NCBI GenBank assembly: GCA_035498355.1
Contig: DATKAG010000541.1
Coordinates: 1-35,040 of the forward strand
From: Myxococcales bacterium
GTDB taxonomy: Bacteria; Myxococcota; Myxococcia; Myxococcales; 40CM-4-68-19
Direction of reading: 5' to 3'
Length of the DNA stretch: 35,040 nucleotides
Part shown: positions 1 to 35,040 of the stretch, one piece after another
How the letters are laid out: every line of letters starts with the position of its first letter
Position numbering within the stretch: the first letter of the stretch is position 1
Position numbers and translations under genes: made by a program
Notes under the pieces: generated by a model
Seen by the model: only the letters and a program-made list of their open reading frames with translations
Told to the model about the DNA's origin: nothing
The model's database searches: none

Positions 1-205
1 AGGGGGCGAACACCTCGATCATCTTGCGGGCCAGCCCCCGGGCGTCGTCGAAGAAGCCGGAGTTGGCCATCGGCTGGCCGCAGCACGTTTGCGCCTCGGG
101 AAAATGGACTGTGGCCCCGTAGCGCTCGAGCAGCGCGGCGGTGGCAAGGCCGACCTGCGGGTAGAGCTGATCGACGTAGCAGGGGACGAAGAGCGCGACG
201 TCCAT
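1..205 (-). CDS. lutA: (Fe-S) oxidoreductase, LutA/YkgE family (CCG domain); N-terminal 68 aa only, gene continues off the left edge
   Basis: Reverse complement has ATG at 205..203 and reads MDVALFVPCYVDQLYPQVGLATAALLERYGATVHFPEAQTCCGQPMANSGFFDDARGLARKMIEVFAP. The FVxCxxD ... FPxxQxCCGQPxxNSG pattern is the N-terminal CCG motif of LutA/YkgE-type proteins. Absent from the ORF track because it is edge-truncated. Confidence 0.6.
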   Translation of the reverse strand, partial: MDVALFVPCYVDQLYPQVGLATAALLERYGATVHFPEAQTCCGQPMANSGFFDDARGLARKMIEVFAP

Positions 206-446
206 GCCGCGCGATTCTAGATCATCCGGGACTCGCGCCTCAGGCCGTCAGATCGCCCGGGCGTTCTCCGCTCGCGAGCCGCACGCAAGAGGAGCATCGC
301 CCCGAGTCAGCCGGCGCAGAAGAGCCGCCCCGCCCAGGGCGCCGGCGATGCGGTCGCCGGGCTTCGTCCAGCGCGTTCTTCTCCTTCCGTGCAGGCTCGC
401 CACCGGACCAATCTGGCGACCCCGGGGCGGCGCGCATGGCGGCGCA

Positions 447-459
447 CGCAAAGTTTGCG
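447..459. promoter_or_regulatory. Palindromic site CGCAA-AGT-TTGCG (copy 1 of a recurrent 13-bp motif), in the lutA/hypF divergent intergenic region
   Basis: Read directly: cgcaaagtttgcg, perfect 5-bp arms (6-bp arms if the spacer is counted as 1 nt). Lies 60 nt upstream of the hypF GTG and about 40 nt upstream of the GG of a sigma-54-like element. Confidence 0.5.
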
Positions 460-490
460 CGGTTCCGGGCGCAGAGAGCGGAAAATCTGC

Positions 491-506
491 TGGCCCCGCG
501 ATTGCT
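491..506 (+). promoter_or_regulatory. Candidate sigma-54 (-24/-12) promoter upstream of hypF
   Basis: TGGCCCCGCGATTGCT versus consensus TGGCACG-N4-TTGCW. GG at 492-493 and GC at 504-505 have the exact spacing. The predicted start site falls about 2 nt before the GTG at 519. Confidence 0.35.
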
Positions 507-518
507 GCGCCAAGGACC

Positions 519-2774
519 GTGGCCGAGGGCCGGCAGATCGAGATCCGCGGCATCGTCCAGGGCGTCGGCTTCCGGCCCTGGGTGTACCGGGTCGCTCGCG
601 ACCTGGGTGTGGCGGGCCGGGTGCTGAACGACGCGTCGGGCGTGAGGATCGAGGCGTTCGCTTCGGCCGCGACCCTCGATCGCTTCGTCGAACGGCTGCA
701 GGCGGATGCGCCGCCGGCGGCGCGCATCCAGTCTCTCAGCGTCCGGGCCATCGCGCCCCAGGCGCCGGCGGAGTTCGTCATCGCTCCCAGCGCCGGGTCC
801 AGCGAGCGCCGCGTCTCCATCCCCAGCGACCTGGCCACCTGCCCCGACTGCCTGAGCGAGATCTTCGATCCTCGCGACCGGCGCTACCGCTACCCGTTCA
901 CCAACTGCACCAACTGCGGCCCCCGCTTCACCATCGCCAGGGACGTCCCCTACGACCGGCCGGCGACCACCATGGCGCCGTTCCGCATGTGCCCGGAGTG
1001 CGCCCGCGAATACGCCGACCCCGGCGACCGCCGCTTCCACGCGCAGCCCAACGCCTGTCCCGCCTGCGGCCCGCGGTTGCGCGCGGTGCCCGATGCCCCC
1101 GACCCGCTCGCCGCCGCCCGGAAAGCCCTGCGGCGCGGGGAGATCGTCGCCGTCAAGGGCATCGGCGGGTTCCACCTCGCCTGCGACGCCGCCTCGCCCG
1201 CTGCCGTCCAGCGCCTGCGCGAGCGGAAGCGGCGCGAGGAACGGCCCTTCGCGGTGATGGCGCGCGACCTTTCGCAGGCGCGCGGCCTTTCGGATCTGGC
1301 GCCGGAGGAGGAGGCCCTGCTGCTCTCGCCGGAGCGGCCCATCGTCCTGGTCCGCCGGCGGCCGGACGCCGCGCTCGCCGATTGCGTCGCCCCGGGCAGC
1401 CCGCTGCTGGGCCTGATGCTGGCCTATTCGCCGCTGCACCACCTGCTCCTGGCGGACTTCGGCGGCCCGCTGGTGATGACCTCGGCCAACCTGAGCGAGG
1501 AGCCCATCTGCTACCGCGACGGCGAGGCGGCGGAGCGGCTGGGCGGGATCTTCGACCTGCTCCTCTTGCACGACCGGGAGATCGAGACCCGCTGCGACGA
1601 CTCCATCGTCCGGCTGATCGCCTCCGCGCCCTCGGTCCTGCGCCGCTCGCGCGGCTACGTCCCCCGCGCCATCGCCCTCCGCCGGCCCGTCCCCCGCCCC
1701 ATCCTCGCCGTGGGCGCCGATCTGAAGAACACCTTCTGCGTCGCGGCCGGCGACCAGGCCTTCCTCGGGCCGCACATCGGAGATCTGGGGAGCGCCGAGA
1801 CCTGGCGCTCGCTGCGCACCTCCGTCGAGCGGATGCTGAGCTTCCTGGAAGTCGAGCCGCAGGTGGTGGTGCACGACCTGCACCCGGACTCCGTGGCCGC
1901 GGCCTACGCGCGCACCAGGTCCGAGCCGCGCCTCGCGGTCCAGCACCACCACGCGCACGTGGCGAGCGCCATGGCCGAGCACGGCCTCGAGGGCCCGGTG
2001 ATCGGGGTGGCGTACGACGGGACGGGATACGGCACCGACGGGTCGATGTGGGGCGGGGAGGTGCTCCTCGCCACCGCCCGCGACTACCGGAGGGTGGCGA
2101 CCCTGCGGCCCATCCGCCTGGCGGGCGGAGATCGGGCCATCCGGGACGTGTGGCGGATCGCGCTGGCGGCCCTGGACGACGCCTTCGCCGGCGCTCCGCC
2201 GCTCCAGGCGCTGCCGCTGTTCCGGAAAGTGAACCCCGGCGAAGTGGCGGCCGTGCGGCAGATGATCGCCCGGGACGTGAATGCGCCGCTGGCGCGCGGG
2301 GTGGGGCGCTGGTTCGACGCCGCCTCCGCCATCGGCCTCGGCCGGACGCGGACGACTTTCGAGGGGCAGGCAGCCCTGGAATGGGATACCGCCTCGAACA
2401 CCGCCCCGAGCGGAGCTCGGGGCGGAAGGTACCCCTACGAAGTCCTGGAATCGCACGATCTCATCGAGTTGGATCTCCGCCCCCTCATCCGCGAGCTCAC
2501 CAACGACACCATCCGCGGAAGACCCGCCCGCGAGATGTCCGCCTCCTTCCACGACTCCCTCTCCGCCGCCACCGCCGACCTGGTCCGCGAGACCGTCCGC
2601 CGCCACGGCAAGCACCCCGTGGTGCTCACCGGCGGCTGCTTCCAGAACGCCCGCCTCGCGGAAACCATCTTCTCCCTGCTCACCCCGGAGCTGGAAGTCT
2701 TCCTCCACCGCGACGTCCCCTGCGGCGACGGCGGCATCGCCCTCGGCCAGGCGCTGATCGCCGCAGTGCAATAA
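519..2774 (+). CDS. hypF: [NiFe]-hydrogenase maturation carbamoyltransferase HypF
   Basis: Acylphosphatase domain ([20 protein letters not shown]). Two zinc-finger pairs (CPDCLSE...CTNCGPRF and CPECARE...CPACGPRL). YrdC-like block ([15 protein letters not shown]) and Kae1-like C-terminus ([10 protein letters not shown]). The ORF is open from 204, but 204-518 translates to Arg/Pro-rich sequence with lower GC3. GTG at 519 gives about 751 aa, a typical HypF length. Confidence 0.9.
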
Positions 2775-2885
2775 GACAATCATTCTCGCAATCCTTTCGC
2801 GGCCGCCTGCGCTTCGCCGAAGGCATTGCGCCCGCGCGCAACCAATCGCCTGCATCCACCCTCTGCAATCTGGACCTCATCGCTC

Positions 2886-2901
2886 CGGTTCAGCCCTTGC
2901 A
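2886..2901 (+). promoter_or_regulatory. Candidate sigma-54 (-24/-12) promoter for the hybOABCD operon
   Basis: CGGTTCAGCCCTTGCA with GG-N10-GC spacing exact and a TTGCA -12 box. It sits about 30 nt upstream of the hybO ATG and is followed by SD AAGGAG (2921-2926). The -24 half (GGTTC) is a weaker match. Confidence 0.3.
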
Positions 2902-2931
2902 GCCCCGGCGCGCATCTCCAAAGGAGCAGCC

Positions 2932-4047
2932 ATGCCACAGCGGAAGCTGATCGAGCGGCTGGAGGCCAAAGGCCTCAGCAGGCGTGACTTCATGCGCACC
3001 GCCACCATGGCGGGTGCGGCCCTGGGCCTCGCGCCCACCTTCGCGGCCGAAGCGGCCCAGGCCAAGCGGAAGCCCTCGGTGATCTGGCTGCACTTCCAGG
3101 AGTGCACCGGCTGCACCGAGACGCTCTTGCGGCCCGCGCACCCGGACGTCGCCGAGGTGATCCTGGAGACCATCTCGCTCGACTACCACGAGACCCTCTT
3201 CGCCGCGGCCGGCCACCAGATCGAGGCGGCGCTGAAGACGGCGATGAAGGAGAACGCCGGCAAGTACATCTGCGTGGTGGAGGGGGCGATCCCGGCCAAG
3301 GACAACGGGATCTACTGCAAGATCGCGGGCAAGACCGCGCTGCAGCTCCTGGACGAAGTGGCGGGGAACGCGGCGGCGGTGATCGCGCTGGGCTCCTGCG
3401 CCTCCTTCGGCGGGGTGGCCGCGGCCGAGCCCAACCCCACGGGCGCCGCGGGCGTCCCCCAGCTCTTCAGCAAGAAGCCCGTGGTGTCGCTGCCCGGCTG
3501 CCCGGCGAACCCCTACAACCTGCTGGGCGTCGTCCTGCAGTTCGTCACCTACGGCACCCTCCCCAGGCTGGACGGGCTGGGCCGGCCGATCTTCGCCTAC
3601 GGGCGCACCATCCACGAGGACTGCCCGCGGCGGCCGCACTTCGACGCCGGCCGGTTCGCCGAGGCCTTCGGCGACGAGGGCCACCGCCAGGGCTTCTGCC
3701 TCTACAAGATCGGCTGCAAGGGCCCGGTCACCCACGCCAACTGCTCGCTCAAGTACTTCTGCGAAGTGGACGGCGCCTGGCCCATCGGCATCGGCCATCC
3801 CTGCGCGGGCTGCACGGAGAAGGAGTTCGCCTTCCGCCGGCCGATGTTCGAGACCGTCCCCATCGAGCGGCCCACGCCGCCCGACACCTACCCGCCCATC
3901 GTCACCGAGCACGGCCACCCCAGCCCGATCGCCATCGGCTTCGGCGGGGCGGTGGTGGGCGCGGCCATCGGCGCGGGCGTGATGACCGCGAAGAAGCTCT
4001 CCGCGGAGGCGAAGAAGGACGGGTCGGGGCCCTCGAAGGAGGCGTGA
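2932..4047 (+). CDS. hybO: [NiFe]-hydrogenase small subunit, Tat-exported, with C-terminal membrane anchor
   Basis: Twin-arginine signal SRRDFMRTATMAGAALGLAP...AQA. Conserved blocks IWLHFQECTGCTE, GSCASFGG and GCPANP, plus distal cluster cysteines. Hydrophobic C-terminal helix IAIGFGGAVVGAAIGAGVM. Confidence 0.95.
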   Translation: MPQRKLIERLEAKGLSRRDFMRTATMAGAALGLAPTFAAEAAQAKRKPSVIWLHFQECTGCTETLLRPAHPDVAEVILETISLDYHETLFAAAGHQIEAALKTAMKENAGKYICVVEGAIPAKDNGIYCKIAGKTALQLLDEVAGNAAAVIALGSCASFGGVAAAEPNPTGAAGVPQLFSKKPVVSLPGCPANPYNLLGVVLQFVTYGTLPRLDGLGRPIFAYGRTIHEDCPRRPHFDAGRFAEAFGDEGHRQGFCLYKIGCKGPVTHANCSLKYFCEVDGAWPIGIGHPCAGCTEKEFAFRRPMFETVPIERPTPPDTYPPIVTEHGHPSPIAIGFGGAVVGAAIGAGVMTAKKLSAEAKKDGSGPSKEA

Positions 4048-4048
4048 C

Positions 4049-4912
4049 ATGGATCGCCGCAACCTGCTCAAGGTGATCTTCGCCGGAGGGGCGGCGGCGG
4101 CCCTCCCGGCTGCCGCCCGCAACCAGCGGACCGCCGCTCCCGACTCGGTGGGGATGCTCTTCGACTCCACCTACTGCATCGGCTGCAAGGCCTGCGTGGT
4201 GGCCTGCCGCGAGGCCCAGGGGCTGGCGCCGGAGCCGAAGGACGGCATGCACGACGTCCAGACCGAGCTCGACGGGCAGACCAAGAACGTCATCAAGCTC
4301 TGGAAGGACGAGAAGAACCCCGCCGTTTTCGCCTACGTGAAGCAGCAGTGCATGCACTGCATCGACCCGGGCTGCGTCTCCGTCTGCATGCTGGGCGCCT
4401 TGAAGAAGACGGCCGCCGGCCCGGTGACCTACGACAAGGACACCTGCATCGGGTGCCGCTACTGCCAGGTGGCCTGCCCCTTCAACGTCCCCAAGTTCCA
4501 GTGGAGCTCGCCCACCCCGCAGATCGTCAAGTGCGACCTCTGCCAGTCGCGCATCGCCCGGGGCGCCACCCAGCCGGCCTGCACCGAGGTCTGCCCGCGC
4601 AAGGCCGTCATCTACGGCAAGCGCGCGGACCTGCTCGAGGAGGCGCACCGCCGCCTGGCGGCCCACCCGAGCTTCTACGTGGACAAGGTGTACGGCGAGG
4701 ACGACCTGGGCGGCACCAGCGTGCTGTACCTGGCCTCGGTCCCCTTCACCAAGCTCGGCTTCCCCGAGAAGGGCAAGCGGTCCGGGCCCTCGATCACCGA
4801 GTCGGTCCAGCACGGCGTCTACCAGGGCTTCCTCACCCCGGCCATCCTCTACGCCGGCCTGGCCGCCGTGGTGATCCGCAACCGCAAGAAGGACAAGGAG
4901 GCTGACGAATGA
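4049..4912 (+). CDS. hybA: Hydrogenase-2-type 4x[4Fe-4S] ferredoxin subunit (HybA-like), Tat signal, C-terminal TM helix
   Basis: MDRRNLLKV Tat-like N-terminus. Four Cys clusters (CIGCKACVVAC, CMHCIDPGCVSVC, CIGCRYCQVACP, CDLCQSR...CTEVCP). SD GAAGGAGG lies upstream. Position between small subunit and membrane subunit matches E. coli hyb. Confidence 0.85.
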   Translation: MDRRNLLKVIFAGGAAAALPAAARNQRTAAPDSVGMLFDSTYCIGCKACVVACREAQGLAPEPKDGMHDVQTELDGQTKNVIKLWKDEKNPAVFAYVKQQCMHCIDPGCVSVCMLGALKKTAAGPVTYDKDTCIGCRYCQVACPFNVPKFQWSSPTPQIVKCDLCQSRIARGATQPACTEVCPRKAVIYGKRADLLEEAHRRLAAHPSFYVDKVYGEDDLGGTSVLYLASVPFTKLGFPEKGKRSGPSITESVQHGVYQGFLTPAILYAGLAAVVIRNRKKDKEADE

Positions 4913-6033
4913 ACCGGGCAGCTCCCCTCGGCGGTCGCATCTTCACGCCCCGCTTCAACGTCCTGCTGGCGCTGGGCGGGCTGGCGATCGCCATCCTCAT
5001 CTGGCGCTTCATCGTCGGCCTGGGCCCCACCACCGGGATGAACGACGGCTACCCGTGGGGCGTCTGGATCGCCTTCGACGTGGTCACCGGCACGGCCATC
5101 GCCTGCGGCGGCTACGCGATGGCGCTGATGGTCTACATCTTCAACAAGGGGCAGTACCACAAGCTCGTCCGGCCCGCGCTGCTCACCACCGCCCTCGGCT
5201 ACAGCGTGGCCGGCGCCTCGGTGTTCGTGGACATCGGCCGCTGGTGGAACGCCTGGAAGGTGCCGAGCTTCTTCTGGGCCTGGAACTTCAACTCGGCGCT
5301 GCTGGAAGTGGCGCTCTGCATCATGAGCTACATCATCGTGGCCTGGATCGAGCTCTCGCCCTCGTTCCTGCCCAAGCGGTTCGTCGTCTACCTGGAGAAG
5401 GCGCTCCCCTTCCTCATCGCCCTGGGGATCCTGCTCCCCACCATGCACCAGAGCTCCTTGGGGTCCCTGATGATGGTGGCGGTCACCAAGGTGCACCCGC
5501 TCTGGCACAGCCAGCTCTTGCCCCTGCTCTTCCTGATCAGCGTCATCGGCATGGGCTACGCCGGCGCCGTCCTCGAGGCCACCGTTTCCGGGAGGGTCTT
5601 CCGCCTGGAGTCCGAGACGCACCTGCTCTCGAAGATCGGCAAGGCGGTCTCGTTCTGCTACCTCGCCTTCCTCGTCCTCCGCGTCGGCGGGCTGGCCCTG
5701 AACGGCTTCCCCGGCTTCGGCGCCAACGGGATGAGCCTGCTCTTCCTCGCCGAGTTGGCCCTCTTCGCCGTCCCCGCCTGGCTCCTGCTGGACGAGCAGC
5801 GCATGCGCAACCCCGGCCAGCTCTTCCTGGCGGCGATGCTCGCCATCCTGGCCGGCGCGGTCTACCGGTTCGACGTCTACCTGGTCGCCTTCGATCCCGG
5901 CTCGAACTGGCACTACTTCCCCAGCATCCCGGAGATGCTGGTCACCATCGGTTTCGTGTCGCTCGAGATCGCGGCCTACACGCTGGCCGTGAAGCTGTTC
6001 CCGATCCTGAGCCCCGCGAGGAGCACGCCATGA
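4909..6033 (+). CDS. hybB: Hydrogenase membrane (quinone-interacting) subunit, HybB/NrfD family
   Basis: Polytopic hydrophobic 374-aa protein. ATGA overlap with hybA and ATGA overlap with hybC. Gene-order analogy to hybOABC. Confidence 0.8.
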   Translation: MNRAAPLGGRIFTPRFNVLLALGGLAIAILIWRFIVGLGPTTGMNDGYPWGVWIAFDVVTGTAIACGGYAMALMVYIFNKGQYHKLVRPALLTTALGYSVAGASVFVDIGRWWNAWKVPSFFWAWNFNSALLEVALCIMSYIIVAWIELSPSFLPKRFVVYLEKALPFLIALGILLPTMHQSSLGSLMMVAVTKVHPLWHSQLLPLLFLISVIGMGYAGAVLEATVSGRVFRLESETHLLSKIGKAVSFCYLAFLVLRVGGLALNGFPGFGANGMSLLFLAELALFAVPAWLLLDEQRMRNPGQLFLAAMLAILAGAVYRFDVYLVAFDPGSNWHYFPSIPEMLVTIGFVSLEIAAYTLAVKLFPILSPARSTP

Positions 6034-7727
6034 CGCGCGTTACCATCGATCCCGTCACTCGTATCGAAGGCCACCTCCGCATCGACGTGGAGGTGGAGAA
6101 CGGCAAGGTCAAGGACGCCTGGTCTTCGGGGCAGATGTGGCGGGGCATCGAGCTGATCCTCAAGGGCCGCGATCCGCGCGAGGCCTGGTTCTTCACCCAG
6201 CGCATCTGCGGGGTGTGCACCACCGTGCACGCCATCGCCTCGGTGCGGGCGGTGGAGAACGCCCTGGGCCTGGAGGTGCCGCTCAACGCCCAGTACATCC
6301 GCAACCTGATCGTCGCCGCTCACGCGCTGCACGACCACGTGGTCCACTTCTACCACCTCAGCGCCCTCGACTGGGTGGACGTGGTGAGCGCGCTCAAGGC
6401 CGATCCGGCCAAGGCCGCCGCCCTGGGCGAGAGCCTCTCTCCCTGGCCGGGCAACTCCCGCCGCCAGCTGGAGGCGGTGAAGAAGAAGCTGGAGGGCTTC
6501 GTCGCCGGCGGGCAGCTGGGCATCTTCACCAACGGCTACTGGGGCCACCCGGCGATGAAGCTGCCGCCGGAAGTGAACCTGCTGGCCGTCGCCCACTACC
6601 TGCAGGCGCTCGACTACCAGCGCCGGGCCAACCAGGTGGTGGCGGTCCTCGGGGGCAAGACGCCCAACATCCAGAACCTGGCGGTGGGGGGCGTGGCCAA
6701 CGCCATCAACCTCGACAACCAGGCGACGCTGAACATGGAGAAGCTGGTCCACGTCCGCGACCTGTTGCGCGAGGTGCAGCAGTTCGTCGAGCAGGTCTAC
6801 GTCCCGGACGTCTGCGCAATCGGGGCCATGTACCCGGAGTGGCTGGGCTATGGGGCGGGCGTGCGCAACTACCTCGCCGTCCCCGACATGCCGCTGGACA
6901 CCAAGGGCGAGAAGTTCGACATGCCCGGCGGGACCATCTTCGCCGGCAACATCGCCGGGGTGAAGCCCATTTCCTCCTTCCACGACGAGTACTTCCGCGA
7001 CAACGTGGCCGAGAGCGTGGCCCACGCCTGGTACGAGGGCGCCGCCGAGCTGCACCCCTACGAGGGAGAGACGAAGCCGCAGTACACGGACTTCGACGCC
7101 AAGGGGAAGTACAGCTGGTGCAAGGCGCCCCGCTTCCAGGGCAAGCCCATGCAGGTGGGGCCCTCCGCCGAGGTGCTGGTGGCCTTCGCCCAGGGGCACG
7201 AGCCGACGAAGCGCTGGGCCACCAAGGTGCTGGACACCGCGGGGAGCATCGCCAAGGTGAAGCTGACGCCGGCGGTGCTGGAGAGCACCCTGGGCCGCCA
7301 CGCGGCGCGGGCGGTGCGCTGCGCGGTGCTGGCCGAGCTGGCGCTGAAGCACTGGCAGCTCCTGGTGGACAACGTGGGCAAGGGCGACACGGCCATCTTC
7401 AACGCCCCGAAGTTCCCCAAGGGCGAGATCCGGGGCTTCGGCTTCCACGAGGCGCCGCGCGGAACCCTCTCCCACTGGACGGTGATCGCCGACGGCAAGA
7501 TCAAGAACTACCAGGCGGTGGTGCCCTCCACCTGGAACGCCGGCCCCCGCGACGCCAAGGGCCAGCCCGGGCCGTACGAGGCCTCGCTGATCGGCAACCC
7601 GGTGGCGGACCCGGAGAAGCCGCTGGAGGCGCTGCGCACCATCCACTCCTTCGACCCGTGCCTGGCCTGCGCCGTGCACACGGTGGACGCGGAAGGGCGC
7701 GAGATCGCGCGGGTGAAGGTGCTGTGA
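6030..7727 (+). CDS. hybC: [NiFe]-hydrogenase large subunit
   Basis: MTRVTIDPVTRIEGHLRI N-terminus. N-terminal Ni-binding motif RICGVCTTVH and C-terminal DPCLACAVH, followed by a 15-aa extension (TVDAEGREIARVKVL) of the kind removed by the maturation protease. The ORF track frame opens at 5055, but the ATG at 6030 overlaps the hybB stop. Confidence 0.95.
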   Translation: MTRVTIDPVTRIEGHLRIDVEVENGKVKDAWSSGQMWRGIELILKGRDPREAWFFTQRICGVCTTVHAIASVRAVENALGLEVPLNAQYIRNLIVAAHALHDHVVHFYHLSALDWVDVVSALKADPAKAAALGESLSPWPGNSRRQLEAVKKKLEGFVAGGQLGIFTNGYWGHPAMKLPPEVNLLAVAHYLQALDYQRRANQVVAVLGGKTPNIQNLAVGGVANAINLDNQATLNMEKLVHVRDLLREVQQFVEQVYVPDVCAIGAMYPEWLGYGAGVRNYLAVPDMPLDTKGEKFDMPGGTIFAGNIAGVKPISSFHDEYFRDNVAESVAHAWYEGAAELHPYEGETKPQYTDFDAKGKYSWCKAPRFQGKPMQVGPSAEVLVAFAQGHEPTKRWATKVLDTAGSIAKVKLTPAVLESTLGRHAARAVRCAVLAELALKHWQLLVDNVGKGDTAIFNAPKFPKGEIRGFGFHEAPRGTLSHWTVIADGKIKNYQAVVPSTWNAGPRDAKGQPGPYEASLIGNPVADPEKPLEALRTIHSFDPCLACAVHTVDAEGREIARVKVL

Positions 7728-8251
7728 ACCGCATTTGCCTGATGGGCGTCGGGAACGTGCTGATGCACGACGACGCCCTCGGGCCGTACGTGCTCGAGTC
7801 GCTGAAGGCGAAGGTGGAGCTGCCCCTTGAGGTGACGGTGTTCGACGCCGGCACTCCCGGCCTCGACCTCACCCTCTTCCTCGTCGAATTCGACGCCCTG
7901 ATCGCGGTCGACGCCCTCAAGGGGGCGGGCGCGCCGGGCGAGGTGCGCACGTACAGGCGCGACCAGCTCCTCGAAGGCGCCTTGCCCATCACCCTGAGCC
8001 CGCACGAGCCGACGCTGCGCGAGGCGCTGATGCGGATGGGGCTCATGGGCCAGGGGCCGCGGGAGGTCTTCCTGGTGGGCGCCATCCCCGGCGAGGTGAG
8101 CACTGGCGTCGGCCTTTCCCCGGCGGTGCGCGCCGCGGTGCCGGAGATCGAGCAGCACATCCTGCGCGAGCTTTCGCGGTTGGGCGCAAGGGTTGCGCAA
8201 CGGGCTTCCCGCCAACAGCCCGACCACTGGTGGGAGCGCCCCGCGGCCTAG
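7724..8251 (+). CDS. hybD: Hydrogenase maturation endopeptidase (HybD/HyaD family)
   Basis: GTGA overlap with hybC. ICLMGVGNVLMHDDALG, AVDA and LSPHEPTLREAL match the family's acidic/Asp/His metal-ligand blocks. Confidence 0.85.
   Translation: MNRICLMGVGNVLMHDDALGPYVLESLKAKVELPLEVTVFDAGTPGLDLTLFLVEFDALIAVDALKGAGAPGEVRTYRRDQLLEGALPITLSPHEPTLREALMRMGLMGQGPREVFLVGAIPGEVSTGVGLSPAVRAAVPEIEQHILRELSRLGARVAQRASRQQPDHWWERPAA
8184..8198. promoter_or_regulatory. Palindromic site GCGCAA-GGG-TTGCGC (copy 2 of the recurrent motif), about 100 nt upstream of hypC, inside the 3' tail of hybD
   Basis: Read directly: gcgcaagggttgcgc, perfect 6-bp arms with a 3-nt spacer. Confidence 0.45.
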
Positions 8252-8297
8252 GCTCCGGCCGCGATTTTTCGGCGCGAAGACTGCAAGAGCTGCGGCC

Positions 8298-8585
8298 ATG
8301 TGCCTCGGGGTGCCCGGCAAGGTCCTCTCGGTAGCGGGGATGAGCGCGGAAGTCGACTTCTTCGGCGTCCGCCGCCAGGTGCGCCTGGACATCGTCGACG
8401 CCCCCGTCGCGCCCGGCGATTACGTGCTCAACCACGTCGGGTTCGCCATCCACCGCATTCCCGAGGAGGAGATCGGCGAGACCCTGGCGCTCTTCGACAC
8501 CATCCTGCGCGAGGCGCAGCCGCAGGACCTGATGGCGGCGGACGTGCGCGGGGAGATCGAGGCGACGGATGCAGCCCGGAAATGA
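8298..8585 (+). CDS. hypC: Hydrogenase assembly chaperone HypC/HupF
   Basis: Canonical N-terminus MCLGVPGKV, about 95 aa. The frame is open from 8193, but the MCLGVP start is diagnostic. Confidence 0.9.
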   Translation: MCLGVPGKVLSVAGMSAEVDFFGVRRQVRLDIVDAPVAPGDYVLNHVGFAIHRIPEEEIGETLALFDTILREAQPQDLMAADVRGEIEATDAARK

Positions 8586-9711
8586 TCCGCGCGTCCGCGA
8601 GCTGAAGTTCCGCGATCCCGAGCGGGCGCGCCGGTTGACCGCTGCGCTCCGGCAGGCCGCGGAGGACATCGGCCGGCCGGCGAGCGTGATGCACGTCTGC
8701 GGCAGCCACGAGCAGGCCATCGCCCGTTTCGGGCTGCGCGCCGCCTTTCCCACGAGCCTGAACGTGATCATGGGGCCCGGCTGCCCCGTCTGCATCACCG
8801 ACGTGCCCGAGGTCGACGAGGGCGTCGCCCTGGCCCTGCAGGGCGTGCGCATCGCCACCTACGGGGACATGCTCAAGGTGCCGGGGACGGTGAAGTCGCT
8901 GGCCAGCGCCCAGGCCGAGGGCGCCCGCATCGACATCGTCTACAGCGTCGCCCAGGCCGTGCAGCTGGCGCGCTCCGTCTCCGAGGAAGTCTGCTTCTTC
9001 GCCACCGGCTTCGAGACCACCGCGGTGGCGACGGCGGCGGAGATCCTCGCCGGGCCGCCGGAGAACTTCTCCGTCCTCTCCGCGCACAAGTACATCCCGC
9101 CGGTGATGGAGATCGTCGCGGAGATGCCGGAGAACAAGGTCGAGGGCTTCCTCGCCGCCGGCCATGCCGCCTCGATCACCGGCTGGGGCGTGTTCGAGCC
9201 GTTCGCCGCCCGGCACGGGCTCCCCGTGGTCGTCGCCGGGTTCGAGCCGCTCGACATCCTCGCCGCGCTGGTCAAGCTCGTCGAGCTGGTGCGGGACGGG
9301 AGCCCCGGGGTCGTCAACATGTTCCCCCGCTGCGTGACGAAGGAGGGCAACCTCCCCGCGCAAGAGACGCTCTGGAAGGTCTTCCGGCCCCTGGGTGGCC
9401 GCTGGCGCGGGATCGCGCACGTCCCCAACGGGAACCTCAGGTTGCGCGACGAGTTCGCGCACCTCGACGCACGGCGCCGCTTCCGGATCGACCTGGCGCG
9501 CTTCTGGGACTACGCGCCCGCGGGCCTCGCCCAGCAGTGCATCTGCGGCGACATCATGGCGGGCATCAACTCGCCCACCGGCTGCGCCCTCTACGGCAAG
9601 CAGTGCACGCCGGAGAACCCGGTCGGCGCCTGCATGGTCTCCACCGAGGGCACCTGCCGCATCTGGCACCAGTACGGCGGGCTCCCCAACCTGCGCGAGG
9701 TGAAGGCATGA
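8569..9711 (+). CDS. hypD: Hydrogenase maturation Fe-S protein HypD
   Basis: CGSHEQAI and GPGCPVCIT motifs and a Cys-rich C-terminus (CICGDI...CALYG...C...C). 17-nt overlap with hypC. Confidence 0.9.
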   Translation: MQPGNDPRVRELKFRDPERARRLTAALRQAAEDIGRPASVMHVCGSHEQAIARFGLRAAFPTSLNVIMGPGCPVCITDVPEVDEGVALALQGVRIATYGDMLKVPGTVKSLASAQAEGARIDIVYSVAQAVQLARSVSEEVCFFATGFETTAVATAAEILAGPPENFSVLSAHKYIPPVMEIVAEMPENKVEGFLAAGHAASITGWGVFEPFAARHGLPVVVAGFEPLDILAALVKLVELVRDGSPGVVNMFPRCVTKEGNLPAQETLWKVFRPLGGRWRGIAHVPNGNLRLRDEFAHLDARRRFRIDLARFWDYAPAGLAQQCICGDIMAGINSPTGCALYGKQCTPENPVGACMVSTEGTCRIWHQYGGLPNLREVKA

Positions 9712-10730
9712 ACCCGCTGCTCGGCGAGCGGGTCGCTCTCAAGCACGGCGCCGGCGGCCGGGCCATGCGCATGCTGATCGAGAGCATCTTCGTCGAAGGG
9801 CTGGCCGCCGAGGTCGACGGCGTGGGGCTGGCGGCGATGGACGACGGCGCCGCCCTGCGCGTCGGCGAGCAGTGGCTGATCCTCACCACCGACTCGCACG
9901 TGGTGCACCCCCGCTTCTTCCCCGGCGGGGACATCGGGCGCCTCTCCATCTCCGGCACCGTCAACGACCTGGCGATGATGGGCGCCACCGAGCCGCTGGG
10001 CCTCACCTGCGCGGTGGTGCTCGAGGAGGGCTTCCCCTTCTCCGAGCTGGAGAGGATCCGCGACTCGATGAAGGCGGCCGCCGCCGAGGCGGGCGCCCGG
10101 GTGGTCACCGGCGACACCAAGGTGATGCGCAAGGGCGAGGTGGACGGGATCGTCCTCAACACCACCGGAGTCGCCCTGACGGGCACGCTGGTGCGCGACT
10201 GCGACCTGCGGCCCGGCGACCGGATCATCGTCAGCGGCTCGATCGGCGACCACGGCTTCGCGGTGCTCGCCGCCCGCCACGGCCTCGACCTGCAGGGGGA
10301 CCTGCGCAGCGACGTCGCGCCGGTCAACGGGGTCGTCCGGCTGGCGCTGCGCGCCGGGGGCGTCGTCGCCCTCAAGGATCCGACGCGGGGCGGGCTGGCG
10401 AGCACGCTGCACGAGCTGGCGGCGAAAAGCGGGGTGGGAATCCTGCTGGAGGAAGGGGCGATCCCCATCCACGGCGAGGTGCGGGCGGCCTCGGAGCTGC
10501 TGGGGATCGACCCGCTGCACGTCGCCAACGAAGGCAAGGCGGTGATCGGGGTGCGGCCGGAGAGCGCGGAGAAGGTGCTGGGCGCAATCCGCGAGCACCC
10601 GCTCGGCCGCGAGTCCGCCATCGTCGGCACCTGCCTCGACGACTGGAAGGGGAAGGTGATCCTCGATACCGGCTTCGGGAAACGGCTCGTGGCCGAGATC
10701 GAGGGCGAGCCCATGCCGCGGATCTGCTGA
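9708..10730 (+). CDS. hypE: Hydrogenase maturation carbamoyl dehydratase HypE
   Basis: AIR-synthase-like fold blocks (GAGGRAM, TTDSHVV, GDTKV) and the diagnostic C-terminal PRIC. ATGA overlap with hypD. Confidence 0.9.
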   Translation: MNPLLGERVALKHGAGGRAMRMLIESIFVEGLAAEVDGVGLAAMDDGAALRVGEQWLILTTDSHVVHPRFFPGGDIGRLSISGTVNDLAMMGATEPLGLTCAVVLEEGFPFSELERIRDSMKAAAAEAGARVVTGDTKVMRKGEVDGIVLNTTGVALTGTLVRDCDLRPGDRIIVSGSIGDHGFAVLAARHGLDLQGDLRSDVAPVNGVVRLALRAGGVVALKDPTRGGLASTLHELAAKSGVGILLEEGAIPIHGEVRAASELLGIDPLHVANEGKAVIGVRPESAEKVLGAIREHPLGRESAIVGTCLDDWKGKVILDTGFGKRLVAEIEGEPMPRIC

Positions 10731-11563
10731 TGAGCTTCATCCGCATCGAGCGCGAGGGAGCGGTGGGCACCCTGGTGATGGAGCGCCGGGAGCGCTTCAA
10801 CGCCATGGACTGCGAGATGGCCCGCGACTTCCGCAAGGCCGGCTTGCAGCTCGCCCGCGACCCGGAGATCCGGGCGGTGGTGCTGCGCGGCTACCCGGGC
10901 GTCTTCTCGAGCGGAGCGGACCTCAAGTACATCCGCGGCGGCGGGGATCCGAAGGGGCTCGGGTACCTCTCCCCGCAGGCGCGCAGCGTGCCTCAGGGAT
11001 ACGGCGAGGTGTTCAAGCAGATCCTCGAATACCTGCACTCGACGATCTCCGAAATCCGCCGCAGCGCGAAGCCGTGGATCGCCGCGGTGGACGGGGTGGC
11101 CGCCGCGGGCGGATTCGGCATCGCGATGTGCTGCGACCTCGTCGTCGCCTCGGCGCGCTCGACCTTCGAGTGGGCGTATGGGAAGACCGCGCTCACCGGG
11201 GCGGAGAGCAGCACGTTCATGATCACCCGGCTGGTCGGCTTCCGCCGGGCGATGGAGCTGGCGCTGCTCAACCCCCGCCTGGACGCGGCGGGAGCGCTGG
11301 CGGCGGGCCTCCTGAACCGGGTCTTCCCCGACGATTCCTTCGACGCCGAGGTGAAGGCGCTGGCGGAGCGCGTGGCGGCGGGGCCCACCCGGTCGTTCGC
11401 GGTCACCAAGATGCTCCTCAACCAGGCGGCGGGCATCGACCGGCTCGACTTCCACCTGGACCAGGAGCTGGAGAACCTGGCCCGCAGCGCCGACAGCGAG
11501 GACTTTCGCGAGGGTCTCGACGCCTTCTTTGCCCGCCGGCCGGCGGCCTTCCGGGGGCGCTGA
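10730..11563 (+). CDS. Enoyl-CoA hydratase/isomerase (crotonase) superfamily protein embedded in the hyp operon
   Basis: Crotonase signatures: RFNAMD, VVLRG..GVFSSGADLK, AAVDGVAAAGGFGIAMCCDL, LLNPRLDAAGALAAGLLNRVF. The start overlaps the hypE stop by 1 nt and the stop overlaps the hypA start by 1 nt. Confidence 0.8.
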   Translation: MSFIRIEREGAVGTLVMERRERFNAMDCEMARDFRKAGLQLARDPEIRAVVLRGYPGVFSSGADLKYIRGGGDPKGLGYLSPQARSVPQGYGEVFKQILEYLHSTISEIRRSAKPWIAAVDGVAAAGGFGIAMCCDLVVASARSTFEWAYGKTALTGAESSTFMITRLVGFRRAMELALLNPRLDAAGALAAGLLNRVFPDDSFDAEVKALAERVAAGPTRSFAVTKMLLNQAAGIDRLDFHLDQELENLARSADSEDFREGLDAFFARRPAAFRGR

Positions 11564-11895
11564 TGCACGAGTACTCGCTGGTGCAGGCGCTGGTTTCCGA
11601 CGTGGAGCGGCAGATGCGCGGCCGCGCCGGCGAGGTGCGCCGGGTGCGGGTGCGGGTGGGAGCGCTCTCGGGAGTCGATCCCGGGCTGTTCTCCACCGCG
11701 TACCAGACCTTCCGTCCCCAGACCGTCTGCGCCTCCGCGGAGCTGGAGCTCACCGGGGTGCCGGCGCGCTGGGCCTGCCCACGGTGCCGGCGGCAGATTG
11801 CCGCGGGAGAGCGCCTGCAGTGCTGCGGCGAGCCGGCCCGGCTGGTGGAGGGCGACGACCTGGTGCTGGAGCAGATCGAGCTGGAGGTGCCGTGA
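11563..11895 (+). CDS. hypA: Hydrogenase nickel-insertion protein HypA (variant zinc site)
   Basis: MHEYSLVQALV N-terminus (MHE nickel site), 110 aa. First zinc motif is CPRC, but the second position reads QCCGEP instead of CxxC. Confidence 0.85.
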   Translation: MHEYSLVQALVSDVERQMRGRAGEVRRVRVRVGALSGVDPGLFSTAYQTFRPQTVCASAELELTGVPARWACPRCRRQIAAGERLQCCGEPARLVEGDDLVLEQIELEVP

Positions 11896-11989
11896 GCAAG
11901 GAGAGCGCAGCCATTGCGCCCATTTCGCGCTCCGCGGAGGACCCGCGGCTGGCCCGTCGATTGCTGATCCCGGAGGGAGGAGATTCCGC

Positions 11990-12481
11990 ATGATGGCGCG
12001 CATTCCCCTGCTGGTGCTCGGCGTAGGCGATCCGCTCCGCCGCGACGACGGCCTCGGGCCGGCGGCCGTGGCGCTGCTCAGCCGCCGCTGGGAGGCCCCG
12101 GAGGGCGTGCGCGTGCTCGACGGCGGCACCTTGGGCGCGGACCTGCTTCCCTGGGTGGCCCGGGCGGACGCGCTCATCGTGGTGGACGCCGTGTACATCG
12201 ACCAGCCCCCGGGAACGCTGGCCCGCATCGCGGAGCCCGGAGAGGTGCTGTACGCGGAGGCGGAGCGGTTGGGCCTGCAGCAGGCGGGCGACCTGGCCAT
12301 GCCCGCCCGCCTGGCGCTTTTGGGGATCGTCCCCCAGGAGTCGGGGCCCGGGTTGCGCAGGTCGCGCTGCGTGGAGCAGGCGTTGCCGTCCCTGGTGGAC
12401 CTGATCCTCGCCGAGGCGGCTTCGCTCGGCTTCCCCTTCACGGCTCTCTCGCGGCAAACCCAGCAAGCCTTCGTCCAATAG
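11990..12481 (+). CDS. HyaD/HybD-family hydrogenase maturation endopeptidase paralog lacking any histidine
   Basis: LLVLGVGDPLRRDDGLG and IVVDAV blocks align with hybD. SD GGAGGGAGG lies 9 nt upstream. The block equivalent to hybD LSPHEPT reads LGLQQAG, and the 163-aa product contains no His. Confidence 0.75.
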   Translation: MMARIPLLVLGVGDPLRRDDGLGPAAVALLSRRWEAPEGVRVLDGGTLGADLLPWVARADALIVVDAVYIDQPPGTLARIAEPGEVLYAEAERLGLQQAGDLAMPARLALLGIVPQESGPGLRRSRCVEQALPSLVDLILAEAASLGFPFTALSRQTQQAFVQ

Positions 12482-12490
12482 GAGCGAGCC

Positions 12491-13183
12491 ATGTGCCAGG
12501 ACTGCGGCTGCGGCGACAGCGAGCTCGTTCCCGTCGAAGTGCAGGAACGCCTCCTGGCCGCCAACGACCGGACGGCGGCGCACAACCGGGAGCACTTCGT
12601 GGAGCACGGCGTCCTGGCCCTGAACCTGATGGGCTCGCCGGGCTCGGGGAAGACGGCGCTCCTGGAGGCGACGGCGCGCTGGACGAAAGGGAGGCTGCGC
12701 CTGGGCGCGGTGAGCGGGGACCTGGAGACCGACCGCGACGCCGCCCGGCTGATCAAGGCCGGCATTCCCGCCCGCGCCATCACCACCGGCACCGCCTGCC
12801 ACCTGGACGCCTCGCTGGTGCACCACGCGCTGCACGAGTTCCCCCTCGCCGGCCTGGACGTGTTCGCCATCGAGAACGTGGGCAACCTGGTCTGCCCCGC
12901 CATCTACGATCTGGGCCAGGCCGCGAACGTCGTGGTCCTCTCCGTCACCGAGGGGGAGGACAAGCCGCTCAAGTATCCCACCATGTTCCGCGCGGCCGAC
13001 CTGGTGGTGCTCACCAAGCTCGACCTCTTGTCCCACCTCGACATCCGGGTGGAGGCCATCGAGGATGCCCTCGCCCGCGTGATGCCTTCGCCCCGCCTGA
13101 TCGCCGTCTCGGCAAAGACCGGCGCGGGGATCGGGGACTGGCTGGAGTGGATCGCGCAGCGGCGGCAGAAGAAGGTGGCTTGA
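12491..13183 (+). CDS. hypB: Hydrogenase nickel-incorporation GTPase HypB
   Basis: N-terminal MCQDCGCG high-affinity metal motif. P-loop GSPGSGKT, plus ENVGNLVCP and TKLDL GTPase blocks. Confidence 0.92.
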   Translation: MCQDCGCGDSELVPVEVQERLLAANDRTAAHNREHFVEHGVLALNLMGSPGSGKTALLEATARWTKGRLRLGAVSGDLETDRDAARLIKAGIPARAITTGTACHLDASLVHHALHEFPLAGLDVFAIENVGNLVCPAIYDLGQAANVVVLSVTEGEDKPLKYPTMFRAADLVVLTKLDLLSHLDIRVEAIEDALARVMPSPRLIAVSAKTGAGIGDWLEWIAQRRQKKVA

Positions 13184-13197
13184 TTTCACGGCGCTGG

Positions 13198-13554
13198 CTA
13201 AGACGCCACCGCCCTCCGCGACCTGGACGACACGCAGTCGATGCAGTACCTCGCCTCCGGGATCGCCCGCAGCCGCTGCCGTCCCACCGCGCCCCCGCAG
13301 CTCTGGCAGGTCCCGTACACGCCCTTGTCGATGCGCTCCAGCGCCGCCACCAGCTCGGAGAGCTCGCCGGTCTGCGCTCCCCGGATGGACTCCAGCACCT
13401 CGATGGGCGAACGATGGGCCGCGTGGTCGAGGATGTCGGGGTGGGCGGCTCCCTGGAGCTGCGCCTCCTCCTTGTCGACGCCGGCAATCAGCGCCTCGAT
13501 GACCTTCTTCCGGTCGAGGAGCCGCTTGCGGGCCTCTTTCGCCATCTCGTCCAT
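13198..13554 (-). CDS. DksA/TraR-family C4 zinc-finger protein
   Basis: 118 aa: MDEMAKEARKRLL... coiled-coil region, then CQSCGGAVGRQRLRAIPEARYCIDC (CxxC-N17-CxxC). It is the real 3' part of the spurious 609-aa ORF 13198..15027. Confidence 0.8.
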   Translation of the reverse strand: MDEMAKEARKRLLDRKKVIEALIAGVDKEEAQLQGAAHPDILDHAAHRSPIEVLESIRGAQTGELSELVAALERIDKGVYGTCQSCGGAVGRQRLRAIPEARYCIDCVSSRSRRAVAS

Positions 13555-13635
13555 CGCCAGATGCCTCCGCAGCCAGCGATTACAAGAACGATGCCGCGCC
13601 GGATGGCAGGGTGACACAGCCCTTTTCCCGCATGG

Positions 13636-13655
13636 TTTGCGCCTCGGGGCGCAAA
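13636..13655 (-). terminator. GC-rich hairpin TTTGCGCC-N4-GGCGCAAA between hemY and the dksA-like gene (possible attenuator, terminator or operator)
   Basis: Perfect 8-bp inverted repeat with a 4-nt loop, 10 nt downstream of the hemY stop. No U-tract follows on either strand, so intrinsic-terminator function is uncertain. Confidence 0.25.
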
Positions 13656-13664
13656 ATCGAGCCC

Positions 13665-14921
13665 TTACGAGGAGAGGCGGGCCGCGGCGGCTGCGCCCGA
13701 GCGGGCCACGTCGGGCACGCCGACCCCGTCGTAGGCCGCGCCGGCCAGCTCCAGACCGGGGAATCCGGAGAGGAGCGAGCGGAGCTCGCGCACCCTCTCC
13801 CGGTGCCCCGGCGCGTACTGGGGAATGGCCTCGCTCCAGCGCACCACCCGGACGTACTCGGGGTCCTCGCGCACCCCCCAGGTGGCGCGCAGGTCCGCCA
13901 TCACCTTGTCCACCAGCTCCGCGTCGGGAAGGGCGGCCCGCTCGGGGTGCCGGGCGCCGCCGCAGATGGCGGTGACCAGCGCCCGTCCCTGGGGAGCGCG
14001 GCCGGGGAGCATGCTGCTGGGGAGCAGGGTGCCCACGCCGTGCAGCGTGCCGTCGGCGTCGATCATCCCGAACCCGCGCGGGAGCCCGTCCTGGCGCAGG
14101 CCGAGGTGCACCACCGTCACCGGGGCGCAGCGCAAGGCCCCCGCCGCCTCGGCGAAAGCGGGCGCGAAGCTTTTCGCCAGCTCGGCGGCGGCGGCGGCGG
14201 GAACCGCCAGCACCACGCCGTCGAAGCGATATCCCTCGACGATCCAGGTCTTCCCTTCCGGCTCGACCGCCCTCACCCGCGCGCCCAGGCGCACGCGTCC
14301 GTCCAGGGTGCGGGCCGCCGCTTCCGCCAGCATCCCCAGCCCCCCGCGCAGCGTCCAGATCCCGCTCCTCGGCCCCTTCTCCCGGCGAAAGGCGTTGACG
14401 ATCAGCGAGCCCTTCTCGCCCAGCGCTCCCAGCGCGGGGAAGGCGTCCCGCGCGGAGAGCGCGTCCGGGTCCCCGGCGTAGACGCCGGCGCTCATCACCT
14501 TCGCCGCCAGGCCTCCGGCGCGCTTGCCCAGGCGGCGCTCGAGGAATGCGCGCAAGGGAACGTCCTCGCGCAGGGGCTTCGCGAAGAGCGGCTCGAGCAG
14601 CGCCCGGCCCAGGCCGGCGCGGGCGAGCAGCGGCAGGCTGGGCGCCTTGAGCACGCGCCCGTCCAGGTGCACCCAGCGGGTCATGGGCGGCGAGGGCTTC
14701 ACCACCTCGTCGCGCAGCCCGCTCGCCTCCAGCAGCGAGTCGAGCGGCCGGGCGAGGAAGTTGGGGCCGTCCTCGGTCAGGTAGCCCCGCTCGGAGCGCG
14801 TGCCGACCTTGCCGCCGGCGCGGTCGGCGGCTTCGAAGACCACCGGATCGGCCCCGCGCCGGATCAGCTCGTGCGCCGCGGAAAGACCCGCGATTCCGCC
14901 CCCGATCACTGCCACTCGCAT
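13665..14921 (-). CDS. hemY: Protoporphyrinogen/coproporphyrinogen oxidase, FAD-dependent (HemY family)
   Basis: MRVAVIGGGIAGLSAAHEL dinucleotide-binding N-terminus, GKV..R....YL.E.GPN block, 418 aa. SD AGGAGG lies 9 nt upstream of the ATG at 14921. It is the genuine C-terminal part of ORF 13665..16538. Confidence 0.85.
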   Translation of the reverse strand: MRVAVIGGGIAGLSAAHELIRRGADPVVFEAADRAGGKVGTRSERGYLTEDGPNFLARPLDSLLEASGLRDEVVKPSPPMTRWVHLDGRVLKAPSLPLLARAGLGRALLEPLFAKPLREDVPLRAFLERRLGKRAGGLAAKVMSAGVYAGDPDALSARDAFPALGALGEKGSLIVNAFRREKGPRSGIWTLRGGLGMLAEAAARTLDGRVRLGARVRAVEPEGKTWIVEGYRFDGVVLAVPAAAAAELAKSFAPAFAEAAGALRCAPVTVVHLGLRQDGLPRGFGMIDADGTLHGVGTLLPSSMLPGRAPQGRALVTAICGGARHPERAALPDAELVDKVMADLRATWGVREDPEYVRVVRWSEAIPQYAPGHRERVRELRSLLSGFPGLELAGAAYDGVGVPDVARSGAAAAARLSS

Positions 14922-14938
14922 CGCCGACGTCCTCCTGA

Positions 14939-14951
14939 CGCAATTCTTGCG
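14939..14951. promoter_or_regulatory. Palindromic site CGCAA-TTC-TTGCG (copy 3 of the recurrent motif) in the hemY/hemN divergent region
   Basis: Read directly: cgcaattcttgcg. It starts 2 nt beyond the hemY Shine-Dalgarno sequence, and lies 18 nt from the hemY ATG and 109 nt upstream of the hemN ATG. Confidence 0.45.
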
Positions 14952-15059
14952 CGCCGTGTTCCATCGCGCACTTCCTGCGCGCGACGCGCCTCGATGGCGG
15001 GTGTAGAGGCCCGGAAGCAATGGGCATTCCACGGCATGCTTCGTGAACTGTGACCGGGC

Positions 15060-16412
15060 ATGTCCGCCTTTCCCCCCGTGACCGAAGAGCTGGTCCGCCG
15101 CTACGACGTCCCCGCCCCCCGGTATACGAGCTACCCGACCGCGCCGGAATGGTCGGAGCGGATCGGGCCGGCGGACCTGGCCAATGCGCTGCAAACCGCC
15201 GGCGCGCAAGGGCCTTCCGCGCCCCTCTCGCTCTACGTGCACATCCCCTTCTGCAAGGAGCGCTGCACCTTCTGCGGGTGCAACGTGGTCATCGCCCGCA
15301 ACCAGCACACCGCCGACCGCTACATCGCCATGCTGGCCCGCGAGCTGGACAGCGTGGTGCAGCCGCTGGACGAGCGCAGGACGCTCTCCCAGGTGCACTA
15401 CGGGGGCGGGACCCCCACCTTCCTCGACGAGAAGCAGCTCACCGCGCTCTGGCAGAGCATCACCCGGCGCTTCTCCATCGCTCCCGACGCGGAGGTGGCG
15501 GTGGAGGTGGACCCGGTGGTCACCACCCGCGGGCAGCTCGCGCTGTTGCGCTCGTTCGGGTTCAACCGCATCTCCCTGGGCGTGCAGGATCTCGACCCCA
15601 CGGTGCAGAAGGCCATCGACCGCATCCAGACCGAGGAGGAGACGCGGGCGGTGCTGGAGTACGCGCGCGGCCTGGGGTACGGCGGGATCAACGTCGACCT
15701 GATCTACGGACTGCCCTACCAGACGCAACAGAGCTGGGCGGAGACGCTGCGCAAGGTCATCGCCATGCGCCCGGACCGCGCGGCCGTCTACGGCTTCGCT
15801 TACGTCCCTGAGCAGCGCACCAACCAGAAGCGGCTGCCGGTGGCGGGAATCCCCCGGGGGGCGGCGAAGCTCGACCTCTTCCGCACCGCCTGGGAGGCCT
15901 TCACGGAGGCGGGGTACCGGCCCATCGGGATGGACCACTTCGCCCTGCCGGAGGACGAGCTGTCCAAGGCGCAGGAGCGGCGCACGCTGACACGCAACTT
16001 CCAGGGGTATACGGTGAAGGCGGCGGGGGACGTGGTGGCCATCGGAGCTTCCGCCATCAGCGACGTGAGCGGGCTGTACGCGCAGAACGCGCGCGGCCTG
16101 CCGCACTACTACGCGGCCGTGGGCGAGGGCCGGCTGGCCACCGAGCGCGGGTTCCGCTGCAGCGACGACGACCGGCGGCGCCGGGGCATCATCAACAGCA
16201 TCATGTGCAACTTCTGGGTGGACCTGGGGACGACGGCCGGGTGGGAGCGGGAGCTGGAGCGGCTTTCGGCGCTGGAGAAGGAAGGCCTCCTGACGGTGCG
16301 GGGCAGCGAGATCGAGCTGACGCCGCTGGGCCGGATCTTCGTGCGCAACGTGGCCTGCGTGTTCGACGCGTACCTGGGGCATGGCGAAAGGATCTTCTCG
16401 AGGGCGGTGTGA
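15060..16412 (+). CDS. hemN: Oxygen-independent coproporphyrinogen III oxidase (radical SAM) HemN
   Basis: PRYTSYPTA N-terminal motif, radical-SAM CKERCTFCGC, GGGTPTF, 450 aa. Confidence 0.92.
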   Translation: MSAFPPVTEELVRRYDVPAPRYTSYPTAPEWSERIGPADLANALQTAGAQGPSAPLSLYVHIPFCKERCTFCGCNVVIARNQHTADRYIAMLARELDSVVQPLDERRTLSQVHYGGGTPTFLDEKQLTALWQSITRRFSIAPDAEVAVEVDPVVTTRGQLALLRSFGFNRISLGVQDLDPTVQKAIDRIQTEEETRAVLEYARGLGYGGINVDLIYGLPYQTQQSWAETLRKVIAMRPDRAAVYGFAYVPEQRTNQKRLPVAGIPRGAAKLDLFRTAWEAFTEAGYRPIGMDHFALPEDELSKAQERRTLTRNFQGYTVKAAGDVVAIGASAISDVSGLYAQNARGLPHYYAAVGEGRLATERGFRCSDDDRRRRGIINSIMCNFWVDLGTTAGWERELERLSALEKEGLLTVRGSEIELTPLGRIFVRNVACVFDAYLGHGERIFSRAV

Positions 16413-19400
16413 TGAGCGACAAGGCCATCTACCTCTTTGGCGGCGGGGTGGCGGACGGGCGGGCGGAGCTGAAAGAGCTCCTGGGCGGAAAGGGCTCGGG
16501 CCTGGCGGAGATGGCCAGGCTGGGGGTCCCCGTGCCACCCGGCTTCACCATCACCACCGAGGTGTGCGCGGCCTTCCAGCAGGGCGGCGCCATCCCCGGG
16601 GCGGTGATCGCGGAGGTTCCCGGGGCGCTCGCACATCTGGAGAAGATCACCGGGCTGCGCTTCGGCGATCCTGCCGCGCCCTTGCTCGTCTCCGTCCGCT
16701 CGGGGGCGCGGGTGTCCATGCCCGGGATGATGGACACAGTGCTCGACCTCGGGCTCAACGACGTCACCGTCCGGGGCCTGGCCGCGCGCAGCGGCGAGCG
16801 GTTCGCCTGGGACTGCTACCGGCGGTTCGTCTGCATGTACGGCGGCGTGGTGCTGGGGCTGGGCGACGAGCCCTTCGACCGGATCTTCGAGGAAGTGAAG
16901 CGGGAGCGGCACGCGGCCACCGATTCCGATCTCGGCACCCGCGACCTGGCCGCGGTGGTGGAGAAGGCCAAGGCGTTCATCGAGGAGCGCACCGGCAAGC
17001 CCCTGCCTTTCGACCCGCGCGAGCAGCTCCTGCGGGCGGTGGAGGCGGTCTTCCGCTCCTGGGACAACCCGCGGGCGGTGGCCTACCGGGCCCTGCACCA
17101 CATCCCCGGCGGCTGGGGCACCGCGGTCACGGTGCAGGCGATGGTGTTCGGCAACCTGGGCGACGACTCGGGGACCGGGGTGGTGTTCTCCCGGGATCCG
17201 GCCAGCGGAGAGAACGTCCTCTACGGGGAGTATCTCCAGGCCGCCCAGGGCGAGGACGTGGTGGCGGGCATCCGCACCCCGCTGCGCATCGCCGAGATGG
17301 AGCGGAAGTTCCCCGAGGCGTACCGCGGGCTGGTGGAGACGTTGCGCAAGCTGGAGAGGCACTTCCGCGACCTGCAGGACGTGGAGTTCACCGTCGAGCG
17401 TGGCCGGCTCTGGGTGCTGCAGTGCCGCTCGGGCAAGCGCACCGGGACTGCCGCGGTCCGCCTGGCGGTGGAGATGGTGGACGAGGGCCTGATCGACCGG
17501 CGCACCGCGGTCTCCCGCGTCGAGCCCCCGGCCCTGGAGCAGCTGCTGCGTCCGGTCTTCGACTTTGATGCGCGCGCGAAAGCGGAGGTGCTGGCGCGCG
17601 GCTTGCCCGCAGGTCCCGGTGCCGCCTCCGGCCGCGCCGTGTTCAACGCCGCCGAGGCGGAGTGGTCGGCCGGGCGGGGCGAGCGGGTGATCCTTGTCCG
17701 CGAGCAGACCAGCCCGGAGGACATCCGCGGAATGGCGGCGGCGGAGGGGCTGCTCACGCAGTTCGGCGGCATGACCTCGCACGCGGCGCTGGTCGCCCGG
17801 CAGATGGGCAAGGTGGCGGTGGTCGGCGTGGAGACGATGAAGATCGACGCGGAGGGCGCCCTGTTCGGCGCCCGCCGCCTCAAGCCCGGCGACTGGATCT
17901 CGCTGGACGGCAGCGCCGGCGAGGTGATCCTCGGCAAGCTGCCCACCCGCGAGTCGCAGGCGCTGCGGGGCCTGCTGGCGAAGGATTCCACCTCCCCGGT
18001 CGTGCGGCTGCTCTCCTGGGCGGACGAGCTGCGCAGGCTGGGAGTGCGCGCCAACGCCGATCAGGGCGACCAGGCCGCGTTGGCGGCGTCGCTGGGCGCC
18101 GAGGGCATCGGCCTCTGCCGGACGGAGCACATGTTCTTCGGCCCGGGGAAGATCGAGCCGATGCGGGAGATGATCCTGGCCCGCAGCGAGGGGGAGCGGC
18201 GGGTGGCGCTGGAGAAGCTCCTGCCCCTGCAGCGGGCCGACTTCGCGGCGATCTTCCGGGCGATGGGCGGGCACCACGTCACCATCCGCACCCTGGACCC
18301 GCCGCTGCACGAGTTCTTGCCCCACGACCCGGCGGGGATCGCCGAGGTGGCGCAGGCCAGCGGCCGCAGCGCGGAGGAAGTGGCGGCGCGGGTGGAGGAG
18401 CTGGCCGAGTCGAACCCCATGCTGGGGCTGCGGGGTTGCCGCCTGGGGATCTCCTGGCCGGAGATCACCGAGATGCAGGCGCTGGCCATCTTCGAGGCGG
18501 CCTGCGACGTGGCCCAGGAGGGGATCCCGGTCAGGCCCCAGGTGATGATCCCGCTGGCCGGCACCCGCGCGGAGCTGGAGCACCAGGGGAAGGTGGTGCG
18601 GGAGGCGGCGGAGCGCGTCTTCGCCCGCCGGGGGCGGAGGGTGGAGTGGAAGCTCGGGGCGATGATCGAGGTGCCCCGGGCGGCGCTGCTGGCGGGGGAG
18701 ATCGCCGAGGTGTCGGAGTTCGTCTCCTTCGGCACCAACGACCTCACCCAGACGGTCTACGGACTCTCGCGCGACGACGTGGGGCCGGTGCTGGCGCGGT
18801 ATCTCGAGCTGGGCATCTACCCGCAGGACCCGTTCGTCTCCCTGGACCCGGCGGGCGTGGGACAGCTGGTGCGGCTGGCGGTGGAGCGCGGCCGGGCGGT
18901 GCGGCCTTCGCTGGAGGTGGGCATCTGCGGCGAGCACGGCGGCGACCCGGCCTCCATCGCCCTCTGCCACGAGCTGGGCCTGGATTACGTCTCCTGCTCG
19001 CCCTCGCGCCTTCCGGTCGCGCGCCTGGCGGCGGCGCGGGCGGCCATCGCTTCACAACGAGGAGCAATCACAATGAAACGGATCCTGGTGGGAGTGGACG
19101 GTTCGATGGAGTCCCTGCAGGCGGCGCTTCTCGCCGCGAACCTCGCGCACCAGACGCACCGCACCATCGAGCTGGCCCACGTGCTGCCCGACGCGGTCCC
19201 CATGCCTCCGGAAGCCTTCTCCACCGAGCTGGCGGTCTGGAGGAAGGAGATGGCGGAAGAGGGCAACAAGTTGCTGCAGGAGATCCGCAGCCGCGTGGAC
19301 CGCCCGGACACCGAGGTGCGCAGCACCCTGGTGGAGTCGGCCCGTCCCGCGGAAGCCCTGGCCGAGCTGGCCAAGGAGCCGGACATCGACCTGGTGGTGG

Positions 19401-19501
19401 TGGGCCACCGCGGCCGCAGCGTGGTCACCCGGGCGCTCCTGGGCAGCGTGGCGGACCGTTTGGTGCAGATCAGCCCCAAGCCGGTGCTGGTCGTCCGGTA
19501 G
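16412..19501 (+). CDS. ppdK: Pyruvate, phosphate dikinase continuing in frame, with no stop, into a universal stress protein domain (1029-aa ORF)
   Basis: PPDK blocks: GGKGSGLAEM, the swivelling-domain GGMTSHAALVARQMG with phospho-His, PEP-utiliser TIM barrel GLCRTEHMF, FGTNDLTQ, and the C-terminal SCSPSRLPVARLAAARAA that normally ends PPDK. The frame then reads IASQRGAIT-MKRILVGVDGS... to the TAG at 19499-19501. TGATG overlap with hemN. Confidence 0.85.
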   Translation: MSDKAIYLFGGGVADGRAELKELLGGKGSGLAEMARLGVPVPPGFTITTEVCAAFQQGGAIPGAVIAEVPGALAHLEKITGLRFGDPAAPLLVSVRSGARVSMPGMMDTVLDLGLNDVTVRGLAARSGERFAWDCYRRFVCMYGGVVLGLGDEPFDRIFEEVKRERHAATDSDLGTRDLAAVVEKAKAFIEERTGKPLPFDPREQLLRAVEAVFRSWDNPRAVAYRALHHIPGGWGTAVTVQAMVFGNLGDDSGTGVVFSRDPASGENVLYGEYLQAAQGEDVVAGIRTPLRIAEMERKFPEAYRGLVETLRKLERHFRDLQDVEFTVERGRLWVLQCRSGKRTGTAAVRLAVEMVDEGLIDRRTAVSRVEPPALEQLLRPVFDFDARAKAEVLARGLPAGPGAASGRAVFNAAEAEWSAGRGERVILVREQTSPEDIRGMAAAEGLLTQFGGMTSHAALVARQMGKVAVVGVETMKIDAEGALFGARRLKPGDWISLDGSAGEVILGKLPTRESQALRGLLAKDSTSPVVRLLSWADELRRLGVRANADQGDQAALAASLGAEGIGLCRTEHMFFGPGKIEPMREMILARSEGERRVALEKLLPLQRADFAAIFRAMGGHHVTIRTLDPPLHEFLPHDPAGIAEVAQASGRSAEEVAARVEELAESNPMLGLRGCRLGISWPEITEMQALAIFEAACDVAQEGIPVRPQVMIPLAGTRAELEHQGKVVREAAERVFARRGRRVEWKLGAMIEVPRAALLAGEIAEVSEFVSFGTNDLTQTVYGLSRDDVGPVLARYLELGIYPQDPFVSLDPAGVGQLVRLAVERGRAVRPSLEVGICGEHGGDPASIALCHELGLDYVSCSPSRLPVARLAAARAAIASQRGAITMKRILVGVDGSMESLQAALLAANLAHQTHRTIELAHVLPDAVPMPPEAFSTELAVWRKEMAEEGNKLLQEIRSRVDRPDTEVRSTLVESARPAEALAELAKEPDIDLVVVGHRGRSVVTRALLGSVADRLVQISPKPVLVVR
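19073..19501 (+). other. USP (UspA-family) domain with its own SD/ATG, in frame with ppdK; may also be translated independently
   Basis: GAGGAG (19059-19064) lies 8 nt upstream of the ATG at 19073. MKRILVGVDGS...DLVVVGHRGRSVVTRALLGSVADRLVQISPKPVLVVR is a complete USP fold and a paralog of the CDS at 22333..22758. Confidence 0.6.
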
Positions 19502-19504
19502 GCC

Positions 19505-19527
19505 CACCCGGCCAATTCGGCCGGGTG
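19505..19527 (+). terminator. Hairpin CACCCGGCC-AATTC-GGCCGGGTG immediately after the ppdK/USP stop
   Basis: Perfect 9-bp stem starting 4 nt after the TAG, lying between convergent genes. The T-rich stretch TGATTGTTGG follows only after the duplicated arm. Confidence 0.4.
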
Positions 19528-19547
19528 AACCAGTCGGCCGGGTGAAC
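19518..19547 (+). repeat. Tandem direct repeat CGGCCGGGTGAAC x2 (4-nt spacer); each copy can pair with the upstream arm CACCCGGCC
   Basis: Read directly: cggccgggtgaac cagt cggccgggtgaac. Confidence 0.7.
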
Positions 19548-19627
19548 TGATTGTTGGCTGCTGAACAGCGGCATGCTCAAAAGGGGACCTCCCTGCGCAG
19601 CCGCTTCGCTGCCACAGATCAAGGTGT

Positions 19628-20080
19628 TCAGGCGTGCGGCCCCTCGCGGCTCACTCGCACCACCGCCGCGATTGCAACCAGCGCCACCGGCGTCAGGATG
19701 GCCGTCGTCACCCCGAAAGCCCATGCCCATCCCAGGCTCACGGCGGAAATACCCAGAAGCCCTCCCGCGAGCTCGCGGCGCGAGAGGCGTCCGCCGAGGA
19801 TACCGAAGAAGCACGCGGGCCCCAGTGCCGCGGCCACCAGCGCGCCGAGCGGCGGCGCCTCCGGCACCGGCCCCGGCACGAGGATCCTCCGGAGCGGCAC
19901 CCCCAAATGCGCCATGCCGGCGACATGGGCCGCCGGCGCCTCGCCCTCGCCGACCAGGATCATCCAGCCGTCCGCGGCTCCCAGCAGGTATCCGAAGGTG
20001 CCGGAGGCGGCCGCAAAGGCCGCCAGAAACAGGACCTTCCTGCCCAGGGCAAGTAATCCATTCGCCGCCTGCTTCACCAT
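19628..20080 (-). CDS. Hypothetical small integral membrane protein (about 4 predicted TM helices)
   Basis: Hydrophobic Gly/Ala/Leu-rich product (VLFLAAFAAASGTFGYLLG, LGALVAAALGPACFFGILGG, AVSLGWAWAFGVTTAILTPVALVAIAAVV). Lies downstream of, and co-oriented with, the sigma-54 activator. ATG at 20080 chosen; a GTG at 20119 is an alternative start. Confidence 0.5.
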   Translation of the reverse strand: MVKQAANGLLALGRKVLFLAAFAAASGTFGYLLGAADGWMILVGEGEAPAAHVAGMAHLGVPLRRILVPGPVPEAPPLGALVAAALGPACFFGILGGRLSRRELAGGLLGISAVSLGWAWAFGVTTAILTPVALVAIAAVVRVSREGPHA

Positions 20081-20157
20081 GCCCCCAAAAGAACACGGCG
20101 TGCGCGTCTTGCGACGCACACGCCGGTCATCTCCCGAGATGTCCGCCCCGGGTGCCG

Positions 20158-21564
20158 CTAGGCTGCCGGCGGCGCCTGCTGCGCGACTTCCGCCTGGTGC
20201 TGCCGGTCCAGCTGCGCGTACTCCTTCATCCGGTACTGGATCTTCCGGGCAGAAATCCCCAGCATGTCCGCCGCCCGCGAAGTCGATCCGCCCACCAGCT
20301 CCAGGGTGCGCAGGATGGCTTCCCGCTCGATCTCGTACAGCGTCGCCCCGGGGATCAGCGAACCGGCCTCGCGCCGGTCCGGCCGGGCGCCCCGCAGCGA
20401 AGGCGGCAGGTCGTCCGCGGTGATCTCCCGCCCCTGCGCCAGCACCACGGCCCGCTCGATGGCGTTCTCCAGCTCGCGCACGTTCCCCGGCCAGTCGTGG
20501 GCCAGGAGCGCGTTCAGCGTCCCGGGGCCCAGCCCTCGCACGTCCTTGCCGTAGAGGCGCGCGTACTTCTCGATGAAGTGCGAGGCGAGCGCGGGCAGGT
20601 CTCCCTTGCGCCGGCGCAGCGGGGGCAAAGTGACGGCGACCACGTTCAGCCGGTAGTACAGGTCCTCGCGGAACTTGCCCGCCTTCACCTCGGCGGCCAG
20701 GTCCCGGTTGGTGGCGGCCACCAGGCGGACGTCGACCTTCAGGGTCTGCGTCCCGCCTACCCTCTCGAACTCCTTGGTCTGCAGGACCCGCAGGAGCTTG
20801 ATCTGCGTGGCCGCAGAGATCTCCCCGATCTCGTCCAGGAAGAGCGTCCCGCCGTCGGCCAGCTCGAAGCGGCCTTCCCTGCGCCCGATGGCGCCGGTGA
20901 AGGAGCCCCGCTCATGCCCGAAGAGCTCGCTCTCCAGCAGCGTCTCCGAGAGGGCCGCGCAGGACACCTTGACGAAGGGCTTGTCGCGCCGCGGGCTCTC
21001 CTCGTGCAGCGCGTGGGCGATGATCTCCTTGCCCGTCCCCGACTCGCCGAGGATGAGCACGGTGGCCTTGGTGGGGGCCGCCTGGCGCACGACGTCGTAG
21101 ACCGCGCGCAGCTCGGGGGCATCGCCCACCAGGCCGTCCAGGCGGTACTGCTCGCGCACCCGGTCGCGCAGCGAGAGGGTCTCCCGCTGCAAGCGCCGCT
21201 TCTCCAGCGCCTTCTCCAGGAACACCAGCACCGCCTGCAGGTCGAGCGGCTTGGTGAGGTAGTTCTCGGCGCCGGCCTTCATCGCCTCCACCGCCGCTTG
21301 CACCGAGGCGAAGGCGGTCATCATCACGAAAGCGGCGTCGCTGCCCGCCTCCCGCGCCTTGCGGATGAGGGTGATGCCGTCCATCTTCGGCATCCGCATG
21401 TCGGTGAGCACTACGGCGGGGTCCAGCTCGGCGATCTTCGCCAGCGCCTCCTCGCCGTCTGCGGCCTCGGCGATTTCGTAACCCTCCTCGCCCAGAAGGG
21501 TTCGGAGCGCGGTTCGCGCGTTCTGCTCGTCATCGACGACGAGGATCCGTTCCTTCATTGCCAT
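20158..21564 (-). CDS. NtrC-family sigma-54-dependent response regulator (REC-AAA+-Fis HTH), paralog 1
   Basis: REC (ILVVDDE...VLTDMRMPKMDG...KP), AAA+ Walker [15 protein letters not shown]-type loop [15 protein letters not shown], Walker B LFLDEIGE, and C-terminal [22 protein letters not shown]. Confidence 0.92.
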   Translation of the reverse strand: MAMKERILVVDDEQNARTALRTLLGEEGYEIAEAADGEEALAKIAELDPAVVLTDMRMPKMDGITLIRKAREAGSDAAFVMMTAFASVQAAVEAMKAGAENYLTKPLDLQAVLVFLEKALEKRRLQRETLSLRDRVREQYRLDGLVGDAPELRAVYDVVRQAAPTKATVLILGESGTGKEIIAHALHEESPRRDKPFVKVSCAALSETLLESELFGHERGSFTGAIGRREGRFELADGGTLFLDEIGEISAATQIKLLRVLQTKEFERVGGTQTLKVDVRLVAATNRDLAAEVKAGKFREDLYYRLNVVAVTLPPLRRRKGDLPALASHFIEKYARLYGKDVRGLGPGTLNALLAHDWPGNVRELENAIERAVVLAQGREITADDLPPSLRGARPDRREAGSLIPGATLYEIEREAILRTLELVGGSTSRAADMLGISARKIQYRMKEYAQLDRQHQAEVAQQAPPAA

Positions 21565-21577
21565 GGCCCCATCCTTC

Positions 21578-21592
21578 GCAAGTGTCGTGCCG
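21578..21592 (-). promoter_or_regulatory. Near-consensus sigma-54 promoter element abutting the activator paralog-1 start
   Basis: The minus strand reads CGGCACGACACTTGC(G), against consensus TGGCACG-N4-TTGCW. The C of GC is at 21578, so the predicted start site is about 21566, 2 nt before the ATG at 21564. The element overlaps the AAGGA SD. Confidence 0.45.
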
Positions 21593-21645
21593 CAGGTGGG
21601 GTCCCCGGCGGCTGGGGGAAGTGCCGCCAGGGGTGCCCCAAGCGC

Positions 21646-21975
21646 TCATTTCCCGAATGAGCGCACCAGCTTCACGAGGTTGTCGATCTCTTCGCCGGAC
21701 AGCTTGTCCTTGTACCCTTCCATCTCACCCTTGTCGTTCTTCGCCCCGTTGCTGATGGCCGACTTGAGTTGATCGTCCGTCTTCGACTTCTGGAAGCCGG
21801 CGTCGGCGTAGTTGGGAATGCCCAGCTTCTTCCCCTGGTCCGTCTCGGCCTTGCCGTCGGCGCCATGACAGGAGGCGCACTTCGCCTTCCAGTTGCGCTC
21901 CGTCTTCTTGTCCACCTGCGCTCGCGCAGCTAGCGGGAGGGCGAGGGAGAGAATGGCGAGAATCATCTTCTTCAC
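21646..21975 (-). CDS. Small secreted monoheme c-type cytochrome
   Basis: Signal peptide MKKMILAILSLALPLAARA, single heme motif CASCHG, a later Met (GEMEGY) as a possible sixth ligand, and a Lys-rich mature part. GTG start with SD AAGGAG 8 nt upstream. Confidence 0.85.
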   Translation of the reverse strand: MKKMILAILSLALPLAARAQVDKKTERNWKAKCASCHGADGKAETDQGKKLGIPNYADAGFQKSKTDDQLKSAISNGAKNDKGEMEGYKDKLSGEEIDNLVKLVRSFGK

Positions 21976-21995
21976 GGGCTTTTCTCCTTGAGGAG

Positions 21996-22106
21996 TCAGT
22001 GGAACAGCGGTGCGCAGGCCAGACCGATGAGGATGGCGCCCATCCAGACGAGCAGGAACGCTGTTGCCCGGGAACGCGGATTGGGCCTCGCCGTCGATGG
22101 ACGCAT
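21996..22106 (-). CDS. Unannotated 36-aa single-TM sORF directly upstream of the cytochrome c gene
   Basis: The minus strand reads AAGGAGG, then 7 nt, then ATG. Product is MRPSTARPNPRSRATAFLLVWMGAILIGLACAPLFH followed by a stop, which lies 20 nt before the cytochrome c GTG. Below the ORF-track length cutoff. GC3 is high in the hydrophobic half and lower in the N-terminal third. Confidence 0.45.
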   Translation of the reverse strand: MRPSTARPNPRSRATAFLLVWMGAILIGLACAPLFH

Positions 22107-22138
22107 ACGAAAGCCTCCTTTACGACGTCTGCGTGTTG

Positions 22139-22154
22139 AGCAAGACGCATGCCC
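22139..22154 (-). promoter_or_regulatory. Candidate sigma-54 promoter for the sORF-cytochrome c-activator-membrane protein operon
   Basis: The minus strand reads GGGCATGCGTCTTGCT, with GG-N10-GC exact, GGCATG against GGCACG, and a TTGCT -12 box. The predicted start site near 22128 gives a 22-nt leader carrying the sORF SD. Confidence 0.5.
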
Positions 22155-22225
22155 CTCTGCCGTCGAGCGTCAAGACGAGGTTTGCACGCACGAAATGCAC
22201 AGCGGAATGCCGCAAATCCCCCCTC

Positions 22226-22267
22226 TGCGCAGGGATTGCGCCTCCTCGACTGCGCAGGGCTTTCGCA
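22226..22267. promoter_or_regulatory. Two direct repeats TGCGCAGGG(A/C)TT(-/T)(G/C)GC(-/A), 25 nt apart, 75-100 nt upstream of the 22153 sigma-54 element; candidate enhancer (UAS)
   Basis: tgcgcagggattgcgc (22226-22241) and tgcgcagggctttcgca (22251-22267). The first contains CGCAG-GGA-TTGCG, a 9/10 match to the recurrent palindrome; the second matches 8/10. Confidence 0.35.
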
Positions 22268-22332
22268 TCGGGCCAGGAGTTGCTCGAGGCCCTGCCGTCG
22301 GAAGGACGGCGCGCTGGAACGAGCTGGCAGAG

Positions 22333-22758
22333 CTACCGGACCACCGTCACCGGCTTGCTGCAGATCTGCACCAGCCGATCAGCCACGCTGCCGGTGAGGA
22401 AGCGCGAGATCGCTCCCCGCCCGCGGTGCCCGACCACCACCAGGTCCACGTCACCGATCTTCGCCTGCTCCGCCAGCGCCTCGGCGGGAGGTCCGCTCAG
22501 CACCGCCGTCTCTACCCGCACGCCCGGCCGGGCCGCGCCCGCGGCCGCTTCCTTGAGGGCGCCCGCGCAGCGCACCTTCTCTTGCGCCTCCCACTGGGCC
22601 ACCTTGAGCTGCAGTTCGGGAGCGCCGAACGCTTCCTGGAAGTAGACCGACGTGGCGATCGTCAGCTGGCAGTTGAGAGCCTGCGCAAGGTCGGCGGCGA
22701 AGCCCACCGCCACCCGCGACTCGTTGGAGCCGTCATATCCGGCCAGAATCCGCTTCAT
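22333..22758 (-). CDS. Universal stress protein (UspA family), paralog of the ppdK-fused domain
   Basis: MKRILAGYDGSNES...DLVVVGHRGRGAISRFLTGSVADRLVQICSKPVTVVR. SD GGAGGTG lies upstream. Confidence 0.85.
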   Translation of the reverse strand: MKRILAGYDGSNESRVAVGFAADLAQALNCQLTIATSVYFQEAFGAPELQLKVAQWEAQEKVRCAGALKEAAAGAARPGVRVETAVLSGPPAEALAEQAKIGDVDLVVVGHRGRGAISRFLTGSVADRLVQICSKPVTVVR

Positions 22759-22924
22759 GGTACACCTCCGGTGCAGAAGTGTTCATAAAGCATGCCGCCT
22801 CCATCCTCGCGACTTGTCGAAGCAGCAATCGCAGGAACTGCAACCACGGGGGGCGCATCGCGCACCCGCGCCTTTTCGGCCACCCGAATCTCGCCCGACG
22901 CATTTGCAGCGGCCTTCCCGTCGA

Positions 22925-22945
22925 GGGGCGCAACTCTTGCGCCCC
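22925..22945. promoter_or_regulatory. Perfect 9-bp inverted repeat GGGGCGCAA-CTC-TTGCGCCCC (copy 4, the longest, of the recurrent motif) in the USP/hemerythrin divergent region
   Basis: Read directly. Because of the flanking G/C runs it also satisfies GG-N10-GC on both strands: GGCGCAACTCTTGC on plus and GGCGCAAGAGTTGC on minus. Confidence 0.55.
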
Positions 22946-22974
22946 CTCGTGAAGGCGCAGGGAAAGGCCCTCCG

Positions 22975-22990
22975 CGGCTCGCCCCTTGCA
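22975..22990 (+). promoter_or_regulatory. Candidate sigma-54 promoter for the hemerythrin-like gene plus activator paralog 2
   Basis: CGGCTCGCCCCTTGCA with exact GG-N10-GC spacing and a TTGCA -12 box. The predicted start site near 23001 lies just ahead of SD AGAGGAGG (23002-23009) and the ATG at 23015. Confidence 0.45.
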
Positions 22991-23014
22991 GTTTCTACGA
23001 CAGAGGAGGCGCAC

Positions 23015-23464
23015 ATGACCCACGAGGAGCGTCGGCAAACCCTGCACTCCCAGCACCAGCAGCTCCGCACGGTCATCGCCGGCGTCCGGGAAGCCGCCCT
23101 GGACATCGTCGGCCGGGAAGGCGGCGACTCCACCGGCCTGCGCATGCGCATCTCCGTGCTCCGCGACGACCTCGAGCGCCACCTTGCCACCGAGGAGGCG
23201 CTCCTCGGTCCGGTGCTGGAGCGGATCGACGCCTGGGGGCCCGTCCGCCTCGACCTCCTGCGCGCCGAGCATGCGCACCAGCGGGCCGTCCTCAGCCTGC
23301 TGCGCTCCGACCGCGCCGCCGCCTTGCCCTCGCTGGGCCTGGCGCGCAGGGTGCTGGCGCTGCTGGACGACATCTGCGCGGACATGGACGCCGAGGACCG
23401 CGATCTGCTCGACCCCAGGGTCCTGCGCGACGACCTCATCCAGCTGGACGCCAGCGACGCATGA
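23015..23464 (+). CDS. Hemerythrin-like (HHE cation-binding) domain protein
   Basis: 149 aa, predicted helical. His/Glu ligand-like spacing: LHSQHQQL, LERHLATEEALL (HxxxE), LRAEHAHQRAVL, and an acidic last helix DDICADMDAEDRD. Assignment is by motif pattern only. Confidence 0.55.
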   Translation: MTHEERRQTLHSQHQQLRTVIAGVREAALDIVGREGGDSTGLRMRISVLRDDLERHLATEEALLGPVLERIDAWGPVRLDLLRAEHAHQRAVLSLLRSDRAAALPSLGLARRVLALLDDICADMDAEDRDLLDPRVLRDDLIQLDASDA

Positions 23465-23518
23465 GGAGCCAGCGGCCACCCCGATCCAGGGCGCCTCGCG
23501 CCAAGGTAGACTGATTCG

Positions 23519-24910
23519 ATGCCCAAGGAACGCATCCTCGTCGTCGACGACGAGCAGAACGCCCGCTCTGCGCTCCGCCTCATCCTCAGCGAGGAAGGCT
23601 ACGAGATCGCCGAGGCCGAGGACGGAGAGGCCGCGCTGGCCCGGCTGGAGGAGTTCGCCCCCGCCGTGGTGCTGGCGGACGTGCGCATGCCCAGGATGGA
23701 CGGGCTGACCCTGCTGCGCACCGCCAAGGAGCGGGGGAGCGACGCCATCTTCATCATGATGACCGCCTTCGGCACGGTGGAGGCGGCGGTGGAGGCGATG
23801 CGCGCCGGCGCGGAGAACTTCCTCACCAAGCCGCTGGACGTGAACTCGGTGCTGGTCTTCCTGCAGAAGGCGTTGGAGAAGCGCAAGCTGGTGCGCGAGT
23901 CGCAGGCGCTGCGGGAGCGGGTGCGGGAGCGCTACCGGATCAGCGGCATGGTGGGCGAGGCCCCCGAGCTGCAGGCCGTCTACCAGGTGGTGAAGCAGGC
24001 CGCGCCCACCCGGGCCACCGTGCTCATCCTGGGCGAGTCCGGCACCGGCAAGGAGCTGATCGCCCAGGCGGTGCACGAGGAGAGCGACCGGGCGCAGAAG
24101 CCGTTCGTCAAGGTGAGCTGCGCGGCCCTCTCCGAGACCCTGCTGGAGAGCGAGCTGTTCGGGCACGAGAAGGGCTCCTTCACCGGGGCGATTGCGCGCA
24201 AGGAGGGCCGCTTCGAGCTGGCCGACGGCGGGACGCTCTTCCTCGACGAGATCGGCGAGATCACCCCTTCCACCCAGGTGAAGCTCTTGCGGGCCCTGCA
24301 GACCCGGGAGTTCGAGCGGGTGGGCGGGACGCAGACCATCAAGGTGGACGTCCGCCTGGTGGCCGCCACCAACCGCGACCTGGTGGCGGAGGTGAAGGCA
24401 GGGAAGTTCCGCGAGGACCTCTTCTACCGGCTGAACGTGGTGGCGGTGACGCTGCCGCCCCTGCGGCGGCGCAAGGGCGACATCCCCGCCCTGGTGAGCC
24501 ACTTCGTGGAGAAGTACGCGGCCAACTACGGCAAGGAGGTGAAGGGCCTCGCTCCCGGCACCCTCAACGCCCTGCTCGCCTACGACTGGCCGGGCAACGT
24601 CCGCGAGTTGGAGAACGCGGTGGAGCGCGCGGTGGTGCTCTGCAAGGGCCGGGAGCTGACTGCGGACGATCTCCCGCCCACCATGCAGGGGCCTCGCCCC
24701 GCCGGCCGCGACGCCAACAGCCTCATCCCCGGGGCCACCATGGCGGAGATCGAGCGGGAGGCCATCCTCCGCACCATGGAGATGGTGGGCGGCTCCACCG
24801 CCAAGGCGGCGGACATGCTGGGCATCTCCATCCGCAAGATCCAGTACCGGCTGAAGGAGTATTCGGGCGAGGTGCCCCCGCACACGGGCGATCACGAGCC
24901 CGAGGCATAG
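23519..24910 (+). CDS. NtrC-family sigma-54-dependent response regulator, paralog 2
   Basis: Collinear with the 20158..21564 product, roughly three-quarters identical by eye. Shares GESGTGKE and [15 protein letters not shown], and the HTH is almost identical ([19 protein letters not shown]). Confidence 0.92.
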
Positions 24911-24917
24911 CCGCCCT

Positions 24918-26003
24918 TCAAGCTCTCGGCAGGCGGACCCAGAAGCGGGCCCCGCCCAGCGGCGACTTCTCGTACCCGATCGAGCCGCCGTGCTGGATGA
25001 CGATGGCGTGCACGATGGGCAGGCCCAGCCCGGAGCCGGACGCCTTGGTGGTGAAGAAGGGCTCGAAGATCCGCTCGGCGTTCTCCGGGGGGATACCCGG
25101 GCCGCTGTCGTCCACCGCCAGCACCACGTCCCGGTCCACCGCCCGGGCGGTGACCCGCACCCGGCCGCCCCTGGGGGCGGCCTCCAGGGCGTTGAGGGCC
25201 AGGTTCATCATCACCTGCCGCAGCCGCTCCGCGTCTCCCAGCACGGAGGGGAGGTCCGGCGCGATCTGCTGCTCGAGCGCGATCCCCCGGCGCTCCGCGT
25301 CGCCGCCCAGAAGCCCCAGCACGGCTTCCAGCACCCCCTGGACCTCCACCGGCCGCGCGTCCAGCTCCCGCGGCCGGGCGAACTGGAGGAAGTCCTCCAA
25401 CAGGTGCTCCAGCCGGCGGATCTCGTCGCGCACCAGCCCCAGCGGCTCCAGCAGTGGGCCCTGCAGGTCCTCGGTCAGCTTGCAAATGCGCCGCTCCAGC
25501 ACCGCGAGCTGCAGCCCGGCCGCGTTCAAGGGATTGCGGATTTCGTGGGAGATGCCCGCCGTCAACGTCCCCACCGCCGCCAGCTTCTCCGCCACTTGCG
25601 CCCGCCGGGCCAGCTCGCGCTTCTCCGCGTGCAGCCTCACCTGGCGCAGCGCCTGCTCGATGGTGAGGAGCAAGTCGGCGGTGCTGCAGGGCTTCACCAG
25701 GTAGGCGAAGGCGCCCGCCCGCACCGCTCCGATGGCCGTTTCCAGGGTGGCGAACCCGGTGAGGAGCACGATCTCGCCCCCGGGGGAGAGATCCTTGAGC
25801 TGCACCGCCAGCGCCGTGCCCGAGGCGTCGGGCAGGCGCAGGTCGACCAGGGCCACGTCGAACCCCGACCCGGCCTTCTCCAGCGCCTGGGCCGCCGAGG
25901 GCGCGACGGCCACCCGGTACTCCTCCTCCTCGAGGATCTGGCGCAGGTTGTCGAGCAGGGCGGTGTTGTCGTCCACCACCAGGATGCGGGCATCCTTGCT
26001 CAA
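24918..26003 (-). CDS. Receiver-fused histidine kinase (REC-HisKA-HATPase_c)
   Basis: N-terminal REC (ILVVDDN...[13 protein letters not shown]...VKP), H-box [12 protein letters not shown] box [10 protein letters not shown] boxes DDSGPGI and GSGLGL. The apparent TTG start (26003) overlaps the upstream gene's TGA. Confidence 0.85.
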
Positions 26004-26704
26004 AGGGCGCTCCTCTGCTGGTGGATGCGTTCGATGGTCCGCAGGAGCGCCCCGGTATCGAAGGGCTTGGCGAAGACCGTCGCCCCGCTCTCGCTCATCC
26101 CCTCGGCGAAAGCGGTGATGACGATCTGCGGCAGGTCGGGGAAGCGCCGGGCGAGCAGGTGCATCGCCTGGCCGTCGGGCCCTCCCGGGACCCGCCGGTC
26201 CACCAGGGCGAGGAAGGGGCGCACGTCGCCGAACCGCTCCGCGTCCGCGATGGAGCGCGCGGTCACCGCCGAGAAGCCGTGGTCGCGCAGGGTCTCGCAG
26301 AGGTTGTCGGCCAGGCCGGCGTCGTCCTCCACCAGCGCTACCAGCGCGTCGCGGCGGGCCGCCTGGAGCAGCTCCAGCAACCGGGGAACGGGGACGGGCT
26401 TGGGAAGGACCGCCAGGATTCCTTCGTTGCGGGCGGCCGCCAAGTCGTCATCGCCGGTGTAGGCCGTCACCACGATGGTGGGAAGCTGGGAATCGCCGCG
26501 GCGGATCTCGTGCACCAGCCGGGCGCCGCTCATCACCGGCATGCGCATGTCGGTGACCAGGGCGTCGAAGCGGCGCTCCCGGGCCGCACGCAGCGCCGCC
26601 TCGGCGCCGGGGGCGGTGACCACCTCGTGGCCGGCATCGCGCAGGATCTCCGCCAGGTTCTCCGCGAAGGCCGCGTTATCGTCCACCAGGAGGAACGTCT
26701 TCAT
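26000..26704 (-). CDS. Output-less response regulator with two tandem receiver domains
   Basis: 234 aa. REC1 is FLLVDDN...ALVTD(52)MRMPVMSG...PKP. REC2 is ALVEDD...LALVD(169)RRVPGGPDG...AKP. ATGA overlap with the upstream kinase. Confidence 0.85.
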
Positions 26705-27846
26705 GCGGCGGCCCTCGGCAGCCGGACCACGAAGCGCGCGCCCAGGCTGCCGGGAGCATAACCGATGGTGCCACCGTGCCGCTCGACGATGCGCTTGACC
26801 AGGGCCAGGCCCAGCCCGATGCCCTTGGCCTTGGTGGTGACCAGGGGCTCGAAGAGCCGGGCGCGGATGGAGGGATCGATGCCCTTGCCGCTGTCCTCGA
26901 TTTCCACCTCCGCCTGGCCCTGCTCCGTCCCCGCCCGCACCCAGACCTTGCCCCGCTCGCCGACGGCGTGGACGGCGTTGTCGATCAAGTTGACGAACAC
27001 CTGGCGGAGCTGGCCAGCATCGCCCTCCACCTCCGGCAGGCGAGCCAGCCCCTGAAGCTCCAGCTCCACCTGCGCCGGCCGGCCCACCGCCGCCGCCGCC
27101 GCCTCGATCACCTGCGCCAGGGCCAGCCGCTCCCGGGCCAGCGGCTTCTCCCGGATCATGTCCAAGAGATCGGTGATGATGCTGTTGGCGATCCCCAGCT
27201 GCTCGCCGATGCGCTCCACGTGCTTTTCCGCCCGCTCGTCGCCCTTGGTGCGGTTGCGGAGGATGAAGAGGGAAGTCTCCATCACTCCCAGGGGATTGCG
27301 CAGCTCGTGCCCGATGGAGCCCACCAGCTGCCCGAAGGTGGAGAGGCGCTCCACCCGCGACTGCTGGGCCAGCAGGTCCTCCCGGTAGGTGTGGAGCATG
27401 ATGGCCAGCTCGATGTCCAGCGCCTTGCCCAGGGCGGCGCGGGCCGCGGCCAGCTCCTCGGGGCGGTCGCGGTAGTGGACGTCGATCACCGAGTTCAGCT
27501 GCCGCCGGAACACGTTCATGGCCGCGAACATGTAGTGCTGGGGCAGGGCGATGCGCACGTGGACCCGGCCGATCCGGCAGCGGAGCTCGAAGTATTCCTG
27601 GTCCCAGGGCCCTAGCAGCAGGCGGTCCATCCAGGCGATGAGCGTGCCCTTGAGCCTGCCCACCGCGCTCTCGCCCCCCACCAGGGCCTTGCGCGCCTCG
27701 TCGTGGAGGAGGATCCGGTCGTAGAAGACGTCTGCCACCCGCTCGAAATGAGGCTGCGCCACGGAGTGCAGGGCGCGGAGGGCGGATTCGTCCCCGGAGT
27801 TCCAGTCTACGTACCTCTGCAGCTCTTGCAGCAAGGTCTCCGCCAT
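26701..27846 (-). CDS. Globin-coupled (protoglobin sensor domain) histidine kinase
   Basis: The N-terminal 150 aa carry sensor-globin signatures: distal Tyr in DVFYDRIL and proximal His in [20 protein letters not shown]. These are followed by H-box [12 protein letters not shown] and the HATPase N/G boxes ([21 protein letters not shown]). Start is the ATG at 27846; the rest of ORF 26701..28161 is antisense to the CBS gene. Confidence 0.85.
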
Positions 27847-27908
27847 GCGCGGGAACGTACCGGCAGCGGAAGGCGGCCGGCAACGGTTCGCCCGGTAATC
27901 TTGCGCGC

Positions 27909-27924
27909 TGCAAGCGTCAAGCCT
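27909..27924 (-). promoter_or_regulatory. Candidate sigma-54 promoter for the globin-kinase operon (also contains a TTGACG -35-like hexamer)
   Basis: The minus strand reads AGGCTTGACGCTTGCA with exact GG-N10-GC spacing and a TTGCA -12 box. The leader would be about 50 nt. Confidence 0.3.
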
Positions 27925-27993
27925 CGCTTTTTGCGGAGTTTTTGCGCAGAACTTGCGCGCCGGGACCCCCGGCGCGCCGGCCGCGGCGCAAGT

Positions 27994-28022
27994 GGTTCGC
28001 CCGGGAGAACCGGTTCGCCCGG
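27994..28022 (+). repeat. Tandem direct repeat GGTTCGCCCGGG x2 (18-nt period) with an embedded palindrome GAACCGGTTC; third copy at 27885-27895
   Basis: Read directly: tGGTTCGCCCGGGagaaccGGTTCGCCCGGGtg. A third GGTTCGCCCGG lies at 27885. Confidence 0.7.
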
Positions 28023-28078
28023 GTGAAAGGCCCCCCGGGGGGTGGCCCGGCGCTTGCTGCCAAAAAGGGCAAGCCGCG

Positions 28079-28471
28079 ATGCGCATCGTCGAGCAGTACA
28101 TGAGTCGCGAGCCCGCGACGATCGGCAAGGACGAGCCGCTCGTGGCCGCCCACCGGCTCATGCAGACCCATCGGATCCGCCACTTGCCGGTCCTCCACCA
28201 GGGCCGGATCGTGGGCGTGGTCAGCGAGCGCGACCTCTACCTGCTAGAGACGGTGAAGAACGTCGACCCGCGGCGCGAGCCGGTGGAGGAGGCGATGACC
28301 GCCTTCCCCTTCACTGTTCCGCCGGACGCTCCCCTGGCCGACGTCGCCCGGCAGATGTGGAAGCACCGCTACGGCTCCGCCCTGGTGGTGAAGGACGGCA
28401 GCCTGGTTGGCATCTTCACCCGCGCCGACGCGCTGCGGGCGTTGACCGAGATCGATCCCCCGCGCGCCTGA
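28079..28471 (+). CDS. Stand-alone CBS-pair domain protein
   Basis: 130 aa with two CBS repeats ([44 protein letters not shown] and [47 protein letters not shown]). Confidence 0.8.
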
Positions 28472-28610
28472 GCAGCGCGCTGCCCTGCGCGGGAAGGCGC
28501 GGTGCGCGGCGCGGAACGGCGGCCGCCGCGCTGGGCACACCCCTTCCACCGAAGTCGTCTGGCGCACGGCAATTCCTTCCCCGTGGCGGCGAATTTCCGA
28601 CACCCGGGAA

Positions 28611-28626
28611 TGGCGGGCGACTTGCT
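28611..28626 (+). promoter_or_regulatory. Candidate sigma-54 promoter for the PilZ-like gene
   Basis: TGGCGGGCGACTTGCT with exact GG-N10-GC spacing and a TTGCT -12 box. The predicted start site near 28637 is followed by SD GGAGGG (28641-28646) and the ATG at 28654. Confidence 0.4.
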
Positions 28627-28653
28627 GTGGCGCGATCCGGGGAGGGATGGGGA

Positions 28654-29313
28654 ATGGCGTTGCGGCTTCGCTACCAGATCGACAGCGCGCGCCGGCTGCG
28701 CAAGCACGTCCACCTGGTTGATGGGGCGGGCTACTTCTTCTTTTCCGCGGCCGTCGCGCCCAAGGGCACGCTGGCGTCCCTGGAGATCGACTTCACTTCC
28801 ACCGCCCAGGTGGCGCTGATGCGCGGTTGGGTCTGGGCCCGCTCCGCCGGCGGAGGGCTGTGGCTGGAACTGGCGGGAGCGGAGAAGTGCCTGGACAAGC
28901 TCGATCGCGCGCTGCAGCGGCGCGAACCCCGCCTGGCCAGCGACCAGCTCGTCCTGGCGGAGCCCGAGGGGTTGCCTGCCCTCCTTTGCCGCCTGCGGGA
29001 GGTGAGCGGGAGAGGGGCCCGTCTGGCGGCGATGCCCGCGGACGCCGGGGAACCCGGGCAGAGGATGCGGGTGAAGCTGGCGGAAGCGGGCCCATCGGGC
29101 GAACAGCTGACGGCCTGCGGCCGCGTGGTCTGGGCCTCCGAGGGGGAGATCGGCATCGAGTGGCAGGGCAGCGATCCCGCGGTTCACCCGGCCGTCCGCC
29201 GGCTGCTCCAGAACGCCCGCCGGGAATGGGAGGAGGCAAAGACGGCCTCCCACCCCGGCGCCTGCCGCTGCCTGGGCCGCTGCGGCCCGCCACCCCTGGT
29301 CCTTCTGGGCTGA
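28654..29313 (+). CDS. PilZ-like (putative c-di-GMP-binding) protein with a Cys-rich C-terminal tail
   Basis: The second half has RxxxR (RREPR) followed about 30 aa later by a (D/N)xSxxG-like EVSGRG, then a beta-rich segment (MRVKL...CGRVVWASEGEIGIEW). The tail is HPGACRCLGRCGPP. The N-terminal half looks like a degenerate second PilZ/YcgR-N-like barrel. Confidence 0.45.
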   Translation: MALRLRYQIDSARRLRKHVHLVDGAGYFFFSAAVAPKGTLASLEIDFTSTAQVALMRGWVWARSAGGGLWLELAGAEKCLDKLDRALQRREPRLASDQLVLAEPEGLPALLCRLREVSGRGARLAAMPADAGEPGQRMRVKLAEAGPSGEQLTACGRVVWASEGEIGIEWQGSDPAVHPAVRRLLQNARREWEEAKTASHPGACRCLGRCGPPPLVLLG

Positions 29314-29314
29314 C

Positions 29315-31435
29315 TCAGCCGACGCGGCGCAGCAAGACCAGGCTGCGCGCCTGCACCTCCAGCTTCGCCCCCGCCTCCAGCGGCTGCCCGCGCCGCGACC
29401 GGCGCAGCTCCGGCGGGTTCTCCGAGGCGGTGTCCAGCACCCGCTGCCAGCGCTTGCCGAACCGCTCCTGTGGGAGCTGGAACTGCAGCGGCTCGTGGTG
29501 CGCGTTGAAGATGGCGTAGAAGTCGTCGTCCTTCACCCTCTCCCCGTGCTCCCCGGGGCGCTGCATGGAGGCCCCGTTGAGGAACACCCCCAGCGACTTG
29601 GCGTAGCCGGCGCGCCAGTTCTCCTCCGACATCTCCTGCCCCTCGGGGGTGAACCAGGCCAGGTCCTTCACCTCCGTCCCGTGCAGCTCGCTGCCCTGGA
29701 ACCATCCCCGGCGGCGGAAGATGGGATGTTCCGCCCGCAGCTTGATCAGCCCCCGGGCGAACTCCAGCAGGTCCTCGTCCAGGTGCTCCCAGTCCACCCA
29801 GGACAACTCGTTGTCCTGGCAGTATCCGTTGTTGTTCCCTTGCTGGGTGCGGCCCAACTCGTCGCCGCAGAGGAGCATGGGCACCCCCTGTGAAAGGAGC
29901 AGGGTGGTGAGCAGGTTGCGCTGCTGCCGGGCGCGGAGCCGGAGCACGCCCGGGTCCTGCGTCTCTCCCTCCGCCCCGCAGTTCCAGGAGCGGTTGTCGT
30001 TGGCCCCGTCGCGGTTCTCCTCCTTGTTCGCCTGGTTGTGCTTGCTGTCGTAGGAAACCAGGTCGCGCAGGGTGAACCCGTCATGGGCGGTGATGAAGTT
30101 GATCGAGGCGTACGGCCTTCGCCCCGTGCTGGCGTACAGGTCCGAGGAGCCGGTGAACCGGTAGGCGACCTCCCCCAGCAACGAATCCTTCCCCCGCCAG
30201 TAGTCGCGCACGGTGTCGCGGTACTTCCCGTTCCACTCCGACCACTGCGGCGGAAAGTTCCCCACCTGGTAGCCGCCTTCCCCCACGTCCCAGGGCTCGG
30301 CGATCAGCTTCACCCGCGAGACCACCGGGTCCTGCTGGATGAGGTCGAAGAACGCGCTCAGCCGGTCCACCTCGTGCAGCTCGCGGGCCAGGGCGGAGGC
30401 GAGGTCGAAGCGGAACCCATCCACGTGCATCTCCTGGATCCAGTAGCGCAAGGAATCCATCAGGAGCTGCAGCATGTACGGCTGCCGCATGTTGAGCGAG
30501 TTCCCCGTGCCCGTGTAGTCCATGTAGTAGCGGGGGTTGTCCGGCATGGTGCGGTAGTAGGCCGCGTTGTCGATCCCCTTGAAGGAGAGCATGGGGCCCA
30601 GCTGGTTGCCCTCGCAGGTGTGGTTGTAGACCACGTCGAGGAACACCTCGATCTCCGCCCGGTGCAGCGCCTTCACCATCGCCTTGAACTCGTGCACCTG
30701 CTCCCCGCGCTGCCCCCGCCCCGAGTACTCGTTGTGGGGGGCGAAGAAGCCGATGGTGTCGTAGCCCCAGTAGTTGCGCAGCCCCGCGTCCAGGAGGCGC
30801 TGGGAGTGCACGAACTGGTGGATGGGCAGGAGCTCCACGGCGGTCACGCCCAGCCGCTGCAAGTGCTCGATGGCGGCGGGCGAGGCGAGCCCGGCATACT
30901 TCCCCCGCTGCTCCTCGGGCACGTCCGGGTGGCGCTGGGTGAAGCCCTTGACGTGCACCTCGTAGACCACGGTCTCGTGCCAGGGCCTTCGCGGCGGGCG
31001 GTCGTCGCTCCAGTCGAAGTAGGGGTTGGTCACCACGCAGCGGGGCATGAAGGGCGCGCTGTCCGCCCCGTTCAGCGCCAGGTCCCCCTCCGCGAACTTG
31101 TAGGGATAGACGGCCTCGTCCCACTTGGGATGCCCTTCGATGGCCCTGGCGTAGGGGTCGATCAAGAGCTTGGCCGGGTTGCAGCGGGCGCCTCTTTCCG
31201 GCTCCCAGGGGCCGTGCACCCGGTACCCGTACCGCTGGCCCGGCTCGATGCCGGCGAGGTAGGCGTGCCAGACGTAGCCGGTCTTCTCCGGCAAGGGGAT
31301 GCGCTGCTCGTTCCCGGAGCGGTCGTAAAGGCAGAGCTCCACCTTGGTGGCCACCTCCGAGAAGAGGGCGAAGTTGGTACCGGCGCCGTCGTAGATGGCG
31401 CCCAGGGGATAAGGTCGGCCAGGCCAGATTCGCAT
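29315..31435 (-). CDS. glgX: Glycogen debranching enzyme GlgX (GH13)
   Basis: MRIWPGRPYPLGAIYDGAGTNFALFSE N-terminus. GH13 blocks VFLDVVYNHT, GFRFDLA, LIAEPWD and FITAHDGF. 706 aa. Confidence 0.92.
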   Translation of the reverse strand: MRIWPGRPYPLGAIYDGAGTNFALFSEVATKVELCLYDRSGNEQRIPLPEKTGYVWHAYLAGIEPGQRYGYRVHGPWEPERGARCNPAKLLIDPYARAIEGHPKWDEAVYPYKFAEGDLALNGADSAPFMPRCVVTNPYFDWSDDRPPRRPWHETVVYEVHVKGFTQRHPDVPEEQRGKYAGLASPAAIEHLQRLGVTAVELLPIHQFVHSQRLLDAGLRNYWGYDTIGFFAPHNEYSGRGQRGEQVHEFKAMVKALHRAEIEVFLDVVYNHTCEGNQLGPMLSFKGIDNAAYYRTMPDNPRYYMDYTGTGNSLNMRQPYMLQLLMDSLRYWIQEMHVDGFRFDLASALARELHEVDRLSAFFDLIQQDPVVSRVKLIAEPWDVGEGGYQVGNFPPQWSEWNGKYRDTVRDYWRGKDSLLGEVAYRFTGSSDLYASTGRRPYASINFITAHDGFTLRDLVSYDSKHNQANKEENRDGANDNRSWNCGAEGETQDPGVLRLRARQQRNLLTTLLLSQGVPMLLCGDELGRTQQGNNNGYCQDNELSWVDWEHLDEDLLEFARGLIKLRAEHPIFRRRGWFQGSELHGTEVKDLAWFTPEGQEMSEENWRAGYAKSLGVFLNGASMQRPGEHGERVKDDDFYAIFNAHHEPLQFQLPQERFGKRWQRVLDTASENPPELRRSRRGQPLEAGAKLEVQARSLVLLRRVG

Positions 31436-31483
31436 CCCGCAACGTTCTGGATCGCACGCCCCGGGCGCAAGCCCGCCCGCCCT

Positions 31484-32062
31484 TCAAGCGTTCGCCGCCC
31501 GCCGCTGGCGCCGGACCAGCCTGCGCTTCAGTAGGAGCGGCACCACCAGCACCAGGGCGATGACGGCGGCGATGGCGAGCTCCAGCAGGCGCACCCGGTG
31601 CTCCAGCGCCGCCGACTGGCCGAACTCGTACCCGAGGCCCACCAGCAGCGCCACCTCCAAGAGTCCCACCGCCCCGTCGATCAGGGCGAAGCGGAGGAGC
31701 GGATACCTGGAGCCGCCGATGGCCAGGTAGACCGGCCCGCGCAGGGCCACCAAAAAGCGCCCGAGGATGATGGCGCGAAAGCCGTGCTTGTGGACGAGCT
31801 CCTCGCCCCAGCGGCGCAGCTCCGGCGACACCAGCCGTCTTCCCAGCCGGGTGCGCAACAGGCCGGGGAGGAAGGAGCGCCCCACCAGGTACGAGGCGGT
31901 GTCTCCGAGGATGATGGCCAGCCAGGAGGAGAGCCACGCCGCCCAGAGCGGCAACGCCCCGGCATGGGCCCACCACCCGGCGCCCAGGAGGGCCAGCTCC
32001 TCCGGCAAGGGAAGCGCCAGCGTGGAGAGCACCGCTCCGAAGATCGCCAGGGCGGCGTACAC
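31484..32062 (-). CDS. DedA/VTT-family membrane protein
   Basis: LPLPEELALLGAGWW, LGDTASYLVGR and GRFLVALRGPVYLAIG are typical DedA blocks. GTG at 32062 chosen because the ATG at 32131 would overlap the upstream kinase by 53 nt. The start is uncertain. Confidence 0.7.
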   Translation of the reverse strand: MYAALAIFGAVLSTLALPLPEELALLGAGWWAHAGALPLWAAWLSSWLAIILGDTASYLVGRSFLPGLLRTRLGRRLVSPELRRWGEELVHKHGFRAIILGRFLVALRGPVYLAIGGSRYPLLRFALIDGAVGLLEVALLVGLGYEFGQSAALEHRVRLLELAIAAVIALVLVVPLLLKRRLVRRQRRAANA

Positions 32063-32078
32063 GTTCCCCCAAGGTAGC

Positions 32079-34076
32079 TCAGGGCTGCGCGCGCGGCCAG
32101 CCGACCGTGAACGTGGTGCCCGAGGCGGCATCCGAGCGCGCGGAGAGGGTCCCTCCGTGCGCCTCGACGATCTGCCGGGCGATGTAGAGGCCGAGCCCCA
32201 GGCCGGAGCCGGCCCGGCCCCCCCGCTCGAAGGCCTCGAAGAGACGGGGCAACAGGTCGGCCGGGATGGGCGGCCCCTGGTTGTGCACCTCGAGGATCAC
32301 CGCCGCCTCCTCCCCCCGCAGCGCCATCCGCACCGGCGACCCGGCTGGGCTGTAGAGGATGGCGTTGGTGAGCAGGTTGGAGATCACCTGCGCGACCCGG
32401 TCCGGGTCGAGGTTCGCCCGGGTGTCTCCCCGGGAGTCGAGCTGCAGGGTCCGCCCGGGGTGGAGAAGCCGCATGTTCTCCATCATCTGCTGGCAGAGGG
32501 GGAGCAGATCGGCCTCGCGCGGCGAGATGGGGACCCCCCGGCCTTGCCGGGTGCGGGTGTAGTCGAGCAGGTCGCGGACCATGCGCTCGATCTGGCTGGC
32601 GCTGTCGCTGATGCGCCGCACCGCGTGCTGGCCCTTCTCCCGGGCTCCGGCGGCGAGATGCCGCTCGAGGAGGTTGGCGGAGGCCATGATTACCGCCAGC
32701 GGATTGCGCACGTCGTGGCTGAGGACGCCCAGCACCCGGTCGCGGAAGGCGAGGGCCGCGCGCAGCTCCGCCTCCTCGGCCAGCCGGGCGGTGATGTCGG
32801 TGTTCACCGCCACCGCTCCGACGATGCGGTCGCCCAGGCGGATGGGCGCGGCGCTGGAGCGCACGGCGATGTCCTCGCCCGTCTGCTGGTGGCGGATCAG
32901 CACCTCCCGCGCCGTCCGCTCGCCCCGCAGGGCCTTCATGTAGACCTGCTCCTCCACCGGCATGGGAGTGCCGTCGATGTAGCGGGTGTCGATCTCCCGC
33001 ACCAGGGCGCCGATGTCCTTGTCCAGATCCTCCGGCCTGGCGTAGCCGAGCATCTCCATCGCCGCCCGGTTGGCCCGCTTGATGCCGGACGCGTCGCCCA
33101 CGTAGATGGCCTCGGGGATGCTGGCCAGCACCGCCTCCAGCTCGGCGGCGCGCTGGGCCACCTCGGCGTCGAGGCGGGCCTGGGCGATGAGCAAGGCCAC
33201 CCGGTTGACCATGGTGCGGAAGAGGAGCTGGTCCTCCTGGGAGAACTCGTGCGAGGAGCGCGAGCCCATCACCGCCACCCCCAGGCAGCTCCTGCCCATC
33301 ATCAGCGGCACCCCGTAGAGGGCCCGGGTGCCAGGGGCGCAGACCGGGGCCCGGGAGATCACGGGGTCCCCCGCGGCGTCGCGGGCCAGAAGCGGGACGC
33401 ACTCGCGGGCGACGCGCCCGACGAATCCTCCCTGGGGAATCTCGATCCCCATCGGCCCCGGCAAGGGGAAACCCACCGCCGCCCGCACCCGCATCCCCCC
33501 GTCGTCGCGCAGGACCAGGGCCACGGTGTCGACCGAGGCGGTGGTCCCGAGGAAGGCGTCGAGGATGCGGGGGAGCAGCGACTCCACGTCGTGGTGCACG
33601 AGGGCGGCGCTGGTGATCCGGTCCAGGGCGCGCAGCGTCCGCTCCCGGGCCTCCGCGTAGCGGACCACCGAGGTGGCGATCGCCTGGTCGATCGCCTCGT
33701 GCAGACGCGGCAGCTCGGCGGAGCGCAGGGCCGGCGCGTGCGTCGCCGCCGCCAGCTCGGTGATGCAGCGGCGGAGGATGGCGTACTCCGCCACCACCTC
33801 GGCCAGGTCGTAGCCCACCTCCAGCCGCTCCAGCGCGTGGATGCGCGGCTGCTCGTCGGGGGCGGAGGCGTCCTCGCCGGTGCGGATCTCCCCCACGTAA
33901 TCGGCCAGCTCCTCCAGGAACTCGGAGAGATGATCGAGCAGGGCGGGACGATCCAGGTTGCGGGCGGCGCGCACCTTGCGCACCTCCGCTTCCCAATGCG
34001 CGAGGATCTCCGCCCTCCGCTCGCGAAGAAAATCGCCGAGCCGGCGCGGTTGCTCGCTGGCTCCGAGGTCGCCCAT
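32079..34076 (-). CDS. Cytoplasmic sensor histidine kinase, RsbRD_N-like - GAF - PAS - HisKA - HATPase_c
   Basis: N-terminal FLRERRAEILAHWEAEV helical module, a GAF-like region (VDTVALVL...YGVPLMMGRSCLGVAVMG), a PAS region (LASIPEAIYVGDASG...), H-box LSHDVRNPLAV, N box NLLTNAILYS, and G box GSGLGLGLYIA. Confidence 0.85.
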   Translation of the reverse strand: MGDLGASEQPRRLGDFLRERRAEILAHWEAEVRKVRAARNLDRPALLDHLSEFLEELADYVGEIRTGEDASAPDEQPRIHALERLEVGYDLAEVVAEYAILRRCITELAAATHAPALRSAELPRLHEAIDQAIATSVVRYAEARERTLRALDRITSAALVHHDVESLLPRILDAFLGTTASVDTVALVLRDDGGMRVRAAVGFPLPGPMGIEIPQGGFVGRVARECVPLLARDAAGDPVISRAPVCAPGTRALYGVPLMMGRSCLGVAVMGSRSSHEFSQEDQLLFRTMVNRVALLIAQARLDAEVAQRAAELEAVLASIPEAIYVGDASGIKRANRAAMEMLGYARPEDLDKDIGALVREIDTRYIDGTPMPVEEQVYMKALRGERTAREVLIRHQQTGEDIAVRSSAAPIRLGDRIVGAVAVNTDITARLAEEAELRAALAFRDRVLGVLSHDVRNPLAVIMASANLLERHLAAGAREKGQHAVRRISDSASQIERMVRDLLDYTRTRQGRGVPISPREADLLPLCQQMMENMRLLHPGRTLQLDSRGDTRANLDPDRVAQVISNLLTNAILYSPAGSPVRMALRGEEAAVILEVHNQGPPIPADLLPRLFEAFERGGRAGSGLGLGLYIARQIVEAHGGTLSARSDAASGTTFTVGWPRAQP

Positions 34077-34179
34077 CGATCGAAAAGCTAGGGTCGAGCC
34101 TCCGCTTGCGCCGCCACCGGCGTCCGCTCGCCCGCCTGCTCGAGGACGGCGAGCGAACGGGCGTAGTAGAGAAGGAGGT

Positions 34180-35031
34180 GTGATCGTCCCCTTGCGCGCG
34201 CTGCTTTTCGCCTCCCACGGGGCCTACCGGGCGCTGGGGTTCCGCTCCCGCTGGATGTTCTCCGGCGGTCGCCGGCTGCACCTGTACGATCGCGAAGGCC
34301 TCGGCAAGGCCTCGCCCATCCTCCTGGTGCACGGGGTGGGTGGGCATGCCGGCGCCTTCCTGCGCATCCTCCGGACGCTCTTGCGCGCTTCCCGGCGGGT
34401 GGTGGCCCTGGAGCTTCCCGGGCATGGGCGATCCCGGCTGGGAGAGGGAGAGGCGCCGGCCACGCTTCAGGAGTGCGCCGGGGCGGTGCAGGAGGCGATG
34501 CGACAGGTGGGCGAGCCCGTGGTGCTGGTGGGAAGCTCGCTGGGCGGGGCGCTGGCGCTCTTCGCCGCCGCCGCCCTTCCGCAGCAGACGGTGGCCGTGA
34601 TCGGCCTCAACCCCGCCGGGGCGCCGCTCGCGGGAGCGGATCGCCAGGCGGTGCTCGAAGCCTACGGCGGGGGAGCGAAAGACGGCCTCGCCACCCTGCG
34701 CAGGCTCTACCAGCGCCCGCCGGCGCTGGGCTGGCTCTTTGCCCGGGACTTCGGCCGCCACCTGGGCTCGCCGCCCGTGCAGCAGTTCGTCTCCGAGCTG
34801 GAGAGCGACGTGCCGGGCCTCACTCCACAGGTCCTCGCCGCCATCGACAAGCCGGTGCTCATCCTCTGGGGAGAGGGCGACCGCATCCTCCCCGGAGGGA
34901 GCGTCGGGTACTTCCGCGCCCACTTGCGCCGCGGGACCGTGGAGACGATCCCCGACTGCGGCCACATGCCCATGATCGAGCAGGGCCGGGTGGTGTCCGC
35001 CCGCCTGGCGCGCTTCCTGGCGGAGCTCTGA
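34180..35031 (+). CDS. Alpha/beta-fold hydrolase
   Basis: Oxyanion block ILLVHGVGGHAG, nucleophile elbow GSSLGG, and late Asp/His (GEGDRILP, CGHMPMIE). Start uncertain: GTG 34180 directly abuts SD GAAGGAGG, while TTG 34192 and ATG 34255 are alternatives. Confidence 0.75.
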   Translation: MIVPLRALLFASHGAYRALGFRSRWMFSGGRRLHLYDREGLGKASPILLVHGVGGHAGAFLRILRTLLRASRRVVALELPGHGRSRLGEGEAPATLQECAGAVQEAMRQVGEPVVLVGSSLGGALALFAAAALPQQTVAVIGLNPAGAPLAGADRQAVLEAYGGGAKDGLATLRRLYQRPPALGWLFARDFGRHLGSPPVQQFVSELESDVPGLTPQVLAAIDKPVLILWGEGDRILPGGSVGYFRAHLRRGTVETIPDCGHMPMIEQGRVVSARLARFLAEL

Positions 35032-35040
35032 TGTACCGGC

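Follow-up and report, generated by a model that had tools for sequence, protein, structure and literature searches.

The closest described counterpart of the locus presented here is the NmpRSTU system of Myxococcus xanthus, which governs an oxygen-utilization regulon (McAllister et al. 2025, J Bacteriol, PMC11841059; Bretl et al. 2018, PLoS Genet, PMC6211767). The consensus for its response regulator NmpR, GCGCA-N5-TGCGC, rests on EMSA, mutated sites and lacZ reporters, and the GCA-N5-TGC core is perfect in all NmpR-bound M. xanthus sites; in vitro two sites were required, usually separated by 14-15 nt, or 29-30 bp centre to centre, and the expected layout is two or more sites per promoter, 5-50 bp apart (PMC11841059). 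The regulon includes hemN, whose promoter is bound by NmpR in vitro, together with genes for hemerythrin, a universal stress protein (USP) and a CBS protein, nmpU and the regulator's own operon (PMC11841059). In the Anaeromyxobacter arrangement nmpR is convergent with nmpS-nmpT-nmpU and a CBS gene diverges from nmpU; the genes controlled by systems of this type were stated to be unknown, and a shared core supplemented by species-specific targets was predicted (PMC11841059).

The 35,040-nucleotide stretch of DNA analysed here, referred to throughout as the window, comes from a metagenome-assembled genome of an uncultured Myxococcales lineage, in which it belongs to ENA contig ERZ27256499 k141_5446256, and not from a named Anaeromyxobacter; in contrast to M. 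xanthus, it carries a [NiFe]-hydrogenase cluster. As in M. xanthus, its sites conform to GCGCA-N5-TGCGC, lie upstream of sigma-54 promoters and include one within upstream coding sequence (hybD here, pilS/pilR there), and the same proteins, a protoglobin kinase, a double-receiver protein, a hybrid kinase and an NtrC-like regulator, are encoded nearby. However, the window lacks a cbb3 oxidase or pilR target, its NmpR is duplicated, and its predicted targets additionally include hypF, hypC-D-E, a protease gene with hypB, an sORF-cytochrome c unit and perhaps hybO. The AfGcHK system of Anaeromyxobacter sp. Fw109-5 (PDB codes 5OHE, 5OHF and 6OTD) also matches the window in globin domain and gene order; work on AfGcHK has dealt with sensing and phosphotransfer only, whereas from the window a regulon can be proposed for a related lineage.

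Two other NtrC-family systems may be compared with the window. Classical NtrC (GlnG) enhancers, TGCACC-N5-GGTGCA, lie upstream of glnAp2. They are dyads of about 15-17 bp bound by an HTH_8 dimer, and several copies stand some 80-140 bp ahead of a sigma-54 promoter, which the activator switches on by oligomerisation and looping; the sites described below have a similar layout and are predicted to work in the same manner. The classical enhancers differ in half-site sequence, in target genes and in input, nitrogen rather than oxygen sensed through a haem kinase relay. HupR and HoxA, which control uptake hydrogenase genes in Rhodobacter, Ralstonia and Bradyrhizobium, share with the window an NtrC-family regulator and a palindrome upstream of [NiFe]-hydrogenase genes. 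They differ in responding to H2 via HupUV/HupT and in recognising a TTG-N5-CAA-type site. Transcription from the R. capsulatus hupS promoter requires sigma-70, whereas the window has sigma-54-type promoters and oxygen as its presumed signal.

Nmp relay genes of the window

The genes assigned to the relay are as follows, with domains as defined by Pfam.

20158-21564, minus strand: nmpR1, NtrC-like activator (REC, sigma-54 AAA+, HTH_8)
23519-24910, plus strand: nmpR2, NtrC-like activator (REC, sigma-54 AAA+, HTH_8), convergent with nmpS
24918-26003, minus strand: nmpS-like hybrid kinase (REC-HisKA-HATPase)
26000-26704, minus strand: nmpT-like gene, two receiver domains expected, one receiver stretch found
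26701-27846, minus strand: nmpU-like gene (protoglobin-HisKA-HATPase)

This order is that of the published Anaeromyxobacter arrangement, and the globin domain of the nmpU product matches AfGcHK (PDB code 5OHE) with an E value of 2.7e-60. In the nmpT-like protein, Pfam locates a single receiver stretch at residues 5-113 of 234 and detects no second one; homologues in loci L174 and L175 give a faint match to PF06490 (FleQ), and that in L174 also a weak second receiver match. NmpR-like proteins encoded beside nmp genes in other Myxococcota are 73-79% identical to those of the window, with a nearly invariant HTH. On the basis of synteny, domain architecture and the shared hemN target, the window proteins are putative orthologues of M. 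xanthus NmpR. No rpoN gene is present in the window.

A recurrent palindrome and its consensus

The preliminary description of this DNA reported four perfect copies of a palindrome, CGCAA-N3-TTGCG, and a pattern search returns exactly those four, at 447-459, 8185-8197, 14939-14951 and 22929-22941. They lie 60, 101, 109 and 74 nt from the downstream start codons, distances which agree with a gene map backed by Pfam domain assignments on the source contig. Three of the four occupy divergent intergenic regions, while the other, already picked out as the sole coding copy, falls in the final 70 nt of hybD and precedes hypC by 101 nt. The copy at 22929-22941 is indeed the core of a 21-bp inverted repeat (9+3+9, GGGGCGCAA-CTC-TTGCGCCCC, 22925-22945). 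Shuffling the window with dinucleotides preserved yields a chance expectation of 0.02 copies, below the bound of 0.1 given previously, and none of 100 shuffles contained four or more. The near matches listed at that time are likewise present, although copies with up to two mismatches are, as a class, not enriched in the window (26 against 20.9 expected).

Addition of the flanking bases shows that all four copies read (G/A)CGCA-N5-TGCGC. The motif first described is real, but the true consensus is broader, GCGCA-N5-TGCGC, which is that of M. xanthus NmpR; this match and the accompanying Nmp gene set support the earlier nomination of the NtrC-type activators of the window as candidate binders. 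Six perfect consensus sites are found (8184, 11905, 14966, 22227, 22928 and 27944) where 0.28 would be expected. Non-coding DNA accounts for 7% of the window but for five of these six sites (P about 1e-5). Those at 22227 and 27944 had been classed as near matches (22228 and 27945), and those at 11905 and 14966 had been overlooked. For comparison, other high-GC loci contain 11 perfect sites per 734 kb, and there are none in the 9.5 kb to the left of the window (a background comprising L177 positions 1-9482 only). An intact GCA-N5-TGC core with no more than two deviations is seen in the six perfect sites and in those at 446 and 14938, each with one mismatch. The inner positions are also constrained here, to A or G at position 6 and T at position 10, so that the usual form in the window is GCGCAR-N3-TTGCGC.

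Sites, promoters and their conservation

Sites (for which no strand is given) and promoters at the hydrogenase genes, together with one neighbouring candidate, are listed first; mismatches are to GCGCA-N5-TGCGC.

446-460: NmpR-type site ACGCAAAGTTTGCGC, one mismatch, upstream of hypF
491-506, plus strand: sigma-54-type promoter TGGCCCCGCGATTGCT of hypF, TGGC..GC..TTGC invariant in five genomes
2786-2831: two weak sites, TCGCAATCCTTTCGC and CCGAAGGCATTGCGC, 31 bp apart centre to centre, upstream of hybO
2886-2901, plus strand: sigma-54-like promoter CGGTTCAGCCCTTGCA of hybO, CCGGTTCA and TGC invariant in five genomes
8153-8167: weak partner CAGCACATCCTGCGC of the following site, 31 bp centre to centre
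8184-8198: perfect NmpR-type site GCGCAAGGGTTGCGC within the hybD 3' end, 100 nt before hypC
8270-8285, plus strand: sigma-54-like promoter CGGCGCGAAGACTGCA of hypC(DE...), -12 C 14 nt before the ATG at 8298
11905-11919: perfect NmpR-type site GCGCAGCCATTGCGC between hypA and a second hydrogenase maturation protease gene
11950-11965, plus strand: sigma-54-type promoter TGGCCCGTCGATTGCT of the protease-hypB genes, of which L170 retains TTGGCCCCCTAATTGCT
13628-13642: candidate site CCGCATGGTTTGCGC, one mismatch, upstream of a minus-strand DksA/TraR-type zinc-finger gene

Footprinting in related Myxococcota, as the preliminary description had proposed, reveals sites and promoters as conserved islands in upstream regions. 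An initial HypF metagenome scan gave relatives 43-63% identical, none with a site upstream of hypF; these are probably Acidobacteriota, since the closest named HypF in that identity range comes from Vicinamibacteria. Closer relatives were obtained by protein search followed by contig look-ups. In five such genomes (HypF identity 69-84%) the only conserved features of the DNA upstream of hypF are the site, in unchanged position, the TGGC..TTGC promoter and the start codon. The site is centred about -64 from the predicted transcription start, and the -12 C lies 14 nt ahead of the GTG start at 519, a spacing kept in all five.

The hybD-internal site is kept in L170 and L171 and is spelled in all three genomes with the codons GCA and GTT, each accounting for 1.8% of its family, which points to selection on the DNA sequence itself. 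The hypC promoter is identical in L171 but missing from L170, although the latter retains the hybD-internal site, an observation that counts against the NmpR reading. L170 also has an equivalent, GCGCAAGATTTTCGC, of the site before the second protease gene, the centre of which is again at about -64. At hybO the sites at 2786 and 2817, partly kept in L169 and L171, each have two mismatches and a broken GCA-N5-TGC core and so fall outside the NmpR consensus; this breakage counts against NmpR acting there, and their assignment as NmpR sites is uncertain. The assignment of 13628-13642, for which no sigma-54 promoter was identified before the DksA/TraR-type gene, is weak.

The hemY/hemN divergent region contains the following.

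14938-14980: pair of NmpR-type sites, ACGCAATTCTTGCGC (14938-14952) and GCGCACTTCCTGCGC (14966-14980)
15032-15047, plus strand: variant sigma-54-like promoter CGGCATGCTTCGTGAA of hemN, with canonical -24 and a -12 element GTGA

The two sites are 28 bp apart centre to centre, and relative to the hemN start site their centres fall at -113 and -85; the left one ends 16 nt from the hemY start codon, and the -12 position of the hemN promoter lies 14 nt ahead of the ATG. Equivalent pairs precede hemN in M. xanthus (L003) and in L001, L004, L005, L007-L011 and L018. In L003, GCGCAGGGGTTGCGC and CCGCAAGGCCTGCGT lie 30 bp apart and are followed by TGGCACGAGGCTTGG; a hemerythrin gene comes after hemN, which identifies L003 as the mxan_5532/5531 locus. 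The promoter pattern CGGCAYG-N4-GTGAA is kept in L001, L002 and L018, whereas the Myxococcaceae have TGGCACG-N4-TTGGAAT. Among the top 80 hemN loci from a HemN scan of the genome collection (1.36 Mb, the source genome and named Anaeromyxobacter lying outside these 80), CGCAA-N3-TTGCG occurs four times, always 59-113 nt upstream of a Myxococcota hemN. Homologues of nmpR, nmpU and nmpS are encoded a few kb at most from hemN in L002, L013 and L016, as is a homologue of nmpR in L018; overall, sites co-occur with nmp genes in L002, L013, L016, L018 and L174-L176. A minus-strand sigma-54-like match at 15016-15031 was considered as a hemY promoter and rejected, its GG not being conserved in L001.

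The remaining sites and promoters surround the relay genes themselves.

21577-21592, minus strand: sigma-54-like promoter CGGCACGACACTTGCG directly before nmpR1
22139-22154, minus strand: sigma-54-type promoter GGGCATGCGTCTTGCT of the sORF-cytochrome c(-nmpR1) unit, differing in L176 by one base
22186-22266: sites upstream of the sORF/cytochrome c unit, namely 22227-22241 GCGCAGGGATTGCGC (perfect), 22252-22266 GCGCAGGGCTTTCGC (one mismatch) and 22186-22200 ACGCACGAAATGCAC (two mismatches)
22782-22797, minus strand: variant sigma-54-like promoter CGGCATGCTTTATGAA of the USP gene, of the hemN-promoter type, L176 equivalent CGGCACGCTTCGTGAAC
22928-22942: perfect NmpR-type site GCGCAACTCTTGCGC between the divergent USP and hemerythrin-nmpR2 promoters
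22975-22990, plus strand: sigma-54-type promoter CGGCTCGCCCCTTGCA of hemerythrin-nmpR2, conserved in L176
27909-27924, minus strand: sigma-54-like promoter AGGCTTGACGCTTGCA of nmpUTS, GGCTTG-N4-CTTGCA kept in L176
27933-28000: sites of the nmpU/CBS divergent region, namely 27944-27958 GCGCAGAACTTGCGC (perfect), 27933-27947 GCGGAGTTTTTGCGC (one mismatch, overlapping the former by one half-site) and 27986-28000 GCGCAAGTGGTTCGC (one mismatch)
28043-28058, plus strand: sigma-54-type promoter TGGCCCGGCGCTTGCT of the CBS-domain gene, identical in L176

Comparison with L176 shows conserved islands of site plus promoter in the hemerythrin/USP, nmpU/CBS and cytochrome c regions. The perfect site at 22227-22241 aligns with a perfect L176 site, GCGCAAATCGTGCGC (16882-16896), having the same half-sites and a different spacer; the block over 22186-22200 is identical, and 22252-22266 is lost. 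The site at 22928-22942, centred at -66 for the hemerythrin start site and at -164 for that of USP, is represented in L176 by GCGCAATTCGTGCGC, which lacks the extended palindrome arms. The nmpU/CBS region of L176 contains two perfect sites. No clear NmpR site was found upstream of the promoter at 21577-21592.

Overall, site centres lie 64-164 bp upstream of a GG-N10-GC-type sigma-54-like element, with the gene 2-52 nt further downstream, a spacing that agrees with the placement rules of PMC11841059. Within the window, pairs are separated centre to centre by 28 bp (hemN), 25 and 41 bp (cytochrome c), 31 bp (hypC and, with both sites weak, hybO) and 11 and 42 bp (CBS/nmpU), with gaps of 10, 13, 16 or 27 nt; 30-bp pairs of the M. 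xanthus type occur in L003, L004 and L009-L011. Some further features count against the NmpR reading. Only one clear site is present at the hypF, hemerythrin and protease promoters, in contrast to the M. xanthus S1/S2 pair and its 14-15 nt gap; centres at -64 are near the promoter for a looping activator; and at the hemN and USP promoters TGAA replaces the canonical TGC of the -12 element. The helical phasing of site centres (-64, -85, -106...) is suggestive, but their small number and wide scatter do not allow a claim.

Interpretation and proposed mechanism

Taken with the published NmpR work, sequence comparison indicates that the palindromes are very probably enhancer (upstream activating) sites for the NtrC-like NmpR, the output of the NmpRSTU phosphorelay. 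The preliminary description had envisaged a shared operator linking hyp, heme and sensory genes: a shared regulator site is upheld by all the computational evidence, but the presence of sigma-54-like promoters downstream marks the sites as probable enhancers and not operators. The site-bearing genes that the window has in common with the M. xanthus regulon are hemN, those for hemerythrin, USP and the CBS protein, and the nmpU and nmpR operons.

Should the palindrome belong to some other factor encoded elsewhere in the genome, either a repressor at a true operator or a redox regulator of the CRP/FNR, Rrf2 or NnrR type, the match to NmpR would be coincidental. In favour of this, many dimeric regulators typically bind lone 15-bp dyads near promoters, the left hemN site has an operator-like position directly next to the hemY ribosome-binding region, and in L175 a gene of the Crp family neighbours the nmp locus. 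The NnrR box, TTGCG-N4-CGCAA, even has the same half-sites; their arrangement is, however, the opposite, and both this layout and that of FNR/CRP (5-N4-5, TTGAT type) fail to match the CAA-N3-TTG inner dyad. Since, moreover, the sequence is identical to the consensus determined by experiment for NmpR, the sites accompany nmp genes in seven related loci, they precede sigma-54-type promoters, which require an enhancer-binding activator, and the target set agrees with the M. xanthus NmpR regulon, we consider another factor unlikely. Less likely still is a reading of the palindrome as a sigma-54 promoter or the decoy of one, despite the resemblance of GGCGCAA-N3-TTGC to the -24/-12 consensus TGGCAC-N5-TTGC. 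A scan with that consensus allowing two mismatches matches the second, third and fourth copies and the 27944 site, in the second and fourth GG and GC stand 10 nt apart, as the element requires, and 22925-22945 would read on both strands. Yet the first and third copies lack the essential GG on either strand, and better-scoring, separately conserved promoters lie 40-90 bp downstream of the sites at sensible distances from start codons. In the L176 equivalent of the fourth copy, the GG flank has gone on one side while the GCGCA/TGCGC halves are retained: conservation follows the dyad and not a directional -24/-12 pattern.

Structure in the nucleic acid offers a further explanation, in which the palindromes are RNA or DNA hairpins such as terminators, attenuators or REP-like elements. 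The fourth copy could fold into a G+C-rich stem of 9 bp closed by a 3-nt loop, the second is transcribed in the hybD mRNA and the third may fall in the hemY leader, but none of the four is followed by a T-run, they have no common flanks and hence do not form a repeat-element family, and L176 lacks the extended arms of the fourth. In more than 20 instances compared, the half-sites are constant and the spacer variable, with no covariation, most copies lie upstream of predicted start sites, and the window contains no Rfam match; hairpins are accordingly a highly improbable explanation. Chance, or a word driven by composition or codon usage in a 70% G+C genome, is less probable than any of these and can be practically dismissed. 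G+C-rich words such as GCGC are common in the genome, and the class with up to two mismatches shows no enrichment, but the excess of perfect palindromes and perfect consensus sites over expectation, the strong intergenic bias, the positional conservation elsewhere and the rare codons in the coding copy all tell against it.

For the NmpR enhancer reading, a relay model may be borrowed from the M. xanthus and Anaeromyxobacter work; we infer binding, direction of regulation and oxygen dependence at the window sites. As oxygen falls, NmpS would autophosphorylate and pass the phosphoryl group to NmpR, dimers of which would occupy GCGCA-N5-TGCGC sites, then oligomerise and spend ATP in opening sigma-54 promoters 40-100 bp downstream. 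The predicted hydrogenase targets are hypF, hypC-hypD-hypE with downstream genes, and the second maturation protease gene with hypB; hybOABCD is a possible target only. The others would be hemN, possibly with PPDK-USP, and sORF-cytochrome c-nmpR1, USP, hemerythrin-nmpR2, nmpUTS and the CBS gene.

A bolder proposal is put forward tentatively, the balance tipping slightly against it. In hydrogenase-bearing, probably facultatively anaerobic Myxococcota, NmpRSTU may directly activate both the synthesis and maturation of uptake [NiFe]-hydrogenase (hypF, hypCDE, hypA/B, maturation proteases and perhaps hybOABCD) and hemN, via sigma-54 promoters whose position would yield leaderless or nearly leaderless mRNAs. 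Here hemN would provide oxygen-independent haem synthesis, and its enhancer pair, abutting the hemY ribosome-binding site, would block hemY, the product of which is the oxygen-dependent enzyme.

The NmpR sites of the window are no new kind of element, and this type of motif was published in 2025 for M. xanthus NmpR (PMC11841059); their placement before hydrogenase genes is unreported. The site model is here refined to GCGCAR-N3-TTGCGC, single strong sites occur, and the sigma-54 promoters of the window appear to drive leaderless transcripts, the predicted starts falling 0-2 nt ahead of the hypF, hypC, hemN and nmpR1 start codons. Together with its relatives, the window furnishes a concrete candidate Nmp regulon for the Anaeromyxobacter-type lineage, with hemN, hemerythrin, USP, the CBS protein and nmp autoregulation as a candidate shared core and hydrogenase maturation, perhaps with the structural genes, as a predicted addition that would tie oxygen sensing by the protoglobin kinase to H2 metabolism. 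If the bolder proposal were true, this would be the first regulon for an Anaeromyxobacter-type Nmp system, and Nmp would be a sigma-54-based functional analogue of FNR or FixLJ.

Palindrome copies and the NmpR consensus

A pattern search of the window yielded exactly four perfect copies of CGCAA-N3-TTGCG, as the preliminary description had claimed, against 0.02 expected from dinucleotide-preserving shuffles. The class with up to two mismatches is not enriched (26 found, 20.9 expected). A gene map based on third-position G+C and start-codon context, later supported by Pfam on the source contig (from an ENA metagenome, placed by NCBI in a Myxococcales MAG), reproduced the distances of 60, 101, 109 and 74 nt to the start codons of hypF, hypC, hemN and the hemerythrin gene; it likewise placed a single copy, in the hybD tail, within coding DNA, the other three being intergenic.

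Perfect copies of CGCAA-N3-TTGCG
Site 1: 447-459, divergent intergenic, lutA-like/hypF
Site 2: 8185-8197, 3' end of hybD, before hypC
Site 3: 14939-14951, divergent intergenic, hemY/hemN
Site 4: 22929-22941, divergent intergenic, USP/hemerythrin; within a longer inverted repeat, as described (arms and spacer 9+3+9)

Searching the literature on hemN and myxobacterial enhancer-binding proteins led to McAllister et al. 2025 (PMC11841059), in which the NtrC-like response regulator NmpR of M. xanthus binds GCGCA-N5-TGCGC (EMSA with site mutants) and activates sigma-54 promoters (lacZ reporters). The genes under its control are hemN together with a hemerythrin gene, a USP gene, nmpU-nmpT-nmpS, a cbb3 oxidase cluster, pilR and the CBS-domain gene at the head of the nmpR operon (PMC11841059). 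Since each of our four copies has a C after it and a G or A before it, they read (G/A)CGCA-N5-TGCGC. The perfect consensus occurs six times in the window against 0.28 expected (at 8184, 11905, 14966, 22227, 22928 and 27944), with one-mismatch sites at 446 and 14938. Near matches previously noted at 22228 and 27945 are real and, scored against this consensus, become full-consensus sites; two further sites, at 11905 and 14966, had been overlooked. Non-coding DNA, 7% of the window, holds five of the six perfect sites (P about 1e-5). Unrelated high-G+C loci contain 11 per 734 kb, and a consensus scan of the 9.5 kb left of the window found no perfect site. We propose a tighter site model, GCGCAR-N3-TTGCGC.

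Half-sites resembling GCGCA/TGCGC lie 10-11 bp, one helical turn, from the main dyads at 425-460, 11894-11930 and 27933-27958, forming overlapping sites with a TGCGCA half in common; they might extend binding of an NmpR oligomer where there is no separate second site. One-mismatch sites were also seen upstream of a DksA/TraR-type zinc-finger gene (13628-13642) and, in the Anaeromyxobacteraceae locus L175, near a dksA-like gene adjoining nmpR (15673-15687). The Myxococcaceae MAG L174 has a canonical pair at 8098-8141, GTGCAAGCGCTGCGC and GCGCACCCACTGCGC, with their centres 29 bp apart, in a short hypothetical ORF that precedes a TonB-dependent receptor gene; this may be a lineage-specific NmpR target.

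Nmp proteins and sigma-54-like promoters

The window encodes a complement of Nmp proteins, listed here with Pfam domains.

Nmp proteins of the window
26701-27846, minus: NmpU-like, protoglobin-HisKA-HATPase
26000-26704, minus: NmpT-like, one receiver detected, two expected
24918-26003, minus: NmpS-like, REC-HisKA-HATPase
23519-24910, plus: NmpR2, REC, sigma-54 AAA+, HTH_8
20158-21564, minus: NmpR1, REC, sigma-54 AAA+, HTH_8

The globin domain of the NmpU-like protein matches the crystallised Anaeromyxobacter kinase AfGcHK (E = 2.7e-60). The gene order is identical to that published for Anaeromyxobacter sp. Fw109-5, with nmpR convergent with nmpS-T-U and the CBS gene divergent from nmpU (PMC11841059). 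NmpR2 shares 73-79% identity with NmpR-like neighbours of nmpSTU in the Myxococcaceae MAG, the Anaeromyxobacteraceae MAG and closer relatives, the helix-turn-helix region being almost invariant. NmpR1 and NmpR2 are duplicates, 77% identical. The relative L176 keeps both copies (12939-14330 and 17565-18971), one following hemerythrin and the other following the sORF-cytochrome c unit; near nmpSTU in L174 and L175 a single copy is seen.

In a weighted scan for TGGCAC-N5-TTGC the best matches fall immediately upstream of genes.

Site centres relative to starts predicted from the sigma-54-like promoters
hypF: -64
hypC: -105
Second maturation protease: -64
hemN: -113 and -85
sORF-cytochrome c: -106 and -65
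hemerythrin-nmpR2: -66
USP (divergent; shares the hemerythrin-nmpR2 site): -164
CBS: -118 and -76

All of these positions agree with the published NmpR placement rules. The published pair rule, a gap of 14-15 nt, is followed in part: the hemN gap is 13 nt, hypC and hybO have 16 nt with weak partners, and hypF, hemerythrin and the protease gene each have one clear site.

At hypF (491-519), hypC (8270-8298), hemN (15032-15060) and nmpR1 (21564-21592) exactly 14 nt separate the -12 position from the start codon. Transcription is therefore predicted to begin some 2 nt ahead of that codon, and there is no Shine-Dalgarno sequence, so the sigma-54 transcripts would have little or no leader. The spacing is kept at hypF in five genomes and at hemN in three loci of the genome scan (L001, L002 and L018). 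An unusual promoter, CGGCAYGCTTnnTGAAC, is common to hemN (15032-15047, plus) and USP (22782-22797, minus) and kept in L176 (about 15010-15030), L001, L002 and L018. Its -24 element, GGCAYG, is canonical and its -12 element is TGAA, not TGC; in Myxococcaceae hemN promoters the -12 element is TTGGAAT. The promoter common to hemN and USP may represent a subclass of sigma-54 promoters or else a composite site.

Conservation of the sites

Conservation in orthologous upstream regions, proposed as a check in the preliminary description, was found at hemN, hypF, hypC and the nmp regions. Among the best 80 loci (1.36 Mb) retrieved with HemN from species-representative genomes, CGCAA-N3-TTGCG occurs in four, all Myxococcota and all 59-113 nt upstream of hemN. 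Myxococcus hemN loci have a pair of degenerate copies at a distance of exactly 30 bp, then TGGCACG-N4-TTGGAAT; one of the scanned loci, L003, is the M. xanthus hemN-hemerythrin locus, bound by NmpR in vitro (PMC11841059). Homologues of nmpR, nmpU and nmpS lie within a few kb of hemN in L002, L013 and L016, as does an nmpR homologue in L018. Within 14921-14952 just 16 nt (about 11 nt in L001) separate the left hemN site from the ribosome-binding site and start codon of hemY, an FAD amine-oxidase-type protoporphyrinogen oxidase gene, and we therefore speculate that NmpR there could hinder hemY expression by occluding promoter or leader.

In the hypF upstream regions of five genomes (69-84% HypF identity) only the NmpR-type site, a TGGCCC-N5-TTGC promoter and the start codon are conserved. 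The hybD-internal site is kept in the relatives L170 and L171, where, as in the window, it is written with the codons GCA and GTT, each 1.8% of its codon family in the window; this sharing of rare codons argues for selection on DNA rather than protein. At hybO the promoter element shows no variation across five genomes, but the sites upstream of it are weak. An enoyl-CoA hydratase/crotonase-family gene (10730-11563) lies between hypE and hypA, also in L170 and L171. The end of this gene is overlapped by hypA (11560-11895, 111 aa, Pfam E = 1e-22), which was missing from the first composition-based gene map.

In L176 (83% NmpU identity) sites and sigma-54 promoters are kept at CBS/nmpU, hemerythrin/USP and cytochrome c amid divergent sequence. 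A 36-codon ORF (21992-22102, minus), beginning MRPSTARPNPRS and ending in a hydrophobic tail, separates the sigma-54 promoter from the cytochrome c gene; L176 preserves almost every codon of it, and gene calling picked it up in locus L084. The product of 16412-19501 (1029 aa; PPDK_N, PEP-utilizers, PEP-utilizers_C, Usp) is an in-frame fusion of pyruvate phosphate dikinase with a universal stress protein domain at the C-terminus. The fusion is confirmed solely in the window's own strain, because in L001 the PPDK and USP matches are 50 nt apart (4287 to 4338) and in L176 Usp is called as a gene of its own (19857-20285), which overlaps the beginning of the PPDK gene.

Alternative readings and significance

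Chance, already considered unlikely in the preliminary description, is excluded by the excess of both patterns and the non-coding bias. The palindromes were rejected as sigma-54 promoters in themselves, since two of the four lack GG, and as hairpins or terminators, there being no T-run, covariation, conserved stem extension or Rfam match. Binding by a different regulator is less likely, given how exactly the sites fit the NmpR consensus, their co-occurrence with nmp genes, the sigma-54 context and targets in common with the NmpR regulon. The best explanation, and a very probable one, is that the palindromes are enhancer sites for NmpR. On the analogy of M. xanthus and AfGcHK, O2-bound NmpU would keep NmpS off; as O2 falls, NmpS would phosphorylate NmpR, which would bind the dyads, oligomerise and open downstream sigma-54 promoters. 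The sites with their excess, placement and conservation, the promoters and the Nmp proteins are shown here, whereas NmpR binding, the sign of regulation and O2 dependence in the window are inferred on this same analogy.

The palindromes are not a new kind of site, since motif, binding protein and core regulon were published in 2025. The regulon of the Anaeromyxobacter-type Nmp system was, however, listed there as unknown (PMC11841059), and our literature search found no paper tying NmpR to hydrogenase genes or Anaeromyxobacter targets. What is new is a predicted regulon for such a system, its predicted widening to genes for [NiFe]-hydrogenase maturation, a feature conserved in several related MAGs, and the narrower site definition GCGCAR-N3-TTGCGC.

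Follow-up and report, generated by a model that had tools for sequence, protein, structure and literature searches.

A stand-alone crotonase-fold gene between hypE and hypA, a candidate formyl-CoA decarbonylase of [NiFe]-hydrogenase maturation

The hyp operon and its crotonase gene

The window, a 35-kb stretch (35,040 nucleotides) of a Myxococcales contig, carries genes for a [NiFe]-hydrogenase and its maturation in the order hypF, small subunit, HybA-like protein, HybB-like protein, large subunit, protease, hypC, hypD, hypE, crotonase, hypA, second protease and hypB (Table 1). We take the structural genes to be of the Hyb type from the gene order of E. coli hybOABC. A first-pass annotation of this DNA had placed a 277-aa gene of the enoyl-CoA hydratase/isomerase superfamily inside hypCDE-X-hypA, and this is confirmed. 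The open reading frame translates to a product of 277 aa (MSFIRIEREG...AAFRGR*) that matches the Pfam models ECH_1 (1.1e-42) and ECH_2 (2.4e-20), and its neighbors encode HypE and HypA. Met1 agrees with the starts of the homologues and is nearly invariant in the family alignment.

The one-nucleotide stop/start overlaps reported on both sides can be read directly in the sequence. In the TGATG at 10728-10732 the TGA of hypE shares one base with the ATG of the crotonase gene, and in the TGATG at 11561-11565 the crotonase TGA shares one base with the ATG of hypA. One-base overlaps of this kind are by themselves ordinary in operons; it is the synteny with hypE in many phyla that goes beyond chance. 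The gene annotation of the window has no paa or beta-oxidation genes near the crotonase. A neighboring radical-SAM gene, weighed as a possible further component, was set aside because it is a true HemN equivalog.

Table 1. Features of the hydrogenase and maturation gene cluster in the window.
Feature	Position	Strand	Evidence or remark
hypF (start codon uncertain)	204..2774	+	Acylphosphatase, zf-HYPF, Sua5/YrdC and HypF_C domains
Hyb-type (group 1c-like) [NiFe]-hydrogenase, the four genes below	2932..7727	+	Pfam matches
Hydrogenase small subunit	2932-4047	+	Pfam
4Fe-4S protein, HybA-like	4049-4912	+	Pfam
NrfD/HybB-like protein	4909-6033	+	Pfam
Hydrogenase large subunit	6030-7727	+	Pfam
Hydrogenase maturation endopeptidase	7724..8251	+	HycI 4e-21
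hypC	8298..8585	+	PF01455 1e-24
hypD	8569..9711	+	tblastn homology to hypD of related loci, which carry Pfam HypD
hypE, stop overlapping crotonase start	9708..10730	+	AIRS/AIRS_C; C-terminal ...PRIC
Stand-alone crotonase-fold gene, 277 aa, candidate formyl-CoA decarbonylase (HypX-C analogue)	10730..11563	+	ECH_1 1e-42; hhalign against HypX-C
Family-specific, conserved insertion at residues about 70-92 (GGGDPKGLGYLSPQARSVPQGYG), after oxyanion-hole segment 1 and before helix EVFKQILEYLHS	10937..11005	+	Gap in PaaF, PaaG and HypX-C
Tyr150 codon, at canonical crotonase second-Glu position	11177..11179	+	Aligns with HypX Tyr439 (C. necator) / Tyr416 (A. aeolicus)
Glu159 codon, motif L-T-G-A-E-S-S-T-F	11204..11206	+	Aligns with HypX Glu449 / Glu426 (L-Y-G-S-E-Y-W-T-Y)
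hypA, start overlapping crotonase stop	11563..11895	+	PF01155 1e-22
Second HycI-type maturation endopeptidase	11990..12481	+	HycI 4e-14
hypB	12491..13183	+	cobW/HypB 5e-17

Distribution of the family and its formyltransferase partners

The crotonase is one of a compact family whose members are mostly 62-94% identical, and the family was matched in 445 GTDB species genomes. The loci examined are those of the best 80 of these 445, all of them MAGs and all belonging to soil and sediment phyla. Carriers include Myxococcota, Acidobacteriota, Gemmatimonadota, Methylomirabilota/Rokubacteria, Binatia and others. Among the best 80, either hypE or hypE followed by a formyltransferase gene lies directly upstream of the crotonase in 67 of the 72 assessable loci, and hypA lies directly downstream in 48 of 79. 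The hypE-crotonase synteny, whose conservation the first-pass annotation had proposed to survey, is kept across at least eight phylum-level groups. The nearest relatives outside the family, taken as controls, have non-hyp contexts: P0249 adjoins DUF3047 and TIR genes, and P0267 lies among genes for acyl-CoA dehydrogenase, CoA-transferase and thiolase. A collection of plasmids held no homologue of the crotonase at E <= 1e-30. Five long proteins among the representatives that looked like fusions (P0255, P0257, P0258, P0289 and P0329) proved to be frameshifted gene calls.

Searches of the literature turned up no account of hyp clusters with a split HypX or with a crotonase standing alone. The family is widespread and undescribed, and the name that its members currently receive by automatic annotation, 2-(1,2-epoxy-1,2-dihydrophenyl)acetyl-CoA isomerase, is probably wrong for it.

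In 20 of the best 80 loci, a PurN-like gene of 230-290 aa with a Formyl_trans_N domain is located between hypE and the crotonase; in the other 60 a formyltransferase is absent within reach. Three long contigs that were reached through the formyltransferase all show the order hypE, formyltransferase, crotonase, hypA. In a metagenome scan, every formyltransferase of at least 45% identity with readable flanks adjoins hypE, the crotonase or both, and no unlinked copy of the family formyltransferase was seen in that set. HypX, or HoxX, is the N10-formyl-THF-dependent CO synthase of aerobic [NiFe]-hydrogenase maturation, and in a rarer, divergent branch the crotonase is paired with a formyltransferase resembling the N-terminal part of HypX (HypX-N). 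With a HypX-N HMM, the formyltransferase of locus L093 reaches 91.5 bits. A bridge lineage, P0252 and P0391, combines FEWAY and S-A-E motifs with the arrangement hypE, formyltransferase, crotonase, and its partner formyltransferase has both Formyl_trans_N and Formyl_trans_C domains.

The check for a separate, co-occurring formyltransferase, suggested in the first-pass annotation, therefore has a divided outcome: one is present in 20 of the 80 related loci and beside the crotonase or hypE for every close formyltransferase homologue examined, but none is present in the window. There, the family-type formyltransferase was not found anywhere along the 35 kb (tblastn E > 0.2), HypX-N had no tblastn match (E > 0.3), as was also the case across the 80 loci, and no gene for formyl-CoA transferase, oxalyl-CoA decarboxylase or folate metabolism is among the other genes. 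No alignment column tells crotonases with a linked formyltransferase from those that lack one. Since the presence of the formyltransferase is patchy across a neighbor-joining tree, the crotonases lacking it do not form a distinct subtype.

Active site and proposed function

Membership of the crotonase superfamily (PF00378) is clear, with 146.6 bits for ECH_1 against a cutoff of 27, 187 crotonase matches in the PDB and a Foldseek probability of 1.00. Both oxyanion-hole segments are present as VFSSGADL (58-65) and AAAGG (124-128), aligned and invariant in the patterns F-x-x-G-x-D-L and A-x-G-G. The hydratase Glu pair is lost; in the alignment G130 stands in place of the canonical Glu144 and Y150 in place of Glu164, positions at which PaaF has Glu and Glu. 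Judged from these residues, the protein is not a hydratase.

Alignment with HypX (known from C. necator, R. leguminosarum and A. aeolicus; PDB 6J0P) puts Y150 on Tyr439 and E159 on Glu449 in the same register by BLASTP, MAFFT and hhalign, the last with a probability of 99.5 and an E value of 6e-23 over 199 columns. Mutants of HypX in Y439 and in E449 are HypX-minus, and both residues have been proposed as bases for decarbonylation (PMC6802093). In the family, Tyr150 and Glu159 are each invariant in 81/81 sequences. Because Tyr is also found at position 150 in 91 of the 116 nearest 50%-cluster representatives, that is, commonly in generic relatives, only Glu159 is discriminating. Glu in its column is limited to family members among these 116, of which 100 have Asp one position earlier (158). 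All seven HypX sequences (7/7) have S-E at this site.

As the first-pass annotation had noticed, an insertion follows the first oxyanion-hole segment. It amounts to some 17-20 residues relative to PaaF/PaaG and to the crotonase part of HypX (HypX-C), and is highly conserved within the family, with L77, Y79, L80, P82, R85, G90 and G92 invariant in the family alignment. An AF2 model of the protein has a pLDDT of 71.8, and its low confidence falls exactly at the insertion, where pLDDT is below 50, and at the 150-160 loop that holds the catalytic positions.

Taken on its sequence and gene context, the protein is probably a stand-alone formyl-CoA decarbonylase that delivers CO to HypCD. It would be a dedicated accessory enzyme of hydrogenase maturation, with formyl-CoA as its presumed substrate and CO as its presumed product, and the CO would be handed to the iron on the HypC-HypD scaffold, the genes for which are just upstream. 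As the window has no formyltransferase, formyl-CoA would have to be supplied by an unlinked enzyme or by central metabolism. The most likely role is that of the C-terminal half of HypX in supplying the CO ligand, carried out by a separate protein. The earlier suggestion of a HypX-type enzyme in split or minimal form, or of another acyl-CoA-dependent step toward the CO ligand, gains support from the synteny, the linked formyltransferases, the position in the slot of HypX, the lost Glu pair and the Y150/E159 match. More tentatively, the form without a formyltransferase, found here together with hemN and a Hyb hydrogenase of the anaerobic type, might draw its formyl-CoA from ordinary metabolism and so represent a route to the CO ligand that is independent of HypX-N and perhaps of O2.

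The nearest matches of the protein suggest another reading, that of an isomerase or hydrolase like PaaG with some other acyl-CoA as substrate, either serving maturation in some manner or unrelated to it and merely kept in the operon. In NCBIfam and the PDB the protein is best matched by the alternative-type oxepin-CoA hydrolase and PaaG. The top 50 Foldseek matches are ordinary ECH and PaaG structures, without 6J0P (HypX) among them. The family HMM likewise ranks PaaG-like proteins, at 147-156 bits, far above HypX-C, at 30-66 bits. This reading is nonetheless unlikely. Every NCBIfam score stays below the cutoff of its model (158 vs 300 for the best; 147 bits vs 345 for TIGR02280, PaaG), paa and beta-oxidation genes are missing from the vicinity, and the catalytic Asp of PaaG (D136 of T. 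thermophilus, in a P-D-x loop) has become Ala158, invariant in the family, with the carboxylate moved to Glu159. The linkage to hypE in many phyla also speaks against it, and the association with formyltransferases points to C1 chemistry.

A thioesterase or handling enzyme for formyl-CoA or another short acyl-CoA, which might for example hydrolyze or buffer it near HypCD, is improbable as well. The crotonase superfamily does include thioester hydrolases, the top NCBIfam match is of the hydrolase type, and a Glu near the thioester could act as nucleophile or base. The same Tyr/Glu pair, however, serves decarbonylation in HypX (PMC6802093), and it would seem futile to destroy what a dedicated formyltransferase encoded next to it has made. 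A mainly non-catalytic role, as a chaperone of HypE or HypCD or as a partner that binds CoA or nucleotides, would suit the tight translational coupling with hypE and hypA, the conserved, surface-like insertion, and the 1:1:1 complex that HypX forms with HypC and HypD (PMC6802093). It is very improbable given that E147, Y150, G157, A158, E159 and T162, along with the glycines of the oxyanion hole, are unchanged in 81/81 sequences, a pattern that marks an enzyme.

Where the CO ligand of [NiFe]-hydrogenases comes from is a settled matter only when the organism has a fused HypX. A 2025 review lists the source of CO and the enzymes of its synthesis without HypX as still open questions, and speculates on formyl-CoA (PMC12134894). 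If formyl-CoA decarbonylation by the stand-alone protein is correct, enzymatic CO synthesis would extend to hundreds of uncultured species of soil and sediment, and the pathway could be seen as modules, the decarbonylase occurring by itself or in company with a formyltransferase that is either PurN-like or HypX-N-like. If the reading of the form that lacks a formyltransferase also holds, it would be the first candidate for a CO-ligand synthesis enzyme in organisms without HypX; formyl-CoA decarbonylation would then be the conserved core of the pathway and the formyl donors interchangeable. A small protein that can be expressed separately would offer a handle on this reaction and on the source of formyl-CoA where there is no dedicated transferase.

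Comparison with HypX and other crotonases

Canonical enoyl-CoA hydratases (EC 4.2.1.17), such as rat ECH (1DUB) and E. coli PaaF, have the fold, the oxyanion-hole motifs for CoA thioesters and the ECH_1 domain in common with the window protein. They differ from it in the Glu144/Glu164 pair, at which it has G130 and Y150, and it has no fatty-acid context. PaaG, the 1,2-epoxyphenylacetyl-CoA isomerase (6SL9, 3HRX, 4FZW), and the alternative-type oxepin-CoA hydrolase are closer. They are of the same length class, match at E values of about 1e-32 with about 29-34% identity, and give Foldseek E values of 1e-18 to 1e-19; PaaG belongs to a paa context, whereas the window protein has hyp and hydrogenase neighbors and the extra insertion.

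With HypX-C the identity is only about 26-27%. By a HypX-C HMM the family cannot be told from other crotonases (family representative 79.6 bits, median 60, generic crotonase maximum 89.6), and Foldseek, with generic crotonases only in its top 50, did not discriminate either. The profile and structure comparison with the HypX C-domain and ECH, as the first-pass annotation had outlined it, places the protein nearest to the PaaG type overall, while the Glu pair is not intact and Y150 and E159 match HypX. Because its sequence and fold are on the whole closer to PaaG-type crotonases than to HypX-C, the protein was rejected as a HypX fragment or broken-off domain.

Other differences from HypX are plain. 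HypX has a fused formyltransferase domain, and the window protein consists of a crotonase only; HypX has NPHY where the family has FEWAY; its own C-terminal extension is absent here, the hhalign alignment ending near residue 220, and it lacks the insertion. HypX-N is of the type H74-D80-D109, whereas the partner formyltransferases of the family are mostly PurN/PurU-like with N-x-H...D. What the two have in common is a module of crotonase fold, C-terminal in HypX, in which neither retains the hydratase Glu pair, together with the G-[AS]-E-x-x-T motif, the A-G-G oxyanion segment, the aligned Tyr and Glu, and the position in the hyp cluster. Fused hypX follows hypE in C. necator (Cupriavidus) and R. 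leguminosarum (Rhizobium), and in Sulfurimonas the order hypE-hypX-hypA puts it in the very slot that the crotonase gene occupies in the window.

Genomic context of the crotonase gene

Gene calls from GC-frame analysis and Pfam scans give a single long cluster on the + strand, from hypF to hypB, in a window of 71% G+C (table). The crotonase gene (ECH) overlaps its neighbors stop-to-start on both sides (TGATG at 10728-10732 and 11561-11565), as the first-pass annotation had reported, and it is co-transcribed, and apparently coupled in translation, with hypE and hypA.

Features of the window
Feature	Coordinates	Strand
hypF	204-2774	+
[NiFe] small subunit with Tat signal	2932-4047	+
4Fe-4S HybA-like	4049-4912	+
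NrfD/HybB-like	4909-6033	+
Large subunit	6030-7727	+
Endopeptidase	7724-8251	+
hypC	8298-8585	+
hypD	8569-9711	+
hypE	9708-10730	+
Queried ORF (ECH), 277 aa	10730-11563	+
hypA	11563-11895	+
HycI-type endopeptidase no. 2	11990-12481	+
hypB	12491-13183	+
609-aa protein	13198-15027	-
HemN	15060-16412	+
PPDK-Usp fusion	16205-19501	+
Sigma-54 response regulator	20158-21564	-
Usp protein	22333-22758	
Hemerythrin-domain protein	22652-23464	
Sigma-54 response regulator	23519-24910	+
Response-regulator histidine kinase hybrid	24918-26003	
Protoglobin-sensor histidine kinase	26701-28161	

The second HycI-type endopeptidase, between hypA and hypB, has no hydrogenase adjoining it. In Myxococcaceae loci L013, L019, L024, L028, L032 and L071 which are related, a small-subunit/large-subunit pair lies between hypA and this protease; the window therefore looks like it holds the remnant of a second hydrogenase, lost or relocated. 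HemN, an oxygen-independent coproporphyrinogen III oxidase (equivalog score 498 bits, cutoff 325), recurs beside hyp genes of Myxococcota, in several loci and in varied arrangements, including upstream of hypF in L013, L019, L046 and L071; this association hints that the cluster is expressed under anoxic or micro-oxic conditions. The dense group of sensing and regulatory genes at 20158-28161 may place the hydrogenase cluster under O2 or redox control. The 609-aa protein has a DksA/TraR C4 zinc finger in its final ~110 residues only, and no match was found for its N-terminal ~490 residues. The PPDK-Usp ORF (1098 aa, start uncertain) encodes a pyruvate phosphate dikinase/PEP-utilising enzyme that ends in a fused universal stress protein domain. 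The rest of the window also encodes CBS and Usp proteins and an isoamylase.

A family tied to hyp genes

The window protein belongs to the crotonase superfamily (Pfam ECH_1, 1.1e-42). No curated NCBIfam model matched it at its own cutoff, the highest scores being those of alternative-type oxepin-CoA hydrolase (158 bits vs 300) and PaaG (147 vs 345). A search of 5.8 billion proteins gave hundreds of homologues of ~277 aa with 69-94% identity, many labelled '2-(1,2-epoxy-1,2-dihydrophenyl)acetyl-CoA isomerase' by JGI; the nearest relatives are in Myxococcales MAGs (90% identity). Mean column identity is 78% in an alignment of 20 family sequences, in which the insertion noticed in the first reading is conserved. 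Among 50% clusters of a 1.84-billion-protein library, the family comprises one full-length representative (458 bits), the other entries being fragments or gene calls with frameshifts. Below it, the full-length proteins are P0252, at 269 bits, and then generic crotonases at 216 bits or less.

Family-specific peptide patterns matched 445 GTDB species genomes. The best 80 of these are all MAGs, from Myxococcota, Acidobacteriota (Thermoanaerobaculia, Vicinamibacteria), Rokubacteria/Methylomirabilia, Gemmatimonadota, Binatia, Planctomycetota, Chloroflexi, one betaproteobacterium and others. One locus, L007 (DATIWG010000055.1), is labelled 'Nitrosotalea sp.' and has a hyp cluster of bacterial type; the label is probably a binning error, since the tree puts the crotonase of this locus together with L012, L018 and sequences from Rokubacteria.

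When window proteins were compared by tblastn with the 80 loci of these genomes, hypC-hypD-hypE was found directly 5' of the crotonase almost everywhere. With direct adjacency limited to 150 nt, hypE, alone or with one inserted gene, precedes it in 67 of 72 assessable loci, and in 48 of 79 hypA is the gene directly 3'. The exceptions 5' are two gaps just over the limit (L021, L034), another inserted gene (L056), a rearrangement to hypD-ECH-hypE (L079) and an orphan copy (L016); L073 has an odd order (hypC-hypE-ECH-hypD), yet hypE is still directly 5'. That ECH is a true accessory factor of the Hyp system, of one kind or another, is almost certain.

The orphan (L016, 7983-8828, in a Rokubacteria MAG) has no hyp genes nearby; its neighbors include an outer-membrane efflux protein, Usp, OsmC and an ECF-type sigma factor. 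In 22 of the 80 loci a conserved, membrane-anchored Cys-rich protein of ~190 aa (CPETC...C..C...C..C...CWDC), without an NCBIfam match, is encoded 3' of hypB (e.g., L035, 10631-11200).

Formyltransferase partners

In 20 of the 80 loci the gene inserted between hypE and the crotonase encodes a PurN/PurU-like formyltransferase (FT) of 230-290 aa (Formyl_trans_N, 1e-20 to 1e-23), with a catalytic N-x-H...D motif and a conserved C-terminal tail, AYA[FY]AHQEWM...WGPLL. At E <= 1e-10 this FT family numbers just 353 proteins, each of them stand-alone. The order hypE-FT-ECH-hypA was seen in all three long contigs, and in a metagenome scan every copy of at least 45% identity with readable flanks adjoined hypE, ECH or both; weaker matches were ordinary PurN-type genes in other contexts. 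The PurN-like family thus appears to be dedicated to the hypE-ECH slot. Loci L139 (3657-7512) and L144 have a hypC-like gene, then a distant Formyl_trans_N gene (~40% identity to the family FT), without a crotonase; radical-SAM-like and nitroreductase-like genes follow.

All Myxococcota loci, the window included, lack the FT. The window contains neither the family FT (best tblastn E 0.2) nor HypX-N-like sequence, and no formyl-CoA source was found among its remaining genes (PPDK-Usp, regulators, hemerythrin, protoglobin kinase, CBS/Usp, isoamylase, HemN). The FT is scattered across the neighbor-joining tree of crotonases, and must therefore have been gained or lost several times. No alignment column separated FT-linked from FT-less crotonases, and they are presumably the same enzyme. 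Possible sources of formyl-CoA other than HypX are listed in a 2025 review, which calls the enzymes of HypX-independent CO synthesis unknown (PMC12134894).

P0252, 42-46% identical to main-family members, and its 69% relative P0391 have the FEWAY and S-A-E motifs and the order hypE-FT-ECH, which for P0391 is hypC-D-E-FT-ECH. Their FTs have both Formyl_trans_N and Formyl_trans_C; the one in L093 scores 91.5 bits (1e-29) with the HypX-N HMM, compared to ~0 for PurN-like family FTs, and has HypX-type features, F-H-P rather than N-x-H and Asp at the D80 position. This bridging lineage means that four arrangements exist: fused HypX; a crotonase paired with a HypX-N-like FT; a crotonase paired with a PurN-like FT; and, as the window shows, a crotonase by itself. 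L097 (GCA_053532615.1, contig JAIYOQ010000069.1), which has the HypX-N-like pair, also carries TGT, Q_salvage, DUF7343 and a convergent hypF.

Active site and comparison with HypX

The window protein aligns with CnHypX at 27% identity over 142 aa (BLASTP, E 2e-6), and the family with seven HypX C-domains at a probability of 99.5 (hhalign, E 6e-23, 199 columns). Y150 matched HypX Tyr439 and E159 matched Glu449 in BLASTP, hhalign and a joint MAFFT alignment. Tyr439 or Glu449 mutants of R. eutropha (A. aeolicus Tyr416/Glu426) are HypX-minus, and both residues have been proposed as bases in formyl-CoA decarbonylation (Muraki et al. 2019, PMC6802093). The family motif L-T-G-A-E-S-S-T-F resembles HypX L-Y-G-S-E-Y-W-T-Y; E147, Y150, G157, A158, E159 and T162 are invariant in 81 of 81 family sequences. 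When full-length representatives of the 116 nearest 50% clusters were aligned to the family HMM, only family members had Glu at column 159, and 100 of the 116 had the PaaG-type Asp one position before; S-E occupies the site in all seven HypX sequences. Tyr150 does not discriminate, being present in 91 of the 116. The Glu159 signature tracks hyp context, since two controls without it sit outside hyp: P0249, with a similar insertion and A-A-G for A-E-S, lies beside DUF3047 and TIR genes, and P0267, with a P-D-G loop, among acyl-CoA dehydrogenase, MeaB, CoA-transferase and thiolase genes. P0249 (L094-L096) is a 315-aa paralogue with several TIR-domain genes adjoining.

The comparisons tell against a simple HypX fragment: the family HMM gives PaaG-type proteins 147-156 bits and HypX C-domains only 30-66. 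With the HypX-C HMM the family representative scores 79.6 bits, where the median is 60 and generic crotonases reach up to 89.6; P0252 scores highest (94.7). Sequence and Foldseek neighbors in the PDB are PaaG and ECH structures, and the HypX structure 6J0P is absent from the top 50 Foldseek neighbors of an AF2 model (pLDDT 71.8) in which residues 63-88 and 150-160 are not reliably placed. Because similarity to PaaG-type proteins exceeds that to HypX-C, either the family would have been recruited from PaaG-like crotonases, ancestrally or in parallel, or HypX-C would have diverged fast after fusion.

The oxyanion-hole motifs of the window protein are intact, G130 and Y150 stand where canonical hydratases have their glutamates, and the HypX-type Tyr/Glu pair is present. 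We favor, with some reserve, a formyl-CoA-binding, CO-releasing enzyme. Formyl-CoA would bind, the oxyanion hole would polarize its thioester, Glu159/Tyr150 would drive expulsion of CO and CoA-SH, and Fe on HypCD would capture the CO. The insertion of 17-20 aa, which is conserved, may shut the small acyl pocket or offer a surface for docking.

In the full-text literature found, with incomplete coverage, only fused HypX was described, and neither a stand-alone crotonase nor a two-gene version. In Mesorhizobium huakuii plasmid p_1 (L088, 4055-5632) the annotation divides a classical hypX, 3' of hypE, into one ORF for part of the formyltransferase (106 aa) and another for part of the crotonase (353 aa); the gene has probably been disrupted and is not a working split. 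The proposed chemistry, HypX-type CO synthesis, is known, and a description of its stand-alone or two-gene form might exist elsewhere. Fused hypX lies directly 3' of hypE on C. necator pHG1 and in R. leguminosarum, and in the order hypB-C-D-E-hypX-hypA of a Sulfurimonas paralvinellae plasmid it occupies the slot held by ECH in the window.

Follow-up and report, generated by a model that had tools for sequence, protein, structure and literature searches.

The window, that is, the whole stretch of 35,040 nucleotides analysed here, carries two genes for sigma-54 enhancer-binding response regulators that read outward from a shared region, each downstream of a sigma-54-type promoter. Activator 1 (nmpR paralogue 1, or nmpR1; 20158-21564, minus strand) encodes 468 aa and activator 2 (nmpR paralogue 2, or nmpR2; 23519-24910, plus strand) 463 aa, and in Pfam both products are composed of Response_reg, Sigma54_activat, AAA_lid_14, and HTH_8 domains. 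The phospho-acceptor Asp, the sigma-54 contact loop (GSFTGA), Walker A, and the recognition-helix core are present in both, and this core, RKIQYR, is invariant. The class and the common recognition-helix core had been recognized in the initial annotation, in which the pair was described as about three-quarters identical, as borne out by global alignment (76.9%; 79% identity and 92% similarity over 447 aa in BLASTP), and also as near-identical, which overstates the likeness. All of the elements named there were found at or near their assigned positions, including two sigma-54-like promoters placed at 22153 and 22976, which match GGGCATGCGTCTTGCT and CGGCTCGCCCCTTGCA, respectively.

On the minus strand, GGGCATGCGTCTTGCT (22154-22139, score 13.5) would serve as a sigma-54-type promoter for a 36-aa putative ORF (21996-22106), a monoheme c-type cytochrome (21646-21975; signal peptide, CASCH, Pfam Cytochrome_CBB3 and Cytochrom_C), and nmpR1. 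The ORF has one hydrophobic segment, a GC3 of 0.76, and no family match in Pfam, and is also gene-called on related contigs L003 and L004. Two NmpR boxes, GCGCAGGGATTGCGC (exact) and GCGCAGGGCTTTCGC (one mismatch), lie 10 nt apart at 22227-22266, their centres being 81.5 and 106.5 nt before the -24 GG. Between the cytochrome gene and nmpR1 there is a third sigma-54-like site, CGGCACGACACTTGCG (21592-21577, minus strand); its predicted +1 falls 2 nt before the nmpR1 ATG, and no NmpR box occurs within 130 nt of it. The single-copy nmpR of L085 is preceded by a similar site (CGGCAGACCTTTTGCT), there accompanied by an NmpR box whose centre lies 39.5 nt upstream of the GG. The gene for a 4-TM protein (19628-20080), previously counted as a member of this unit, probably lies outside it, because a strong terminator-like hairpin (20125-20096, minus strand) followed by a U-run (UGUUCUUUUG) separates it from nmpR1. 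The universal stress protein (USP) gene (22333-22758, minus strand; Pfam) has an upstream site of its own, CGGCATGCTTTATGAA (22797-22782, minus strand), whose -24 element is perfect and whose -12 element is deviant.

On the plus strand, a second sigma-54-type promoter, CGGCTCGCCCCTTGCA (22975-22990, score 11.2), precedes the gene for a 149-aa hemerythrin HHE-domain protein (23015-23464; Pfam) and nmpR2, for which no recognisable promoter of its own was found. An exact NmpR box, GCGCAACTCTTGCGC (22928-22942), has its centre 41.5 nt before the -24 GG of this promoter, and a second species has the same layout (GCGCAATTCCTGCGC 39.5 nt from CGGCGCGCGCCTTGCA). The hemerythrin-like protein retains H11, H56xxxE60, and H86, with the last HxxxE replaced by D123xxxE127, and the pairing of its gene with nmpR2 is kept in L165/L169.

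Convergent to nmpR2 are three minus-strand genes, encoding an nmpS-like hybrid kinase (24918-26003; REC, HisKA, HATPase), an nmpT-like protein with two Response_reg stretches (26000-26704), and an nmpU-like protoglobin histidine kinase in which His96 is present (26701-27846). With the activators, all four Nmp components show the expected Pfam domains. A divergent control region (27909-28058) lies between nmpU and a plus-strand gene for a CBS-domain protein (28079-28471). It contains sigma-54-like sites AGGCTTGACGCTTGCA (27924-27909, minus strand) and TGGCCCGGCGCTTGCT (28043-28058, plus strand) as well as three NmpR boxes (27933-47, 27944-58, which is exact, and 27986-28000). The equivalent arrangement is found in L007, where the two boxes are separated by 14 nt upstream of the CBS gene and by 24 nt upstream of nmpU, equal to the published 14 and 24 nt. 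An nmpU-T-S operon convergent to nmpR, with the nmpS-like gene adjoining the activator, is the layout published for Anaeromyxobacter and is also seen in L005, L006, L007, L085, and A. paludicola (L168), the last having only weak boxes at its nmp locus. A more distant relative, L088, has the colinear order GcHK, REC, REC-HK, EBP.

These components correspond to NmpRSTU of M. xanthus (MXAN_4240 and MXAN_4244-4246), in which an O2-sensing globin kinase, a reciprocal hybrid kinase, and an NtrC-like output were characterized experimentally (PMC6211767, PMC11841059). The initial annotation was right to propose an O2-responsive circuit, but the adjacent protoglobin-kinase operon nmpU-nmpT-nmpS, taken there as a mere neighbour, is the input of that circuit, and the statement that no described system has this architecture does not hold. 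The two systems share the four components with the same domain architectures and an nmpU-T-S operon with an adjacent CBS gene. The positions of NmpR D54 and V87 and of NmpU H96 are also shared; paralogue 2 keeps the M. xanthus numbering (D54, V87), paralogue 1 has D55 and V88, and H96 is required for haem binding in M. xanthus NmpU (PMC6211767, PMC11841059). Both have GCGCA-N5-TGCGC upstream of sigma-54 promoters, with autoregulation of nmpR and nmpUTS predicted here; sigma-54 dependence and positive autoregulation have been shown for M. xanthus NmpR, whose targets include CBS, USP, hemN, hemerythrin-like, and cbb3 cytochrome oxidase genes (PMC11841059). The kinds of target shared are CBS, USP, hemN, hemerythrin-like protein, and c-type cytochrome. 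By architecture, synteny, residue numbering, and binding site, the proteins of the window are putative orthologues of those of M. xanthus. Some features differ. M. xanthus has one nmpR, within an eight-gene operon led by the CBS gene (PMC6211767, PMC11841059), whereas there are two divergent paralogues here, located behind small redox genes. Promoters in the window commonly have one proximal box, some 40 nt from the -24 GG, unlike the S1/S2 pair, 14-15 nt apart, typical of M. xanthus promoters. Boxes with sigma-54 promoters also occur here at hydrogenase-maturation genes, which are absent from the published regulon.

The GCGCA-N5-TGCGC palindrome was found de novo, with 29 matches at no more than one mismatch against 7.5 expected (no shuffle reached 29), and five of the six exact copies are intergenic. 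It coincides exactly with the NmpR site that EMSA and reporters defined in M. xanthus (PMC11841059). Myxobacteria have many enhancer-binding proteins, and another of them could use the same site. When the whole window was scored with a simple sigma-54 matrix, 11 sites reached the threshold of at least 11, and nine of these fall in intergenic DNA, which makes up 6.4% of the window, so the sigma-54-like sites of the activator units are more than chance. Palindromes and sigma-54 sites also occur together, with 13 box-to-sigma-54 pairs against 1.6 expected (reached in 0 of 2000 random placements). It is scarcely credible, then, that the sites and palindromes are accidents of GC-rich DNA and that promoters of other types are used, even though bare TGGCAC-N5-TTGC with two mismatches allowed is not enriched in the window (40 matches, 35 expected) and both GGGCATGCGTCTTGCT and CGGCTCGCCCCTTGCA carry two mismatches to it. 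Besides the clustering of high-scoring sites and exact boxes in intergenic DNA, the pairing, and the identity of the motif with an experimentally defined site, no sigma-70-type promoter was found in 19400-25100, and what different species have in common is the distance from box to promoter, not the sequence of the spacer. Box centres lie about 40 nt (38.5-41.5) upstream of the -24 GG at the hypF, hycI, hemerythrin-like, and dksA/traR-type genes of the window, and likewise at L007 nmpU, L085 nmpR, the L165 hemerythrin-like and dksA/traR-type genes, and a 189-aa operon of L169.

Several genes elsewhere in the window are further candidate targets. In the hypF control region (446-506, plus strand; GTG at 519), the centre of box ACGCAAAGTTTGCGC (446-460) lies 39.5 nt before the GG of TGGCCCCGCGATTGCT (491-506), and the exact box GCGCAGCCATTGCGC is at the same distance upstream of the GG of TGGCCCGTCGATTGCT in the hycI-hypB control region (11905-11965, plus strand). 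The case for hypC is weaker and more distant, its exact box GCGCAAGGGTTGCGC (8184-98, plus strand) lying inside the 3' end of a protease gene, with a weak sigma-54-like site, CGGCGCGAAGACTGCA (8270-85, plus strand), 80.5 nt downstream. Weaker or atypical versions also include those of hemN, the dksA/traR-type gene, and perhaps the USP gene, whose sites lack the canonical -12 GC. In the hemY/hemN divergent region (14938-15047), boxes ACGCAATTCTTGCGC and GCGCACTTCCTGCGC are 13 nt apart and accompany sigma-54-like sites TGGAATGCCCATTGCT (15031-15016, minus strand) and CGGCATGCTTCGTGAA (15032-47, plus strand); all four elements are kept in L165, and the canonical sigma-54 site faces hemY, with the boxes downstream of it. 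For the dksA/traR-type zinc-finger gene (control region 13581-13642, minus strand), the centre of box GCGCAAACCATGCGG lies 40.5 nt before the GG of CGGCATCGTTCTTGTA; L165 keeps this spacing with an unrelated spacer sequence.

With regard to the duplication, both paralogues occur in divergent orientation in the second species. The mirror-image cargo is not kept there: ccsA, resB, a dehydrogenase gene, an AP endonuclease 2 family gene, and POR genes lie between the paralogues, in place of genes including those for cytochrome c, the small ORF, and USP. This difference, together with the apparent biochemical equivalence of the copies, would fit a neutral or dosage-only duplication, in which redundant copies face outward by accident of inversion and with no consequence for the circuit. 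Such an explanation is improbable, as the copies have diverged to 77% identity while each is 87-89% conserved with its own orthologue (dN/dS against the L165 orthologue of 0.135 for paralogue 1 and 0.132 for paralogue 2). In addition, they form separate clades represented in many metagenome contigs (84-98% identity to paralogue 1 and 84-93% to paralogue 2), and purely redundant copies are usually lost at such divergence. Some 95 relatives with a single copy lie equally far from the two clades, and a neighbour-joining tree gives weak support for the paralogues as sisters. The ancestral position convergent to nmpS, which single-copy relatives also hold, is occupied by nmpR2.

Purifying selection on both copies in two species is likewise compatible with sub- or neofunctionalised paralogues forming a true two-input circuit with partly different regulons. 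One copy might then be under NmpS, and the other either under another kinase, for example the RsbRD_N-GAF-PAS protein at 32079-34076, which is the third kinase in the window, or under its co-transcribed hemerythrin-like protein as an O2/NO/iron-sensing partner. It could be added that nmpR2 keeps the hemerythrin-like gene while other cargo changes, and that 33 fixed residues discriminate the clades. Nine are in the HTH region, among them the position directly preceding RKIQYR, which is A in clade 1, I in clade 2, and V in 98% of the relatives with a single copy. A circuit of this kind is nevertheless unlikely. Only two of the 33 residues lie in the receiver domain, the substitutions are mostly conservative overall, the recognition-helix core is identical, and both operons are preceded by the same type of box; moreover, M. 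xanthus NmpR simply has a hemerythrin-like gene among its targets, and no evidence ties either copy to the GAF-PAS kinase. The bistable or two-input switch proposed in the initial annotation thus finds no support, and one shared input with one shared site is favoured, because changes specific to one paralogue are almost absent from the receiver domains and recognition helices. Shared sites, cross-regulation, and positive feedback, also proposed there, are the natural reading, because the promoters of both units carry the same upstream palindrome.

By homology to M. xanthus, from which phosphotransfer, DNA binding, and the dependence on O2 and on rpoN are all transferred, O2 on the haem of NmpU (26701-27846) would cause autophosphorylation, and the phosphate would pass to NmpT as a sink and to the NmpS receiver, turning the NmpS kinase off. 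When O2 drops, NmpS would phosphorylate NmpR, whose oligomers on GCGCA-N5-TGCGC boxes would open sigma-54 promoters. NmpS is expected to feed both NmpR copies. These would recognize a common set of boxes, each copy activating its own expression as well as that of the other, and mixed oligomers may form. The result would be a strengthened positive feedback loop and not a pair of separate inputs. HrpR and HrpS of Pseudomonas syringae are also paralogous sigma-54 activators and act as a hetero-oligomer. Here, too, two paralogous enhancer-binding proteins at one locus could co-assemble on one enhancer; however, HrpR/HrpS lack receiver domains, are in tandem, and are mutually dependent, whereas both NmpR copies have full receiver domains and nothing indicates that either needs the other.

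AfGcHK of Anaeromyxobacter sp. Fw109-5 and its response regulator form another related system (PMC8697598, PMC6211767). A globin-coupled O2-sensing kinase is likewise followed by a two-receiver protein, and nmpR lies upstream of nmpS in opposite orientation in the published locus and in A. paludicola; cultured Anaeromyxobacter, by contrast, have one nmpR at the locus, and the downstream regulon is given in the literature as unknown. The AfGcHK/response regulator pair is presumably Anae109_2438 and Anae109_2439. HoxA and HupR are NtrC-family regulators of [NiFe]-hydrogenase genes and resemble the present case in that an NtrC-family response regulator acts upstream of hydrogenase and hyp genes. 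Their input, however, is an H2-sensing regulatory hydrogenase with the HoxJ/HupT kinase rather than a globin O2 sensor, the reported HupR site (TTG-N5-CAA) is unlike the NmpR box, and no regulatory hydrogenase genes were identified among those annotated in the window.

Judged from gene layout and sequence motifs, the mirror-image pair of activators represents an inverted duplication of NmpR, which is the output regulator of the described oxygen-sensing NmpRSTU phosphorelay of myxobacteria. The region probably encodes the output end of a phosphorelay of this type that responds to oxygen in an uncultured, Anaeromyxobacteraceae-like myxobacterium, with NmpR inversely duplicated in this lineage. 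Because the activators are duplicated NmpR, the circuit itself is already known; the kept nmpR duplicate and the apparent reach of the regulon to hydrogenase-maturation genes are new. As box-plus-promoter pairs precede nmpUTS, CBS, hypF, and hycI-hypB, and weaker ones precede others, the window looks like a hypoxia/anoxia island, in which the Nmp response would be coupled to [NiFe]-hydrogenase maturation and O2-independent haem synthesis.

The initial annotation described two outward-reading activator modules, and this observation was borne out by gene identification. On the minus strand, a universal stress protein (USP) gene (22333-22758), a monoheme cytochrome c gene (21646-21975), and activator 1 (20158-21564) were assigned by Pfam, together with a 36-aa ORF (sORF, 21996-22106). 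The plus strand carries a hemerythrin HHE-domain gene (23015-23464) and activator 2 (23519-24910). Both activators possess the complete REC–sigma-54 AAA+–HTH_8 architecture; they had been judged by eye to be about three-quarters identical, and alignment gave 79% identity by BLASTP and 76.9% globally (receiver 73%, AAA+ 81%, HTH region 80%). The two sigma-54-like promoters proposed for these modules are real matches, namely GGGCATGCGTCTTGCT (22154-22139, minus strand) and CGGCTCGCCCCTTGCA (22975-22990, plus strand). With regard to the transcription unit suggested for activator 1, the order sORF, cytochrome c gene, and activator held, but the 4-TM gene that had been included is separated from activator 1 by a strong hairpin and U-run, and a third sigma-54-like site, CGGCACGACACTTGCG, was found directly before activator 1. 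A three-gene operon convergent to activator 2 codes for a histidine kinase with a protoglobin domain, a protein with two receivers, and a receiver-HisKA-HATPase hybrid (Pfam). The G+C content of the window is 66-75%; the window matches a 97-kb soil-metagenome contig (ENA ERZ27256499), and, among genomes, its nearest relatives are MAGs of Anaeromyxobacteraceae and Myxococcales.

The view that no described system has this architecture proved wrong, as NmpRSTU, the O2-sensing phosphorelay of Myxococcus xanthus, has already been published with the same motif, the same kinds of targets, and, in Anaeromyxobacter, the same layout. The locus belongs to this known kind of system, not to a new one. In the published model, the protoglobin kinase NmpU, a homologue of AfGcHK from Anaeromyxobacter, is predicted to be active in the presence of O2. 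Its phosphorylation targets are NmpT, which serves as a sink, and the receiver of NmpS, a hybrid kinase; the two kinases act in a reciprocal manner, and the NtrC-like NmpR is phosphorylated by NmpS alone (PMC6211767, PMC11841059). McAllister et al. (2025) established the NmpR site GCGCA-N5-TGCGC with EMSA and lacZ reporters, demonstrated a requirement for the sigma-54 site, and reported that NmpR, besides activating its own operon, binds the nmpU promoter (PMC11841059). The M. xanthus regulon comprises CBS and USP genes, hemN with a hemerythrin-like gene, a P-type ATPase gene with cbb3 oxidase genes, and pilR (PMC11841059).

Each component has a counterpart in the window. The NmpU-like protein contains Protoglobin (7e-33), HisKA, and HATPase_c domains (Pfam) and has His at residue 96, the same number as the haem ligand H96 of M. 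xanthus NmpU, for which an H96A result was given (PMC11841059). The NmpT-like protein (234 aa as called) consists of two Response_reg stretches with the output domain absent (Pfam), while the NmpS-like protein is an atypical hybrid whose receiver is N-terminal (Response_reg 7-115, HisKA 145-212, HATPase_c 256-360; Pfam). Both activators, hereafter NmpR1 and NmpR2, retain all NmpR domains, with GSFTGA, Walker A, and RKIQYR unbroken. The acceptor Asp is D55 in NmpR1 and D54 in NmpR2 (D54 in M. xanthus NmpR), and V88 and V87, respectively, occupy the V87E gain-of-function position of NmpR.

In the window and in five related loci, nmpR lies next to an nmpU-nmpT-nmpS operon, and a CBS gene is close by. 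In the five related loci (L005, L006, L007, L085, and L168, the last from Anaeromyxobacter paludicola), a single activator lies in the same place, convergent to the kinase operon, and a convergent arrangement of nmpR and nmpS was also reported in Anaeromyxobacter (PMC11841059). In a more distant relative, L088, all four nmp-type genes are colinear. The single activators of L005, L006, L007, and L085 are each equally similar to both window paralogues; that of L007, which served as a stand-in for the M. xanthus sequence, is 73% identical to both. Ahead of the sigma-54 promoters of nmpR, nmpU, and the CBS gene, NmpR boxes were located in silico. The L007 boxes are 14 nt apart before the CBS gene and 24 nt apart before the kinase operon, which are the published spacings at mxan_4236 and nmpU, respectively (PMC11841059). 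The L007 record (BNCN01000004.1) bears the name of a betaproteobacterium, Comamonas sp. KCTC 72670, yet has an M. xanthus-like nmp locus, and this assembly is probably mislabelled or contaminated.

Several other identities were considered for the activators. NCBIfam offered no specific family name, the best-matching equivalogs AtoC (501 and 505 bits, cut-off 714), ZraR (450 and 454 bits, cut-off 760), and NtrC (433 and 435 bits, cut-off 559) all being sub-threshold. HoxA/HupR, considered for the hyp genes, was rejected because the conserved neighbour is a globin kinase relay and not a regulatory hydrogenase. The hemerythrin-like protein scores above the cut-off of Pfam Hemerythrin and has H11, H56xxxE60, and H86, its last element being D123xxxE127; the di-iron motif of canonical YtfE-type hemerythrin-like proteins is H-HxxxE-H-HxxxE (PMC12753109). 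Two further proteins of the window were noted: a pyruvate phosphate dikinase with a C-terminal universal-stress-protein domain, called as one 1029-aa protein (16412-19501), and a third kinase (32079-34076, minus strand) with RsbRD_N, GAF, PAS, HisKA, and HATPase domains, for which no link with the Nmp genes was found.

The palindrome GCGCA-N5-TGCGC was derived from the window independently of the published definition of the NmpR site. It occurs upstream of both promoters of the activator modules, at 22227 (exact), 22252 (one mismatch), and 22928 (exact). Across the window, 29 boxes were detected at no more than one mismatch, a number reached by no shuffle, against 7.5 expected, and five of the six exact boxes are intergenic, though intergenic DNA makes up 6.4% of the window. 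When the whole window was scored with a simple sigma-54 matrix, 9/11 sites scoring at least 11 were also intergenic. Pairs of box and sigma-54 site within 20-130 nt numbered 13 (1.6 expected; 0 of 2000 random placements reached 13). An FNR/CRP-type reader of the palindrome was dropped, since the half-sites have the opposite orientation (GCGCAA-N3-TTGCGC vs TTGAT-N4-ATCAA) and NmpR binding has been shown by EMSA (PMC11841059). No sigma-70 promoter was detected in a scan of 19400-25100.

At four places in the window (hypF, hycI-hypB, the hemerythrin-like gene, and a dksA/traR-type gene), the box is centred about 40 nt (38.5-41.5) upstream of the -24 GG. The same distance recurs at nmpU of L007 and the single-copy activator of L085, as well as in a second species that has both paralogues, at the hemerythrin-like and dksA/traR-type genes of locus L165 and the 189-aa operon of locus L169. 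The remaining boxes lie at about 50, 60, 70, 80, 93, and 105 nt; in this small sample, the distances roughly fit whole helical turns. The -12 GC is found 13-14 nt before the start codon at hypF (491-521), hypC (8270-8300), nmpR1 (21592-21562, minus strand), and L085 3413-3444, which places the predicted +1 2-3 nt before GTG/ATG, and the mRNAs from these sigma-54 promoters would be effectively leaderless.

No good score for a canonical sigma-54 promoter was obtained immediately before nmpR2, hemN, the USP gene, or the hydrogenase small-subunit gene. A recurring element, CGGCA[CT]-N5-[TGA]TG[AT]A, in which the -24 is perfect and the canonical -12 C is replaced by A or T, occurs in the window at hemN (15032-15047, plus strand), USP (22797-22782, minus strand), and the dksA/traR-type zinc-finger gene (13596-13581, minus strand), and in relatives at L165 12105-12090 and 13513-13528 and at L168 about 7843-7858. 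At the dksA/traR-type gene, a box lies 40.5 nt upstream of the GG of this element in both the window and L165, the spacer sequences being unrelated. These elements may belong to the same regulon as sigma-54 promoters of an atypical form.

Some other sigma-54-like sites were observed. The top-scoring site of the window, TGGAATGCCCATTGCT (15031-15016, minus strand), aims at a protoporphyrinogen oxidase gene, is kept in L165 as TGGAATGGGCCTTGCT, and has two NmpR boxes downstream, inside its would-be leader (14938-15031). Downstream of the CBS gene, a PilZ-domain gene is preceded by a sigma-54-like promoter of its own, TGGCGGGCGACTTGCT (28611-28626), which the second species keeps as TGGCGGGGCGATTGCT (L169 17465-17480); no obvious NmpR box was seen near it. 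The high-scoring antisense site TGGCACATGGCTCGCT (12483-12498, minus strand), in the 9-nt hycI/hypB gap with no box nearby, is probably a chance match.

With regard to the reach of the regulon, the hydrogenase-maturation genes hypF and hycI-hypB are preceded by boxes paired with good sigma-54 promoters, and a Hyb-type [NiFe] hydrogenase cluster adjoins. Boxes are also near hypC and hemN, but the sigma-54-like sites there are weak or atypical and farther off, the hypC case being weaker than those of hypF and hycI-hypB; hemN, which scores above the TIGR00538 cut-off, has two boxes 13 nt apart upstream. Boxes with sigma-54 promoters also stand before nmpUTS, a CBS gene, and both nmpR copies. In the second species, pairs of box and promoter face an operon for 2-oxoacid:ferredoxin oxidoreductase (TGGCATGCGCCGTGCT) and the cytochrome c biogenesis genes ccsA/resB (TGGCCCCGGCCTTGCT), which suggests species-specific regulon additions; these pairs lie in regions L165 1854-1935 and 8780-8916, corresponding to L169 1269-1527 and 8351-8495. 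The published Nmp papers make no mention of hydrogenase, duplication, or paralogues (PMC6211767, PMC11841059), and no further bacterial NmpR literature was found.

The retained NmpR duplicate is new relative to the described NmpRSTU. A protein search yielded two NmpR clades, one NmpR1-like (84-98% identity) and one NmpR2-like (84-93%), with about 95 further relatives equidistant from both at 76-82%. Contig pattern scans gave at least four close loci among the matches listed; these matches missed cultured Anaeromyxobacter, so the scans do not support a claim that the duplication is rare. Bootstraps of the neighbour-joining tree look unreliable after re-rooting, and its topology alone was used, with caution. 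Both copies are present in the second species (GCA_035655715.1, JGI 3300001686), divergent as in the window, and the two species have in common the overall order nmpR1, hemerythrin-like-nmpR2, nmpSTU, CBS, PilZ, and isoamylase. The genes between the paralogues differ, being those for cytochrome c, sORF, and USP in the window and ccsA, resB, a dehydrogenase gene, an AP endonuclease 2 family gene, and POR genes in the second species. Thus, conservation extends to the paralogue pair, its orientation, and the hemerythrin-like-nmpR2 operon, but not to the mirror-image cargo of the initial annotation. A decaying pseudogene copy is ruled out by the unbroken motifs and a dN/dS of ~0.13 for each copy against its orthologue.

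The sequence itself shows the architecture, synteny, boxes, and promoters of the locus, together with its conservation and the selection on it; by homology, the locus would work through an O2-dependent phosphorelay, with phosphotransfer from NmpS to NmpR and activation that depends on sigma-54. One kinase and one DNA site would be common to both paralogues, allowing cross-activation, and the two copies together would strengthen the positive feedback that single-copy NmpR is known to exert. The circuit logic proposed earlier, in which activators with common sites could regulate themselves and each other, was right in this respect. The accompanying idea of a two-input or bistable switch is unsupported: the receiver domain holds only 2 of the 33 clade-discriminating residues, and no sign of separate inputs for the two paralogues was found. 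Subfunctionalisation is kept alive, at low probability, by the conserved hemerythrin-like partner of nmpR2 and by fixed differences near the recognition helix. It is quite unlikely, in our estimation, that the inverted duplication forms an interlocked double-positive loop in which each copy activates both operons (maybe with mixed hexamers) and the hemerythrin-like protein places a second, O2/NO/iron-dependent check on NmpR2, making a hysteretic commitment switch. If true, such a switch would induce hydrogenase maturation jointly with O2-independent haem synthesis in facultative anaerobic myxobacteria.

The stable retention of the duplicate offers a natural example of coexistence between paralogous enhancer-binding proteins that would depend on a single kinase and recognise the same DNA site. 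The 2025 NmpR regulon paper stated that the Nmp-controlled genes in Anaeromyxobacter-type anaerobes were unknown (PMC11841059), and the window offers a concrete in-silico regulon prediction for a relative of these organisms. The predicted targets suggest that the O2 relay, which serves an obligate aerobe to use scarce O2 better, may have been rewired here towards the induction of H2 metabolism and of anaerobic haem synthesis.

Follow-up and report, generated by a model that had tools for sequence, protein, structure and literature searches.

A probable NmpRSTU-type phosphorelay with a doubled output activator in an uncultured Myxococcales bacterium

Judged by orthology, the locus described here very probably encodes the NmpRSTU phosphorelay, with its output activator doubled, in an uncultured Myxococcales bacterium. 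Within the window (the whole 35,040-nucleotide stretch of DNA that was analysed), the features of NmpRSTU that were found comprise a protoglobin kinase with the haem-ligating His, an adjoining double receiver, an adjoining REC-kinase and an NtrC-like NmpR orthologue, together with the specificity-helix pattern and an NmpR box plus sigma-54-like promoter before the nmpU and nmpR units. What this analysis observed is the anatomy of the genes with their catalytic residues, their orthology and synteny, the conserved specificity helices, the enrichment of boxes and the conservation of promoters. A relay from the globin kinase to sigma-54 activators had been proposed in a sequence-only reading of the same DNA; it is correct in substance, yet already published for Myxococcus xanthus, whose NmpRSTU proteins are MXAN_4240, 4244, 4245 and 4246 (Bretl et al. 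2018, PMC6211767; McAllister et al. 2025, PMC11841059).

Three genes form the core of the locus:
26701..27846, minus strand: nmpU orthologue, globin-coupled histidine kinase of 381 aa (Pfam Protoglobin, HisKA and HATPase_c)
26000..26704, minus strand: nmpT orthologue, REC-REC protein of 234 aa (Pfam, two Response_reg stretches)
24918..26003, minus strand: nmpS orthologue, REC-HisKA-HATPase hybrid kinase of 361 aa (Pfam), with a TTG start

The genes and domain architectures named in the sequence-only reading were borne out by Pfam, with E-values of 1e-9 to 1e-33 across the three products, and by gene calls made independently on the public contig, which recovered the same three genes. In the 234 residues of the REC-REC product, Pfam finds no output domain and nothing beyond the two Response_reg stretches. 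On the minus strand, nmpU and nmpT are joined by an ATGA overlap (26704-26701), and the stop of nmpT and the start of nmpS by a TTGA overlap (26003-26000). The latter, previously noted at 26000-26003 between the regulator gene and the third gene, is confirmed in the sequence, as is the 7-nt gap to the convergent stop of the second NtrC-type activator gene: the nmpS stop begins at 24918 and the activator stop ends at 24910.

In the globin kinase, the distal Tyr, proximal His and phospho-His are Y42, H96 and H180 (the last inside the H-box), and the REC-REC aspartates sit at D52 and D169, all five where they had been placed before; the REC-kinase has D54 in its receiver and H153 as phospho-His. 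Asp52/Asp169 is reportedly also the numbering of the Anaeromyxobacter double-receiver regulator. The globin domain of AfGcHK (PDB 5OHE) was aligned without gaps, query residues 2-158 to chain residues 5-161 (E 2.7e-60, 63% identity), which pairs Y42 with Tyr45 and H96 with His99, and thus the constant three-residue offset that had been claimed holds. The roles of Tyr45, His99 and His183 in AfGcHK have been described, and binding of O2 to its Fe(II) haem turns the kinase on (PMC8697598). The search of the REC-REC protein against the PDB gave generic receiver matches only (best FleR, 1.7e-13) and no AfGcHK regulator structure; for the kinase core of the hybrid kinase, the LvrB structure 8VC9 is one of the PDB matches.

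Comparison with characterised systems, which had been suggested as a check, gave the AfGcHK match of the globin domain and identified the three genes as orthologues of M. xanthus nmpU, nmpT and nmpS (65%, 56% and 65% identity, respectively), the order U-T-S being common to both. The haem ligand H96, numbered as in the window kinase, is required for M. xanthus NmpU activity. The M. xanthus work showed phosphotransfer from NmpU to the NmpS receiver and to REC1 of NmpT; NmpR is phosphorylated by NmpS alone, NmpS targets NmpR only, and NmpS D59A is more active (Bretl 2018, PMC6211767). According to the published work, the effect on NmpS is inhibitory: NmpU with O2 bound turns NmpS off, and the activators are phosphorylated at low O2. 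Phosphate exchange between NmpS and NmpT was absent in vitro in both directions, and the authors describe NmpT as a sink. Of the relay in the sequence-only reading, the haem-dependent top kinase, the transfer to REC-REC protein and REC-kinase, and the onward step to an activator are thus all shown for the M. xanthus orthologues; of its "shuttle or sink" for the REC-REC protein, the sink agrees with the authors' term, and the shuttle finds no support. In Anaeromyxobacter, both REC-REC aspartates are reportedly phosphorylated, as against REC1 only in M. xanthus, a difference that counts against the relay as read here where REC2 is concerned.

The specificity positions of the receiver alpha-1 and kinase DHp helices used here are those of the Spo0F/OmpR specificity literature, rather than those of Fig. 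6F of Bretl 2018. The alpha-1 helices of the receivers match the M. xanthus patterns, NmpT-REC1 (AFNEI) resembling the NmpS receiver (ALNQI) and NmpR standing apart. The DHp helices of NmpS and NmpU differ from each other and match those of the respective M. xanthus proteins, and for NmpS they are nearly identical.

These data bear on whether two systems merely lie side by side, the globin kinase and REC-REC protein as a closed pair and the REC-kinase with the NtrC-type activators as a separate pair answering another signal. In the 2011 AfGcHK paper the cognate regulator is reportedly the REC-REC protein. Such an arrangement would be in keeping with the in vitro AfGcHK work, which took the REC-REC protein as cognate regulator (PMC8697598), and a REC-kinase could in principle take its input from another kinase. 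We nevertheless regard it as highly improbable: nmpT and nmpS are joined by a 4-nt overlap here and in relatives, the NmpS receiver has alpha-1 residues in common with NmpT-REC1, and in M. xanthus epistasis and phosphotransfer tie the globin-kinase half directly to the NmpS-NmpR half (Bretl 2018, PMC6211767). The REC-kinase is also the steadier partner. Among the matches listed, which cover 24 species-level relatives, all 24 loci whose flanks are long enough contain the REC-kinase together with an NmpR-like gene, whereas 4 have a shortened REC-REC gene and 1 has none. Absence or separation of the third gene in most genomes, the outcome named beforehand as telling against a relay, is therefore not what was found, the gene being linked in all 24 assessable relatives listed. 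Anaeromyxobacter sp. Fw109-5 is itself not among the matches listed; the same arrangement, with nmpS and a convergent nmpR, is published for it (McAllister 2025, PMC11841059).

Read as a single NmpRSTU relay, the locus has one unusual feature, namely two copies of the final activator, each in its own boxed operon:
20158..21564, minus strand: nmpR paralogue 1 (R1), 468 aa (Pfam, pairwise comparison, tree); conserved with the cytochrome c gene in the related loci L084 and L085
23519..24910, plus strand: nmpR paralogue 2 (R2), 463 aa, REC-sigma54 AAA+-HTH_8 (Pfam)

Both paralogues share ~74% identity with M. xanthus NmpR, nest within the NmpR clade in a tree built by a distance method (outgroup 41% identical), and keep Walker A, GSFTGA and Walker B; the recognition helix IS-x-RKIQYR-x-KEY matches NmpR in both. 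The alpha-1 positions of R1 (NAATL) and R2 (NAALI) resemble those of M. xanthus NmpR (NAATI). R2 holds the position of nmpR in most relatives, and no second nmpR was found within 10 kb outside the window's own clade among the relatives listed. At one specificity position R2 has Leu where other NmpR orthologues mostly have Thr, so the two paralogues may be unequal substrates.

The published NmpR box (GCGCA-N5-TGCGC) occurs as 6 perfect copies in the window, against 0.28 expected, and at least 6 were reached in 0/100 shuffles; the related loci contain 27, against ~2.2 expected from base composition. Boxes adjoin the sigma-54-like promoters of nmpU, the CBS gene, hemerythrin-nmpR2 and cytochrome c-nmpR1, and also lie upstream of a HemN-like gene and of genes for [NiFe]-hydrogenase maturation. 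Boxes are placed at 11905-11919 and 14938-14980 as well, and a promoter at 11950. The elements around the relay genes are as follows:
21646..21975, minus strand: monohaem c-type cytochrome gene, 109 aa, CxxCH (Pfam Cytochrome_CBB3 and Cytochrom_C; gene calls)
21996..22106, minus strand: hydrophobic small ORF, 36 aa, read from the sequence, AGGAGG just upstream; conserved in L084 and L085
22139..22154, minus strand: sigma-54-like promoter GGGCATGCGTCTTGCT, serving the unit of small ORF, cytochrome c and nmpR1; L084 and L085 keep it
22227-22241 (perfect) and 22252-22266 (one mismatch), no strand: two candidate NmpR boxes with 10 bp between them, ahead of the cytochrome c-nmpR1 promoter; the pair is conserved in L084 and L085
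22333..22758, minus strand: universal stress protein (USP) gene (Pfam Usp in the gene calls)
22928..22942, no strand: perfect NmpR box GCGCAACTCTTGCGC, with the USP and hemerythrin genes diverging on either side; conserved in L084, half-site in L085
22975..22990, plus strand: sigma-54-like promoter CGGCTCGCCCCTTGCA ahead of the hemerythrin-nmpR2 unit; L084 and L085 keep it
23015..23464, plus strand: hemerythrin-domain gene, first in the hemerythrin-nmpR2 unit (Pfam Hemerythrin 5.4e-10; gene calls); conserved in L084-L086
27909..27924, minus strand: sigma-54-like promoter AGGCTTGACGCTTGCA for nmpUTS; conserved in L084 and L085
27933..28000, no strand: three candidate NmpR boxes between nmpU and the CBS gene, at 27933-27947 (one mismatch), 27944-27958 (perfect) and 27986-28000 (one mismatch); conserved in relatives
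28043..28058, plus strand: sigma-54-like promoter TGGCCCGGCGCTTGCT for the CBS gene; conserved
28079..28471, plus strand: CBS-domain protein gene, divergent from nmpU (Pfam CBS 1.1e-28)

Promoters had earlier been placed at 22153 and 22976, and sigma-54-like sites indeed lie close by, at 22154-22139 (minus) and 22975-22990 (plus). A sigma-54 consensus scan of the GC-rich window gave no overall enrichment (40 found, 35 expected), and sites were used only if they lay next to boxes and were conserved in relatives. Those used differ from the consensus at 1-4 positions. In L084 and L085 the boxes and sigma-54-like sites are kept while the intergenic DNA around them has diverged. Some boxes are just 9-60 bp from the -24 element, whereas the spacing between box and promoter is typically longer for enhancer-binding proteins. 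The conserved nmpU 5' leader was also considered as a structured RNA and rejected, its fold being no more stable than that of shuffles (z = -0.04).

The neighbouring gene types (CBS, USP, hemerythrin, HemN-like) agree with the published NmpR regulon. In M. xanthus, the mxan_4236 promoter shows NmpR-dependent induction under hypoxia, and an NmpR-bound promoter also lies upstream of nmpU. The M. xanthus nmpR operon is headed by a CBS gene, a CBS gene also flanks nmpU in Fw109-5, and a USP gene belongs to the M. xanthus NmpR regulon (PMC11841059).

With two activators on one kind of box, the output might also be split: NmpS would serve one paralogue only, most simply R2, whose gene is convergent with nmpS, and R1 would be served by another kinase, for example a conserved GAF-PAS histidine kinase (34076-32079, minus strand), so that two signals would converge on the same boxes through the two activators. 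Pairwise identity between R1 and R2 is only 79% and their monophyly has a bootstrap of 8%, and therefore the duplication is old or one copy was acquired; they also differ at two alpha-1 specificity positions. In addition, R1 has a conserved sigma-54-like site to itself (21592-21577), close to which no box lies, and the GAF-PAS kinase lacks an adjacent regulator and is syntenic in L084-L086. However, the DHp helix of this kinase (HDVRNPLAVIMASANLLERH) is unlike that of both NmpS and NmpU, and because of its unlikeness to NmpS the kinase is kept as the R1 partner in a low-confidence rival only. Moreover, it is R1, not R2, that keeps the M. xanthus NmpR alpha-1 residues, the NmpR clade contains both paralogues, and both have boxed promoters. 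We therefore consider a split output unlikely.

For the single NmpU-NmpS relay, we hypothesize the following mechanism. Binding of O2 to the NmpU haem (H96 proximal, Y42 distal) would lead to autophosphorylation of NmpU at H180, and the phosphate would pass both to D52 of NmpT, the double-receiver sink, and to D54 in the receiver of NmpS, phosphorylation of which would switch the NmpS kinase off. When O2 drops, NmpU would fall silent, and unphosphorylated NmpS would autophosphorylate at H153 and then phosphorylate NmpR. Phosphorylated NmpR would bind the GCGCA-N5-TGCGC boxes and switch on the sigma-54 promoters, the boxed promoters driving nmpUTS, the CBS gene, hemerythrin-nmpR2 and small ORF-cytochrome c-nmpR1; the USP, HemN-like and [NiFe]-hydrogenase maturation genes are probably under boxed promoters too. 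The outcome would be a low-oxygen response with positive autoregulation. We infer the phosphotransfer steps, their sign and the action of NmpS on both paralogues from the M. xanthus orthologues, to which the proteins are 56-74% identical.

More tentatively, and with less than even confidence, we propose that one NmpU-NmpS relay feeds two diverged NmpR paralogues, giving a two-tier (e.g. graded or sequential) low-O2 response that reaches an uptake [NiFe]-hydrogenase and its maturation genes and couples direct O2 sensing to H2 oxidation in one uncultured Myxococcales clade. In this reading the paralogues would have one DNA box in common, with different kinase-specificity positions and promoter architecture giving the two tiers.

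What the globin-coupled kinase acts on was answered in print in 2018 and extended in 2025; the locus agrees and adds little there. The "missing output" of the globin sensor, as it had been put in the sequence-only reading, is rightly sought in the activators, but is no longer missing now that the relay and its conservation in Fw109-5 are published. Across the 24 species-level relatives listed, the constant partners of the globin kinase are NmpS and NmpR, while the double receiver, which AfGcHK studies had taken as the "cognate regulator", is the dispensable one. Because the NmpR box known from M. xanthus carries over to distant relatives, it can serve to predict the low-oxygen regulons of uncultured myxobacteria, which here would include the hydrogenase maturation and HemN-like genes. 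The duplication of the output regulator in one clade offers a natural case for one kinase serving two paralogous sigma-54 activators.

Of the known systems, EsxG of Rhizobium NT-26 and Lvr of Leptospira, cited in Bretl 2018, have the same REC-HisKA-HATPase architecture with the receiver as kinase input. Architecture is all they have in common with the REC-kinase here: they are not orthologous to it, and both their upstream sensors and their outputs are different. AfGcHK of Anaeromyxobacter sp. Fw109-5 (PDB 5OHE, 5OHF, 6OTD), compared on the basis of the 5OHE sequence and published statements, has the same Tyr, His and phospho-His at a +3 offset, followed by a REC-REC gene, the protein at which AfGcHK biochemistry ended. 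M. xanthus NmpRSTU has the same four protein architectures, haem ligand H96 and specificity helices, and the same NmpR box plus sigma-54 promoters before nmpU and the nmpR operon. It differs in that its nmpR lies 3.7 kb away at the end of the mxan_4236-4240 operon, whereas here nmpR is convergent with nmpS at 7 nt and occurs twice, in the hemerythrin-R2 and small ORF-cytochrome c-R1 operons. Here, moreover, genes for [NiFe]-hydrogenase maturation have boxes in front of them although the published M. xanthus regulon does not contain such genes, and the host is an uncultured Myxococcales MAG rather than Myxococcus xanthus.

The globin kinase, double-receiver and REC-kinase genes (nmpU, nmpT and nmpS) overlap in series in a window of ~71% G+C, facing one of two genes for NtrC-type sigma-54 activators. 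Domain matches and gene calls gave the following arrangement:

27846-26701, minus strand: nmpU, 381 aa, Protoglobin, HisKA and HATPase_c
26704-26000, minus strand: nmpT, 234 aa, two receiver domains and no other domain
26003-24918, minus strand: nmpS, 361 aa, a receiver followed by HisKA and HATPase_c
23519-24910, plus strand: nmpR2 (R2), 463-aa NtrC-type activator
21564-20158, minus strand: nmpR1 (R1), its paralogue

The same three kinase and receiver genes were found in independent gene calls on a 97-kb public contig with an identical kinase (a "Myxococcales bacterium" MAG). The public ENA contig k141_5446256 (L083) differs from window positions 6412-29498 by 36 mismatches and 2 gaps in 23 kb, at 99.82% identity, which shifts some gene coordinates by 1-4 nt. 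The anatomy is as described in the sequence-only reading: nmpU and nmpT overlap by ATGA (26704-26701), nmpT and nmpS by TTGA (26003-26000), and 7 nt separate the stop codons of nmpS and the convergent nmpR2. The residues also fall where they had been placed, at Y42, H96 and H180 in NmpU and at D52 and D169 in the double receiver, which we take to be the aspartate numbering of the Anaeromyxobacter double-receiver regulator; the REC-kinase carries D54 and H153. The globin domain aligned without gaps to the crystal-structure sequence of the Anaeromyxobacter globin-coupled histidine kinase AfGcHK (PDB 5OHE; E 2.7e-60, 63% identity), pairing Y42 with Tyr45 and H96 with His99, and the constant 3-residue offset of the sequence-only reading is therefore real. 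The roles of Tyr45, His99 and His183 in AfGcHK are established (PMC8697598).

The relay that had been proposed, from globin kinase through REC-REC protein and REC-kinase to the sigma-54 activators, is supported, and is that published for Myxococcus xanthus NmpRSTU (Bretl et al. 2018; McAllister et al. 2025). There, NmpU is a protoglobin kinase, NmpT a double receiver, NmpS a hybrid kinase with an N-terminal receiver and NmpR an NtrC-like regulator, and epistasis placed all Nmp components in a single pathway with NmpR as its output (Bretl et al. 2018, PMC6211767). With purified domains, NmpU passed phosphate to NmpT REC1 and to the receiver of NmpS; NmpR was phosphorylated by NmpS and not by NmpU, and was the sole target of NmpS (PMC6211767). 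O2-bound NmpU was proposed to hold NmpS off, so that NmpR is phosphorylated as O2 drops (Bretl et al. 2018, PMC6211767); NmpU kinase activity requires the haem ligand H96 (McAllister et al. 2025, PMC11841059).

The window shares the gene order U-T-S with the M. xanthus locus, with protein identities of 65% for U, 56% for T, 65% for S and 74% for R. At the receiver helix alpha-1 positions, which we assume to determine partner specificity, NmpT-REC1 reads AFNEI and the NmpS receiver ALNQI (AFNEI and AFNEL in M. xanthus), while R1 reads NAATL and R2 NAALI (NAATI in M. xanthus NmpR). The DHp helices of NmpS and NmpU are unlike each other, and each is nearly residue-for-residue equal to its M. xanthus counterpart; the DNA recognition helices of R1 and R2 both match that of NmpR. 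The locus is thus another NmpRSTU system, a system already published.

A scan of genomes, with aligned globin-kinase homologues as the query, yielded at least 23 loci that encode a whole or partial globin kinase, that of M. xanthus among them. Linkage was counted in those listed loci whose sequence extends 2.3 kb or more beyond the globin kinase on its downstream side (n = 24; 19 from species representatives, 5 from metagenome contigs). The sequence-only reading would have been refuted had most genomes with the globin-kinase pair lacked a linked third gene; this is clearly not so, as the REC-kinase gene lies directly 3' of the globin kinase region in 24/24. An NmpR-like gene (at least 55% identity) occurs within 10 kb in all 24 as well, mostly convergent and straight after nmpS. 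nmpT is complete in 19, has one receiver left in four (L002, L017, L018, L020) and is missing from one (L013). Among the loci listed, the REC-kinase is, if anything, a more constant partner of the globin kinase than the double receiver; with nmpT shortened or missing and nmpS always there, the studied "cognate regulator" of AfGcHK is the least constant component. In the closest relatives of the window (L084, L085, L086), identities to the window are 81-83% for NmpU, 82-91% for NmpT, 86-95% for NmpS, 90-95% for R2 and 97-99% for R1, the sensor kinase being the fastest to diverge.

R1 and R2 are 79% identical in protein and ~80% in DNA. Both occur in L084 and L085, the two closest relatives with both paralogues (globin kinases 82-83% identical to that of the window); L086 has R2 alone within 10 kb, and the other 21 relatives among the loci listed have no second copy within that distance. 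In a neighbour-joining tree the R1 and R2 clades each received 100% bootstrap and their union 8%, indicating either an old duplication or acquisition of one copy from a related lineage. R2 occupies the ancestral nmpR position in the genome; the Thr found ancestrally at one alpha-1 specificity position is retained in R1, where R2 has Leu. Both are inferred to be phosphorylated by NmpS and to recognise a common set of boxes. Control of one paralogue by a different kinase is improbable. The DHp helix of the conserved GAF-PAS kinase encoded nearby is unrelated.

The NmpR box, GCGCA-N5-TGCGC, was defined by McAllister et al. 2025 (PMC11841059). Six perfect boxes were found in the window against 0.28 expected, a number reached in 0/100 shuffles. 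A motif scan placed boxes and sigma-54-like sites near the nmp genes as follows:

28079-28471, plus strand: CBS gene, divergent from nmpU
28043-28058, plus strand: sigma-54-like site towards the CBS gene, flanking the three boxes
27933-28000: three NmpR boxes between nmpU (start 27846) and the CBS gene
27924-27909, minus strand: sigma-54-like site towards nmpU, flanking the three boxes
23015-23464, plus strand: hemerythrin gene, followed by nmpR2
22975-22990, plus strand: sigma-54-like site, USP/hemerythrin region
22928-22942: perfect NmpR box between the USP and hemerythrin genes
22758-22333, minus strand: USP gene
22227-22266: two NmpR boxes upstream of the cytochrome c-nmpR1 unit
22154-22139, minus strand: sigma-54-like site of that unit

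The unit consists of nmpR1 preceded by a conserved ORF of 36 aa and a gene for a monohaem cytochrome c. These predicted boxes lie where the published NmpRSTU model would place them, and boxes and promoter elements are kept in the L084 and L085 alignments while the DNA between them has diverged. A plain sigma-54 consensus scan of the GC-rich window gave no enrichment, so the case for these promoters is made by where the sites lie and by their conservation rather than by how many there are.

Several smaller elements accompany these sites. The hydrophobic 36-aa ORF (MRPSTARPNPRSRATAFLLVWMGAILIGLACAPLFH; 21996-22106, minus strand) follows the sigma-54-like promoter and precedes the cytochrome c gene. 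It has AGGAGG just 5' of it, is kept in L084 and L085, and is absent from the public contig's gene calls. A kept motif, TGCATTTCGTGCGTGCAAACC (22179-22199, minus strand), between the boxes and promoter of the unit, may be the site of a bending protein or a second regulator. Within the unit, a strongly kept sigma-54-like element (CGGCACGACACTTGCG; 21577-21592, minus strand) lies 13 nt 5' of the nmpR1 start with no NmpR box nearby; a promoter here would yield a near-leaderless transcript. The motif CGGCATGCTT[CT][GA]TGAAC occurs just 5' of the USP gene (22781-22797, minus strand; kept in L084 and L085) and of a HemN-like gene (15032-15048, plus strand), and resembles the -24 element of a sigma-54 promoter whose -12 is aberrant (GA for GC), or may be another regulator's site. 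Between the USP and cytochrome c genes, L085 carries cytochrome c biogenesis genes (ResB and a Cytochrom_C_asm protein; 15560-18345), L084 only ResB fragments (15492-16814) and the window none (21976-22332), which points to their stepwise loss. The nmpU 5' leader (27847-27889, minus strand) is strongly kept among close relatives and contains inverted repeats; it has no obvious ribosome-binding site, and folding prediction gave its RNA no extra stability over shuffled sequence (z = -0.04).

The remainder of the window resembles a low-oxygen regulon whose genes are clustered:

446-13183: uptake-type [NiFe]-hydrogenase operon (hypF, small subunit, 4Fe-4S protein, NrfD-like membrane protein, large subunit, protease, hypCDE, hypA, second hycI, hypB)
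446-460 and 491-506: one-mismatch NmpR box and sigma-54-like site before hypF and this operon
8184-8198: perfect NmpR box before hypC
11905-11919 and 11950-11965: perfect NmpR box and strong sigma-54-like site before hycI/hypB
14938-14952 (one mismatch) and 14966-14980 (perfect): NmpR boxes 13 bp apart, 5' of the HemN-like gene
15060-16412, plus strand: HemN-like radical SAM gene

No good sigma-54 site was seen on the plus strand between the latter boxes (14938-14980) and the HemN-like start. A universal stress protein domain forms the C terminus of the neighbouring pyruvate phosphate dikinase/PEP synthase-like protein (1029 aa, 16412-19501); L084 encodes the USP separately, beside the dikinase-like gene.

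The M. xanthus oxygen-utilisation regulon includes a CBS protein, USP, cbb3 oxidase genes, HemN and hemerythrin (PMC11841059), and the boxes before the HemN-like gene parallel the control of hemN by NmpR. In contrast, the published regulon is without hydrogenase genes, and the boxes before them here suggest, as a prediction from sequence, that H2 oxidation may be under control of the O2 relay. In other deltaproteobacteria nmpRSTU forms one contiguous locus, and AfGcHK is the NmpU homologue (PMC6211767); in Anaeromyxobacter Fw109-5, nmpR is convergent with nmpSTU (PMC11841059). The relay interpretation is supported yet anticipated by two papers (Bretl et al. 2018; McAllister et al. 2025); the modest novelties of the locus are the duplicated output regulator and the possible link to hydrogenase.
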